In this document: piece after piece, positions 1-64,000 of the stretch
Layout: the number at the start of each line of letters is the position of its first letter
How positions within the stretch are numbered: position 1 is the stretch's first letter
Notes under the pieces: generated by a model
Seen by the model: the letters and a program-made list of their open reading frames with translations, nothing else
What the model was told of the DNA's origin: nothing
Databases searched by the model: none
Position numbers and translations under genes: made by a program
Origin: Diplonema japonicum
Lineage: Eukaryota > Protista > Euglenozoa: Diplonemea
DNA: 64,000 nt
Reading direction: 5' to 3'
NCBI GenBank assembly: GCA_964019335.1
Contig: OZ025753.1
Span: forward strand, 62,001 to 126,000

Positions 1-3000
1 ATCAATACCTTTCCGTCAACAACGAATAAAACAAACACTTATAAGAAGTATAGTCAGTCGCGCATATATAACTCCCACCCCTTCAACTACCGTGCAATCA
101 ACAGGTCGCCCTCCAGAGAGGAAGTCATCCGCACCATCTGTGACGCCTATGGTGCGGGTGTCCGAAAGGCCCTCTTCGTACGTGATGTCGTACAAAACGG
201 CAACGTGCTAAAGGTCCACCTGGAGATCGCCACCAGGGACACACATATTCCCTATGCACTCTTCACGCAGGCACTCCTACACCACCATGGAGTCCGTGCC
301 TGTTTCACCGAAGGTGTAGCACCGACGCGTCCCGTCAAGACCTTACGGAAAACGCCTACTACTCCTCAACCGGCCCACCGGCCGAACCACCGGTCTGGCC
401 CCCAGCCCGCTTATCGTCACGGATACCAACCTGCCTACGATAACCGCTGGGGCAAAGATCAAAACAGGTACGAGATCCGCAAGGACTTCTTCCTTAGCAC
501 AATGGCAAAGGACCAAGTCAAGAAGTCGCGGGACATCTCCAAGCCTAGCCCGGTCAGCTGCAAACGAAACAACGGCAGCATTGACTGGGCCCTCTGGGAG
601 TCTCTCAGCCAGGACGCAGCCGCCAAGTTCATGGCCAAGTACAGCCGCATCGTAAAGAACATGCGCCAAGGAAAGGCCCCCGAACAGGACGCAGCAGGTA
701 TCATCTACCTCGCTGTCGACAAACACGGTGAACCTGTGTACGCAGGGCAGACGTTTAACACCTTACGTCGTCGTATGCAGGGCCACTGGAGCAGCGCCAG
801 ATCGCACAGAGAGAACGCTGAAAGCAACGACACCCGCTTTCACAAGGCCCTCAGGGAAAACGGGGGCCCGTTATTCGCTTTCCCCGTCGAATCGATCAAC
901 CCCAAGTTCTTCGACGACGCCAAGTCCTTCCGTCGTGTTGCGATCCCCAGGGAGAACCAGTACATCAATAGGCTGGCTTGCTCCCTTAACATGCGTGGTA
1001 GGTTTGCTAAGACGCAGACCCGTCGCCGCCGCAACACGAAACGTAAACCTAAGACGGTACGCGAGCAGCAACAGCAGCGACACCAACACCAGGGGCGCTC
1101 GAATGCCAAACAGGACCCCAGCAGCAACACTACTACGTCCCCTTCGAACCCCAACAACACCCCCACCAGATCTACCGCTCCCTCGATACGGCTGAACGAC
1201 GACGGGGAGCTGTCGATCCAGGCTACTGGGTCCAACTACAAGTCCCTGTGTATGAAGATCACCGCGATGTGTGCACACCCCGATGTGCTGAACTACGACT
1301 TCACTACCTGGGCCCCCAAGACCGTCTTCAGGTACCTGAACTTCCTGAGGCGTTACTTCGTCGGGAACTTCTTCACCGCCAAGATCGCGGCTATCGAACG
1401 AGGCCTCACCAACCGCCTCAGCCCTGCCCTCTTGAAAAAGGTGGTCCGCCGAGACGAAGGCTTCGTGTGGTTCAAAACGAGTTTTGACCACAAGGCCAAG
1501 GAGATGATCCTCTGGCGTAAGGTCTTCGAGGACAAGGAGGTAATTGCGGCATGCCCCAAGCCAGCCCTCCTTCGCAGAGTACACATGTGCAACAAGCTTG
1601 GTCAAACCCTCAAGGCCACAGTGTGCAATGTGACGAAGCTCAGCATCGAGACCCCGCGTCCAGAAGCGGCCGAGCCTACAACAAACTGCCCTTGCTCGAA
1701 GCGCAAGACCTCACACACACATGAGGGACACGCCTGCGGACTAGCAGCAGAGGTCATCGATGACGACGAAGTGAAGGAGGTTCTGAACAGAGGCATGAAG
1801 TTCCGCCTCTCAACACACGCCCTCCTCTCTTCCCAAAGTCTCGAGGAGGACATCAACGGGTTCATCACTCAGAACTTTCGGAGATCCCCTGCAGTGAAAA
1901 AGGATTCCTTCCGGAAGGTCCTCCTCGCTAAGGCACAGAACCTTCTCCACCCCCACACTCAGTCTCCGGTCTTCGACCCCTCAGTCCCGGAGTTCATCAA
2001 GACAAAGCTCCGGAAACTTCAGGAGGTCTACGTTTTCCTCCCCATAGACAAAAGCACCCACGACATTGGCGTCTGTTGCAAGGATCACTACCTCAGGATC
2101 CTGCACCAACAGCTTGATAGCCAAGCTTTCGAGCCGGTCTCGAAGCCCTTGGACTCGATCTTCTCCGAAATAGCTGATCAAGCCAAGACCTTCAACCTCG
2201 ATTCCACACGTCGCTTGCCATACCTGTACGGTACCCTGAAGCTACACAAAGACAAAGTGGGCGTCAGGTGGATCTCTGGTGTCTCCTCCACTGATGCACC
2301 CCCTGTGGACCAACCAGCAGCGGTCAGCACGCAGGAAATTATGGAGAACTTGGTCGCAGCAGGCGGCGATACAACGGGCAATAAAGCTAAGAAACCCACA
2401 GCTGCCACCACGGCCCTCCATCTAGAACTGTCTTCCCTCCTGAAGGCTGTCCAACGCGCGCTGCTGGACAAGGATCTGGAGGGCAGGTCCAAGACCCACG
2501 GTCCCGACGGTATCCGACTAAAGCGGTACTGGATCGTCGACTCGGCCGAGAACGTAGCTGCGGATATCAAGCAGCAGTACACAACTTACAAAAGCCTGTC
2601 CCCTGCCACGTACGACTTCCGGGACATGTACACCAACCTCGACCAAGGGCGTCTGAAAGAGGGGGTTCGTAAAGCAGTCCAAGAAGCGTTCGACTTCACC
2701 GGCAAGAACCTCACACGTGGCAAGGACGGGAGCTCCTTCACAGATGCCGACGAGGACGATGTCTACACCCCGGAACGGATCCATAAGCTCCTGGACCTCG
2801 TCGTTGACAACACCTATGTTGTGCAGGGTGGCCGCGCCGTTCGTCAAGTAAAGGGTATCCCCATGGGTGGGAACGCCTCCCCCGACCTGGCGAACCTGTT
2901 CTGCTACGCCGTGGAGGCCGCATACATCGACAAGCTCCTCGCCGAAGAGGACTGGGAGACCTTGAAACGCTACTGCAACGCGTGTCGCTACATCGACGAC

Positions 3001-3891
3001 TTCCTGTTGTGGAGCACTGCGCCACCCCCGGAGGAGCTTTATGGCATGGCTTATGTAAAGACCTCTTCAGACCCATGCGACGTCCCCTTTATCGGGATTC
3101 GCATCCGGATAGAGCGCCACGAACAAGCTAAGCACAACTATATTAGACTTAGCATTAACGATAAGGCGCAGAACTGGCGCTTCCGGCCAACGCGGTTCAC
3201 CCACGGGCACACCGCGGCGCCCACCACCCAGGGACCAGGCATCTTCAAGGGCATGGTCATTCGTGCCTGCGCCCTGACCAACAACATCGCGGACCTCAAA
3301 CGGGAGATCGCTTCAGTGATCTACCTGCTCCTAGATCGCGGTCACGACAAGGGCGGCCTGCGGAAAGCGTACAACGCCTTCCTTATCGAACGCGTGGATC
3401 GACGCTTCGCCATGGAGAAAAGCAACCTGCTGGCCTTCTTCACGCAAGTCCTCCACCGATACGACGCCAGAGCCCCGGTAGATTCTTGGTTGCCGGAAAA
3501 AACGTACATAGGCCCCAAGAAACCCCGTGCGCTTCCCTCGGACGACTCCTCAGCTGACTCCTCAGTCGTCTCCTCAGTCGCCTTCTCGGGGGGGCCCCTC
3601 AGACGAGCCCTCGGACAATTCCTCGGACAACTCTTCAGGTCTTGTCGAACCGTCACAACCCCGAGCAGCCTCCGTGGTCTCACCATCTGGTGTCACGGAC
3701 CAGGTTTTTTCGCCCCCCATCAACCTGCACACCAACAGCGGGGAAGGTCGCCTGGGCCTGGAATGCGGCTGGGCCGTCATAAACTGGTTGGCGGACTATG
3801 CTGGTGTGGACCGCATCCCCTTCTCTACAATGCAGGAGATCCAGGAGATGTACCACGGCTTCTCACGACTCATCTCCCCTTCCAGCACTGA
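1..3891 (+). CDS. PLE ORF1 (5'-partial): N-terminal GIY-YIG endonuclease, CxC...H...H motif, PLE-type reverse transcriptase
   Basis: GIIYLA...VYAGQT...RRRMQGH...ENQYIN (~697-970); NCPC...HTHEGHAC; PIDKS; LPYLYGTLKLHK; YDFRDMYTNL; GIPMGGNASPDLANL; RYIDD. The frame is open from base 1 and matches the 1326-aa ORF at 44688. Confidence 0.92.
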   Translation: MNTFPSTTNKTNTYKKYSQSRIYNSHPFNYRAINRSPSREEVIRTICDAYGAGVRKALFVRDVVQNGNVLKVHLEIATRDTHIPYALFTQALLHHHGVRACFTEGVAPTRPVKTLRKTPTTPQPAHRPNHRSGPQPAYRHGYQPAYDNRWGKDQNRYEIRKDFFLSTMAKDQVKKSRDISKPSPVSCKRNNGSIDWALWESLSQDAAAKFMAKYSRIVKNMRQGKAPEQDAAGIIYLAVDKHGEPVYAGQTFNTLRRRMQGHWSSARSHRENAESNDTRFHKALRENGGPLFAFPVESINPKFFDDAKSFRRVAIPRENQYINRLACSLNMRGRFAKTQTRRRRNTKRKPKTVREQQQQRHQHQGRSNAKQDPSSNTTTSPSNPNNTPTRSTAPSIRLNDDGELSIQATGSNYKSLCMKITAMCAHPDVLNYDFTTWAPKTVFRYLNFLRRYFVGNFFTAKIAAIERGLTNRLSPALLKKVVRRDEGFVWFKTSFDHKAKEMILWRKVFEDKEVIAACPKPALLRRVHMCNKLGQTLKATVCNVTKLSIETPRPEAAEPTTNCPCSKRKTSHTHEGHACGLAAEVIDDDEVKEVLNRGMKFRLSTHALLSSQSLEEDINGFITQNFRRSPAVKKDSFRKVLLAKAQNLLHPHTQSPVFDPSVPEFIKTKLRKLQEVYVFLPIDKSTHDIGVCCKDHYLRILHQQLDSQAFEPVSKPLDSIFSEIADQAKTFNLDSTRRLPYLYGTLKLHKDKVGVRWISGVSSTDAPPVDQPAAVSTQEIMENLVAAGGDTTGNKAKKPTAATTALHLELSSLLKAVQRALLDKDLEGRSKTHGPDGIRLKRYWIVDSAENVAADIKQQYTTYKSLSPATYDFRDMYTNLDQGRLKEGVRKAVQEAFDFTGKNLTRGKDGSSFTDADEDDVYTPERIHKLLDLVVDNTYVVQGGRAVRQVKGIPMGGNASPDLANLFCYAVEAAYIDKLLAEEDWETLKRYCNACRYIDDFLLWSTAPPPEELYGMAYVKTSSDPCDVPFIGIRIRIERHEQAKHNYIRLSINDKAQNWRFRPTRFTHGHTAAPTTQGPGIFKGMVIRACALTNNIADLKREIASVIYLLLDRGHDKGGLRKAYNAFLIERVDRRFAMEKSNLLAFFTQVLHRYDARAPVDSWLPEKTYIGPKKPRALPSDDSSADSSVVSSVAFSGGPLRRALGQFLGQLFRSCRTVTTPSSLRGLTIWCHGPGFFAPHQPAHQQRGRSPGPGMRLGRHKLVGGLCWCGPHPLLYNAGDPGDVPRLLTTHLPFQH

Positions 3892-6358
3892 TGAAGCGCC
3901 CGATCCTCTTGGCAACTTTTCCCGCTCGACCTTGTCACGTGCTTGCCTTATGGTCGTTGGTGCAAACTTGGAGGTCTTCCGTGCGGGCATGAAAGAAAGC
4001 CCCTGCTTGATCGTTGGTCCCTTGAAACGAAGTCTCAGCGGCCACTGGTTCATCGCTCTCAGGAAGAAGGGAAGGTACATGGTCAAAGACACCGACGTAC
4101 GGCTAAGGCTCCAGAGCTTCAAACACATCTGCGCGACATACTCCGAACACAACATCCTCTGCATCCCAGACGATGTGTGGGCCAGGACAACCCCAGGCAG
4201 GAAACACAACACACGTGTTCTAGACCCTGAGGCTGAGTTTCGCCAGTTTGAGCCGGTCATCACCCCGGCGGCACCCCAGGTGAGCGACTCGAGCGCGCGA
4301 AAGACTGAGACCGCTCTCAACACCCCGGAAGATCGCACCCTCCTAACTCATGTCACCCTAGCTGCAGCTATAGCTACATATGCCGCACGCACCCGACGGC
4401 TCGACACAGGAGTCGCCGCATCAGGTGTGGATGCGCACACCGCTCACTTCGGGCGGCCCGTCGCCACCGCCATCATAGCCCTAGCTGCCGCCGTGGCCGC
4501 GCGAGCCGTGCACACCGGATGCTCTGTCACCACCACGTCTACGGCAAGCCAGACTAACGTGGTCGGAACTGTCCCGCTCTTCCTGAAGGTCTCGAGTCTG
4601 CACAAGTCTACACCACAGACAGCAGTCGCAACCTGTCAGACGGACCGTGTCACAGCACCTGTACTGTTCTCGATATCATCGACGCTCCAGACGGATCCTC
4701 CCAGCAGTAGACTGCCCCCGATGGACGCCGGACTGGGGTCGCCCTCGGCCGCGGCGGTCAGACTTACGAAGTCTGTCGAAATTCCGACGCCCCGCGCGAC
4801 CCTGTCGAGGCGGCCGGTTACTGAGCCTCGGTTGACACCATGCCTTCCACCGCCAACGGACGTGTCATCCACCCAGCTCGCGGCCTGCACTCAGTCCACC
4901 CGTCGGGACACCGGACACGGGAGTGACACACCGATGCCGTCGTCTACCATGGGACACGCGACACTCCAACCAGTGGTCGGCTCCCAGATTGTGACAACGT
5001 CGGCTGTGGAGTCATCGCTCGCCCGAGCCGTGACAACGCCCGTTCTGGCAGACGCCCCCCTCGGCGCCCGCCAGGTACAGCTCACTCCTTGCATCCAGTC
5101 CGTCCATGAGAACATCGGACTCGGGATGGATACGCCGATGGCTCCCGCCATGGGACACGCGACGCTTCAACCGGTGGTCAACGCCCAGAGAGACACGACG
5201 CTGACCCTGGAGCCGCCCGTGGCCCGAGCCGAGGCAGACGCTCCCCTAGACCCTCACCAGGCGGATGGTGGTTTAGAAATGATCGACCTCACGCAGGACT
5301 CCCCGGACAGACCCTCGCGCAAGAAGAAGCACGACGGCACTGCTTACGAGCACGAAAGCCGTCGTGGTAAGAGTTCCTCCACAGGCGATGGGGATCTTCT
5401 CATCCTGCGCGAGCAGTCACAGGGTTTTGATCAGGAAGCCCTCAACCGAAGGGCCCTCCAGAGACGGATGGATCGATACCTCAGTCTCTTGGTCTACTTC
5501 CGGCGACACCCGGAGCTCTTGGACGAACACCAGCGTCAGCTCCTGTCGGTCGGTCCCCTCCCGATGCACCTGGACACCTCTCCACATCAACTGCTGCTCG
5601 AGGCCCGTGACACGGATAGAACTGCCGACCAACAGGCAACCGTCGCCAACCAGGAACAGCTTCTTCTGATTGCGCACAAGGCGTTGCCTACCACCGAACG
5701 TCTTCGGTTGTCTCACGAATGGCACTCGGGGCTGAACACCGCGGTACAGCAACAGTGGTGGTCGGAGTTCTTCGCCCAAGGCGGCTGGAAACACCCACTC
5801 TTCGGTTCCGAGGCCCCAAGAGGTGACGAGACTAGGACTCCAGGGAGGACCCCTCTCCTGCTCACCTACAACGGGCAGAGGAACAAACGCCCGGAACCCG
5901 AAGACGGCCCCGCCCTTCCCGCGGCCAAACGGGATCTCGCCGCGACGAGGCCGAACACCAGAGTCACTGGACTTGTCGCCCTTAAGAGGCTCACCAGGGA
6001 AGCAGACGTCGACGGCCCTGAGGACCTGGATGAGCTTCGACACCTGGGCTTCCTTTCCCAGGGCGAGGCCGTCTTTGACCTCAGCTGCATGTCCAGGGCT
6101 TGCACACACTTCCTGGGTGCGACCCCCATGGTCACGGTCCCCCTCGACACACGCGTCGCGATCCCGTGTCTGCTGGTCTGTTATGACTCGACGTGGCTCT
6201 ACGCTTCCCGCCAGGGACAGGGCTTTCGGTTGCAGACCCAAGGGTTCAAGGACAAGTCGTATCCGACTGTGGCAGCCCTACTCGCTGACTTCGTGGGGGC
6301 AGGGACCCTCTACTACAGCGAGTCACAGTGGTCGACTGTGCTGAACTCCTACAACTAG
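3527..6358 (+). CDS. PLE ORF2 (+1 frame): Josephin-like cysteine protease, low-complexity linker, SIM/NLS, degenerate second Josephin-like domain
   Basis: 943-codon ORF, intact in both young copies and recognisable in the old copy. Motifs ECGWAVINWL, GNFSRSTLSRA, GHWFIALRKKGRYMVKDT. The first codon is GTG; expression is probably by fusion to ORF1. Confidence 0.75.
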   Translation: MRFPRTTPQLTPQSSPQSPSRGGPSDEPSDNSSDNSSGLVEPSQPRAASVVSPSGVTDQVFSPPINLHTNSGEGRLGLECGWAVINWLADYAGVDRIPFSTMQEIQEMYHGFSRLISPSSTDEAPDPLGNFSRSTLSRACLMVVGANLEVFRAGMKESPCLIVGPLKRSLSGHWFIALRKKGRYMVKDTDVRLRLQSFKHICATYSEHNILCIPDDVWARTTPGRKHNTRVLDPEAEFRQFEPVITPAAPQVSDSSARKTETALNTPEDRTLLTHVTLAAAIATYAARTRRLDTGVAASGVDAHTAHFGRPVATAIIALAAAVAARAVHTGCSVTTTSTASQTNVVGTVPLFLKVSSLHKSTPQTAVATCQTDRVTAPVLFSISSTLQTDPPSSRLPPMDAGLGSPSAAAVRLTKSVEIPTPRATLSRRPVTEPRLTPCLPPPTDVSSTQLAACTQSTRRDTGHGSDTPMPSSTMGHATLQPVVGSQIVTTSAVESSLARAVTTPVLADAPLGARQVQLTPCIQSVHENIGLGMDTPMAPAMGHATLQPVVNAQRDTTLTLEPPVARAEADAPLDPHQADGGLEMIDLTQDSPDRPSRKKKHDGTAYEHESRRGKSSSTGDGDLLILREQSQGFDQEALNRRALQRRMDRYLSLLVYFRRHPELLDEHQRQLLSVGPLPMHLDTSPHQLLLEARDTDRTADQQATVANQEQLLLIAHKALPTTERLRLSHEWHSGLNTAVQQQWWSEFFAQGGWKHPLFGSEAPRGDETRTPGRTPLLLTYNGQRNKRPEPEDGPALPAAKRDLAATRPNTRVTGLVALKRLTREADVDGPEDLDELRHLGFLSQGEAVFDLSCMSRACTHFLGATPMVTVPLDTRVAIPCLLVCYDSTWLYASRQGQGFRLQTQGFKDKSYPTVAALLADFVGAGTLYYSESQWSTVLNSYN

Positions 6359-6437
6359 GAACTACTGGAGACGACCCTACGCAATGTAGGAGTGCCGGCC
6401 CGGCGTGCTACGAGGGCGATAGGCTATGCAGGGTCTC

Positions 6438-6844
6438 ACAGACCTCGCACCCTATGATTTTAGTTTCCACCTTTTCCTTTTCCACTTCTTGTCTTTTAAC
6501 TTCCCTTCTGCTTTCCCAACATGGTTTCCGTCCCGGGTATGACGTTAAACTGCGTCCGCCGACGCATTTGGGTCAACATTCTCTGATGACCAAGCCGTCT
6601 TTTTCCGTTTCTTCTCCCCTTCTCTTTGTTATGTTATTTTCATTATTCTTTCTGGCGATAGACTGATACGGGCCATGGAAGCAACCTCTGCTTAATTCCT
6701 GGTACGTGGGAGGCTCCTCTTGAGGATGTCAGTCACCTTTTCCCTTTTTTACTCGACTCTCTGTTTTCGTATGCAGTATTTATTCTTTCCCACCCCTTTT
6801 TATCTATTTCTTCGCTTCTTCATCCTAACTTAAAACCATTTCAG
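6438..6844 (+). repeat. 3' pLTR of PLE copy A
   Basis: Matches the direct repeats at 43338-43735 and 51215-51612, with a small variant segment after CTGATGACCAA. Confidence 0.9.
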
Positions 6845-7164
6845 TCCCCTTCTTTCCCGTCTTCTCTCCGACCACTCCGTAGAAGGAGTTTCCGTTTCCA
6901 ATCCCGTACCCCTTCCCGCGGGCTGTCATCCCGTACCCCTTCAAAGCTTTGTGAACGTCCATCTTAGACTGACGCGGTAGCTTAGATTGTCAATGTGTTT
7001 GCTGTGATCTGATATGATCTGATATGATCTGATATGACTCGATTTTCTTCTCTTCTCTTCTCTTCTCCTTTACGTTGCTGATCTGTGTCGCGCTTCAACT
7101 TCCAATATTTGTATTTTCTTTTCAAACCGTTGCTGAGTGATACTTTATTGGCACGGTCGGACAC

Positions 7165-7203
7165 CAATAAAGTACAGAAACTGTAGCTTTAGAATCGTTG
7201 GTA
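7165..7203 (-). other. Spliced-leader (SL) exon relic, diplonemid type, 39 nt
   Basis: Minus strand reads TACCAACGATTCTAAAGCTACAGTTTCTGTACTTTATTG. The 3' half is the conserved euglenozoan SL CAGTTTCTGTACTTTATTG and the 5' half resembles the Diplonema SL. No recognisable SL intron or T-tract follows. Confidence 0.85.
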
Positions 7204-7730
7204 AAAAAGAATAACAAAAAACAGGGCTATCTCTTTTTTTTCCCCTCCCTTTTTTTCTCTGTTTCATCAAAGGGGGGGGGGGGGGTCAAAACATCACGCG
7301 AAAAGAAATCAGAAAAACTTTGTTTGTGCACACGAGCTAGGTATTTTTACCTAATAAAATAGTCGCGGGTTGTCCGGTTCCTCCAGAACTTTTTTTTTTT
7401 TTTTTTTTTTTTTCCCCATTCTTTTTTTTTTTTTCTTGAAAGCAGCAGAGGTGCAGGCAACTCACCAAAGCAGAGAGGAAAAAAAGGAAAAAAGGGGGAA
7501 AAAATAAATAAATAAAAGAAAAACTGAACGGCATCTCATCATTTAGCTAATCAGCGCCCCATGGAAATGGTGCTGCCCAGCTCGGAGCGATTTTAGCAGC
7601 CTGCAGAAAAAGAAACACACGAAAAAGGTGAATATATACAGCGCTCTCGGCTCCAGCACCCTCACCGCCCGAGCTTCGGCTTCTTCCGCCTCACTGACTG
7701 CAACAGCCTTCGCTGCTTTGTGACTCATAG

Positions 7731-7762
<32 letters not shown>

Positions 7763-8403
7763 GGAGTATAACCCCTTCGATAATGAATTGTTGGTGCTAA
7801 AGAAAGGTTGTTGCCTACGCACATTCAGAGCTAGCCGTTGCTCCCATGAGCAGAAAAAGATTTGGAGATAAAGCAGGCCAAATTTTATTTAATGTAGCGG
7901 TTCATCACTGGAGGAACTTGTGAGTCCTTGAATTCCTTGTTCGTACAGATATTTAAAATAGCTGATGCAGTGTTCGACAGGTGGCCGTGTTTTTCTATTG
8001 GGTTTGAGCGAGTGATAGGTGCAAAACTTTCTCCCACCTGTAGGCCATTTTGCTTTGCCGTTGGCGTGACTTCCACCACGGTTTTCGCCTTTTTCTCGAG
8101 GCTGATGCCCTTGGCTCGCTTTCCCTGTCACCTTCGGTTTTCTCCAATGACTGTGGGCGTGAAATAAAGTACCTGATTTTCACTCCCAGCAAACGCTTAG
8201 CTTAAAAACATGAGGGGGAAAAAAGAAAAAATTAGATACTTTATTTTCACGGACGCGACCTGGGCGTGAAATAAAGTGAAACCTGGTTTTATCGTTCTAG
8301 CCTAAATTCTTTAAGAGAGCTGCTCAGAATTAAATAAAAAGAAAATCAAAAAGAAAGGGAATTTTCCATGGAAATGGAAAAGGGAAGAGAGCTTTTGAGT
8401 CAG

Positions 8404-8441
<38 letters not shown>

Positions 8442-8605
8442 CAGTAGGACAAAATTTTTGCCTCGGTTCAGTTCCCAGTGGGGGGGGGGGGGGGCCTCAC
8501 CAGCAGGCCATGCAGCCGTCTCGCCTTTTTACCTATTAGTGTCAGGTCTCCACGTTCACCCACCAGCGACTTCATTGCGCTGTTCTCGAAGTCCAGCGCA
8601 ATGAC

Positions 8606-8640
<35 letters not shown>

Positions 8641-9477
8641 ACTTTTGTTCCCTGAAAAGTTCAAATCACAGCATTTAAAAAAATAATTCTTTATGACTAT
8701 ATGTCTTTGTTGTTCGCACGAGCAAAAAAGGTTTTTAAAAAGCTGCGAAAGTTTTTTGCTCGGCACAAGTTGCATATAGTTAAAAATCATTTTTTGAAAG
8801 ATAAATATTTGTAACAAAAAAAAAGAGTCGGTTGATTGTTACTTGTGCACAGCCGGGGGGGGGGGGGGGGGGGGGGGAAGTCGTTGTAGCCCGTGGGCTT
8901 TTCTTTTTCTTCTTCTTTTTCTTTTTCTTTTTCTTTTTCTTTTTCTTTTCTTTTGAATAAATGCTGGAAACGGATTTGGAACACGGGTGGAAGATTCTTT
9001 TCTGCTTCTTTTCTTGAAAAAGACAGAAAGGTTCAACTCTGGGCAGAAACTAGAGAGGAAGGTAAAGGGAGCACGCTCACCCTAAAGCCCAATAACGTCA
9101 AAGGGCAAATTCTGGCTCAAAATATTAATCAAGGTTTCACAAAGTATAAAAGGAAAATTACCGGAATGAAAAAATGCTCCAAACGCGAACGCTTGAGGGC
9201 CTTTTTCTCCTTCTTTTTTTTTTTTCAGGGGGCTGCGTCGCCAAAAAAAAGTGTTACTAGTACCCAGAAAATTCAGTCCTAGGGGCAAAAATGGGTTTTT
9301 TCACTTTGCACAAATTCAGTAAAAGAGGGGGTGACAAAAACGGATACTTTTAAACTTGCTGTTGAGAAGCTAGGGGTAAAAGAAAATGGTATTCGGGAGA
9401 ACCGAGAAAGGGTAAATGGGAACACCACGGCGATCAGGACACCCGCCACAGAGGTTCTTGAGAAGCTCAGTGGCAAC

Positions 9478-9574
9478 TACTGGTCATAACTTCTTGGAGA
9501 GGTGCAAAAAACTAGAAACCATCAACTTGAATGCGATGGCCAATCTTTCTTCCATTGGTGATGGCTTCTTGTTC
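9478..9574 (+). pseudogene. Fragment of a BspA-type LRR gene
   Basis: GHNFLERCKKLETINLNAMANLSSIGDGFLF closely matches the repeat in the gene at 13239-13943; followed by T-rich non-coding sequence. Confidence 0.7.
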
Positions 9575-9682
9575 ACAACATATATATTCTCCCTCCCTTT
9601 TTTCTTTGTCGATGTTTTTTTTTTTTTTTTGCATCTTTGTCCTAACCTCCCCTCCTTAGGTTTAGAAACAACGCGAAAGAAA

Positions 9683-11542
9683 ATGATCGGAAGCAAAATC
9701 CTTCTCATAGCCAACAGCTTGTGCATCATGGTGCTCATGACGACAGTGATGTTGACTGCCCGTGCGATGGATGCCTTTCAGACTGGTACCGAAACACAGC
9801 TGGCCACGATCCAGCTTGCGATGGAGCTCAGACAGTCGTCCGACGACCTTACCAGGTTTGTGAGGACATATGCTGTCACGGGGAACTCGTCCTACTGGGA
9901 TTACTTCTTAAACGTGTTGAGCATCAGGAACGGGGAGACACCTCTTCCGATTGAGCCCTATAGAATCTACTGGGACCTCTACGTTCTGGCGGGTCCGCCA
10001 AGAGATTTCGGTCCACCCCACTCACTTGAGGACAGAATGAGAAACGCAGGATTCACCGAAAAAGAGCTTGGTCTTGTCCAAGCAGCCAAGGACAAGAGCG
10101 ACGAACTCATCGACTTGGAAACGGTGGCGTCCAATGCTATGGTAGGCCTGTACCGACCGGGGGACCCTACCCTCGTACCACAGCGGGACGTGTCCAACTT
10201 AACAGCAGCACAGAAGCTGGAGTTCAGTGTGTCGGCTCCGATGAATCAAACCTATGCCATGAACCTTGTGCACGGGTGGGACTACCACAGATACAAGGCG
10301 GGGATCATGAAGCCACTTGATGACTTTTACGTTGAAGCGCACCGCCGAACGAGTTCGTTGTCAGCAATCCGACGGACGACCACCATTCTGACTATCTTGC
10401 AGATCACCGTGATTGCCGTTCTGATCGGCGTTGTCTGCGCCCTGGCCTTCGCACACTACAACGAGGTTCTTGAAAAGAAGAAGCTGGTGGAGCAAAAGCT
10501 TGAGGCTGAACAAATCGCGGATGCGATCAGCTGCTTGGACCTGATGTCCATGGACTACCTCGAGCGTTTGAAAACCCCCAATATGCTGCAATGCGCGTTC
10601 ATCAAAATCATCAAAAACCTGAAGCTGTACAAACCGTACCTCCCGTCTCATCTCATAGATGGGGAGGGGTTAGAGAAGGAGGAAGATATGTCAGAATCTA
10701 AGGTGTCTCGCACCTCGCGTGCAGATTCGTTTCAAAGCTTGCGGTCGGTCAACGAGGTGAAGAAGCGCATGGCCTTGGGGATTGAAAAGAAGCGGATCAT
10801 CGCGGTGGCCGTGTCGTGCAAGTACGAGAAGCTCTCGATAAGCAAGCTTCCCGACCACATTGCGAAGCTATCCGACTTCCTCTTTTCGGTGTCGACCATC
10901 AGCAACGGGACCACACACATGACACCGGCAGGGCAGTTTTTCGTTTGCTTTGTTGCCGGGCGATGCGTGAACAGGGAAGCAGCTGCTCAAAACCTGGCCG
11001 CGAAGCTCCACATTGCACAGGACAGCGACTTCTTGAGGGCATTGAGCATTTCTTGCGGTGTGTCAAGTGGGGTCGAAGGCTGTGGAAACGTCGGCGGTGA
11101 ACACCAGCGAGGCTTCATGCACACCGGGGAGGTCCTGAACCTCGCAAAGTACATCGCCGACATGACTAGTTTCATTAACGTTTTCGTGCTCATTGAGGAG
11201 ACTGCTGTCAGGAAAATGGCTGGTGTCCTTGCTGTCCTTCGTGCCCGTTTGGCCACAGATGCCAACTCCACTTTCTATCACTGTTACGAGTACATTGGGG
11301 AAGAGGAGGTTGCCAACGAGGAGTGGCTCTACCAGCTGCAGAACATATCGGATGCTCCAACAGCAAAGCTGAACACCACCATCATGCAGCTTTACTCACA
11401 GCCAGATGCCGTTGATGTGAGCGGGATCCCGAACACACTCGAAATCCCTGCGATGGAACCTTACAGCCTGCAGTGGCTCAGAGTGGGGGATTATATCCCA
11501 CCGACTTACACGCATATGTGCACTTCGTTGCTTAAACAATGA
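9683..11542 (+). CDS. Receptor-type adenylate/guanylate cyclase-like protein with a bacterial chemoreceptor-type sensor domain; cyclase domain looks degenerate
   Basis: TM1, then LAMELRQSSDDLTRFVRTYAVTG...IRNG...RIYWD...AGFTEKE...YHRYKAGIMKPLDDF, TM2, KNLKLYKPYLP, class III cyclase-like CGVSSG..CGNVG, EEWLYQL. ATG 9683 lies just after a polypyrimidine tract and AG. Confidence 0.8.
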   Translation: MIGSKILLIANSLCIMVLMTTVMLTARAMDAFQTGTETQLATIQLAMELRQSSDDLTRFVRTYAVTGNSSYWDYFLNVLSIRNGETPLPIEPYRIYWDLYVLAGPPRDFGPPHSLEDRMRNAGFTEKELGLVQAAKDKSDELIDLETVASNAMVGLYRPGDPTLVPQRDVSNLTAAQKLEFSVSAPMNQTYAMNLVHGWDYHRYKAGIMKPLDDFYVEAHRRTSSLSAIRRTTTILTILQITVIAVLIGVVCALAFAHYNEVLEKKKLVEQKLEAEQIADAISCLDLMSMDYLERLKTPNMLQCAFIKIIKNLKLYKPYLPSHLIDGEGLEKEEDMSESKVSRTSRADSFQSLRSVNEVKKRMALGIEKKRIIAVAVSCKYEKLSISKLPDHIAKLSDFLFSVSTISNGTTHMTPAGQFFVCFVAGRCVNREAAAQNLAAKLHIAQDSDFLRALSISCGVSSGVEGCGNVGGEHQRGFMHTGEVLNLAKYIADMTSFINVFVLIEETAVRKMAGVLAVLRARLATDANSTFYHCYEYIGEEEVANEEWLYQLQNISDAPTAKLNTTIMQLYSQPDAVDVSGIPNTLEIPAMEPYSLQWLRVGDYIPPTYTHMCTSLLKQ

Positions 11543-11814
11543 GATTCTTTTTCATTGGGACCAAAATGCCCTTGAAAAATGAAGGACCATATGACCCCCC
11601 CCCCATTAAAGAAAAGAAAGTGTAGATATGATTATTGGCTATTTGCGTGCCCTTACGTGTTTAACTCTGCACGAAGCAAAAAAAAAAGAATAAAAAGCAA
11701 GAAACTTACCAATGCAAAATTTTGCTACAAGAAGTAGTTTGTTTGCAGGCCCCTAGCCCCCCCAACCCTCGCTATGTTTCCGCAAATGCAGGGTGCCAAC
11801 ACGGGCCTCCTTGT

Positions 11815-11911
11815 GATGGAACCTTACAGCCTGCAGTGGCTCAGAGTGGGGGATTATATCCCACCGACTTACACGCATATGTGCACTTCGTTGCTTAAAC
11901 AATGAGATTCT
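11815..11911 (+). repeat. 97-bp duplicate of the 3' end of the cyclase-like gene
   Basis: Identical to 11452-11548. Confidence 0.9.
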
Positions 11912-11929
11912 GTTTCATTTTTTTCATTT

Positions 11930-12052
11930 TTTTTGCAAGAACGAGTCTTTAACTTGTCTAAGACTTGTCGAAACAAAAGGGGAACGTTGGCAACGTGTTT
12001 GGGTTGACAAACTTCTCCAGGTTTTACCCGGCACGTACAAACAACGGCCAGT

Positions 12053-12057
<5 letters not shown>
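11930..12057 (-). repeat. Short interspersed ~120-bp repeat (SINE-like), copy 1
   Basis: TGCAAGAACGAGTCTTT...CCGGCACGTACAAACAACGGCCAGTTCC recurs at ~33588-33706 and ~42399-42511. Each copy is preceded by a T-run (A-tail on the minus strand). Confidence 0.7.
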
Positions 12058-12096
<39 letters not shown>

Positions 12097-13238
12097 CTCG
12101 AGCCGGGTTTTCAAGGGTGGGAGTGAAAATAAGATTTTACTTTATGTCACTCTCAGCTTTATTTTCACTCCCAGTTACCTTGAAATTAGGCCCAGGAGTG
12201 AAATAATGTTCGAGCGTGAAATAATGTAACATTATTTCACTCCTGGACCTAGGTTTAGGGCAAGTTACAGCAAGATCAACGCCATCACCCAACGAAACTT
12301 CAGTAAGAAAATGCAGAGCTTTCCCGGGGTTGCACTTCTTTTGAAGAAGGCCATGAGGCGAAAAAAAGCTTCGGTGTTAAGTTAGGAACAAATGAAAGAG
12401 TATCTGGCAGTGACCTATGAAAAATTCAGTTTTAGGGGTCAAAATCGGGTTTTAGTGGTTTTGGTAAAGTCAGAGAGTATGCTTTCAATAGCAAGAAATA
12501 GCGGAACTCACTACTAGAAGGTGGCTGAAATGATGTTGGAAGTGGAAACCTTCATTTCCTAGTCTTCTGCGGCTGAGATGTGCTGCTGAGTGGGCGACCT
12601 CGTTTCTTCTTCATACTATTAGGCCTTCTACCGCATTTTGAGGGGGTTTTAAGAGGCTCATTCGTAGGTGTACTTGGTGCTTTGGGCTTGTCATGGGGAG
12701 TGTCGAGTGTTTTTGTAATTTGGTCACTATTCTTTCTCGTTTTTCAAGTCCGGGAAGGCTATCAAGAACGTCCTCATACTCATCACAAGATTCATAGACT
12801 GGGGGCCTTTTCTCTACCCTGTCTGCATCGAGTTCTTTGATGATGTACTTTAGTTCCTTCTAGCTCGTGGGTGCGAGCAAATACACCCTCCGTGTGCTCC
12901 TGAGCTCATATGCACCTGTAAAATCCGGAAACTCAAGAATCTTCTTTTTGTACGGTCCAAAGACATCAGTAACTACATGCACGGCGCACCGTATCGTATT
13001 GGTGATGTTAGCTATTTGTTCCACAGTTTTAATTGTTGTAGAACGAGGCACCCAAAGCCAAACACGAGAGAGCACACCAAAGTGGCTGTCCCTGCCCTTA
13101 TTTCGTCATGTGTGATGTGGTCAAGCCTCATGCCTCTGACCAATTGGCGCCGTGTGGTGTCTTGTTGGCTACTAAACCAACCAGAAAATGATAGCAGAAG
13201 TGCCGCTAAAAGTTCCCCTTTACACACTACTTCACAAA

Positions 13239-13943
13239 CTAGTGCAGCACAGTAATGGAAGAAAGATTGGTCAACGTATTCAAGTCGATGGTTTCTAGTT
13301 TTTCGCACCCAAACAAGAAGCCATCACCAATAGAAGAAAGATTGGTCATCGCATTCAAGTTGATGGTTTCTAGATTTTTGCACTTATATAAAAGATTTTC
13401 ATCAATGGTGGAAACATTGGGGAGGATGAGATCAACAGACGTCAGGTGGTCGCACTCTTCAAGAAACTCAGAGCCTATCCTTGTAACACAGCCTGTGGAG
13501 TCGGTGACAACGAGGAACCGAAGTTCAGAAGGAAGGACCGTCCTGTCCATGGACAAGACTTCGACAGCTGGCGAGTTCCCCACCTCCACCACCAGAACCA
13601 GCTCAGGGACAGCTCTCACAAGCTCCTCAAGCTCTGAAACCACTTCTGAGCTCTCAAGCTCCTCCAGCTGAACGGTTCTCATCTTCGCCTCCACATGGAC
13701 CACGCTGCCCTCCACGAGCCCGAGTTCCTGGATATCTTCACCCCCGTTCCTGTCCAGGACCTCTCCCTCCCAAACCAGTTCGAACTTGCCTTCGAGTAAA
13801 CCAGCAGCACACCCCGCCTTCTTGTACAGGATCCCCACCGTCTCCTTCCCCGACACTTCCACATCGTGAACCCCGCCTCCCGTCTTCACGAACACTGTCA
13901 TATCGTTCACCTCTTCACCTGATCCCTCTCTCTTTCCATTCAT
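13239..13943 (-). pseudogene. Ubiquitin-like domain + BspA-type LRR protein, probably 3'-truncated
   Basis: MTVFVKTGGGVHDVEVSGKETVG...FELVWEGEVL (UBL fold signature, likely ATG 13901), then about three 25-aa LRRs ending abruptly. Paralogue of 35463-36764. Confidence 0.75.
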
Positions 13944-14360
13944 AAAAAAGTTGTCTCGATTTTAGTGGTGCCATGCAGTATGTGACACAGCGGCCACCCT
14001 TGTGAAACTTCGCCCCGAAGCCTCCCAAGTCCCCTGTGGTCCCGTAGAAGGTAAAAGTGGAGAGGTAAAGAAAGCTTGGAAATTGAAATAGGGAGAGGGG
14101 CCACAGAAGCAATTAAACACCAACTGGAGAGTTGTGGGAGGCTTGCTTCACTGGCACGATGCCGCGGGGAGGCTACTTGCCTGACCTGGTGAAGCCACCT
14201 CGCGATGCTAACTGGCGCCACGCGTAGGGTGGGCTCTCCACCCCCTTCCAGGTTTCCCCACGTGTACGGCTTTAGAACGAGAGTTTCCCTTTCGCTTGTG
14301 TTTCTCCAAACCACAATTACCAGGAACCACCACAGGGAGGTTGGAAACATTGGTCCCCAA

Positions 14361-17300
14361 AAAAGGAAAAAGGTGACTGACATCCTCAAGAGGAGCCTCC
14401 CACGTACCAGGAATTAAGCAGAGGTTGCTTCCATGGCCCGTATCAGTCTACCGCCGGAAAGAATAATGAAAATAACGGAACGAAGCGAAAAAGGAAAAGA
14501 GAGAAGACGGCCTGGTCGCCAGGAAGTGCTGGTTCAGACGCGTCGGCGGACGCAGTTTAACGTCATACCCGGGACCGAAAACATGTAGGAAAAGGCAAAA
14601 GCAGAAAAGGTAATAACAAGCTTAAAATTGGAAAGATAATGGAATGGGTGGAAACTAAATAATAGGGTGCGAGATCTGTGAAACCTTGCATAGCCTATCG
14701 CCCTCGTAGCACGCCGGGCCGGCACTCCTACATTGTGTAGGGTTGTTTCCGATTGTTCCTAGTTGTAGGAATGCAGGACAGTCGACCACTGCGATTCGTT
14801 GTAATAGAGGGTCCCGGCCCCTACAAAGTCAGCGAGCAGGGCTGCCACGGTCAGTAGGACTTGTCCCCGAACCCTTGGGTTTGCAGCAGAAAGCCCTGTT
14901 CCTGGCGGGATGCGTAGTGCCACGTCGAGCCGTGATCAGCAGGCACGGGATCACAACCCGTGTGTCGAGGGGGACCGCGACCAGGGGGGCCTCACCCAAG
15001 AAGTGAGTGCACGCCCTGGACATGCAGTTGGGGTCAAAAATGGCCTCGCCCTTGGAAAGAAAGCCCAGATGTCGAAGCTCATCCAGGTCCTCAGGGCCGT
15101 CAACGCCTGCATCCTTGGTGAGCCTCCGGAGGGCGACGAGCCCAGTGATCCTGGTGTTCGGCCGCGTCGCGGCGAGATCTCGCTTGGCCGCGGGGAGTGC
15201 AGGACCGTCCTCAGGCTCCGGGCGTTTGTTCCTCTGTGCGTTGTAGGTGATCAGGAGAGGGGTCTTCCCCGAAGGTCTAGCTTTATCGCCTCCTGGGGTC
15301 TCGGAGCCAAAGAGCGGGTGCTTCCATCCGCCTTGGGCGAAGAACTCCGACCACCACTGTTGCTGCACCGGGGTGTTCAGTCCCGAATGCCACTCGTGAG
15401 ACAGCCGGAGACGCTCGGACTCAGGCAGTGCGTTGTGCGCAGTCAAAAGTAGTTGCTCTTGGTTGGCGACAGTTACTTGTTGGTCGGTAGTTCTGACCGC
15501 GTCACGAGCCTCGAGCAGCAGTTGATGTGGAGGGGTGTCCAGGTGCTTCGGGAGGGACCCGACCGCCAGGATCCGTCTCTGGTGCTCGTCCAAGAGCTCC
15601 ACGTAAGAAGAAGCACGACGGCACTGCATACGAGCACGAAAGCCGTCGTGGTAAGAGTTCTACATCCACCGACGACGAAGGGCTTCTCATCCTTCGCGAA
15701 CAGTCCCAGGGCCTTGACCAGGATGCCCTCGACCGAAGGCTCCCCAAAGACGGATGGCCGCTACCTCAGTCTCTTGGTCTACTTCCGACAACGACCGAGG
15801 GTTTATCCGGGGAGTCCTGTGTGAGGTCGATCACCTCTGGGGCCCCGTTTGTTCGAGGAGGGTCAAGGGGGGCAACTGCCTCGGTTCGGGCAACGGGCGC
15901 CTCCAGGGTCGGTGTTTGGACGCCGACCGCCGGTTGGAGTGTCGCGTGTCCCATGCCGGGAGGCATCGGCGTGTCAATCCCGAGCCCGATGTCCTGATGG
16001 GCGGACTGGGTGCATATCGTAAGCTGGGCGGCCCCAGGGACCGTCACTAGGGCTCCAATCGTCTGGTGGATGCCCAGGGGGCCCCCTGCCGACTCGGGCG
16101 TCGTCGCCTCGACTCGGACTAAGGATGGCTCCGCAGCCGACGTCGATTCGGTGCTGATAACCGGTTGGAGTGTCGCGTGTCGCATGCCAGACGGCATCGG
16201 TGTGTCAAACCCGTGCCCGGTGCAGACCGCGAGCTCAGTGGGTGCCACGCTCGTTGATGGCGGCTGGCACGGTGTCAACTGCGGCCCAGCATTCGTCCGT
16301 CTCAACAGAGTCGCGCGGGGTGTAGAGGCTGCTGAAATGGTTTTAAGTTAGGATGAAGAAGCGAAGAAATAGATAAAAAGGGGTGGGAAAGAATAAATAC
16401 TGCATACGAAAACAGAGAGTCGAGTAAAAAAGGGAAAAGGCTGCAAGCGATCGCGGTTCTGTAGCCTCCGAAACCGGCCTGGCCGAGGTCGCAGGCGTCC
16501 TCAGTTCTATAGACCTTGTGAATAGCCTGACCTCTGGTGAAACGGGTGTCTGCAGTTTTGCCGACTTCGTAAAAAGCTTGATCGGCGCGGCGTCCTCAAT
16601 TCCGCGTATATTGGACAGGTGTTGCGGTCGGGTCCGTCTGACAGGCTGCGACTGCTATCTGTGGCGCAGACTTCCGCAAACTTGCGACCTTCGGGAAAAG
16701 TGGGATCGTTCCAACTAAGTCTGTCTGGCTCGTCGCAGATGTGGTGGCGACAGAGCATCCGGTGTGCACGGCCCGGACGGCCACAGCGGCAACTAGGGCC
16801 ACGAAGGTTATGGCGACGGGACGCTCGATGTGAGCAGTGTGTGTAGTCATAGATGGAGCGGCGGCTGTCGTGTCAGACCGTCTGACGCGTGTGGCATGTG
16901 CAGCTACGGCTGCGGCCTTGGTGACGTAGATAAGGAGGGTGCGGTCATCCGGGGTGTTGACAGCACCCTCAGCCGTTTCTGGATTCGAGTAGCTTGCCTG
17001 CGGTGCCGCCGGGGTGACGACCGGCTCTAACTCGCGGCTCTGCCTCAGGGTCAAGAACACGAGTAATGTGTTTCCTGCCCGGGGCTGTCTCGGCCCACGT
17101 CTTGTCTGTGATGCAGAGGATGCTGTGCTCGCAGTAGGTCGTGCAAAGCTGTTGGACACGCTGGGTCCTTAACTTTTTGTCGGTGTCTTTAACGACGTAC
17201 CGTCCGTTTGTAAGGAGAGCGATAATCCAGTGGCCGCTGCGACTGCGCTTCAGGGGACCGATTATCAGACAAGGGGCTTTCATGCCCGCGCTGAAAGTTA

Positions 17301-17963
17301 CCAATTTTGCTCCGACTACCATGAGGCAGGCGCGTGACATGGTTGAGCGATCGGGCGCTTCTGCGTTGTCGGAAGGGTTGACGCTTCGTGCGAAGCCGTG
17401 GTACATCTTCTGGATCTCTTGCATTGTAGAGAAGGGGATGCGATCCACCCCGGCATACTCTGCCAACCAGTTTATGACGGCCCAACCGCATTCCAGGCCC
17501 CAACGACCCTCCCCACTTTTGTTGTGCAGGTTGATGGGGCCTTGTATTGTTGCAGGACCTTAGAGAAAAAGGCCCGCAAGTGATTTCTCTCCGAGGCAAA
17601 GCGCCGATCCACTCGTTCGATGAGGAAGGCGTTGTACGCTTTCCGCAGGCCATCCCCGTCGTGACCGCGGTCCAAGAGCAGGTAGATCACTGAGGCGATC
17701 TCGCGTCGGAGGTCCGCGATGTTGTTGGTCAGGGCGCAGGCACGGATGACCATGCCTTTGAAGATGCCTGGACCCTGAGTGGTGGGGGCCGCGGTGTGCC
17801 CGTGGGTGAAACGAGTAGGCTGGAAGTGCCAGTTCTGGGCCTTGTCGTTTATGCTGAGCCTAATGTAGTTGTACTTAGGCTGCTCGTGGCGCTCTATCCG
17901 GATGCGGATCCCGATGAAGGGGACGTCGCACGGGTCGGATGAGGTCTTTACGTATGCCATGCC
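14361..17963 (-). mobile_element. Diverged, 5'-truncated and disrupted copy of the same PLE family
   Basis: RT C-terminus (MAYVKTSSDPCDVPF...), ORF2 pieces (ECGWAVINW, GHWIIAL...KDTD, VIDLTQDSPD, GGWKHPLFGSE) and pLTR islands. Has deletions, frameshifts, an internal inversion and a nested insertion. Confidence 0.9.
16332..16438 (-). repeat. Terminal piece of the young pLTR inserted into the old PLE
   Basis: Reverse complement of the last ~107 bp of the pLTR; flanked by GGCTG at 16327-16331 and 16439-16443. Confidence 0.85.
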
Positions 17964-18120
17964 AACACAGTCATATCTGAACCGACTCTAAGAGCCGAAC
18001 TCCCCCTTCCCCCCCTCCCAGTTTATCTTCACAGGTCGCCACCAACACTGGCCTCTATCTCTTATATTCGTTACCCTATTCGGGAAACAAAGGTTGCTTC
18101 CCCAACGCGTTCCATTCTCG

Positions 18121-18207
18121 GGTTTTCGTATGCAGTATTTATCCTTCTTCACCCCCTTTTTAATTTACCTTTTCGCTTTTTTATTCCCACTTGCAATATC
18201 ATTTCAG
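18121..18207 (+). repeat. Diverged pLTR 3'-terminal fragment
   Basis: GTTTTCGTATGCAGTATTTAT...CATTTCAG aligns with the pLTR end, with substitutions. Confidence 0.7.
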
Positions 18208-18487
18208 TTCCCCTATTCGGGAAAAAAAGGTTCTCATAAATCTTCATAAACCATAAACTTTGTAAGGTAAATTATTTTGTAAGAATACTTTCCCCTTAAG
18301 CGAGTCTCCATTCCCTATCTTCTTTTTCTTTTTTTTCCGACCCCCCGGGTGCGAGCATGTGATGTGGTGTACTGAGCGTGCGCTTGACTTGTGTCACCTT
18401 GTTAAAAAGATCGTATCTTCTTCTCTTTCTTTTTGCACCCCAAAAGGTGGTCTTACTTACCTGAGAGAACAAAAGAAAAATGTTTTC

Positions 18488-18516
18488 TACCAACGATTCT
18501 AAAGCTACAATTTCTG
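18488..18516 (+). other. Partial SL exon relic
   Basis: TACCAACGATTCTAAAGCTACAATTTCTG, one mismatch to the first 29 nt of the relic at 7165-7203. Confidence 0.8.
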
Positions 18517-18856
18517 CATCAAGGTCACGAAGACAAAATACCACCGCAAGGCCGAGGTGGTGTCTGCCAGACTAGCATTCCCTGTCAACATCTTAAACGA
18601 CAACTAGCACGACTCCAAGCAATGTTTCTCGCCCAGATGCCGTCCATCTCATCGCGACACAGCCTCTCTTTTACGTTGAAAGAGAGGTTATTATATTCTC
18701 TTCCATCTGTCGTTTCGCCTGGGTGTGTCATGACGCACAGCTTTTAAAAAAAAAAAAAGAGTAGCTTTCTATTTTTCTTTTTTTTTTTGTCTTTGTATCT
18801 TGTTAAATGATTCTGCCACAGGTTGGAAGAAAAAAAAAAAGAAAAATTACGAATAA

Positions 18857-18918
18857 ATGAACGGTCTTCTGGACATGTTGCTGCTGGCTGCCCTCCTCGC
18901 AAGCAGTGCTGCGGCACT
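18857..18918 (+). pseudogene. Signal-peptide fragment of an LVIVD-repeat gene
   Basis: MNGLLDMLLLAALLASSAAA matches the starts at 19537 and ~54187. Confidence 0.65.
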
Positions 18919-18924
18919 ATAGCT

Positions 18925-19040
18925 GGAGCTCCCCAGGACCAGTCGAAAAGACCTATCATCGCCCAACTAACGCCGTGTCTCGCATGGACCCTCTTGACCC
19001 TCTTCTCGTGCAAGGGCTGAGCGGATTTTTCAGGATGTGG
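18925..19040 (-). repeat. Diverged homologue of part of the PLE 5' UTR
   Basis: Reverse complement aligns with ~44049-44156; 18951-18991 is identical to 44090-44130. Confidence 0.8.
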
Positions 19041-19536
19041 GGAAGCGGAAGAGAAGAAAACCCTGCGACGGGACAACAGCAGCGGTCTAGTACTGGGCAG
19101 AAACAAGTGCTCTGGTACCGACCACCATTCGCCTCTTCGCTTGCATCGAAAGGCGGCATGTGTTGGGAGAACCGGTGTCAGCATCCCACAATTGCGTCGA
19201 TTGGAGTCTGCTCCGGTCCAACCCGCTGCGAAAGGAGGGCTTGGTGGTGTTTGGGGGGATAGTGTCCTTCTCTTCGTCCTGCTGGGCGAATAAGTTACAC
19301 GAGTAGTTGGGAGGACTGGGAATATACCAAGCTTGCTGATAGATTCTTTAGGGGTACAGCACATGCATATACGGGGGGAAGGCTAGGGCAGGGTGGGCCC
19401 AAATGATGCTTCGAACGCCCAGAAAGAAAAAAATACCGGAAATTTATTGTTTTACAGTATTTTTTCTTTTTCTTTGTTATATTGTTAAATGTTGTTTTCT
19501 CACAGCCACAGGTTGAGAAAAGAAAAATACGAATAG

Positions 19537-19734
19537 ATGAATAGTCTTCGGGACATGTTGCTGCTGGCAGCCCTCATCGCAAGCAGTGCTGCGGCACCAC
19601 TCAGTCGCATTGGAGGCATCGATGCCCTCGGTGATGTCAACGACGTGCAAACGATAGGGAACATCGCTTACGTTGCAGGCGGGGCCACGGGTCACATGAT
19701 ATTCGATGTCAGTAATGTGTCGTCGCCGAGCTAA
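19537..19734 (+). pseudogene. N-terminal fragment of an LVIVD-repeat surface protein gene
   Basis: Signal peptide + NIAYVAGGATGHMIFDVSNVSSP, near-identical to ~54210-54380, then truncated. Confidence 0.75.
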
Positions 19735-20520
19735 CATCAACCACCACCACGAGGCAATAACCCCCAGGTACCTAACCGTGGTTACCCTGTTCAAAGAATA
19801 CAAAAGAAATTGCTCGTAAGTGCCCAAAACCGGGCGGAAATCCGAATTTTCGGTCGGAAGGAGTGTAGCTCATGGGTTAGGTAGGCTAGTTTCTTTGATT
19901 TCAAAAAGAAAACTTGGAAACGCGTTTAAAGCTCTAATTGGTCATTTCCCCTCCCCTCCTCCTCATCCACATCAGTTTGCTAAAGAGTTCGTGCTAACAT
20001 CGACCAGCACCACGGGGCATGTGCGCGTACGCAAAGCAGAACGAAGGCGGCCGAGAAAATGGAAGCTGCTGGAAGGCTGGGTTTCGGACCTCTTATCAGC
20101 CATGACAGAATTCTTGTGAGAAAGCCACAGAGCAAAAGTGCAAAGACCCAACGAGGCGAAGAGCGAGCATCCGAGAAAATATCCCCCCACGTCCCAGAGT
20201 GCTGTGGTGGACCGAAGAAACCCGAAAACTGCAAGACGAAGAGATCACCCTGCAGAGACGGGAGATAATGCGATGACCAATCTTTTTTTCCATCTGGTGA
20301 TGACTTCCACCATGGGTAAGATACAGAAATAACATTAAAACATTGTACAAATGAGAAGTCCGCTTCAGTTTTGAAATCAGATCATCTTTATGTTTCTGAT
20401 GATAAAGATCATGAAAATATAAGATGTGTTGTTTCACCGTTGACTCCCGACTGTGGCACTTAGGATGTTGGTTAGGCTTTTTTTTTTGCATAAAATTAAT
20501 TTTTTCTTTTCAGTCAGGAG

Positions 20521-23500
20521 ATGGTTGGGAGACACGTCGAGGACGACGGTAGGTATCGCGCGTTGTGGGGGAGCCCGCAACCAGGCATCGTGGTCGATGG
20601 ACTCGCGTCTCCTGATAAGGCGAAGAGGGGCGGGGTGGGTCTGCTGGTGCAGCGACGCCGACCTGCTCTGGTAAAAGATACGGCAGGAAGAGCTGACGAC
20701 AACAGGTGGGTACACTCGATGATCAACCTAGATGGTCGAGATATGTGGTTACACCTGATCGTAGTCTACTGTCACTCGGGCGGTCACGGCAAGCACCAGC
20801 GGGAGGCTCTGCTGGATAAGGTCCTGAACAAGATGAGATGCGTCCTCGGTGACGTACCGATCATCGTGGCAGGCGATTTCAACACCGCGGTGTCACAGTC
20901 GGGAGTGCTACAACAGGCGGTGGGGAGCGATTGGGTGGATGCTGCTATGCTGCAAGCCGAGAGGGATGGCGTGGAACCATGCCACACCTTTGCCAGGCAG
21001 GCCACCAACACGAAGACGCGTATCGACTACGTTCTGCTGAACCCGATCGCGGCGGCAGGCCTACAGAAGGTGTGGGTACACGACGCAGTCTACACCAACG
21101 AGCACCGCTGCCTCTCAATCCAGCTCCGGATCCCGGCCCTCAAGTGCATGACGAGGAAATACTTCGTCCCGAGGGAGTTGCCGATGGAAGCTGCTGATGG
21201 TGACCGAGTTGCTGAGCTGCTACAGGTCGGGGGATTTGCGCAGAAGCTGGGCGACGGCGACATTGACGATGCGTATAGTACGTTAGCGTGCGTTTCGGAG
21301 GAATGCTGCATCGGGGACCTGCCAGCGGTGAGACGGAGGGCCTACGTCGGGAGAAGCGTGGCGCGACAACCAAAGGAGAAGTGCCTGTCGGCGAAATCTG
21401 TGGTTGAGGCGACAGGTGCGGCAGTGGGCTGGCAGAAGTGCATCGCCGAGGTGAAGCGGAAAGTCTCGCACATCCTTGCGGGAGTCCAAGATCTGCTCGA
21501 CAGGGGACTAGCAAGCAACATGCCGGAGCAGCTGCTGAGGACTTGGGCGAATGCTATAAAGGTGCTAGCGAAGCTCCCGCAGCTTCCGAGATGCGAGGTG
21601 GGTCTGATGAAGGACAATTTTGAAACGATTATCATCAAACTTCAACGCCTAGACGACGACCTGTCCGCTCTGGCGCGAGTGATCGCAAAGGACGCGAGGG
21701 TCGAGCGTGAAAGGAAGTATGAAGAGAGGATCAACACCCACTTCAAGGAGGAACGGAAGAGGGTGACCGCCTTCGTGAAGGGCACAACGGCATCAGCAAC
21801 GCAGGCAGTGGAAGGCGACGGGGTTCTCACGGCAGATCTTGAAGAGATGGACAAGATGATGCACAAGGAGTGGGACCCTATTTTTCAGCTGTACGGTGGG
21901 GATCGAGGAGAGCCGCAGTACAACGCCTTTAGAACGAGGTACAGGGAGTACATCGTGTCGCAGAAGATGGAACTTCGACCACTTACAGGAGAGGATCTGA
22001 GGGCGGTGTTGGCCAAGAAGTCAACGAGAACGGCTCCAGGGGTGGATGGATGGAGGATGGCGGAACTGCGTGCCATGCCGGTAGTACTGCTGGATGCTTG
22101 GGCCGAGCTGTTCAACGCAGTCGAGACAGGGAAGTGGCCGAAAGCACTCCTGACAGCGCTGGTGACGTTGATCCCGAAGGGTGGCGAGAGGACTCCTCTG
22201 AACCATCGGCCGATCACAGTCACGAGCGCGGTCTATCGGCTGTGGGCATGTGCGAGGCTGCGTGACATCACGCTGTGGCAAGAGAAGTGGATCGACGACT
22301 CTCAGCATGGTTTCAGACCGAAGAGAGGCACGGATAGCATTCTGATGGAGCTCAGTACACAGCTCGACGAGGCGCTGTTGACAGGCACCCCTCTCAACGG
22401 CATTGCGTTGGATTTTGTCAAGTGCTTCGACAGAGTCCCACAGCAGATAGCTTTTGACCTGATGCAAGATCTCGGTTTGCACGAGCGGATACTGACCCCC
22501 TTGAAAGCTATGTATGCGAACCTGAAGCGGCGATTCCGTTTCCCGACAGGTGTTGGCTCAGAGTTCCGAGTGACGAATGGTATCCTGCAAGGGTGCCCCA
22601 TCTCGGTAATCATGGTGAACGCCTTGGTGTCGGTGATGGTGAAGTGCGTGATGACGGAAGTACCAGGAGCTTGGTCACTTTCGTACGCGGATGACGTGTA
22701 CCTCCTGGCGCGTTTAGCGGAGGTCCTGACAAGGGCGACCAACAAGGTGATCGAGTTCGGGGACCGGACAGAGATGCGCCTCAACGGAAAGAAGTCGCAG
22801 GGATTCTCGACGAAAAACGAGATCGGCCCTAGTTTAGTATGCACCGGTTCCTCGTTCAAGGTAGCTAGGGAGATCAAATCACTTGGCGTGAACCTGAGCA
22901 TGGATGGGAATCACAGGCTGGACAAGCTGGACGCAGCGGAGGGACGCCTGACCCGTCTCGGAGCTTTGCCACTAGGGTTTGAGAACAAGTCGACGATGTT
23001 GACGAGCACTGTGCTACCGTCGTGTCTGTACGGAGCGACGTATGCGGCACCCTCGGACGACCAGCTGAAGAAGATGTGTACAGCGGCAGTGGTCTCCCTG
23101 TGGGGCCCCCAGTTCGGGATGAGAAACCCCGTGTCTGTACTGAACGTTCTGCTGCCAGGGCATACGGCACATCCGCTGTCGAAGGTCATCTACGGAACGA
23201 TAAACAGCTTGGTCCGGGAGAGCCTGGCCTCTCCGCATTTGCGGCAGCGTGTTGGTGAGATCATTGGTCTATACCAGGACCGTGATGACGATGAGGTGAT
23301 GGGTCCGATTGGAGTCCTGCGGAACAGATGGCTCCCCTTTCTGGGGAAGGGATGGTCCTTTGTGGCCGACCTGCACGGAGATACAGCGGTGGCTCACAAA
23401 GTGAGGCAAGCCATCAGACCGGCAGTTGCGAAGAGGCTGATCGAGAAGAGATCAACCTTCGTGGGGATGGAGGCAGGGGCGTGCCCGTCCACGAACTATT

Positions 23501-24464
23501 GGTGGAAAAAGCTCCAGGCCCGGAGACCGTTGGTGTCCTTTAGGTTGCGGCGCATCATTAGTGGTGCAGTGTTCACGACTCACCCGAGGGGAGGGTGTGG
23601 GGGAGAAAATTGGATGGCCCTGGTGTGGAAAACCCAGCATTAGCGTGTGACGTTTGCGACCACCGGTCCCAGACAACGACCAGCATGACGGAGCATGCAC
23701 TGTGGGAGTGCGAGCCGGCAAGGAGTGTGTTGGAAAGCGAGCAATACGCAGAGGTGAAGCGAGAAGGCCTCCCAGCTGCCACAGCCCTTCACGGGATAGT
23801 CCCAAGAGGAGCCGACAAAGCAGGGAAAGAACGTGCCAGGATGGTGCAACAATACCTCCTGAAAGTAGTGACGGTCCGTGACGCCAGAGCAGCGGAAAAA
23901 AGCAAGAGAGTGCTCACCTCCAACCCTTGGGATGAGGTAACGACAGGGAGGCAACATGATGTTCCGACGGAAGCGTTGCTGAAGGCGAACGGGGCGTCAG
24001 GCGCGGTCCTGACCTTTCATTTGAAGAACGTCCTCAAGTGGCTAAGAGGCCTACGATGGTACGATGGTAAGAAGAAAACTTCCGTCACTACAATGGAACT
24101 CGCCATAGACTATGAGCAGACCACCCGCCGGTCACTCATAGGTCCCCTCGACGATCAAGACCTGCTCACGGAGAAGGCCGCAAGGATGCGATACATCTTG
24201 GGTCGCATCCAGAAATGCTCAGCACGCTGTGGAAGGTCAGCCTTCCCCGCCAACGCCAAATCAAGGGTGCATACCCTTCGACATCTTGGGGGCCCGACGG
24301 CACACGGCTACGACAGGAGACCACTCTTCTCCTCGAGCCAAACCCCCCCCTACCTAGCACGACTCCAAGCAATGTTTCTCGCCCAGATGCCGTCCATCTC
24401 ATCGCGACAAACAGCCACCGCAGGCACCAGACAGCAACCGCAGAACGGTGACCGATTAGTGTGA
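20521..24464 (+). mobile_element. LINE A (5'-truncated): APE, RT, CxxC..H..C zinc finger, unassigned C-terminal domain; one frameshift near 23600
   Basis: VAGDFN, TRIDY, NEHR (APE); PGVDGW, NHRPITV, QHGFR, LDFVKCFD, NGILQGCPIS, YADD (RT); CDVC...EHALWEC; ELAIDYE. Confidence 0.92.
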
Positions 24465-24655
24465 ATTTCTACCTGAACAGTGAGCACCCCCATGCACACT
24501 GAAATTTTATCGAGTTTTCTTTTTTTTTTTTTACTGTACTTTATTGGTCGCTCCCCGTGGCTGATAAAGTTTCAAAGGAAGTTAACGGGGTCTCTTTACT
24601 TCCCCTTTCAACGATCAGTGTAAGTGTCAACATATAAACACAAATAATATATATA

Positions 24656-24708
<53 letters not shown>

Positions 24709-24728
24709 ACTTTCTCCCCTTTATAAAA

Positions 24729-26582
24729 ATGGGTGGAAATTTGAAGGACATGGTAACTGCCATCATCATGAGGGCAAAGGTACTTGCGAAGAAGGGTGTC
24801 ATGTGGCAAGAGCCGGCCGTCCTCCTGTTGGAGACGGCCCTGGACATCATGGAGGGAGGAACAGGCACGCAGGGTGGACAGCAGCAGGTTCAAGGACAGG
24901 AGCAGGTGCAAGGACAGCAGCAGGTGCGAGGACAGGAGCAGGTGCAAGGACAGGAGAAGGTGAAACAGCAACAGCAACAGAAGAAGCAACAGACGAAGCC
25001 GCGTCAACAGCAGGCGTCGAAGCAGACAGTGGCAAAGCCTCTGCTGAAGTGGACGAAGGTGCCAGCAAGGAAGGTAATGGGCGCGGTGAGCCTGGACCCG
25101 GCGGACTGGCATTGCCCCGTCCTCACAGAGCCAAAGGGGGAGGGGGTAATGGTGTGTGAGGACGAGGAAGGCGCGCAGAAGGCGTACGACCTGTGGCTGG
25201 ATGAGCACAGGGAGCTCGCGAGCAGGGGCGAACAGTTGGGCTGCGGGATGGTGTTGATCACCAGGAAGAAGCTGGTGGTGGACGGCGATGCCACGCATCT
25301 GGAGGAGAACCTGAAGCTCCCCCTCCCAGTCCTAATTGGGGAGGAACGCAGGATGAGGTACCTCAGGGTAACGAGGCTCGGGGGGATGGGGGACTTCGCA
25401 AGCCTTCGCAAGGGTATCGCCGCTGCGGTCAAACCGAGTGTGGAGTGTGAACCGAGTGTCCTGGTGTGCACCCTACCTCTAGAGTACCACCCCGCTGATC
25501 GAGACAGGTTGGTCGGGAGAGCCGCATTCGGGTATGTTGTGGCCAGGCTGAGGCAGGCGACAGAGAAGGCGCTGGGAAAGCCCGTGGACCGGAGCTACTT
25601 CTTCGGGTTGAGGAGGGCACCCGGGCGGGTGGAAATGATGGTGAAGGTGCCGGAAGCTGAGGCGGCAGTGCTTGAGGCGGCCTCGGGGAGGGGTGGTATC
25701 TTCTTCAGGGCCTTGAAGTTCTTTGGCGGCCAGGAGAACCACGCGCACCACATCCTCTGGCTCAAGCCGGAGACCCCACTGGTGGAGGCCTTGAAGTGGG
25801 CGGACGCGGCGGGCAGGGGTCTGGCGGTGTCCTCGAGAGGGTTGGGGCTCCGGACCCTGTCCGAGGCGGAGAAGGCAGAGGCCATGGCTGATGAGCGGGG
25901 CGCGCAACTCGTTGCGGAACCGAGGCAGCCTCAGCCGAGGTACCTGGTGGAAGGGGCGAGGGCGGCAGACCACGAAGGGCCACTGTTAGGTGCCTTCCGT
26001 GCGGGCGGGTGGCAGTGCGAGGTAGCCTCTACATTCGTGAGGGGAAATGCAAGGACGTTTGTCTTGAAAGCTGGAGCACCGCCTCCGTTCAGCGGGATGG
26101 ACATTGGTGGGAGACCGGTCTTCATCAAGGCACTGGGGGCTGGCGAAATGCGGAGGAGGGCCGTATACAAGTGGGCTGGCTCGACCGCGCAGAAGACCTC
26201 ACCTGGGAGGCTTGCCGGAGCTACAACGGATGCGCCACCCACTGCACAGCAGTCAGGTGAGCAAATGCCGCAGGCACCATCCACCGATGAGTCGAATGTT
26301 CTATCCGCCGGGCAACCGGAGAAGAAGGAGGGGGACAGTCAGATGTCTACTCCAAACCCCAAGAAGCGCCTCCTCAACGACGAGGACGAACCCGAGTCCC
26401 CGGAGCAGCGGACGATGGCCGAACACGCGAGGACGTGCAAGCACCGGTTCCCAGAGAAGGGAGCGCGAAAGGGAGCGGTGTGGTGCTGCGGTGTCTGCAA
26501 GGAGCAGAAGGAAAAGGACACCTTCGCGAGGAAGTGTGCGGGGTGCATAACCTGGGCGTGCACTCGGTGTTTCGGCAAATGA
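24729..26582 (+). CDS. LINE B ORF1 (gag-like; Q-rich repeat, C-terminal Cys-rich zinc finger)
   Basis: 617-aa ORF directly upstream of an APE-RT ORF; GQEQVQ repeats; C-terminal CKH...CGVC...CAGC...CTRC. Confidence 0.8.
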   Translation: MGGNLKDMVTAIIMRAKVLAKKGVMWQEPAVLLLETALDIMEGGTGTQGGQQQVQGQEQVQGQQQVRGQEQVQGQEKVKQQQQQKKQQTKPRQQQASKQTVAKPLLKWTKVPARKVMGAVSLDPADWHCPVLTEPKGEGVMVCEDEEGAQKAYDLWLDEHRELASRGEQLGCGMVLITRKKLVVDGDATHLEENLKLPLPVLIGEERRMRYLRVTRLGGMGDFASLRKGIAAAVKPSVECEPSVLVCTLPLEYHPADRDRLVGRAAFGYVVARLRQATEKALGKPVDRSYFFGLRRAPGRVEMMVKVPEAEAAVLEAASGRGGIFFRALKFFGGQENHAHHILWLKPETPLVEALKWADAAGRGLAVSSRGLGLRTLSEAEKAEAMADERGAQLVAEPRQPQPRYLVEGARAADHEGPLLGAFRAGGWQCEVASTFVRGNARTFVLKAGAPPPFSGMDIGGRPVFIKALGAGEMRRRAVYKWAGSTAQKTSPGRLAGATTDAPPTAQQSGEQMPQAPSTDESNVLSAGQPEKKEGDSQMSTPNPKKRLLNDEDEPESPEQRTMAEHARTCKHRFPEKGARKGAVWCCGVCKEQKEKDTFARKCAGCITWACTRCFGK

Positions 26583-28637
26583 AGCGCGAAGCGCACGGGT
26601 AAGTCGGAGAGGGAGGAGGACTTTGACTTACTCGTGACGCAGGGGGTTCATCCGCACCCCGGTCCCAAGCGCAAGACAGGTCCGAAGCCGGCTGTGATGA
26701 GGGGAACGCGTGATGCGGAGAGAGCCGCGGGTGCGAGACCAAGGACGGGTGCAAAGACGGGTGTTAAGAGGAACAGAAGCCCGCCGCCCACATTACCGAA
26801 GAACGAGCCTCTCGTCATCACCTCCCTGAACGTCGCGTCCTTCAACAACAGGATGGGGGAATGCAAAGGACTGGATCCCGATGTGTTCTGTGTACAGGAG
26901 ACGGCACTGACGGCGACGGTACAGCGGGAGATTGAACTCTCTCTCGGGCGAGATGCGTGGGGGAGGGCCTACGAAAGACACTGGGGGAAACCACAACCAG
27001 GCCGGGTGGGCGGTGGAGTGGTGTCACTTACAGTCGCACAAAGGGGCGGGGTCGCGACCTTCGTGAAAAGGCCCCGAGCCTCTCTGAGGTGCAGCGCAGG
27101 AGACGAGCTGGAAGCGTACAAGAGCCGCTGCGTGCACACGAAGGTATCATTGGACGGCAGCAAGCGATGGCTTCATGTGCTGAACGTCTACTGTCCTGCT
27201 GGCAATGAGGCTGTGCAAGCCAGGGAACGGGAGCAACTTCTGCATCACATTCTGGTCAGGAAGCGAATAGAGCTGGGAGACGTGCCGATCGTGGTGATCG
27301 GGGACCTTAACTGCGAGGAGGATCGGTCGCCGACCTTAGAAAAGGCTTTGGCCTCGGACTGGGTTGATGCGGCGGCTGCATGTGCGGCGTTGAGCGGTGC
27401 GACACCCGAATCGACTTTGAAGAGGACCAACTCCCATTCTCGGATCGATAGGGCGCTTCTGAACCCCCTTGCTGCACAGTTTCTGATACGCTGTTGGGTG
27501 CATGATGGCGTGGAAGGCTCAGACCACAGGTGCTTGTCGCTGGAGTTGGGGACAACGAGAATCCGGCGGGCAGTGCTGCAGTACTCGATCCCGAGGGAGA
27601 TACCGGAGGTAGCGATGACAGAAGAAGACCCCGAGCCGTCGCTGGCGGATTCCATCTTTGAGCGGTGCATTCAGGATAGGCAGGTGGACGAGGCCTACAG
27701 GGAATGGGCCAGACTCGCAGAAGAGCATTTGATGCGGGGTTTCGCAGGGACCACGGCGGGGGCTTACCTTGGCAGGGGTGAGACGAGGTTGCCGAAGCTG
27801 AGGGAACTGTGTCCACCTGCTACGGAAGAGATTGTCGGTGCGGTGTGCGACCGACAAAGGAAGCTGGTGAAGCTGAAACGGTGCGTAGAGGCTGCCCAGC
27901 GACAGATTGAGGACCACCTTCGGAGGGGGCACGTAGGACAGCTTCCGCAGGTGACCCACAATACCCTGAAGAACGCCAATGCAAGGTGCGTGAAGCTAGG
28001 TATTGACTGCGCCGTACCCATGCACGGCTCCTTGGAGAGCACAGAGGAAGCTATCGCTGAAGTGCGTGACGTGGCGGGGAGACAGATTGCCGCGCTCTGC
28101 ACGGAACAGAAGTGTAGCCGGGCTGAGGCCTACGAGAGAACGATTGTCTCGAACCTGGACGAGGGTAGGAGGCACCTCACGGCGCTGCTGCGGGGAACGC
28201 AATGCGAGAGGTCAGTGGCGGTGGACGCTGGGGACGGTGTGACGGCGGACCCACAAGAAATGGACGAGGTGTTCAGGGAGGCGTGGAAAGGGATCTTCTG
28301 CTCGGAAAGACGAGAACCGCAATTCTCCGATTTCAGGAAAAAGTACGAGGAACACATACAGCACCAGGAAATGCCGAGGTCAGAGATTACGGGGAGGCTG
28401 CTCCAGGAGGTGCTGAGCCGCAAGCGTCCTAGGGGCGCGTGTGGGGTCGACGGATGGCGCAACGCAGAGCTGAAGAGGCTGCCCAGGTGGGTATTGGACG
28501 GACTGGCAGACCTGTTTAACCTGATCGAGAGGGAGGGGAGGTGGCCGGAAGCCATGTGTACGGCCCTGGTGTCGCTAATACCGAAGGGGGCAGGCCTCGG
28601 CCCCTTGGACCACAGACCGATTACTGTCACCAGCGCG
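26583..28637 (+). CDS. LINE B ORF2, 3'-truncated: 2A-like motif, APE, start of RT
   Basis: Same frame as ORF1 after the TGA. FDLLVTQGVHPHPGP; ITSLNV, CVQET, GDLN, SRIDR, SDHR; CGVDGW; breaks off after DHRPITVTSA. Confidence 0.88.
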
Positions 28638-28638
28638 G

Positions 28639-28869
28639 GAAAGCTACGCGCGCACCACGAAGGCAGCTGTTTTAAACGAGGAGGTGCAGACATTTCTATC
28701 GGCAGATGAGAAAAACCTGGTTGTCAAGGCTTGTTCAGATGCCCTTGTGTGGTTGGACACATTGCAGGAAGCCTCGAAGGAGGAGTACTCTAGCCGCCTA
28801 CACACACTGGAAGGTGTGTGTAAACCGATCGTATGTAAGATGTCCCACCCGGTTGAAGAAATTAACTGA
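28639..28869 (+). pseudogene. HSP70 C-terminal (lid) subdomain fragment
   Basis: ESYARTTK...LSADEKNLVVKACSDALVWLDTLQEASKEEY...LEGVCKPIVCKM follows the HSP70 pattern ESYA...WLD.NQ.A.KEE...LE.VC.PI..KM. No EEVD and no upstream domains. Confidence 0.75.
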
Positions 28870-28889
28870 TTCTTTTTTTTTTTTTGCGC

Positions 28890-31716
28890 CTCGGGGTCGT
28901 GCCGGACGAAGATCTCCTACGGGGACCCAGCCTGGAAGCCGCGCTGGTGGGACTGCAGGAGCTGGAGGCTGCAGCGGACCAGGGTGACATGGAAACGGTG
29001 AAGCAGCAGCGTCTGGAGAACGAGGCAAGATACAGGAAGCGGGTGGCGGCTGATTTCCGTGACGACAGACGGCGTATCGTGGCGTACGTCAAGGGGACAG
29101 TAGGTTGACGGTAGATCTGGAGGAGATCGACGCACTGATGAGGGGGGCGTGGGCCTCTGTCTTCCACCTGTACCCGAACAAGAGCGACCGGCCCTCCTAC
29201 GCTGCCTTCAAGGAGAGGTATGGCAAGTATGTCGACGGGCACCCCATGGAACTGGAACCGATCACGGGTGGCGACCTCAGGGAGGTGCTGAACAGTAGGC
29301 CGGCGAGAGGAACCCCGGGTGTGGACGGCTGGAGGATCGCGGAGCTGAAGGCTATACCTGACGCGCTGCTGGAGAGGTGGGCGCAGCTCTTCATCATCAT
29401 CGAGGAGACCGACGAATGGCCGGAGGCGCTACTGACGGCACTCGTCTCCCTGATACCCAAGGGTGAGGACAGATCCCCGCTGAACCATCGGCCGATCACG
29501 GTCACCAGCGCTGTGTACAGGCTGTGGGCGACGACGAGGATGAGGCGCATCTTGGTCTGGCAGGAGTCGTGGGCGCACACGTCACAGCACGGTTTCAGGT
29601 CGAGGAGAGGGACGGACACGCTGCTGCTGGAGCTGACGACGCAACTCGAGGAAGCCCTGCTGTCGGGCACACCGATGCACGGTCTCGCACTGGACTTTGT
29701 CAAGTGCTTCGACCGCATCCCGCGGGAGGTGGCACTTGGACTGATGGGGGACCTGGGGCTACATCAGAACATACTGCGGCCGCTGACGACGATGTACGAG
29801 TCCCTCAGGCGGAGGTTCAAGTACCCGACAGGGGTGGGTGACGAGTTCGCCACATCGAACGGCATCTTGCAGGGGTGCCCGATCTCGGTGGTGATGGTGA
29901 ACGCGCTGGTGGGGGTGATGGTGAGGGCGATCATGGCGGAGGTGCCCGGGGCAGATTCCCTGTCGTACGCAGATGACGTGTACCTGATTGCAGCTCTGCT
30001 CAGCGCACTGGAGAAGGCGGCAGCGGGGGTAGGCGAATTCTCTCTGCTAACGGGGATGAGTCTCAACCTGAAGAAGACGGACATGTTCTCCACAGAAGGG
30101 TCCGGGTCGGTGAAGTGTGGGCGGGAAGTGCTTGCAGCCAAGACGGAGATCAGCGCCCTGGGCATCAAGGTTTGCATGGACGGCGAGCACAGGGCCAAGC
30201 CCCTTGTGGGAATGGAGCGGGCGTGCGGAAGGCTGGCTGCCATGCCGTTGGGATTCTCACAGAAGGCAAGGATCATCTCCAGCTCCATCCTCCCCTCTTG
30301 CCTCTACGGTGTTGCGTATGCCCCCCCCTCGAAAGTGGATGCAGGCACAATCCGGTCGAGAGTAGCGACATGCCTCTGGGGACCGAAGTTCAAGATGCGC
30401 TCACCGTGTGCTGTAGCGAACATCTTGCTGCCGGGGCACACGACGGACCCGCTGGTGGTGACGCTTTATCGACTGTTGTGCACGGTGGTGAAGGTTGGTA
30501 GGTCGGATGCAGAGCTGTGGGACCGGATGGGAAGGTGTGCCGCCCTGTACCTGCAGAGCGACGTGGAGGCCCAGGGACCAGTGGGAACCCTAGTGAGACG
30601 ATGGCTGCCGGCGATCGGGAAGAGCTGGAGTTTTGTGGAAGGGCTGCGTACCACGACCGAGCGGGAACGCAAACACGAGATCCGCCGAGTGGCACGCGGG
30701 CCATGACAGCAGCGGAACAAGCAGAAGGGAGGACCTCCTACAGCGGCATGCCAGAGGGGGCCGACCCGGTCACGAACGGGTGGTGGAGGGCGCTCGCGAA
30801 CAACCCGATGGCGGCGTACAGGTTGAGGAGGCTGATTGCTGGGGCGGTGTTTGCGGTGTACCCTGCGGTGCGGGGAGTGGCGGAGGGGCCGGACAACCCG
30901 CTGCAGCACCTCTGTGACGTGTGTGGGGAGCGTTACGGCAGCTACACCGAGGTGCTGGAGCACGCCCTCTGGCGATGCGAACTCGGAGATGCGGTGCGGG
31001 GCAAGGCAGAGTATGCGAGTCTCGACCCGGCGACCATGCCGAACGCGACGGCGCTCCACGGGATAGTGCCCAGGGGATGCCAAGACAAGCCGAGGGCCCT
31101 GTTGGTGCAAAGGTACCTGCTGGAGGTGGTCACACTGAGGGATACGGCGGTGGAAGCGAACCGCGCATTGCAGACGCAGACATACCCGTGGCGGGTGGTC
31201 GTGACGGGAAGGGCACACCCGACGCCAACGGTGGCCGAATTACGTGGGCTGGACAGGCTGCTGGGGCCGGTGCTGAGGTGGCTGAGTGGCTTGCTGTGGG
31301 ATGACGCCCCTGGACGGCACACGACGGTTACGACGCTGGAGCTTGCCCTCGACTTCGAGCGGGAGACGGAGCTGCCGCTAGACGACGGCGGGGAAGTGGG
31401 CAAGGTGGAGGACCTGGGCGTCAAGGCAAGGAGGCTGAGGTATGTGCTGAGACGTGTCCAGGACCTGTACCACGCTGATGGCAGAAGGACGGCGTTCCCA
31501 GCAGCGCGAGTGGATCGCGTCAACTCCCTGCGCTGTATAGGAGGACCGACCACACACGGGTATGACAGGAGGCCAGTACTCCCGGAGCGAACCATGAGCA
31601 GCATCGAAGGCTTGCGTGACACGTACCTGTCGCAGACCCCGACAAGGCTGCCCCGCAGTTTTACCACCGCAGTAGGAACCCGCCAGAGCCCCCAGAACGG
31701 GGACAACGGGGACTAA
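28890..31716 (+). mobile_element. LINE C (5'-truncated, frameshifted): RT, zinc finger, C-terminal domain
   Basis: PGVDGW, LDFVKCFD, NGILQGCPIS, YADD; shift near 30700 to CDVC...EHALWRC, ELALDFE, GYDRRP. Confidence 0.9.
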
Positions 31717-31759
31717 GAACAGCGCGGCCGGTGAGCGCAAAAACGCATACCTTGAAAGA

Positions 31760-32522
31760 ATAGTTTTTTTTTGGGGGGGGGAAGGAAAAAAAAAATACCC
31801 ACAGCCTTCTTTCGCAAAACACCACTTTGTACATGGTGCTTGGAATGCTGATTGTTGGTTACTCATCATACCTTGTAGGCCACCTGAGCACTGGTTTTAA
31901 GCACAGCGACGACGAAGAGGTGCGTACAAAAAAAAGAAACAAAAGTTTTTTTAAATTTCTCTCCGGGGGTGTTTTTGCGGCTCGGGTTGGGGAGGACGTG
32001 GGGGCCGATATGGCGGTGCTGAACGAGGGGGAGGGAGATGGGGGTGAGGGGGATTCCTTTTTACCATCATCATCGATGAGTAACGATTGAACTGGAAATA
32101 AAAAAAAAAAAAAGAAAAAGAAAAAAGAAAAATAAAAGCCAGACGTTTTTTTTTTGGGGGGGAAATTTTTCACCCTTACCATAACCCTTCCCTTCCTCTC
32201 CCCGCTACTCGTGTTCTTTCCTGTTTTCTTTTCTTTTTTTTTTTTTAAAGTTTGATTTTTTTTTTTCCCGTTCCTGTTTGCTCTTTCGTATTGAGAATAT
32301 TCTTCTCAATTTAATATTCTGCTCTCCAGTGGGTTCTCTGAGCGTTAAAGCCTCGTGTGCAAAAAATGGCTTTTTTTTGGCTCTTGGCCGTCATAGGGAC
32401 CTATTTCCTTGAGTCTAGGGAGCTATCCGTCGGGCAAAAAAGAAGTTTTTTTTTTTTTTTTTTTGCCCCAACGTCCCCCCCCGAGTTCGATGTTTGAGAA
32501 AAAAAAATTTCCGAGAAAAAAG

Positions 32523-32555
<33 letters not shown>

Positions 32556-34170
32556 ACACACACTACAGGAGCGACCTCTCAACGAGTAGGAACAACGAGG
32601 GAAAAAAAAGAAAAAAAGGGAAAAAAAAAAAAAAACAGGAAATGGACATTCTATGACTTTTATAAAAAAAAAATAAAAAGAGAGGAAAAAGAAAAAGAGA
32701 GGGAGGGAAAAAAAAAAGAAGAAGAAAAAAAAAAAAAAGCAGAAGAAGAAAAGAGAGAGAGATTCCTATTTATTTTTATACTTTTTTTTTTCTTATTCGT
32801 GCGTAAAAAGATTTATTGCTATTTTCTTTCCCCTCCCCTCCCCCCCCAAAAAAATGGACTTCTCGTCATTTCTCCCTGCTTGGATGGCTAAAGGTGAGAG
32901 GGGAAAAAAAAAGAAAAGGAGGGGGGAAAAGTGAAGAAACAAATGGACCCAAGTGGGAGAGGGACATTTAACCCTGTATTCTCACCTTCTTCATTTTCTT
33001 TTCTTTTTTTTTTCTCTCTCTTTTCGTATCATAAGAGCCCAGTATGCTAGCAACCGATCTCTACTACAGGCGAAGATAGAGGAACGAGGAAATAAGGGCG
33101 GGAAAAACAAAGGGAAAAAAAAAAAAGGAAAAAGAAAAAAAAAAGGGGGGGAGGTACAAAAAAAAAAAAGAAGGAAACAAAAAAAAAAAGTGAGGTAAAC
33201 CACAGAAAGGCCAGATTTGGACAAACTACAAACTGCCAACTCTTTTTCTTTTTCTTTTTTTTTTCTTTTTCTTTTTCTAAATTTTTTTGCTTCTCTTTTT
33301 GATTTTTCCCCCCTCCCGCCGCACGTATTCCCTTTTTTTTTCTTTTTTTTTTTTTTCTTTTTTTACAAATCAGAGGAAGAAAGAAAAAAAAAATTCTTTT
33401 TCCTAAAATAAACATGTTCAGTGGGCTACTTGTTGTGGCAGCGCAGTTAGAAACAATGAAAAGAAATAAAATAAAAAAATACCTCTCCCCCCCAAAAAAA
33501 AGAAAACTGCAATGTGCGTGATTTCTCCTCCCCCCCCATCCGACTTTAAAAACAAAAGAAAGCCCCCCCCCCCCCCCCCCCTTTTCTTTTGCAAGAACGA
33601 GTCTTTGACTTGTCTAACCAAAACAAAAAGGTGTTGGCAAACGTGTTATGGGGCACACTCATTCTCCAGGTTTTTTACCCGGCACGTACAAACAACGGCC
33701 AGTTCCCCCCTTTTTTTTTTTTTTTTTTTTTTTACAAGAACTAGTCTTTGACTTGTCTAAACAAAAGGGGGATGTGATTACGGGTTATAACTTCTAGCAG
33801 CTCCACATTTTTTTTCCCCCTTTTTTTTTCTTTTTTTTTCCCTTCAAACTTTCCGCTGTCCCCCCCTGAGGGGTATTTTACTGCCGCTCTGCTTAGGCTA
33901 ACACGCTACATCTATAAGAAGAAAAAAAAAAGGGAAAAAAAAATGCGAAAGAAGTTAGCCTCCCCCCTACCCCTTCCCTCCAAGCTCGGATTTGTCTCGT
34001 GTTTCTTTTCCTCTACATTTAGTTCTTTCATTAATCCGGGGAGGGGGGGGGGGAAAGATAACAGAAAAATAAAAAGTTTTAAAAAAAAGAAACAAAAAAA
34101 GAAGAAGGTTGTCGGAGCTGGCTTTCGTGTTTTTTTATTTATTTATTTTAATTCATTTTATTTTATTTTA
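31760..34170. repeat. Low-complexity poly(A)/poly(T)/poly(C)-rich intergenic tract
   Basis: Dense homopolymer runs; ORFs here translate to K/F runs. Confidence 0.85.
33588..33706 (-). repeat. Short interspersed repeat, copy 2 (partial extra copy at ~33735-33770)
   Basis: Aligns with 11930-12057. Confidence 0.7.
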
Positions 34171-34176
34171 TGGCAC

Positions 34177-35319
34177 AGAGGAGAGAATCCTGGGCACGAC
34201 CTCAGGGAGGCTCTGCGGAGGATGAGGACATCGGGTATTGTGAAGGCGCGAAGCACGATGGCCGGGCTTGGGATGGGCGCGGCCCCTGCAACGAACGCTT
34301 ACTGGATGAAGTGCAGCGCACGCAGACCGCTCGAAGCGTGGCGGGTGAGGAGGATAATCGCCGGGGCGGTGCCGTACCTCAGCCCGTATGCGAAACAAGT
34401 TTTACTCTCCCCTCCTGAAGAACCTGATGAGGAAGGAGGTGAGGGGAGCGAGGAAGAAGTCGACCACCTGGATAGGGGGAGGACGGACAAAGCAGCGGGA
34501 ACGCTCAATTGCGACGTCTGTGATGCTGCGAAGGGCAGCACAGTTAGGTTGCTGCGACACCAGCTTTGGGAGTGCGAGGTCGCATTGGAGGTGCAGAAGA
34601 AGGAGGTATATAACGGTCTGGTCAGGAGCGAAAGGTGGCCGATCTGTTTGGAGCTGCACGGGATTCTCCCGAGGAAGGTCGTGTTCCGCGGTTTGGAGAG
34701 GCTGCAGAGGTATTTGGCAGAGGTGGTGAGGCGCAGGGACGATGCTCTGGCGGTGAAGCGGTTCGCGGTTGAGAAGGAACCGCCGTGGGTGGTGACGACT
34801 CAAGGAAGGCGTTTCGAGGCGCCAAAGGTTGTGGAACTGTACAAGCTCAAGCTGACCCCGCAGCTCAGGGAGTATGGTGATCAGGTGCTGAGATGGCTGG
34901 CTGCGCTGCGGTGGGCGGAGGAGGGAACGTCCGTGTCGGCGATCGAGCTGGCGATTGACTTCGAGTGCTACACGAAGAAGACGCTGGGGGTTAACATCAA
35001 CACGACGATTGACATCGACAAGAAGGCGGTGAGGATCAAGCGGATCCTGGATACGCTGCAAGCGACATGGATGAGGGAGAAGAGGAGGCGCGCTTTTCCG
35101 GCGCAGTCATGCAAGAACGTGAGATCACTACGATCCATTGGCCGCGACCACGTCGTTGGCTTTGATAGGAGGGCCCTGTTTGCATCGGGGCTGACGGCGA
35201 CCAAGCTGAAAGGACTGAGAGAAGATTACCGGAAAGAAAGGATTGGAAGATATAAACGACAGCTAGGCACTACGGTGGGTAGCAGGGAACGACCCCAAAA
35301 GGGGAGCATCATAAGGTAG
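34177..35319 (+). mobile_element. LINE D, 3' fragment (zinc finger + C-terminal domain)
   Basis: RRIIAGAVPY, CDVC...HQLWEC, LHGILP, ELAIDFE, AFPA, GFDRR. Confidence 0.85.
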
Positions 35320-35462
35320 GCACGCCACCGCGGCGGGCCGTTGCTAACCACTTCGTTCCTATCATAGTGAATTTTTTTTTTAACGGTTATATATCTACCG
35401 TTCGTCCTTACATGGTTTGGTGGGTTGTTATTTGTCGAGTTACTTCAGTTTACAAGAAGAAG

Positions 35463-36764
35463 ATGAGCATCACAGTGTTCGTTAAGACGGAAGCTGGTGT
35501 TTTGGACGATGTGGAGGTGGCTGGGACGGAGACAGTTGGGAGCCTGTACAAGAAAGTGGCGAGTACTGCTAATTTGCTCGAAGGAATGTTCAAACTAGTT
35601 TTCGAAGAGAATGTTCTAAGTGTGCTCCAGGATGGAAAGGTTCAGGAGAGCGGGCTCGTGGAAGCATCTGAGATCAAGGTGGTTCCGGGATCAGTGGTAG
35701 GGCTGACGGAGTTGAAGAAGAACCCTGAAAGAAAACGGAGGCTTGAAAGGCTTGTGGCGGCAGACCCCGATCTGGTTCTTGAGGTCGATGTAGGGGACTC
35801 GCCAAACAGTGTGGTGAGCATTGAGGAACGGGACCTCCCTTCTGGACTTCGGGGCCTCCTTGTCACCGACTCCGCTAACCGTGTCAGGGAAATTGGAAAT
35901 TATTTTAGAGGTACCGACAGTCTAACTTCTCTCGATCTCAGGTTGAACCTCAGAACTATCGGTTCCGGCTTCCTTTCTGCCAGGACGTCCCTCGTGCACA
36001 TAGATTTCGGGGACGCGAGTTTTAATGCGTTCACCACGATTGGCGATGCTTTCCTGTGTGAGTGCTCGGGGTTGCAAAACGTGAATTTGAATTGCTTCAC
36101 CAACGTCACTTCCATTGGCAAATTGTTCCTGTCTGAGTGCTCGAGGTTGCAACACGTGGATTTAAACGGTTTCACAAGTGTCACTTCCATTGGCGAAGAC
36201 TTCATGAGGGGCTGCACTATTCTACAAAGTGTATATTTGAATGGTTTTACCAGCCTAACCTCCATTGGCGGTTCTTTCCTGAGGGGCTGCACTAGGCTGC
36301 AAAGCGTACATATGAACGGCTTCACCAACGTAACTACCATTGGCAATTATTTCCTGAGGGGCTACAATGCGCTGCAAAGCGTGAATTTTAATGGCTTCAC
36401 CAACGTCACTTCCATCGGCACCCACTTCTTGTATAAGTGCCGGTGTTTGCAAAACGTGGATTTGAATTGCTTCAGCAACGTCACCAGCATTGGCGGTTTT
36501 TTCCTGCGTGAGTGCTCGGCTCTGCAAAGCGTGGATTTGAGTATTTTCACCAACGTAACTTCCATTGGCGAATTGTTCCTGTATAAGTGCTGTAGTCTGC
36601 AAAGCGTGGATTTAAATAGCCTCAGCAATGTCACTTTCGTTGGCAGACTTTTCCTGGATGAGCGCCCTGGATTGCAAATCGAGGCTCCGTCGCTTCCCGA
36701 AGGGCACGCCCTGCGCAGGGCAATTGAAAGGGGCCCATCGTATTGCTGTATTCGCGTGCGGTAG
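35463..36764 (+). CDS. Ubiquitin-like domain + BspA-type leucine-rich-repeat protein
   Basis: MSITVFVKTEAG...VEVAGTETVGSL (UBL), then about ten 25-aa repeats FTNVTSIGxxFLxxCxxLQxVDLN; intact frame. Confidence 0.85.
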   Translation: MSITVFVKTEAGVLDDVEVAGTETVGSLYKKVASTANLLEGMFKLVFEENVLSVLQDGKVQESGLVEASEIKVVPGSVVGLTELKKNPERKRRLERLVAADPDLVLEVDVGDSPNSVVSIEERDLPSGLRGLLVTDSANRVREIGNYFRGTDSLTSLDLRLNLRTIGSGFLSARTSLVHIDFGDASFNAFTTIGDAFLCECSGLQNVNLNCFTNVTSIGKLFLSECSRLQHVDLNGFTSVTSIGEDFMRGCTILQSVYLNGFTSLTSIGGSFLRGCTRLQSVHMNGFTNVTTIGNYFLRGYNALQSVNFNGFTNVTSIGTHFLYKCRCLQNVDLNCFSNVTSIGGFFLRECSALQSVDLSIFTNVTSIGELFLYKCCSLQSVDLNSLSNVTFVGRLFLDERPGLQIEAPSLPEGHALRRAIERGPSYCCIRVR

Positions 36765-37722
36765 GGACCTTCGCCTCCTAAGTATTTGAGGCCGGTGATG
36801 ATGTCATCGTCCTCAGACCACTGTAAGGCTTCTTCTTCCTCCCTTTTTTTTGTTTTAACAATATTATTGTCGAGACTAAAAAACTAGTTGATGGCAGCGT
36901 AATGAGCTATTTTATTAGGTAAAATTCCGCTCGTGCACACAAACAAATGGAGCGCCAAACTAGTTTTTTTTATATTTCCGGGGTTTTTTGATCCCCCCGG
37001 TCGACCCTTTACCAGCGTTTCTTTCCCTCCGCGGGTTTCTAGGCGATCCTGTCACATACTGCAGGTTCCCTTCAACGACATCTTATATTGTGCTGCCTCT
37101 TCTTTTTTTAATTCAATTGCTTCTGTGGGAGCCCCTCTCCCATTATTTCAAAATCTTTTCTTTTACCTTTCCGCTTTTACTTTCTACGAGTCCGCAGGAC
37201 TTGGGAGGCTCGAGGTGAAGTTTCACAAGGGTGCTCACATACCGTATGGCACCACTAGAATCGAGACTACCTTTTTTAAATCTTTTTTTTGTTCTTCTTT
37301 ATTTTTTTTTTCCCTTTCCTTTTGCTATCGTACAGATCTTATTTCGGAGTGCAATGATTAGAAGAAGAGGGATTTAGAAAAAAAGAAAGAGAAAAGTGAG
37401 TTAGGTTTTTGGAGGGCTTTTTATTTTGATCTCCCCCCCCCCCCCCCCCTCCCCTTTTGTTTTTATCCTCTGCTCCCTGCGACTTTTCCCTGTGGCGCAG
37501 ATCCTTACTTAGCAAAGGTGTTTTCCCTTTTGGAAGGGCTTTCATTGTGTACCGTTAACATTATGTACCTTTTTGTTTTACCCAGTTTGGGAGTTTTCTT
37601 TTTTTTTTTTTTTTTTTTACGGTACAAAAGTCCGTTATGCAGTAAATTATGCTTTTTCTTCTTGTTTCTTAAGTTGTTATTTGTGTGTCTCTTTCTTTTC
37701 CCCATTATTGCTCACTTCAGGT

Positions 37723-37822
37723 AAGCAACCTCTGCTTAATTCCTGGTACGTGGGAGGCTCCTCTTGAGGATGTCAGTCACCTTTTCCCTTTTTTATACGA
37801 CTCTTTGTTTTCGTATGCAGTA
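37723..37822 (+). repeat. pLTR internal fragment (most of island C)
   Basis: AAGCAACCTCTGC...GATGTCAGTCACCTTTTCCC...CGTATGCAGTA. Confidence 0.85.
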
Positions 37823-37855
37823 AGTTATCCTTTTCCACCATCCGACTTAAAACTG

Positions 37856-40800
37856 ACGAAATGGCCAAGGAGCTGGGAGCTGCTAGAAGACTGGAATTCA
37901 GATCACCAACCGATGCTGACAAAGGTACCGTACGAAAGGGTGGCGGGGTGCAGCACAAAGAAAGTGCTACAATGGCAGTGGCGGAGGGCAGACTGGACGA
38001 GCTACACCGCGGATCTCGAACAAAAGGCTCCAAAGGCCAAAAACTGCAACCGGAAGAAGCGATAGCGAGATTCACCGCACACCTGAAAAGTGCCGCAAGA
38101 GCATACATCCCCCTCATCCCAAGACGCCCAGAAGAACAAACGAAACTCTGGTGGTCAGAGGAAATGCAAGAGATGCAAGAGAAGCAAAGGAAGTTAAAAA
38201 AGAAGATTGGGACTGAAGGAGGGACAAAAGAAGAAGGGGAGATGTTACAAAAATTGGTACAGGAAATGAGAGAACAGGAGAAGCTGGAAAGAGAAAGGGC
38301 ATGGGAGAAGGTGGCGAAAACCCTGGGAAATGTAAAGGGATAGGGACAGTCTTTAAAATGGTGAATGCGATGGATGGAAACAAAAAGAAGACAAGCAGCG
38401 CAGACCAACCACTGGTCAAGGAGGGGAAGGTCATCCACAACGGACTGCAAAAAGCAGAAGTTCTCGGGGAGTACTTCGCGTCGATAAGCAAGTCTACCCA
38501 GGAGCACAGATAGATCCCCGAACACATCCAACAACAACACCCCCTACTGACTCCGAACAACCCTTCAACAGTGAAGAACTGGAAAACGCCCTCCGAGAAG
38601 CCCTGTCCCACAAAAGCCCTGGCATTGATGGCTTGCATAACGAGATGCTAAAGCAGCTAGGCCCAAAAGCAAAGGAAGCATTGTTACATGTAATCAACCT
38701 CTCATGGCAAAAAGGCTGCGTGCCCCAACGCTGGCGTGACGCCCTTACGAAGCCCTTACCCAAGCCGATGAGAGATCGCACAGAACCCTGCAACTACCGT
38801 CCCATCGACCTCACCAGCAACCTATGCAAGCTGGCCGAAAAGATGATAAAGACACGGCTGCACTTTCTACAAGAAGACCCCGGGTCGGACCAACACGGAC
38901 TATGCCACACACAAGCTGGGTTCCAAGCAGGCAGGTCCACCGTGGAACAGATAGCAGCCCTGACACAGAAGCTGAAGGACGGACAAGCAGAGAAGAAGGT
39001 GACTTTCTCGATATTTCTGGATTTCGAAAAGGCCTTCGACACAGTCCAGAAGTCTCGACTGATGAGAAAGCTGGAAGAAATGAACACACCCCCACTGTAC
39101 CTGAATTGGATCGGAGCATTCCTGCACAACAGACAGGCAGCAGTGAGCATGGACGGGGTGAAAGAAACAAACCGCGAGAAAGAAGAAGAGTGCCTCAGGG
39201 AACAGTACTCTCACCACTACTGTTCATATACTATGTAGATGACATCGCAAGGACACTGGAGGCACAAGGGAACGAGATCCTGGCATCACTGTACGCGGAC
39301 GACATGGCGGCGATTGTCACTGGAGACAGCCATGAGGAAGCGCAGACAAAGGCACAGGCAGTTCTTGAGAAGATAGACGCCTGGGCAGAACGCTGGGGAC
39401 TGAAGCTGTCACGCAGGAAGACTTGTTACATGACAACAGGCAGCAAGAACAAGCAACAGAGCACACTGTACTTCATGGAGGGCAGACAGAAGACTGAAGT
39501 GAAGTACGAGGAGAACCCCATGTTCCTAGGAGTCATCTTTGACGAGAAAGTGACCTTCAAAGCACACGTAAGTTATGTGAAAGGAAGGCTGAATGAGAGG
39601 CTCAAGGTGCTGAGTGCACTGTCAGGCAAGGAATGGGGAAGCATGGCGTCCACACTCAGGACGGTATACCTGACGTATGTACAACCTGTCATGACATACG
39701 CGCTGGGGATATACGGTCCGTCCATTACAGAAGGTGACGTGAAAGACCTCCAAAAGATCCACAACGTAGCAGCAGGTGCATCACCGGCTGCCAAATCTCT
39801 ACCCCCGTCGAGACTCTCATGAGAATAGCGCGACTCTGGCCGATCGAGAGTCTGATACGCTGCGAGACCTCCGTCTGGTACGAACGGTTCCAACGGATGG
39901 AAGGGACCAGCGGACACGAGGCGGCACAGGGGGCAGGGAAGGAAAATAGATCGTGGCTCTACAAAGCACGAAAGAGGGAGGAAGAATTGAAGATGCAGCA
40001 CCTAAGTCGAGCACCACTCCACAGGAAGGCAGCCGTACCTCCGTGGGAGTGGGGGGCACTCAAGCGACTCGAAATAAGGACAGAAGGCGATGGCATGAAG
40101 AAACTGGAGAAGTCGAAACAGAAAGCAGCGGCCCTCCAGGCGATCTCCAAACTGCCCAAGGCCGACATCACCGTGTACACCGACGGATCAGTCGCAGAAG
40201 GCAAAGGCGGCGCAGGAATCCTGATAGAGCGAACGGGAAGTACAACGGAGCTCAGCGCAGGAGTCTGCGAACTCTGCGACAGCTACCAAGCGGAGATGAC
40301 GGCAATCAGTGTGACGCTCGCGAAGCTGGTGAAAGAAGACACACGAGAACAGCAAATCAACCTCCTGACCGACTCGATGGCAAGCTTGCTGAAACTGAAA
40401 CAGGGCCCAGCAAGGCAGCAGGAGGACATGGTGGCTGAAGTGTGGCGAGACATACACGCGCTGACGAAAAATGGGAACTACCTCACATGCTGCTACGTCC
40501 CAGGCCACTGCGGACTAGAAGGGAACGAGAAAGCAGATGAGCTGGCGGAAAAAGGCAGGGAAGAAGAGGCAACCCAAAAGATCAGCATGGGCGCAGCGAA
40601 GAATCACCTGCATCAGACAGAGAAGCAAGACATAATTGCTGGTTTAAAGAAGGAGAGGACATACTACAAGTGGGCAGGGAAGACAGAAGCACCCAAAAGG
40701 ATGGAAGGGCTCAGCAGAAAAGAAGAGGTGATGATCAACCAGCTGAAGTCCGGGCATCACGAGCTGTTGAAGAAAGACTTCAAGCAACGCATTTGCGAAA

Positions 40801-41010
40801 GATGCGGACCCGCAACAGAGAGAACGCTCGAACACCTCCTCCTGAAATGCCCTGCTACCAAAGCGGCCAGGGCCAAACACTTCGACACCCTGACGCTAAA
40901 GCACATCCTTGGGAAAGACCCCCGAAAAGCGATCCTATTCCTTGAAGAGACCGAAAACGTAGCAAAGCCGATCAAGGCAGCTGAGCGAATTGAAAGAGTG
41001 AAAAAAAAAA
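37856..41010 (+). mobile_element. Ingi/I-group-like non-LTR retrotransposon relic: APE end, RT, RNase H, zinc finger; several frameshifts
   Basis: SDHQP; YRPIDLTS, QAGFQ, LDFEKAFD, VPQGTVLSPLLF, LYADD; VYTDGS, SYQAE, LTDS, VPGHCGLEGNEKADELA; CERC...LEHLLLKC; A-run at ~41001. Confidence 0.9.
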
Positions 41011-41808
41011 AAAAGGCCCCCCCACAAACCCACCCCAATATATTTGAAAAAAAAAAAAAAGAAAAAAAAAAAAAAAGATGCACCCAAAACACGCATGTGG
41101 TGTGTGCATTGTCTTGCTGCATCCAGTTTTTTGGACCAGTGACCTTTGGTGAAGTCGCGCCTGGCATCTTCCCTGGGCCCCTCGGTCCCCATTTCAGAAC
41201 GGGTGCTTGCTGGGCGGTTGTTTCCGGACTGGCGCAATGCTGAGGACCGGCACCCTCAGTAGCCTTCAAAAAAAAAAAAAAAAAAAGTGTAAAATGCCAA
41301 ACATCCAGCAAAACTTGTGGGAAGAGAACACCAGTACGGTCATGAGACACTTCCAACCCACATAGTGGGTGCGGCCTTAGCAAGTCGAAAAGGAAGTGGA
41401 ATTTAAAAAAAAAAAAAAAAAAAAACCATTTCAGGTACCCGCTGGCTGGATGAAGAGCCCAGAGGAACGATAGGTCAACTACGGCCCTTCTTCGGAAGGT
41501 GCCAGTCGAAAAACAAAAACCAAAAACGCGAGGAAAAAAAACGACGGTTTGACCTCGACATGACCTTCGTGAATATATTTTATAATAACAGAAACGTACG
41601 GGCCGTTTATGTTTCCTCTGAAAGGAAATGCGTTTCCTTAAGGTATCTGGAAAATAACGAAACGTATACGAAAACGGAAATGTTTCCCCTGGGGTTTCGT
41701 TCTCTTTTCTTTTCTTCCCTCCCCCCCCCCCCCCCCCTTTCTGTTTTGCTAAAGTGGCCGTCTGCAACAGCTATGTTAGAAATATCACAAGTTTACGAAA
41801 GAAGAAAC

Positions 41809-42292
41809 GGTGGGCAGCCACTTCATCCCCTCCGCATTTCAAGGCATCCATTTCTTCCCTAACTTCTATCTTGGTATTGCTGTTTCAGATGAGAGGGTTT
41901 ACGTAGCCAGCTACGGGCTTTATGTTTTTGAAAAGCCCACTTCAACAGCGGCACCCACTTCGACAGTGGCACCACATCAGCACCACCCTCAACAGCACCA
42001 CGCACATCAGTACCCTCAACTGCACTACCCACATCGGCACCTGCTACAGCACAACCTACATCAGCACCTCTAACAGCACCACCCACATCAGGACCCTCAA
42101 CACCAGTACCGGACGGAACACCAGCACCCCAAACACCCCCTCCACTATAAAAGGATCCCCCCTTATTTCTTTGTTTATTTTGTCTTCACATACACAAGCA
42201 ACACCGATCGCAATCACGATGACAAGGGAAAGTGCCGTCACAACCGCTACAATAGCCACAATCTTCCATGTGTCATTGCTGTTCTCACTGGG
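41809..42292 (+). pseudogene. LVIVD-repeat gene remnant, with the TM-coding 3' part inverted
   Basis: 41809-42129 matches ~52209-52469; ~42140-42292 is the reverse complement of the following TM segment. Flanks match LVIVD upstream (~54067-54150) and downstream (~52825-52935) sequence. Confidence 0.75.
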
Positions 42293-42359
42293 CTCCAAAA
42301 AAAACGAATTACTGCAAAACGGAATGGTAGCATGTTGCAGGCTTAGCTTTCTGCAAGGG

Positions 42360-42398
<39 letters not shown>

Positions 42399-42401
<3 letters not shown>

Positions 42402-42511
42402 AAGAACGAGTCTTTGACTTGTCTAAACAAAAGGGGAACGTTGGCAACGTGTTTCGGGTTGACAAACTTTTCCAGGTTTTACCCGGCACGTACAAACAAC
42501 GGCCAGTTCCT
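42399..42511 (-). repeat. Short interspersed repeat, copy 3
   Basis: Aligns with 11930-12057; long T-run immediately before. Confidence 0.7.
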
Positions 42512-43337
42512 CTTTTCAAAAATCTATATTGGGATTCTGTCTTGGAAAAATAAATACCCCACGCCACAGCATTGCAAAACGAAGAAAAAGAAGGTGCTGT
42601 TCACTGGGGATGAAGCTCTGGTAGATTTCAAGAACACGAACGACGACGAAAACGACGCTGCTTCGCAGCTTTTTTTTTAATTATTCTTTCCCTTTTTGTC
42701 ACAAGAAATCTTTTTTTATTATTCTTTTTTATTTCACTCTTCAGAAATTACTTCACGCACTGGGGGGGCCCATTACTTCACGCTAAATCTCATTACTTCA
42801 CGGTGAAATAATGGCCTGTTTTCCGTGAAGTAATAGGGGGTTTCCGTTAAATAATATGCCTCGGTAGGCCAATTTTTGCCTCGGTTCGGTTCCCAGTGGG
42901 GCTACTTTTTCCTCTCAGTTTGCTATTTCCCCCCAGGTTCAGCTCAATTGGCCAACTTTTGCCTCGGCTCAGTTCCAAGTTGGACTACTTTTTCCTCCCA
43001 ATTTGCCCACTTTTGGCTAGGCCTTGTTCCCAGTTTCTGTGGGTAACTCTTCTGTGGGTAAGGGTAACTTAGTCAGCTTACCCAAGCACCCCAAAAGACT
43101 TCAAAATACCGAAGCAGCAGAAAAAAAAGGAGCCAGCGGCCGCGCTAGGTATGGGAAGGCCTGATTAGAGATGGTGACAGTGGCAATGCCAGCGACAGCG
43201 GCAGCTCTTAGTCAACAAAAGGAGGAAAAACAACTTGTATTGTAACCTTTGTAACCCCTCTCTTATTGTACCCCTTGTCACCCTGTTGTGCCCCTCGTGG
43301 TGAAGTAATTTCAGAGTGTCGTGAAATAAAACCACTT

Positions 43338-43735
43338 ACAGACCTCGCACCCTATGATTTTAGTTTCCACCTTTTCCTTTTCCACTTCTTGACTTTTAAC
43401 TTCCCTTCTGCTCTCCCGACATGGTTTCCGTCCCGGGTATGACGTTAAACTGCGTCCGCCGACGCATTTGGGTCAACATTCTCTGATGACCAACCGGGTT
43501 TCTTCTCCCCTTCTCTTTGTTATGTTATTTTCATTATTCTTTCTGGCGATAGACTGATACGGGCCATGGAAGCAACCTCTGCTTAATTCCTGGTACGTGG
43601 GAGGCTCCTCTTGAGGATGTCAGTCACCTTTTCCCTTTTTTACTCGACTCTCTGTTTTCGTATGCAGTATTTATTCTTTCCCACCCCTTTTTATCTATTT
43701 CTTCGCTTCTTCATCCTAACTTAAAACCATTTCAG
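43338..43735 (+). repeat. 5' pLTR of copy B
   Basis: 398-bp direct repeat of 51215-51612; no differences seen by eye. Confidence 0.92.
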
Positions 43736-44687
43736 TTGCCTCTAACTGCACTACCTTGTGGGCGCCGTTTAGACGCAACCAGAGGCTCTGCAGGTTTTTA
43801 ACTCTTAAGATTAGTTTTTAAGACTTCTCACAGCTTTGCTGTACCAACCCCAGCGACCAACAATGGGGACTTACTTCACCGTAGGTCACTCTGCAGGGTC
43901 GCATTTATGTAGACCCAAATACGAAACTGATCTCCTCCCGTTCGTCGTTGAAAGCCGAAGTTTTCGAGGGCTTTCTTCCGAAAAAAGCCCGTTTTTGATA
44001 AAATGCCTTTTGACCGCACAACTAGAGACTCCCCACCTCTACATCCTACATCCTGAGAAATCCGCTCAGCCCCTTGTACGTCAAAGAGGGGGTCCATGCG
44101 AGACACGGCGTTAGTTGGGCGATGATAGGTTTCGTAAACTGGCCCTGGGGAGCTCTCGACCGTGCAGTGATAGTCCTGACTGCACGGGTGAACATACAGG
44201 CAAGGCATGCACGTTTTTTTGATGAGGTGAGCCGCGCTATATGACTGAACGTATATTTGCACATATATATAGTGCCCTATATCCATTCTATGCACCCAAC
44301 TATTCTTTTTCCCCCCCGTTCTTACCTAGACAAGGAGAACCCTTCGTTAGCTTTGCTGCCCGCGCAGGCTACGTCCTTCGCACAGGACCAACCTGCACGC
44401 TCAGGAAAGTGGTGGAAAAAAAGCCCTCAGTAGGCAACTCGGCTCATGTTGAAATACTCCGGTCGGACCCCGTTACGGCAACGGGTGCAGTTCATACCCA
44501 CCATCAGCTCATTATGACATGTCTAGACCTCCTTGTCCTCGGTCCTCTAACCCGTCTAGTGCTTTGACCAACTTGTGACTGTCATTCTAAAAGCTGTCCT
44601 AAATAAAACTGCTGCTAGGAGTCAGGTAACCAATCCACCTTTGTAGAAACCCTCCGTTTTTCTAAAGCATCAAGCATTTTCATAGCG

Positions 44688-47600
44688 ATGAAGAGACCCG
44701 CCTACGGCCGCTTTCCAACTCGTTATGACACGCGCGCATCACAGGTGCGGCGTGCCGCAGGAAATGCACCCCTAAAGATCAATACCTTTCCGTCAACAAC
44801 GAATAAAACAAACACTTATAAGAAGTATAGTCAGTCGCGCATATATAACTCCCACCCCTTCAACTACCGTGCAATCAACAGGTCGCCCTCCAGAGAGGAA
44901 GTCATCCGCACCATCTGTGACGCCTATGGTGCGGGTGTCCGAAAGGCCCTCTTCGTACGTGATGTCGTACAAAACGGCAACGTGCTAAAGGTCCACCTGG
45001 AGATCGCCACCAGGGACACACATATTCCCTATGCACTCTTCACGCAGGCACTCCTACACCACCATGGAGTCCGTGCCTGTTTCACCGAAGGTGTAGCACC
45101 GACGCGTCCCGTCAAGACCTTACGGAAAACGCCTACTACTCCTCAACCGGCCCACCGGCCGAACCACCGGTCTGGCCCCCAGCCCGCTTATCGTCACGGA
45201 TACCAACCTGCCTACGATAACCGCTGGGGCAAAGATCAAAACAGGTACGAGATCCGCAAGGACTTCTTCCTTAGCACAATGGCAAAGGACCAAGTCAAGA
45301 AGTCGCGGGACATCTCCAAGCCTAGCCCGGTCAGCTGCAAACGAAACAACGGCAGCATTGACTGGGCCCTCTGGGAGTCTCTCAGCCAGGACGCAGCCGC
45401 CAAGTTCATGGCCAAGTACAGCCGCATCGTAAAGAACATGCGCCAAGGAAAGGCCCCCGAACAGGACGCAGCAGGTATCATCTACCTCGCTGTCGACAAA
45501 CACGGTGAACCTGTGTACGCAGGGCAGACGTTTAACACCTTACGTCGTCGTATGCAGGGCCACTGGAGCAGCGCCAGATCGCACAGAGAGAACGCTGAAA
45601 GCAACGACACCCGCTTTCACAAGGCCCTCAGGGAAAACGGGGGCCCGTTATTCGCTTTCCCCGTCGAATCGATCAACCCCAAGTTCTTCGACGACGCCAA
45701 GTCCTTCCGTCGTGTTGCGATCCCCAGGGAGAACCAGTACATCAATAGGCTGGCTTGCTCCCTTAACATGCGTGGTAGGTTTGCTAAGACGCAGACCCGT
45801 CGCCGCCGCAACACGAAACGTAAACCTAAGACGGTACGCGAGCAGCAACAGCAGCGACACCAACACCAGGGGCGCTCGAATGCCAAACAGGACCCCAGCA
45901 GCAACACTACTACGTCCCCTTCGAACCCCAACAACACCCCCACCAGATCTACCGCTCCCTCGATACGGCTGAACGACGACGGGGAGCTGTCGATCCAGGC
46001 TACTGGGTCCAACTACAAGTCCCTGTGTATGAAGATCACCGCGATGTGTGCACACCCCGATGTGCTGAACTACGACTTCACTACCTGGGCCCCCAAGACC
46101 GTCTTCAGGTACCTGAACTTCCTGAGGCGTTACTTCGTCGGGAACTTCTTCACCGCCAAGATCGCGGCTATCGAACGAGGCCTCACCAACCGCCTCAGCC
46201 CTGCCCTCTTGAAAAAGGTGGTCCGCCGAGACGAAGGCTTCGTGTGGTTCAAAACGAGTTTTGACCACAAGGCCAAGGAGATGATCCTCTGGCGTAAGGT
46301 CTTCGAGGACAAGGAGGTAATTGCGGCATGCCCCAAGCCAGCCCTCCTTCGCAGAGTACACATGTGCAACAAGCTTGGTCAAACCCTCAAGGCCACAGTG
46401 TGCAATGTGACGAAGCTCAGCATCGAGACCCCGCGTCCAGAAGCGGCCGAGCCTACAACAAACTGCCCTTGCTCGAAGCGCAAGACCTCACACACACATG
46501 AGGGACACGCCTGCGGACTAGCAGCAGAGGTCATCGATGACGACGAAGTGAAGGAGGTTCTGAACAGAGGCATGAAGTTCCGCCTCTCAACACACGCCCT
46601 CCTCTCTTCCCAAAGTCTCGAGGAGGACATCAACGGGTTCATCACTCAGAACTTTCGGAGATCCCCTGCAGTGAAAAAGGATTCCTTCCGGAAGGTCCTC
46701 CTCGCTAAGGCACAGAACCTTCTCCACCCCCACACTCAGTCTCCGGTCTTCGACCCCTCAGTCCCGGAGTTCATCAAGACAAAGCTCCGGAAACTTCAGG
46801 AGGTCTACGTTTTCCTCCCCATAGACAAAAGCACCCACGACATTGGCGTCTGTTGCAAGGATCACTACCTCAGGATCCTGCACCAACAGCTTGATAGCCA
46901 AGCTTTCGAGCCGGTCTCGAAGCCCTTGGACTCGATCTTCTCCGAAATAGCTGATCAAGCCAAGACCTTCAACCTCGATTCCACACGTCGCTTGCCATAC
47001 CTGTACGGTACCCTGAAGCTACACAAAGACAAAGTGGGCGTCAGGTGGATCTCTGGTGTCTCCTCCACTGATGCACCCCCTGTGGACCAACCAGCAGCGG
47101 TCAGCACGCAGGAAATTATGGAGAACTTGGTCGCAGCAGGCGGCGATACAACGGGCAATAAAGCTAAGAAACCCACAGCTGCCACCACGGCCCTCCATCT
47201 AGAACTGTCTTCCCTCCTGAAGGCTGTCCAACGCGCGCTGCTGGACAAGGATCTGGAGGGCAGGTCCAAGACCCACGGTCCCGACGGTATCCGACTAAAG
47301 CGGTACTGGATCGTCGACTCGGCCGAGAACGTAGCTGCGGATATCAAGCAGCAGTACACAACTTACAAAAGCCTGTCCCCTGCCACGTACGACTTCCGGG
47401 ACATGTACACCAACCTCGACCAAGGGCGTCTGAAAGAGGGGGTTCGTAAAGCAGTCCAAGAAGCGTTCGACTTCACCGGCAAGAACCTCACACGTGGCAA
47501 GGACGGGAGCTCCTTCACAGATGCCGACGAGGACGATGTCTACACCCCGGAACGGATCCATAAGCTCCTGGACCTCGTCGTTGACAACACCTATGTTGTG

Positions 47601-48668
47601 CAGGGTGGCCGCGCCGTTCGTCAAGTAAAGGGTATCCCCATGGGTGGGAACGCCTCCCCCGACCTGGCGAACCTGTTCTGCTACGCCGTGGAGGCCGCAT
47701 ACATCGACAAGCTCCTCGCCGAAGAGGACTGGGAGACCTTGAAACGCTACTGCAACGCGTGTCGCTACATCGACGACTTCCTGTTGTGGAGCACTGCGCC
47801 ACCCCCGGAGGAGCTTTATGGCATGGCTTATGTAAAGACCTCTTCAGACCCATGCGACGTCCCCTTTATCGGGATTCGCATCCGGATAGAGCGCCACGAA
47901 CAAGCTAAGCACAACTATATTAGACTTAGCATTAACGATAAGGCGCAGAACTGGCGCTTCCGGCCAACGCGGTTCACCCACGGGCACACCGCGGCGCCCA
48001 CCACCCAGGGACCAGGCATCTTCAAGGGCATGGTCATTCGTGCCTGCGCCCTGACCAACAACATCGCGGACCTCAAACGGGAGATCGCTTCAGTGATCTA
48101 CCTGCTCCTAGATCGCGGTCACGACAAGGGCGGCCTGCGGAAAGCGTACAACGCCTTCCTTATCGAACGCGTGGATCGACGCTTCGCCATGGAGAAAAGC
48201 AACCTGCTGGCCTTCTTCACGCAAGTCCTCCACCGATACGACGCCAGAGCCCCGGTAGATTCTTGGTTGCCGGAAAAAACGTACATAGGCCCCAAGAAAC
48301 CCCGTGCGCTTCCCTCGGACGACTCCTCAGCTGACTCCTCAGTCGTCTCCTCAGTCGCCTTCTCGGGGGGGCCCCTCAGACGAGCCCTCGGACAATTCCT
48401 CGGACAACTCTTCAGGTCTTGTCGAACCGTCACAACCCCGAGCAGCCTCCGTGGTCTCACCATCTGGTGTCACGGACCAGGTTTTTTCGCCCCCCATCAA
48501 CCTGCACACCAACAGCGGGGAAGGTCGCCTGGGCCTGGAATGCGGCTGGGCCGTCATAAACTGGTTGGCGGACTATGCTGGTGTGGACCGCATCCCCTTC
48601 TCTACAATGCAGGAGATCCAGGAGATGTACCACGGCTTCTCACGACTCATCTCCCCTTCCAGCACTGA
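44688..48668 (+). CDS. PLE ORF1, complete (1326 aa): GIY-YIG + RT
   Basis: ATG start; same motifs as copy A. The last ~95 codons overlap ORF2 and may not be the real C-terminus. Confidence 0.93.
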   Translation: MKRPAYGRFPTRYDTRASQVRRAAGNAPLKINTFPSTTNKTNTYKKYSQSRIYNSHPFNYRAINRSPSREEVIRTICDAYGAGVRKALFVRDVVQNGNVLKVHLEIATRDTHIPYALFTQALLHHHGVRACFTEGVAPTRPVKTLRKTPTTPQPAHRPNHRSGPQPAYRHGYQPAYDNRWGKDQNRYEIRKDFFLSTMAKDQVKKSRDISKPSPVSCKRNNGSIDWALWESLSQDAAAKFMAKYSRIVKNMRQGKAPEQDAAGIIYLAVDKHGEPVYAGQTFNTLRRRMQGHWSSARSHRENAESNDTRFHKALRENGGPLFAFPVESINPKFFDDAKSFRRVAIPRENQYINRLACSLNMRGRFAKTQTRRRRNTKRKPKTVREQQQQRHQHQGRSNAKQDPSSNTTTSPSNPNNTPTRSTAPSIRLNDDGELSIQATGSNYKSLCMKITAMCAHPDVLNYDFTTWAPKTVFRYLNFLRRYFVGNFFTAKIAAIERGLTNRLSPALLKKVVRRDEGFVWFKTSFDHKAKEMILWRKVFEDKEVIAACPKPALLRRVHMCNKLGQTLKATVCNVTKLSIETPRPEAAEPTTNCPCSKRKTSHTHEGHACGLAAEVIDDDEVKEVLNRGMKFRLSTHALLSSQSLEEDINGFITQNFRRSPAVKKDSFRKVLLAKAQNLLHPHTQSPVFDPSVPEFIKTKLRKLQEVYVFLPIDKSTHDIGVCCKDHYLRILHQQLDSQAFEPVSKPLDSIFSEIADQAKTFNLDSTRRLPYLYGTLKLHKDKVGVRWISGVSSTDAPPVDQPAAVSTQEIMENLVAAGGDTTGNKAKKPTAATTALHLELSSLLKAVQRALLDKDLEGRSKTHGPDGIRLKRYWIVDSAENVAADIKQQYTTYKSLSPATYDFRDMYTNLDQGRLKEGVRKAVQEAFDFTGKNLTRGKDGSSFTDADEDDVYTPERIHKLLDLVVDNTYVVQGGRAVRQVKGIPMGGNASPDLANLFCYAVEAAYIDKLLAEEDWETLKRYCNACRYIDDFLLWSTAPPPEELYGMAYVKTSSDPCDVPFIGIRIRIERHEQAKHNYIRLSINDKAQNWRFRPTRFTHGHTAAPTTQGPGIFKGMVIRACALTNNIADLKREIASVIYLLLDRGHDKGGLRKAYNAFLIERVDRRFAMEKSNLLAFFTQVLHRYDARAPVDSWLPEKTYIGPKKPRALPSDDSSADSSVVSSVAFSGGPLRRALGQFLGQLFRSCRTVTTPSSLRGLTIWCHGPGFFAPHQPAHQQRGRSPGPGMRLGRHKLVGGLCWCGPHPLLYNAGDPGDVPRLLTTHLPFQH

Positions 48669-51135
48669 TGAAGCGCCCGATCCTCTTGGCAACTTTTCCC
48701 GCTCGACCTTGTCACGTGCTTGCCTCATGGTCGTTGGTGCAAACTTGGAGGTCTTCCGTGCGGGCATGAAAGAAAGCCCCTGCTTGATCGTTGGTCCCTT
48801 GAAACGAAGTCTCAGCGGCCACTGGTTCATCGCTCTCAGGAAGAAGGGAAGGTACATGGTCAAAGACACCGACGTACGGCTAAGGCTCCAGAGCTTCAAA
48901 CACATCTGCGCGACATACTCCGAACACAACATCCTCTGCATCCCAGACGATGTGTGGGCCAGGACAACCCCAGGCAGGAAACACAACACACGTGTTCTAG
49001 ACCCTGAGGCTGAGTTTCGCCAGTTTGAGCCGGTCATCACCCCGGCGGCACCCCAGGTGAGCGACTCGAGCGCGCGAAAGACTGAGACCGCTCTCAACAC
49101 CCCGGAAGATCGCACCCTCCTAACTCATGTCACCCTAGCTGCAGCTATAGCTACATATGCCGCACGCACCCGACGGCTCGACACAGGAGTCGCCGCATCA
49201 GGTGTGGATGCGCACACCGCTCACTTCGGGCGGCCCGTCGCCACCGCCATCATAGCCCTAGCTGCCGCCGTGGCCGCGCGAGCCGTGCACACCGGATGCT
49301 CTGTCACCACCACGTCTACGGCAAGCCAGACTAACGTGGTCGGAACTGTCCCGCTCTTCCTGAAGGTCTCGAGTCTGCACAAGTCTACACCACAGACAGC
49401 AGTCGCAACCTGTCAGACGGACCGTGTCACAGCACCTGTACTGTTCTCGATATCATCGACGCTCCAGACGGATCCTCCCAGCAGTAGACTGCCCCCGATG
49501 GACGCCGGACTGGGGTCGCCCTCGGCCGCGGCGGTCAGACTTACGAAGTCTGTCGAAATTCCGACGCCCCGCGCGACCCTGTCGAGGCGGCCGGTTACTG
49601 AGCCTCGGTTGACACCATGCCTTCCACCGCCAACGGACGTGTCATCCACCCAGCTCGCGGCCTGCACTCAGTCCACCCGTCGGGACACCGGACACGGGAG
49701 TGACACACCGATGCCGTCGTCTACCATGGGACACGCGACACTCCAACCAGTGGTCGGCTCCCAGATTGTGACAACGTCGGCTGTGGAGTCATCGCTCGCC
49801 CGAGCCGTGACAACGCCCGTTCTGGCAGACGCCCCCCTCGGCGCCCGCCAGGTACAGCTCACTCCTTGCATCCAGTCCGTCCATGAGAACATCGGACTCG
49901 GGATGGATACGCCGATGGCTCCCGCCATGGGACACGCGACGCTTCAACCGGTGGTCAACGCCCAGAGAGACACGACGCTGACCCTGGAGCCGCCCGTGGC
50001 CCGAGCCGAGGCAGACGCTCCCCTAGACCCTCACCAGGCGGATGGTGGTTTAGAAATGATCGACCTCACGCAGGACTCCCCGGACAGACCCTCGCGCAAG
50101 AAGAAGCACGACGGCACTGCTTACGAGCACGAAAGCCGTCGTGGTAAGAGTTCCTCCACAGGCGATGGGGATCTTCTCATCCTGCGCGAGCAGTCACAGG
50201 GTTTTGATCAGGAAGCCCTCAACCGAAGGGCCCTCCAGAGACGGATGGATCGATACCTCAGTCTCTTGGTCTACTTCCGGCGACACCCGGAGCTCTTGGA
50301 CGAACACCAGCGTCAGCTCCTGTCGGTCGGTCCCCTCCCGATGCACCTGGACACCTCTCCACATCAACTGCTGCTCGAGGCCCGTGACACGGATAGAACT
50401 GCCGACCAACAGGCAACCGTCGCCAACCAGGAACAGCTTCTTCTGATTGCGCACAAGGCGTTGCCTACCACCGAACGTCTTCGGCTGTCTCACGAATGGC
50501 ACTCGGGGCTGAACACCGCGGTACAGCAACAGTGGTGGTCGGAGTTCTTCGCCCAAGGCGGCTGGAAACACCCACTCTTCGGTTCCGAGGCCCCAAGAGG
50601 TGACGAGACTAGGACTCCAGGGAGGACCCCTCTCCTGCTCACCTACAACGGGCAGAGGAACAAACGCCCGGAACCCGAAGACGGCCCCGCCCTTCCCGCG
50701 GCCAAACGGGATCTCGCCGCGACGAGGCCGAACACCAGAGTCACTGGACTTGTCGCCCTTAAGAGGCTCACCAGGGAAGCAGACGTCGACGGCCCTGAGG
50801 ACCTGGATGAGCTTCGACACCTGGGCTTCCTTTCCCAGGGCGAGGCCGTCTTTGACCTCAGCTGCATGTCCAGGGCTTGCACACACTTCCTGGGTGAGAC
50901 CCCCATGATCACGGTCCCCCTCGACACACGCGTCGCGATCCCGTGTCTGCTGGTCTGTTATGACTCGACATGGCTCTACGCTTCCCGCCAGGGACAGGGC
51001 TTTCGGTTGCAGACCCAAGGGTTCAAGGACAAGTCGTATCCGACTGTGGCAGCCCTACTCGCTGACTTCGTGGGGGCAGGGACCCTCTACTACAGCGAGT
51101 CACAGTGGTCGACTGTGCTGAACTCCTACAACTAG
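48304..51135 (+). CDS. PLE ORF2: Josephin-like protease, SIM/NLS, pseudo-Josephin
   Basis: Differs from copy A ORF2 at two residues (GATPMV vs GETPMI). Confidence 0.75.
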   Translation: MRFPRTTPQLTPQSSPQSPSRGGPSDEPSDNSSDNSSGLVEPSQPRAASVVSPSGVTDQVFSPPINLHTNSGEGRLGLECGWAVINWLADYAGVDRIPFSTMQEIQEMYHGFSRLISPSSTDEAPDPLGNFSRSTLSRACLMVVGANLEVFRAGMKESPCLIVGPLKRSLSGHWFIALRKKGRYMVKDTDVRLRLQSFKHICATYSEHNILCIPDDVWARTTPGRKHNTRVLDPEAEFRQFEPVITPAAPQVSDSSARKTETALNTPEDRTLLTHVTLAAAIATYAARTRRLDTGVAASGVDAHTAHFGRPVATAIIALAAAVAARAVHTGCSVTTTSTASQTNVVGTVPLFLKVSSLHKSTPQTAVATCQTDRVTAPVLFSISSTLQTDPPSSRLPPMDAGLGSPSAAAVRLTKSVEIPTPRATLSRRPVTEPRLTPCLPPPTDVSSTQLAACTQSTRRDTGHGSDTPMPSSTMGHATLQPVVGSQIVTTSAVESSLARAVTTPVLADAPLGARQVQLTPCIQSVHENIGLGMDTPMAPAMGHATLQPVVNAQRDTTLTLEPPVARAEADAPLDPHQADGGLEMIDLTQDSPDRPSRKKKHDGTAYEHESRRGKSSSTGDGDLLILREQSQGFDQEALNRRALQRRMDRYLSLLVYFRRHPELLDEHQRQLLSVGPLPMHLDTSPHQLLLEARDTDRTADQQATVANQEQLLLIAHKALPTTERLRLSHEWHSGLNTAVQQQWWSEFFAQGGWKHPLFGSEAPRGDETRTPGRTPLLLTYNGQRNKRPEPEDGPALPAAKRDLAATRPNTRVTGLVALKRLTREADVDGPEDLDELRHLGFLSQGEAVFDLSCMSRACTHFLGETPMITVPLDTRVAIPCLLVCYDSTWLYASRQGQGFRLQTQGFKDKSYPTVAALLADFVGAGTLYYSESQWSTVLNSYN

Positions 51136-51214
51136 GAACTACTGGAGACGACCCTACGCAATGTAGGAGTGCCGGCCCGGCGTGCTACGAGGGCGATAGG
51201 CTATGCAGGGTCTC

Positions 51215-51612
51215 ACAGACCTCGCACCCTATGATTTTAGTTTCCACCTTTTCCTTTTCCACTTCTTGACTTTTAACTTCCCTTCTGCTCTCCCGACATG
51301 GTTTCCGTCCCGGGTATGACGTTAAACTGCGTCCGCCGACGCATTTGGGTCAACATTCTCTGATGACCAACCGGGTTTCTTCTCCCCTTCTCTTTGTTAT
51401 GTTATTTTCATTATTCTTTCTGGCGATAGACTGATACGGGCCATGGAAGCAACCTCTGCTTAATTCCTGGTACGTGGGAGGCTCCTCTTGAGGATGTCAG
51501 TCACCTTTTCCCTTTTTTACTCGACTCTCTGTTTTCGTATGCAGTATTTATTCTTTCCCACCCCTTTTTATCTATTTCTTCGCTTCTTCATCCTAACTTA
51601 AAACCATTTCAG
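51215..51612 (+). repeat. 3' pLTR of copy B
   Basis: Direct repeat of 43338-43735. Confidence 0.92.
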
Positions 51613-51685
51613 TTACCTACCGCCAAGTAATGCTTTACCGACCTCGAGGTAACGGTAAAGTCATTACTTGTTGGCAGTAAATAGC

Positions 51686-51716
<31 letters not shown>

Positions 51717-51719
<3 letters not shown>

Positions 51720-52607
51720 ATTGGGTGCAACACGACAGCTCAGTACGTGACTGTGGTGGGCACAACGGCTTACGTGGTTCCTGTTAGAGTCAATTACAAT
51801 CCCACTGGTTGGTCCCATCACACAGTGTTCGCGATTGTTGATGTGAGCACACCTTCGTCACCGAGGCAGCTGGGGACTTACGAAACAAACCATGCTTACT
51901 ACAACTATCCCATTTTCATTTCAGGTAATCCGCAGTCACCCACTCTGTTCACCACCTTAGAGGACCTGCCAGGGCCCTGTGAGGGAAGAGCCACTTCCAT
52001 AGCCATACATGGAACCACTGTCTACTATTCGTGTGAAGGAACCTTTGGCATCATCGACATCAAAGATGCATCGTGGCCTTCACCTCAGCTGCTTGGGGAG
52101 TACACAGCACAGGTCTTTGACTTCGCTGTTGACGGGAACACGGTCTATCTTGCCTCTTATGCTCAGCTTCTCGTTCTCGATGTGAGCACACCGTCGTCTC
52201 CACAGCTTGTGGGCAGCCACTTCATCCCTTATGCATTTCAAGGCATCCATGGCTACTATAACTTCTATCTTGGTATCGCTGTTTCAGGTGGGAGGGTTTA
52301 CGTAGCCAGCTACGGGCTTTATGTTTTTGGGAAAGAGCCTACTCCAACAGCGGCACCCACTCCAACACCGCCCACATCGGTACCTGCAACAGCACCAACC
52401 ACATCACCCTCAACAGCGCCACCCACATCGGAACCCTCAACACCAGTACCGGACGGAACACCAGCACCCAGTGAGAACAGCAATGACACATTGAAGATTG
52501 TGGTTATTGTAGCTGTACTTTCCCTTGTCATCGTGATTGCCATCGGCGTTGTTTGTGTATGTGAAGACAAAATAAAAAAAGAAATAGAAGGGGGAAGTGA
52601 GTTCTGA
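51717..52607 (+). pseudogene. LVIVD-repeat surface protein, 5'-incomplete: repeats, P/T-rich stalk, TM helix
   Basis: VFAIVDVSTPSSPRQLGTY, LLVLDVSTPSSPQLVGS; PTPTAAPT stalk; IVVIVAVLSLVIVIAIGVVCVC. No ATG or signal peptide. Confidence 0.75.
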
Positions 52608-54186
52608 GCCTCCTTTGGCTTTTTTGCTTTTTAGGGAAGCAGACCCTGCTATAATTTCTAGCATGTGGAGGAGTTATTCCTTGCTCTATTATACCTAAGA
52701 CTGAACCGTCTTTTGTAAGATCGGCGAAAGAATACGCAGATCTATTGGAAAAAAAAACCCCCCCGTTTTAAACCGGGGAAACCCTGTCTGCTTGAGAATC
52801 TTTAAATTTATTTTGGGGGATTTTGAATCTGAAAAGTAATACCCCACACCACAGTATTGCAAAGCGAAGAAGGTGCCGGTCAGTGGGGATGAAGCTCTGG
52901 TAGATTTCAAGAACACGAACGACTACGAAAACGACTACAGTGTTGCTGCTTAGGGTACTTCAGTTTGACTCTGTCTGGGAAGTTTTCAAAAAACCAATAT
53001 TTTAAGCTTTTTTTATCACCCCCCTCCCAAAGGCGAAAAGCCACAATGCTCAATTTCTTTTTTCCAATGCTCAAAACAGCTGAGCAGCTTTGTTGCTGAG
53101 GCAATACTAGCTGTAAAAAGCCCGGTGTATCATTTATATCAAAAGAAAGAAGAAAAATAAAAGAAGAAGAAATAAGAAGAAAGAATGTGCCAGCAACGTT
53201 TGCAAATCTTGTGGGCTGCCCTAAGGGGTCACAAGTACAGCATCTCAAAGCACTTCCATCTTATCTGGTGAGAAGTGCTTTTGGCGAGTCGATACGGATG
53301 TGGAATTAATGGGGGGGGGGGGGGGGGGCGAAGAACAAAGAAAGGGAAAAGAAAATGATCAGAGGTTTAAATGCCAAAAGTATCTTGCTTCCCAAAACCC
53401 ATCCCTTCAAACAGTCACATCTGAACCGAGGAGCGCGCGGTTCAAAAAGAAAGCTTGTAACCTTTTTTTTTTTCTTCGATTGAAGGTCTTGTATTTTGAT
53501 TGTTACTTTTTATAGGTCGGGAAAAGTAGGAGCCATTGAAGGGTGCCTCTCGCCTGAAGAGGTCAGCACGTGAGAGCTACTTAGAGATACCCAGTACTGA
53601 CCATACCCCCCACCCCTTCCCCTTTTTAGGGCATGCGGCTTTCGTCTTAGGGGCTTGCATGTTCATTTGAATTTTGTTTTCCACCTGTAGCCTGGTAAGG
53701 AAAATTAATCTGTTTTTCTTCTTAGGAACACTGGGTTTTGGGTTTTTTTAAAGATAGAAAATGCCTGCAGGCCGGTAATCAGCGATGTCCCCGTCACAGG
53801 GGTCATTGCACCGATGTAGTCGAGGATGTGATGATGGTATCGCGCAAGTGATTACATCATCGAAGGTGAGGGTCTACCACTGACCTTCGCTCAGGTTTCC
53901 CAACCTAGCTGTGCTGCTTAATAACGAGAGTTTCCCTTTCGTTACAAACCAGCAAAGTTGGAAACATTGATCCCCATGCTTTTTCCCTTTAACTTTAATC
54001 TACTTTTTTGCTCACGTCGAAACCTAAGTGGTGGGGGGCGGTTTCGTTCTCTTTTCTGTTCTCCTCTCCCCCCCCCCCCCCCCCCTTTCTGTTTTGCTAA
54101 AATGGCCATCTGCAACAAGCTATGTTAAATATATCACAGGTTCACGAAGAAGAAAGAAAAAAGAAGCGACAAAAATCTAAAACGAA

Positions 54187-54820
54187 ATGACTTCAACATG
54201 TCTTCACATGTAGCTGCTGGCAGCCCTCCTCGCAAGCAGTGCTGCGGCACCACTCAGTCGCATTGGAGGCATCGATGCCCTCGGTGATGTCAACGACGTG
54301 CAAACGATAGGGAACATCGCTTACGTTGCAGGCGGGGCCACGGGTCTCATGATATTCGATGTCAGTGATGCGTCGTCGCCGAAGCTGCTGGGCAGCAGTG
54401 CTGATTGCATTGGGTGCAACACGACAGCTCAGTACGTGACTGTGGTGGGCACAAGAGCTTACGTGGTTCCTGTTGACTATTACAATCCTGGAGCCGGCAA
54501 CACAGTGTTCGCGATTGTTGATGTGAGCACACCTTCGTCACCGAGGCAGCTGGGGACTTACGAATCGGATGTGCCCTACAATCGCGTTTTCATTTCAGGT
54601 AATAGTTATGTGTATTCACGTCAGAATGATGGGATCCATGTGGTGGATGTGAGCACACCGTCGTCGCCCAGCTTGGTGACAAAGCTTGACAGTGAGGACA
54701 AGTGGGATACTTACAGCGTTGCTGGGACGACCCTCTTCGCGTATTTGCAAGCAGAACCTTCTGGAGCCCCAGACGTCCTGCAGCTCTACGACGTGACAAC
54801 CCCGAACCTTCCTCAGACCT
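54187..54820 (+). pseudogene. LVIVD-repeat gene, 5' half; stop in the signal peptide and truncated by a LINE
   Basis: ATG 54187, TAG at 54211 where paralogues have TTG; GLMIFDVSDASSPKLLGS, GIHVVDVSTPSSP. Confidence 0.75.
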
Positions 54821-54822
54821 TC

Positions 54823-55167
54823 AGCCCCCTGTAAGCGGTCCTCATCAACGCCCTCTTGTCGGTGCTCGTTGCAGACATGGAGGAGACCGATGCCATCGTA
54901 ACCTCGTACGCCGACGACTTCACTGCGATGTCCAAGGAAGGGGAGAAGCCGATACAAGAAGCGATGAACGTTGCCAAGATGTTCTGCATGATCACCGGGA
55001 TGATCATAAGCAAACCAAAGACGTTGACATTCTCGACGAAGAAGGGATACGTGTCCAAAGTGAAAGATGGAGAGTTCACTTATGCATCGACGAAGGCTGT
55101 GAAAGCACTCGGAGTTACAATTTATGTAACAAGAGCACGTCAAGCGGGCCACAAAAGGGTCTCAGAC
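54823..55167 (+). mobile_element. LINE E RT fragment, left half
   Basis: VLINALLSVLV...SYADD...KALGVTI...KRVSD; continues at 63855. Confidence 0.85.
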
Positions 55168-55290
55168 CAGTGTTGGTCAGTCCCGTCCCGTCCCCTAAAA
55201 CGGAATACGGGCCTGGACGGGACTCACGGGACTCCACGGGACGGGACTCGACGGGACTCACGGGACTCCACGGGACTCTCCCCAACACTG
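55168..55290. mobile_element. 123-bp non-autonomous hAT-type MITE
   Basis: TIRs CAGTGTTGG..AGTCCCGT / ACGGGACT...CCAACACTG; internal CGGGACTC repeats. Confidence 0.8.
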
Positions 55291-55334
55291 TCATTATTTT
55301 TGATAGTTTTGCAACTTTTTTTTTTTTTGACAAG

Positions 55335-58300
55335 GTGTTGGGCGAAGATGAACGACAGCGCGGACAGCATGGGGAGCCGAGGTGGCGACTGACGGGCCTG
55401 TACGGGCAATGCGGCGTAGAACACGTGGAGTTAATACTCCGTAGCATGAAATGGGAGGCCGTTCCTCTACACGGGGGTTGGAACAACAACCTGAGGTGTT
55501 GGTACATCCGAGGAGGCAAACCCCCAACCACGACGCTGAGGATCACATCCCCGACAGGACAGATTCTCCACTGCAGGCGACGTGGGAGGCCCGCCCATTA
55601 AGAAGATACCAACTGCACAGTCATGGGGAAGACCGAAGACAGGGGTCGCAGCCACAGGCAAGTCCTACCTTGGTGCAGTGACGGGGTCCACCCAGCCAGG
55701 CCACAAGCCTCCTACTACAGAGAAGAATGTTGCATTCTCTGATGACCAAGCCGTCTTTTTCCGTTTCTTCTCCCCTTCTCTTTGTTATGTTATTTTCATT
55801 ATTCTTTCTGGCGATAGACTGATACGGGCCATGGAAGCAACCTCTGCTTAATTCCTGGTACGTGGGAGGCTCCTCTTGAGGATGTCAGTCACCTTTTCCC
55901 TTTTTTACTCGACTCTCTGTTTTCGTATGCAGTATTTATTCTTTCCCACCCCTTTTTATCTATTTCTTCGCTTCTTCATCCTAACTTAAAACCATTTCAG
56001 TCACCTTTTCCCTTTTTTACTCGACTCTCTGTTTTCGTATGCAGTATTTATTCTTTCCCACCCCTTTTTATCTATTTCTTCGCTTCTTCATCCTAACTTA
56101 AAACCATTTCAGTTGCCCCCCCGAAAAAGGTCGCCCCTCCGAAGTCCGAAAAGACGTCCACCACGACGAGAAAGGCAGGTACCCCGGCTGTTGAGGACCG
56201 CCTTACGGCCATTGAAAATGCGATCCGGGGGAACCGAGCAGGGATGAGCCATCAACGGAAGTGGTCGAGCTACGGAGAGAGAACGCGCAGCTGCGAGGGG
56301 AGGTCCAGCAGATGCGCGCCCAGATGACGGTTCTCACCGAGCAGATAAAGGCTCTCACGGGAGCGACGGTTTCGAGACTGGACAGAGACGAGCCCCGTTC
56401 ACTAGCCGAGGGGGGAGAAAACGATGACATGGAGACGGAAGATGACTTAGGTCCCCCCCCAACTGACGATGACACCGACATCGACCTGGACGAGGGCCCC
56501 GACATCAACGACTGCCTGGGCAGGGGCGTATGCCACGTCTACAACGGGACGTACCAATGCTGGAAGGGGGTGTGCCACTACTGTGACGGGAACATCACGA
56601 AAAGCAACCCAGCGCAGACCTGCATAATACCGAACTGCAAGAGGGTAAAGTGCCGCGGATGCGAGCAATGCGAGCAGTGACTCCAGGAGAACTCCCCCCA
56701 AACCCACCCCTCAAACCCATTCCCTCCACTCCATTCCCATTCCCGTCCGTCCAAATACGACCCGATACGTCTATCTGACAAGAAGTTTGAGCGCCTCATC
56801 GAACAGGGTGTCGAACCCCACCCCGGGCCAGGTCGAGAGAGTTTCACCATTCTCACACACAACGGCTCAGCACAAAATGAACAACCGGCTGGGTGAGTAC
56901 TCTACTGTCCTCCCGGACGCATTCTGCATCCAAGAAACTGCCCTCACGGCACAGACGCAGCTGGAGATCGAGCACGTGCTGAGAGATGATGTTTGGGGCA
57001 GACGGTACACCAGATTCTGGAGCAAACCTCAACCAGGGAGGGAGACCAAAGGTGTCACGTCTCTGACGATAGCGAAGCGGGGCGGATTGGGGACCTTTGT
57101 GAAGAAACCACGGACAGCAGTGATCTGTGAAACGACTGGGCCACATAAAGACAGATGGTCACACGTAAAGATCTCACTTGATGGGAACAAGCGATGGCTC
57201 CACCTGGTGAATGTATACTGCCACTCAGGCCAAGACCCGACGAAGGCAAAGTACCGTGAAGAGCTTCTCCATTACCTACTACACCGACTCAAGTTCGAGC
57301 TGGGAGACGTGCCGGTGGCAGTAGTGGGGGACTTCAACACGGACGAAACCCGATCCGCCACACTAAGGAGGGCTTTACAAACGGACTGGATAGACGCCGC
57401 TGCGTTCTGTGCTCGGAGGGATGGAGTACAGGTAGAGAGCACACTTGTCAGAACCAATTGCAATACGCGGGTTGATAGGGTACTGTTGAACAACATCGCG
57501 GCCCAGGGGCTCGAGCATTGCGGAGTAAGCGAGGCTATCTCCGGGTCGGACCACCGATGCCTGTCGGTAACACTCAACATCCCAGCCTTTCGACAAGAAG
57601 TCCTAAGATACACCGTCCCGCAGGAGATACCAAAGACCAAGAAGGCGCCAGTCGGAATAGCGGAGACACTGATGCAGAAGTCGAGGTACCGTGAGTTCAT
57701 TGCAGCACAGAGGCCAACCGAAGCTTTCTCAGAGATATCAGACCTTGCGGAACAATACCTACTACATGGGTACGTGGGACCGGTACGCAACGTATACACC
57801 GGAAGGGGCAAGGTACGGGAGCCTACGAGGTCAGAGCTGAGTGCGAGGTCAACGGAGTCGGCAGTCGGGGCGGCAACAAATCGACAACGGCGGCTTGAGA
57901 AGTTGAAGCTCAAAATTCGAAGTGCAAAACAGCAAATGTTGAAACTCTATGAGGGTGGACACTGCGGGCCGCTCCCGGTGGAGATACGGAACGCGCTCAG
58001 AAACATAACGACGCTAGGGGAAGAGCTGAAGGTCGAGTTCTGCAAGATCGACGCGACAGGGAGTATTGATAGCATCAGGGGGGAGCTTGAAATAGCTGAG
58101 GACTACTCCCAGGGAATGTTGTCGGAGCTGCTCCTATGCCGCAAGAACATGCAGGCGAAAGCATACGAACGTTCAATACGCTCTGATTTTGGGAAGGAGC
58201 GCAGACACATCACAGCCTGGATCAAAGACCACCCAAACCAAAGGACGGATGTGGTTGAGACGGCAGATGGTGGAGTGACCGCAAACCTACGGAAGATGGA

Positions 58301-60954
58301 CGAGGTGATGCGAGACGCTTGGTCGGGCGTCTTTTCTGCACGGGCACCAGAGGACGAGCCGCAGTACGAACGATTTGCACAGCGCTACGGGAACATGATC
58401 AAGAAAACCCTAGTGTCGCGTACTTCGATCACAGCGGAACAGCTGAGGGAAGTGATCAAGAAGAAGCCAGACAAAGGGGCCTGTGGCGTGGACGGTTGGC
58501 GGATGAGTGAGCTGAAACGTCTTCCGGTGAGCATCCTGAGAGCCTTCGCAGACCTCTTCAACCTGATTGAGGAGACAGGCCAGTGGCCGAGACAGATCAC
58601 GACAGCCCTGGTGTCACTGATTCCAAAGGGTGAAGGGTCAGCCCCTCTGAACCACCGACCCATCACGGTGACCAGCACCATCTACCGCGTGTGGGCGTGT
58701 ACGAGGCTGAAGGGTGTCCTTGACTGGCAGGAACGTTGGATCACGCCGAGACAGCACGGGTTTAGGCCCAAGCACAGTACGACGACAGCCCTCATGGAAC
58801 TGTGTACCAAGCTGGAGCTGGCTTTGGTGGATGGGGAACCGCTGGAGGGACTGGCCCTGGATTTTAGAAAGTGCTTCGACCTGGTACCACAACAGTTGTC
58901 CCTTGACCTCATGAGCGCCCTGGGGATGGACGAATCTATAGGAAGAGCACTCCAAGGGATGAGGTTCAAGTACCCCATAGGAGTTGGTGACACGTTTGAG
59001 GCCACAAACGGTATCCTCCAGGGGTGCCCGCTGTCGGTCATCATCATCAACGCCTTGCTGTCCATCATGATACGGGCCGTCGAGCAGGTAGCGCCGGACG
59101 CCGAGGTGCTAGCATATGCCGACGACGCTTACCTGTTAGCGAAGCTGCGGGACTCACTGCAGGCAGCGGTCGAAGGGACTCTAGAGTTTTGCGACCTGAC
59201 GGGGATGTAGGTCAACAAGGAAAAGACGGTGGGCTTTGGCACCGCGGAAGGGTTCAAGTCGAGAGTCGTGGGAGACCGAACGGCGATGAGGAAAGGCTCG
59301 GAAGTACCTGTACCATACAAGACGGTGTCGGACCGCAAAGGGCTTGGCGTGAAAATCAACACGCGCAGGACAGGGACGAAATGGAACAAACCGACCACGG
59401 ATGCGCTTGACTCGCTAGACCGGCTGGGTTGCACGAGGTTAGCCTTCGAAACGAAAGCACACATGGTCAGCACGACGATTCTTCCGTCATGCCTCTACAG
59501 CGGACCGTTCTCCCCCCATGTGACGAGACGCTCAAGAAATTGTCGACAAGGGTAACGTGCAACCTATGGGGCCCTCACCACCGTGGACGCTCTCCAACCG
59601 CAGTGAACACAGTCCTCTTGAAGGGGCATACCAACGATCCCCTCTCCTATGTGATATACCACTCCCTGAAGGTAGTGTCCGGAGCGCTCGACGACGAACG
59701 ACTACGACAGAGATGCATGCAGATCGCTGCGGGGTACGGCACGGGGTCCACCCCGATGGGACCAGTAGGCAACCTGGTCTGTCGGTGGCTCCCCTATATA
59801 GGATGGAGCTGGGCGCAATTGCTAGACTGTGGGAACAAACCCTGGGCCGAACGCGGACACGTCTTTAGGGACGCGGTGAGGAAAGCCCGGAGCAGGTCGC
59901 TGGCGAACGAGAGGAACACAGTGAGAGGGATGGAGGCGGGAGCGGATCCCAAAACCAACCAACTATGGAAAACAGCCAAAGACCCGCTCATGTCCTACTG
60001 CCTGAGACGGGTTATCACCGGAGGGGTCCCCTACCTTAGCCCGCATGCAGGAACGAACCAAAGAAGCGTCCCCCTGGCACCAGAAGGTGACGACACCGAA
60101 GAAGTCGAAGAGAGCATAAGCCAAGTCCCAACAACGACAGTACCACGCACACAAGGGTTCAGGTGCGACCTGTGCGAATCACCGTACCCGGACACGGTTA
60201 CCCTACTCCGCCATCAACTCTACGAATGCGCCTGCGCACAGGAAGAGCTAGCACAGGACGGCTTGGAACCACTGCGCAACAGGACAGGATGGCCCCTGTG
60301 TCTGGAATTGCACGCGATTCTGCCGAGAGGACATGACTTTGCGTACCTAGAGAAGCTGCAACGATACTTAGCCGTGGTGGTTGAGAAACGAGACGTAGAG
60401 CTCATGCAGAAGGAGGATGTCAACACACAGCCGCTGCCGTGGATTCGAAATGTGGTAGGTAAGAGATGCCCCGTTCCGATGCTGGCGAGCTCGAAGGAGT
60501 GAGCGGGGTCCTGTCCCAGTACCTGAACCCGCTGCTACAATGGTTGTCACAACTGCGCTGGGTAGAGAAGGACACCACCTCGGAGGTGTCGGCGGTGGAA
60601 CTGGCCATTGACTTCGAATGGACGACCGGAAAGTCTTTGGGAGGCCTGCTGGAAGATAGGGCGCGCAGAATCAAAGCTCTCATCGTAAAGATAAACACAG
60701 CATGCAGGGCACGGAAGAAGCGACGCCCCTTCCCAGCGGACGAGAGAAAAAGAGTGAAGTCCCTCATCGCCATTGGAGGAAAGGCAGCTATTGGTTTCTC
60801 CAGGAGGCCTATTTTCGCCACCCGCTCCACGCACGACAAGCTGATGGAATTGAAAGCCGCCTACAAGCGGGACCGCATCACACGACTCCGCAAGACGCTC
60901 ACGGCCTCAATCGGGATGAAAGCAATGCTCCAGAAGGGGAGTATTAACAGATAG
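55335..60954 (+). mobile_element. LINE F: 3' part of ORF1, 2A-like linker, APE, RT, zinc finger, C-terminal domain; disrupted
   Basis: ORF1 pieces ending in a Cys-rich finger (stop 56678-56680); LIEQGVEPHPGP; CIQET, GDFN, SDHR; NGILQGCPLS, YADD; CDLC...HQLYEC; ELAIDFE. Stop at 59208 plus frameshifts. Confidence 0.9.
55734..56112 (+). repeat. Solo partial pLTR with a tandem 112-bp terminal duplication, inserted in LINE F ORF1
   Basis: TTGC at 55730-55733 and 56113-56116; removing the insert restores KNVAPPKKVAPPK. Confidence 0.88.
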
Positions 60955-61076
60955 ACCCCCCCTCCCATAGGGCGGCCCTCTAGCGGGGGGCTTGTCCTGT
61001 ACTTTGAGTTTTTTTTTTTTTTTTTTTTTCCCTTAAAAAAAAAACCCTTGATTTTGACATACATGATGTGTTTACC

Positions 61077-63854
61077 CAGGGTTGGTCAGACCAGACCAGT
61101 CTGGTAAAACCGAAAATACAGGTCTGAGGGGTCTACTGGTCTGACCAGTCTGGCCCCAACTTTTTTTTTCCTTCGTCAGGCGTCTTGCCCCACACCACAG
61201 GTACCCTTAAATGTCTTTCTTTTTTTTTTTTTCTTCTTCTTCATACCACAGACATGCACAGCTCCATCAAGCCATTTGACACATTTGCACCTATCTACTC
61301 TGGTTCACTGCAGCTGCAGGTATGTACATACCATGTCCTGAAATGTTGAATTTGGATGTAATAGAAAAGGGTGGAAATGATAAATAATATGTACAAGAGG
61401 AGGGTGTGTGTGTTTACACAACCTGTGTAAACAGATCGGTTCCTTAATCGTATTTAAAAAAAGAAGGGGGGGAAGCAATATATTTTTACAGGTTGGTAAT
61501 GGGTGAGTGTGTTTATGTTTTGAACAACTGTGTAAAACAGTGCTCAGATATCGACCTGTGTAAACAGATCAGTTCCTTCCTTTCCAAGGTGCTCAGCTCT
61601 TTTCGAGCGGCTTGCCTTTTCTTTCTTCTCGCTCACAAAAGAATTAGGTTGAACCAACTTGTAGTTGATAGCAACGCGGATTGATGCATTTAGAACATCC
61701 GATGACATTCTGCATCTGGCTTTTGACAAAGTCTTTGAAATCACTTTAAAGTGACGCTCCATTGGTGCCTCAGAGGTTAAACTGCGCCCAAGCGTCAGTG
61801 CAAAGACAGCTAGTGTGTGAAGCATGCCAAGCTTCGAGTTCCAAAAAGCAAAAAAGTTTAACGTTGGGCTGCGACCTATTGCTAGGTACTCGTCAATCTG
61901 CATCCCCAGCTGCTGCCGATCTGCCATCATTTTTCGCAATTCAGCGAACGGACGAGGTGATCCAGCAGTGTGTTTCGCAGTGTGACCAAGTCTGAAAGTT
62001 CTCCAGTTGATACTTTGGGATTCAGAAAAGTATACATCCTGATACCAAGAAACGACATGTTTCGTTCAGCCCTTGCTTCGTAAACCTTGATGACTTCAGA
62101 GACTGTGGTAGCATTGAGTGACCCCTCCACCTGGGATTCAAGGAATTTCTTCAAGCTCTTTCCAACAACGAAAATTTCATATGCCACCATAGCCATGCCA
62201 GATGTGTCCCCTTGCACACGATCTGTCGCAACTGCGAAGGGCGTGGAAATCTGTATCGCGAATTCCAGCTCTGCCCCAAACCCTGCCTCTATGCCTGGAA
62301 AGAATTCTAGGAGATCAAGGATGGACTTCATCGTTTCGAAAAACGAATTCCATCTGGTCTTCGTGTACCTCTTGATCTGTCTCGTCTTTTCACGGCATAC
62401 TCCATGTGAGACCTGTACGGTGTGGAGTGCCAACTGCCCAGCTTTCGAGGTCCATCTCTTGATCAGCGTTTTCACTTTGGCTCTAATGTTAGCCAGTCGC
62501 TCAATCTTGAAGATGTCACCAAGGGCAAGTTGCATGGAATGTGCAACACAACGATATGCTAGGACACCTTCGCAACTCAGCATTGTAGTTGTATCGTTCA
62601 AAAGCTGGTCCATTCCGGCAGAGAGCTCAGTGTTGTCGGAGTTGGTGTCGGTTTCAGAGTTGGAGTCAAGGTCAGTGACACCTGAAGCATCACTACTGCT
62701 AATGTTGCTGCTAAACATCCTCAGTGTCGTCGAGTGAGAGGTCGAGTTCCACTTCGAAGTCTCGATGTATCTTTGCAAGCGCTGCTTGCATCGCACTAGC
62801 ATTATCAGCACATACTGAAAATACATGTACAACATGGCTCCGAAGTTCCAGTATCATTTCACGGATGTGGGACGAAATGACAGCAGCAGTGGCACTCACT
62901 TTTGTAAGGTCTATCATCTTGCAAAAGTAGCTGTTCTTCCCATCTGACATACTAATGCCAAGGATGCTTCGACGGTTTATTGTGGCCCCATCAACAAGGA
63001 GGTACACATTCTGCCCTTGGAGCCTGTTTAGGACAGCAGCGTATGTCTCCTGTCCAAGTTCAACAACACGGCTTTGCACGTGTTTCCTGTTGATTCCTTT
63101 CATCGAAAAAGCTGTGAAAGAACTTTCGATCACACAAAACAAACGGCAGGCAATACAGGCAAAGGAAATAGGACACACGATCCACCATACTCAGGGCTCG
63201 CATCTCTTGGACAACACATCTCTTTGCTGCGAGATTTGAGCCTTGAGAATGAGGCGAACCCTGTGACAGCGACAACCCTGGCATTGGCTCAGAGATCGGA
63301 CTGCACTTTTCTTTCACTGGACTGCACTTTTCTTTCGCCGGCTTGGGGATCTTTGCAGCTGTCTTCTTCTTCAGCTTTTCTGCCAATTTCGCTTTCGCAC
63401 CAGGGCTGTGTCTGCACTCCCAGTGCTCCTTCAGCTTCCCCGATCTTGACCGGATGGTCACCGCACGTTCAACACACTCAGGAGCAAGACACGGCCGCTT
63501 CTCCATGACCGTGCCATCCTTTTCCTTCGTCACTATCTTGCCAAAGTAGTACTCCTTAGAAGGGTCGATACCATGTGCATCACCAACAGACCATGTCTTG
63601 TTGTCCCAGATGGATGTCTTGGGTGTTGTAGAACATTCCTTGGCAGGTGCTTCCAACATGACTAGTGCGTTTCCGGACGAGGTGTGTGTTGCCTTAGGTT
63701 GTAAGGCTTCAGCCTTCAGAACCTTGATGGTGTCCTCCAGACCCCTGAGTCCCTTGAGTCCCCTGAGTCCCCTCCAGACCCCTGAAAATTTCAGGGGACT
63801 CCTGTCCTGTCCCTTGGAGTCCCCTGAGTCCCTCAAGGGTCTGGACCAACACTG
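61077..63854 (-). mobile_element. hAT DNA transposon with a frameshifted transposase (~63659 to 61544)
   Basis: BED-like C...C...EHWECRH; LLVDGAT; CADNASAM; RCVAHSMQL; TRWNS; TSEAPMERHFK. Imperfect TIRs CAGGGTTGGTCAGACC / GGTCTGGACCAACACTG and subterminal repeats. Confidence 0.88.
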
Positions 63855-64000
63855 CTCAGACGCGATAGAAGCAGCAAGACGGCTAGGAGCGACACAACTG
63901 CCGTTCGTGAAAAAATCGTTGATAGTGGCACAAAACATCATCCCGGCGGCCCTATATGGTGTTTTGTACGAGCCACCAACGAGGCAACGCCTTGAAGACC
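63855..64000 (+). mobile_element. LINE E, right half (runs off the window)
   Basis: SDAIEAARRLGATQLPFVKKSLIVAQNIIPAALYG aligns with RLTRLGALPLGFENKSTMLTSTVLPSCLYG of LINE A. Confidence 0.85.

Follow-up and report, generated by a model that had tools for sequence, protein, structure and literature searches.

A Penelope-like retroelement of the diplonemid Diplonema japonicum with a predicted Josephin-fold cysteine protease domain

The window analysed here, a 64,000-nt stretch of contig OZ025753.1 of Diplonema japonicum, carries copies of a Penelope-like retroelement (PLE) whose single polyprotein includes a cysteine protease domain with a predicted Josephin fold, which probably acts as a ubiquitin (Ub) or ubiquitin-like (UBL) isopeptidase. 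The protease signal is more than chance, because the domain is found in 3 in-genome families and 20 database homologues and is under purifying selection. The features discussed below are collected in Table 1.

Table 1. Positions of the retroelement copies and their features within the window
Feature	Position	Strand	Remarks
PLE copy A	1..6845	+	5' end cut by window edge; 99.7% identity to copy B 44778-51613
GIY-YIG endonuclease core, copy A	697..819	+	residues 165-205 of 205-3891 frame; PF01541 E 4.1e-4, 21.0 bits (cut-off 22.6)
Reverse transcriptase core, copy A (YIDD region)	2773..3021	+	PF00078 E 8e-5, 22.9 bits (cut-off 29.6)
"ORF2" of copy A, frameshifted C-terminal half of the polyprotein	3527..6358	+	no Met before catalytic Cys
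Seven-G run, copy A	3588..3594	+	extra G vs 10/12 sister copies; frame shift giving the apparent ORF1/ORF2 split
Predicted Josephin-fold cysteine protease domain, copy A	3683..4225	+	Cys 3764-3766, GNFS ~3911-3922, His 4043-4045, Asp 4088-4090
C-terminal papain-like domain, copy A	5813..6355	+	Thr/Ser for Cys, Thr-Trp for His-Trp
PLE copy C, degraded, 75%-identity family	14359..17964	-	several frame changes and a stop; protease ~17032-17544, triad kept
pLTR, partial tandem copy of element 3' end	43335..43741	+	407 nt, 99.5% identity to 51212-51618
PLE copy B, full length	43742..51618	+	7877 nt; extra G as in copy A
Copy B frame	44688..48668	+	N-terminal region, GIY-YIG ~45474-45596, RT ~47550-47798; Met start shared with intact 2152-aa polyprotein
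Predicted Josephin-fold protease domain, copy B	48460..49002	+	Cys 48541, His 48820, Asp 48865
Likely C-terminal pseudo-protease domain, copy B	50590..51132	+	counterpart of copy A domain

A single-ORF element with an N-terminal GIY-YIG domain

The GIY-YIG endonuclease (EN) lies N-terminal to the reverse transcriptase (RT) in the same ORF, with PF01541 aligning to residues 263-303 of the polyprotein (E 9.5e-4, 19.9-21.0 bits, below the 22.6-bit cut-off) and PF00078 to residues 955-1037, likewise with a sub-threshold score. The GIIY...YAGQT and YIDD motifs can be read directly in the open frame, as can a CxC motif between EN and RT (NCPCSK, at about 615-620 of the frame) and the DK motif of the RT (LHKDKVG, at about 801-807). 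The pLTR and the many partial copies of the element in the genome are insertion traits expected of PLEs. An Rfam search across 42500-52500 returned no match of any kind at E<=0.1, a canonical hammerhead ribozyme included, a word-based search with the EN and RT part produced zero matches, and the RT had zero matches among PDB sequences. With its GIY-YIG ahead of the RT, the Penelope-like element has the Naiad/Chlamys arrangement; its host is a diplonemid. The original prediction of a GIY-YIG/RT Penelope-like element with a Josephin-like Cys-His-Asp protease is borne out by the sub-threshold Pfam matches to GIY-YIG and RVT_1, the single frame and the fold model.

The same prediction had treated "ORF2", which contains the protease, as an ORF of its own, and this has to be revised. 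The G-run of copies A and B is longer by one G, whereas in 10 of 12 near-identical copies elsewhere in the genome it is six G long and one open frame extends from RT to protease; the six-G form is also present in contigs from independent sequencing runs. The apparent separate ORF2 therefore results from a single extra G, and copies A and B are frameshifted derivatives of a single-ORF element. The RT and protease also share one frame in the in-genome family of 42% identity. The longest open frame (L039) spans 2175 aa, with GIY at 286, YIDD at 1050, ECGW at 1311 and GHW at 1404, and the polyprotein of intact copies measures 2152 aa from its Met. It comprises, in order, the GIY-YIG domain, the CxC motif, the RT, a Ser/Asp-rich linker, the predicted Josephin-fold protease, about 400 aa of low complexity and a papain-like domain that appears to be dead. 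Copies A and B, which inserted independently, were copied although neither has an in-frame protease; an element would therefore either not need the protease in cis or obtain it in trans.

The catalytic triad

In copy A, ECGWAVINWL starts at 3761 as read from the sequence, DPLGNFSRSTLSRACLMVVG at 3902 and GHWFIALRKKGRYMVKDT at 4040, and the catalytic codons are TGC at 3764, CAC at 4043 and GAC at 4088; the identical three codons occur in copy B at 48541, 48820 and 48865. On re-reading, the motifs and triad coordinates originally given for the two copies were exact. Numbered from the Met of the polyprotein, the triad is Cys1289, His1382 and Asp1397. The spacing of 15 residues between His and Asp, described at the outset as Josephin-like, equals that of ataxin-3 (His119-Asn134 in the numbering of the aligned PDB chains). 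Copy C, which is diverged and lies on the minus strand, has ECGW at 17493 and GHWIIAL at 17235 and retains the Cys, His and Asp, as had been noted before.

Fold and relation to Josephins

The AlphaFold model of the protease domain (pLDDT 89, pTM 0.85) places Cys28 at the start of helix 28-40, with His121 and Asp136 at the adjacent strands 123-128 and 131-135, a placement given in terms of secondary structure. Its top Foldseek match is the Josephin 3o65 (E 1.4e-4). The VIA all-against-all comparison likewise ranks two Josephins first and second of 48,161 chains, namely 3o65_A (Z 12.1, rmsd 3.0, 142 aligned) and 6pgv_A (JOSD2; Z 10.8), followed by bacterial Josephin-like clippases (Z 8.4-8.6), C39 peptidases (Z 8.0-8.4) and viral leader and PLpro proteases (Z 6-7). 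Searching PDB sequences with the family profile gave four matches, all of them Josephins and all sub-significant (E 0.26-0.67), in which the GWFS/GFFS and HW motifs match up with those of Josephins, the latter with the HW of ataxin-3. Modelling with AlphaFold followed by Foldseek, put forward in the original prediction as a check, thus yields a papain-like fold with Josephins as the best match.

Comparison with the Pfam Josephin HMM (gathering score, 26 bits), suggested alongside, detected nothing. ORF2 and the polyprotein were searched at E<=1 and four family members at E<=10, in each case with no match to the model, and PF02099 found 0 candidates in the six-frame translated genome and likewise 0 in control genomes. 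The oxyanion-hole Gln, which we take to lie five residues ahead of the Cys as Gln9 does in ataxin-3, is absent at that position, which is occupied by Arg; a conserved G(E/Q)G puts Glu/Gln at -7, and this residue may stand in for the Gln via a loop two residues longer. Peptidase C39 (PF03412) gave no Pfam match, and its structures score below the Josephins (Z 8.0-8.4 versus 10.8-12.1), with a Foldseek E of 2e-4 and a C39 cluster among the ESM Atlas neighbours. Judging from the model, the domain has a Josephin-type papain-like fold and represents a distant Josephin-fold family outside PF02099.

The second papain-like domain, at the C-terminus, aligns to the protease family in hhalign (88.6%, E 2.7e-6). 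Its structure model is poor, with JOSD2 as the best match (Z 8.1), and the domain is likely a pseudo-protease.

Homologues, selection and expression

Within the genome, the protease domain is carried by three families with 100, 75 and 42% identity. Among 1.84 billion representatives, 20 relatives were found (best E 9e-20), and all those that are named are diplonemid. Their carriers are diverse: besides PLEs, they include an APE-LINE (P0010), where the module forms the N-terminus of the APE-RT protein, a MULE transposase (P0009), where it forms the C-terminus, and an OTU-bearing retroelement (P0022), where it is inactivated. Two relatives from other organisms, the Flectonema PLE P0014 and P0008, combine RT and the domain in one ORF.

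Conservation of the Cys, His and Asp across the family, on which the original prediction had staked its reading, was found in nearly all of the homologues that cover the three positions, and the triad is kept at 25-42% identity across different genera and transposable element (TE) classes. Catalytic residues are replaced by Ser/Gln in P0011 and P0028 and by Trp/Gln in P0013 and P0022. The dN/dS of the protease domain is 0.31 and 0.23, with 0.16 for the RT, and the protease domain is under purifying selection. A sequence from the D. japonicum transcriptome (P0025) is 100% identical to the C-terminal region of the element over 67% of the query.

Function of the protease domain

We consider it probable that the element is a PLE with a Josephin-fold protease in its single polyprotein that acts as a Ub/UBL isopeptidase. 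The targets of such an enzyme would be conjugates of the host or those on the protein that the element itself encodes, and its action would keep ubiquitin-dependent degradation or silencing away from the transposition machinery, with the dead C-terminal copy as a possible binding partner. The module is position-independent and occurs also in a single-protein DNA transposon, so that a host-directed enzyme fits better than a processor of polyproteins. A broader version of this proposal, which we regard as possible but put forward tentatively, is that of a portable Josephin-fold deubiquitinase common to four unrelated diplonemid TE classes (Penelope-like, APE-LINE, OTU-bearing retroelement and MULE DNA transposon) and paired with a pseudo-enzyme in the PLE. 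It would strip chromatin or the transposition machinery of Ub/UBL marks, as a counter-defence against ubiquitin-dependent restriction.

RNA-virus polyproteins are processed by papain-like proteases, and the domain could similarly cut the 2152-aa polyprotein in cis, for example freeing EN-RT from the C-terminal region. Consistent with this role, the domain is preceded by the RT and followed by a long C-terminal extension within one ORF, viral proteases are among its structural neighbours, and family 1 has an FSGG in the linker just upstream of it. However, the linker Gly-Gly is not conserved, and in the Flectonema PLE the RT and the domain are joined by a short linker devoid of GG. Nor is there an evident call for processing in the LINE that carries the module at its extreme N-terminus or in the MULE transposase that carries it C-terminally, and the closest folds are deubiquitinases; cis-processing is unlikely on these grounds.

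The kinship with Josephins might itself be illusory, if the domain were a C39-like peptidase or an independent papain-like offshoot that acts on a substrate other than ubiquitin, in which case the resemblance would reflect only a common minimal papain core. The Josephins score about 3.5 Z above C39 with longer alignments, every match of the PDB profile search is a Josephin, the GWFS/GFFS and HW motifs line up, and the His-to-Asp spacing is that of ataxin-3; these observations render such an origin improbable despite the C39 matches in VIA, Foldseek and the ESM Atlas and the silence of the Pfam Josephin model. Least probable, in our view, is a non-catalytic relic or pure binding module whose triad is kept because the copies are young. 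Retention of the triad at 25-42% identity in different genera and TE classes and a dN/dS of 0.23-0.31 argue against it, even though dead versions exist (P0011, P0028, P0013 and P0022), the element's own C-terminal domain appears to be a dead copy, and the frameshifted copies A and B were nonetheless propagated.

The isopeptidase reading that we favour has to accommodate that the domain escapes sequence models of Josephin, that the PDB profile matches are sub-significant, that the Gln at -5 is absent, that C39 peptidases are structurally near and that copies A and B multiplied with no protease in frame. Other TEs provide precedents: LINEs carry Ulp1-like proteases (PMC4640811), and Dualen and Chlamys-1_cBra carry Josephin-related domains (PMC8557442).

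Implications

Transposons repeatedly carry accessory ubiquitin or ubiquitin-like proteases (Ulp1, OTU and the Josephin-related protease of Dualen). To our knowledge, none of these transposon proteases has an established function. The family described here has been active recently, includes one intact copy and has a match in a transcriptome; it provides a defined construct with which the role of such domains can be studied. The general idea has already been published and the present finding is incremental. What it adds is the presence of permuted (N-terminal GIY-YIG) PLEs in Euglenozoa, a lineage absent from the list of Craig et al. 2021 (PMC8557442), what would be the first case in which structure prediction confidently supports a Josephin fold for a PLE domain, and evidence that one small family (20 of 1.84 billion representatives) has been exchanged among four diplonemid transposon classes.

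Comparison with known systems

Contrary to the original supposition that no Josephin-type domain was known in a PLE, Craig et al. 2021 described Chlamys-1_cBra of Chara braunii, a PLE that has its GIY-YIG at the N-terminus and a motif weakly homologous to Josephin at the C-terminus (PMC8557442, section 9). Compared by description, the two elements share the permuted GIY-YIG/RT order, a single long ORF of about 1800 aa in Chara and 2152 aa in the diplonemid, and a C-terminal extension in which another conserved motif comes after a Josephin-like one. In the Chlamys clade, pLTRs are a trait held in common and most elements do not have a canonical hammerhead ribozyme (PMC8557442); similarly, the diplonemid element has a pLTR and no hammerhead was found in it. 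They differ in host (a streptophyte there, a diplonemid of Discoba here), in the nature of the Josephin link ("weak homology" there, a confident structure model here) and in the second C-terminal part, which is a Cys/His-rich motif there and a probably dead papain-like copy here. No Chara sequences are among the database relatives of the diplonemid protease.

The Dualen/RandI non-LTR retrotransposons of Kojima and Fujiwara 2005 carry, according to the accounts in PMC8557442 and PMC9977147, a Josephin-related cysteine protease (JCP) proposed to interfere with protein degradation. As far as these accounts describe it, the JCP resembles the diplonemid domain in being an accessory Josephin-like Cys protease on a retrotransposon, but its carrier is a LINE with APE plus RLE and the protease has another position.

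With eukaryotic Josephins, the MJD deubiquitinases of PF02099 and MEROPS C86 (ataxin-3, ATXN3L 3o65 and JOSD2 6pgv), the predicted fold shares the Cys on helix 1, a His-Trp on a strand, an Asn/Asp at +15 and a G(F/W)FS motif ahead of helix 3. Unlike them, it has no Pfam match, at about 15% identity, has the G(E/Q)G loop at -7 in place of the Gln at -5, and is embedded in a transposon polyprotein; its third triad residue is Asp, whereas that of ataxin-3 is Asn. Bacterial Josephin-like deubiquitinases (DUBs) or ubiquitin C-terminal clippases (BpJOS 9f5t, PaJOS 9g7g and PcJOS 9fn4; bioRxiv 10.1101/2024.07.24.604956) likewise have a divergent Josephin fold and are deployed by pathogens against the host ubiquitin system, as the domain of the genetic parasite described here would be; in contrast to the diplonemid domain, they are secreted effectors, some of which cut inside ubiquitin instead of at the isopeptide bond. 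Finally, NeSL/Utopia LINEs (PMC4640811) have Ulp1-like (C48) and OTU proteases, and an OTU is also present in P0022. These enzymes belong to other protease clans and folds, but they are Ub/UBL protease modules carried as accessories by unrelated transposon classes, as the diplonemid domain probably is.

Architecture of the element and its coding frame

The Cys, His and Asp motifs singled out in the original prediction were re-read in the sequence and their codons lie where it had placed them (Table). The 407-nt tandem piece upstream of copy B is a pLTR, a hallmark of Penelope-like elements (PLEs). In the upstream frame, a weak Pfam match to GIY-YIG (E 4e-4, residues 165-205 of the truncated frame) precedes a weak match to RVT_1 (E 8e-5), which puts the endonuclease N-terminal to the reverse transcriptase (RT), the permuted order of the Naiad/Chlamys elements (Craig et al. 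2021, PMC8557442). CxC (NCPCSK) and DK motifs are readable in the element, and an Rfam search of it found no hammerhead ribozyme or any other Rfam family. The RT had no match among PDB sequences, and a word-based protein search with the endonuclease-RT part yielded no homologue among 8000 candidates, real matches having probably been crowded out by low-complexity words. The 3' end/pLTR also occurs as short solo fragments, which may represent insertions with strong 5' truncation or else a non-autonomous derivative. The window further holds BspA-type leucine-rich-repeat host genes (PF13306, E 5.5e-32), whose N-termini (MSITVFVKTEAGV..., MTVFVKTGGGV...) have a ubiquitin-like look by eye.

Table. 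Positions of the PLE copies, their motifs and other features of the window
Feature	Position	Remarks
Copy A	1-6845	99.7% identity with copy B; 5' end cut off by window edge
Copy A, "ORF2" frame	3527-6358	
Copy A, ECGWAVINWL	from 3761	Cys codon TGC at 3764
Copy A, GHWFIALRKKGRYMVKDT	from 4040	His CAC at 4043, Asp GAC at 4088
Copy A, inter-domain region	about 4240-5400	about 1470-1850 in sister copy L039 (residues)
Copy A, C-terminal domain	5813-6355	last ~170 residues
Copy B, complete PLE	43742-51618	7877 nt
Copy B, pLTR	43335-43741	partial tandem copy of copy B 3' end, 99.5% identity to 51212-51618
Copy B, upstream frame	44688-48668	endonuclease and RT
Copy B, Cys/His/Asp codons	48541, 48820, 48865	identical to copy A
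G-run with extra G	3588-3594 (copy A), 48365-48371 (copy B)	
Diverged copy, minus strand, ECGW	17493	
Diverged copy, minus strand, GHWIIALLTNGRYVVKDT	17235	
Solo 3' end/pLTR fragments	6435-6851, 43335-43742, 51212-51619, 55733-56119, 16323-16440, 37723-37839	
APE-RT LINE copies	20521-23643, 26634-31716, 56787-60502	first with Pfam Exo_endo_phos and RVT_1
Leucine-rich-repeat genes	35367-36764 (+), 13239-13943 (-)	

The original prediction assigned the protease to an ORF2. The protease sequence is indeed present, but "ORF2" is no gene of its own: its frame, which shares 365 nt with the RT frame, has no Met ahead of the catalytic Cys, and comparison with eight sister copies exposes two changes in the window copies, a 12-nt in-frame deletion after 3535 and an extra G at 3588 within a G-run. 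Ten of the 12 near-identical copies covering the site have six G, as do contigs of this organism from other, independent runs; seven G are found only in the two window copies. In six-G copies, RT and protease occupy a common open frame that can reach 2175 aa and which in L039, an intact sister copy, starts at Met24 and carries GIY at 286, YIDD at 1050, ECGW at 1311 and GHW at 1404. The two are likewise in one frame in the 42%-identity family of the same genome and in the homologues P0014 (Flectonema neradi transcriptome) and P0008 (ENA contig). By these comparisons, "ORF2" is a frameshift product. Programmed ribosomal frameshifting at the G-run was rejected, because the six-G copies and the contigs from other runs are simply in frame.

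Copies A and B share the extra G and the 12-nt deletion, and their flanking sequences differ directly after the 3' ends, on which ground we rejected a segmental duplication as their origin. Thus, either a frameshifted element was inserted twice, mobilised in trans, or the assembly made the same homopolymer error, the extra G, at both loci. If frameshifted copies were still propagated, the protease would be dispensable in cis or provided in trans.

A distant Josephin-like fold

The assignment to the Josephin family could not be confirmed with the Pfam model. Scanned against Pfam, neither ORF1, ORF2 and the polyprotein nor four sequences of the domain matched a protease family (none at E <= 10). 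PF02099 had no match, a host Josephin included, in the six-frame translation of the whole genome; the control genomes of that search were silent too, which makes this negative a weak one. HMMER, run exhaustively over 1.84 billion cluster representatives, recovered only 20 proteins at E <= 0.001 (best 9e-20). The alignment of 14 sequences of this module family (A2) defines a conserved pattern, P-x-x-L-H-x-x-S-G-(E/Q)-G-x-x-x-x-E-C-G-W-A-x-x-N-W around the Cys, followed by (D/E)-G-W-F-S and then G-H-W-x-V-A-L ... V-K-D-T-D. Josephins surfaced among PDB sequences only with the 14-sequence profile, which matched exactly four sequences at E <= 10, all of them Josephin domains (E 0.26-0.67), with GWFS opposite GFFS and HW opposite the catalytic HW of ataxin-3; the sole match of a four-sequence profile was a chance one, to arginine kinase.

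Structure prediction, in turn, upheld the expected papain-like fold. In the AlphaFold model built on A2 (pLDDT 89, pTM 0.85), the Cys opens the first helix, and the His and Asp lie on two strands of one hairpin, a predicted papain-like arrangement. In the PDB, the best Foldseek match was 3o65, a complex of an ataxin-3-like Josephin with ubiquitin (E 1.4e-4, TM 0.55-0.59); C39 peptidase domains followed (TM 0.41-0.47). VIA-align, run independently of Foldseek against all 48,161 representative chains, gave the same top match, 3o65, with Z 12.1 over 142 residues (rmsd 3.0); human Josephin-2 came next at Z 10.8, ahead of three bacterial Josephin-like enzymes (Z 8.4-8.6) and C39 domains (Z 8.0-8.4); the remainder scored below 8, and the other matches listed were mostly papain-like or other cysteine proteases. 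A viral structure library gave no match at E <= 0.001, its top TM-score going to an Orpheovirus Josephin-domain protein, and the ESM Atlas neighbours, which are weak evidence, comprised, besides one C39 cluster, clusters from phages or bacteria. The structural matches and the weak sequence signal converge on a predicted distant Josephin-fold family outside PF02099.

Conservation, selection and expression

As the original prediction required, the triad is conserved across the family: nearly all homologues covering those positions retain Cys, His and an Asp at +15 (or +16), including members of 25-42% identity from other genera and other transposon classes. The clear exceptions, with Ser and Gln (P0011, P0028) or Trp and Gln (P0013, P0022, P0023, P0024), look like decayed versions. 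The protease domain is under purifying selection, with dN/dS of 0.31 between the 100% and 75% families, compared with 0.16 for the RT and 0.53 for the linker after the domain, and of 0.23 between the 100% and 42% families. In a D. japonicum transcriptome, P0025 matches the element's C-terminal region at 100% identity, with 67% of the query covered, and P0005 corresponds to a different in-genome copy, indicating that the element is transcribed and pointing to D. japonicum or a very close relative as the most probable source of the window.

The C-terminal domain is also conserved between PLE families. Profile comparison related it to the protease family (88.6% probability, E 2.7e-6, 91 columns), with Thr-Trp in place of His-Trp and, in the alignment read by eye, Thr or Ser in place of Cys. 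AlphaFold, given four sequences, modelled it poorly (pLDDT 54), and the best matches of that model, Josephin-2 (Z 8.1) and C39 domains, are only supportive. In our reading, the domain is a pseudo-protease, a second copy that has degenerated. The ~400 aa between the two papain-like domains are rich in Ala, Thr, Ser and Pro, contain an internal repeat (...DTPMPSSTMGHATLQPVV... / ...DTPMAPAMGHATLQPVV...) and are the fastest-evolving part.

Distribution among transposons

All named homologues are from diplonemids (Lacrimia lanifica, F. neradi, D. papillatum and D. japonicum). The module sits at the C-terminus of a MULE/Mutator transposase (P0009), at the extreme N-terminus of a LINE with APE endonuclease and RT (P0010, Flectonema) and, inactivated, near the C-terminus of P0022, a D. 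papillatum retroelement that bears an RT and an N-terminal OTU protease and so combines two different ubiquitin-protease folds. P0022 (KAJ9442243.1, 2209 aa) is annotated as SLACS; its OTU match has a Pfam E of 3.6e-5, and its module has Trp for Cys and Gln for His. P0015 (ENA contig, 624 aa) carries three partial or complete module copies in tandem (residues 11-66, 288-429 and 502-555), Gly replacing Cys in the complete one. In the genome that holds the window, the module is confined to three PLE families; the APE-RT LINEs of the window look related to P0010, and the N-terminal module is absent from such LINEs of this genome.

Proposed function

Beyond the demonstrated fold class, conserved triad, purifying selection, polyprotein fusion and modular occurrence in unrelated transposons, we propose that the domain is a putative ubiquitin or ubiquitin-like isopeptidase, whose targets would be host conjugates. 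This reading is favoured over a self-processing enzyme, which we consider unlikely, because the nearest folds are deubiquitinases and because the module may be N-terminal, internal or C-terminal, occurring even in a single-protein DNA transposase that has no need of processing. Furthermore, no Gly-Gly or other candidate cleavage site is conserved upstream of the domain, and in P0014 a short linker joins it to the RT.

Comparison with known systems

Josephin-related proteases have been described in Dualen LINEs (as cited in PMC8557442 and PMC9977147). [quoted passage not shown] 2021, PMC8557442). By its published description, the Chara element is of the same permuted type as the diplonemid PLE; no Chara protein is among the 20 homologues from the 1.84 billion representatives. 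The D. papillatum genome paper (PMC10161547) lists LINE, SLACS, MULE and Helitron proteins, and neither a PLE nor a Josephin-like domain. What appears to be new, then, is the diplonemid host lineage for a Josephin-bearing PLE, confident structural support, from the predicted model, for a Josephin fold in a PLE, the pairing of a predicted active and a dead protease domain in such an element, and one rare sequence family common to four transposon classes.
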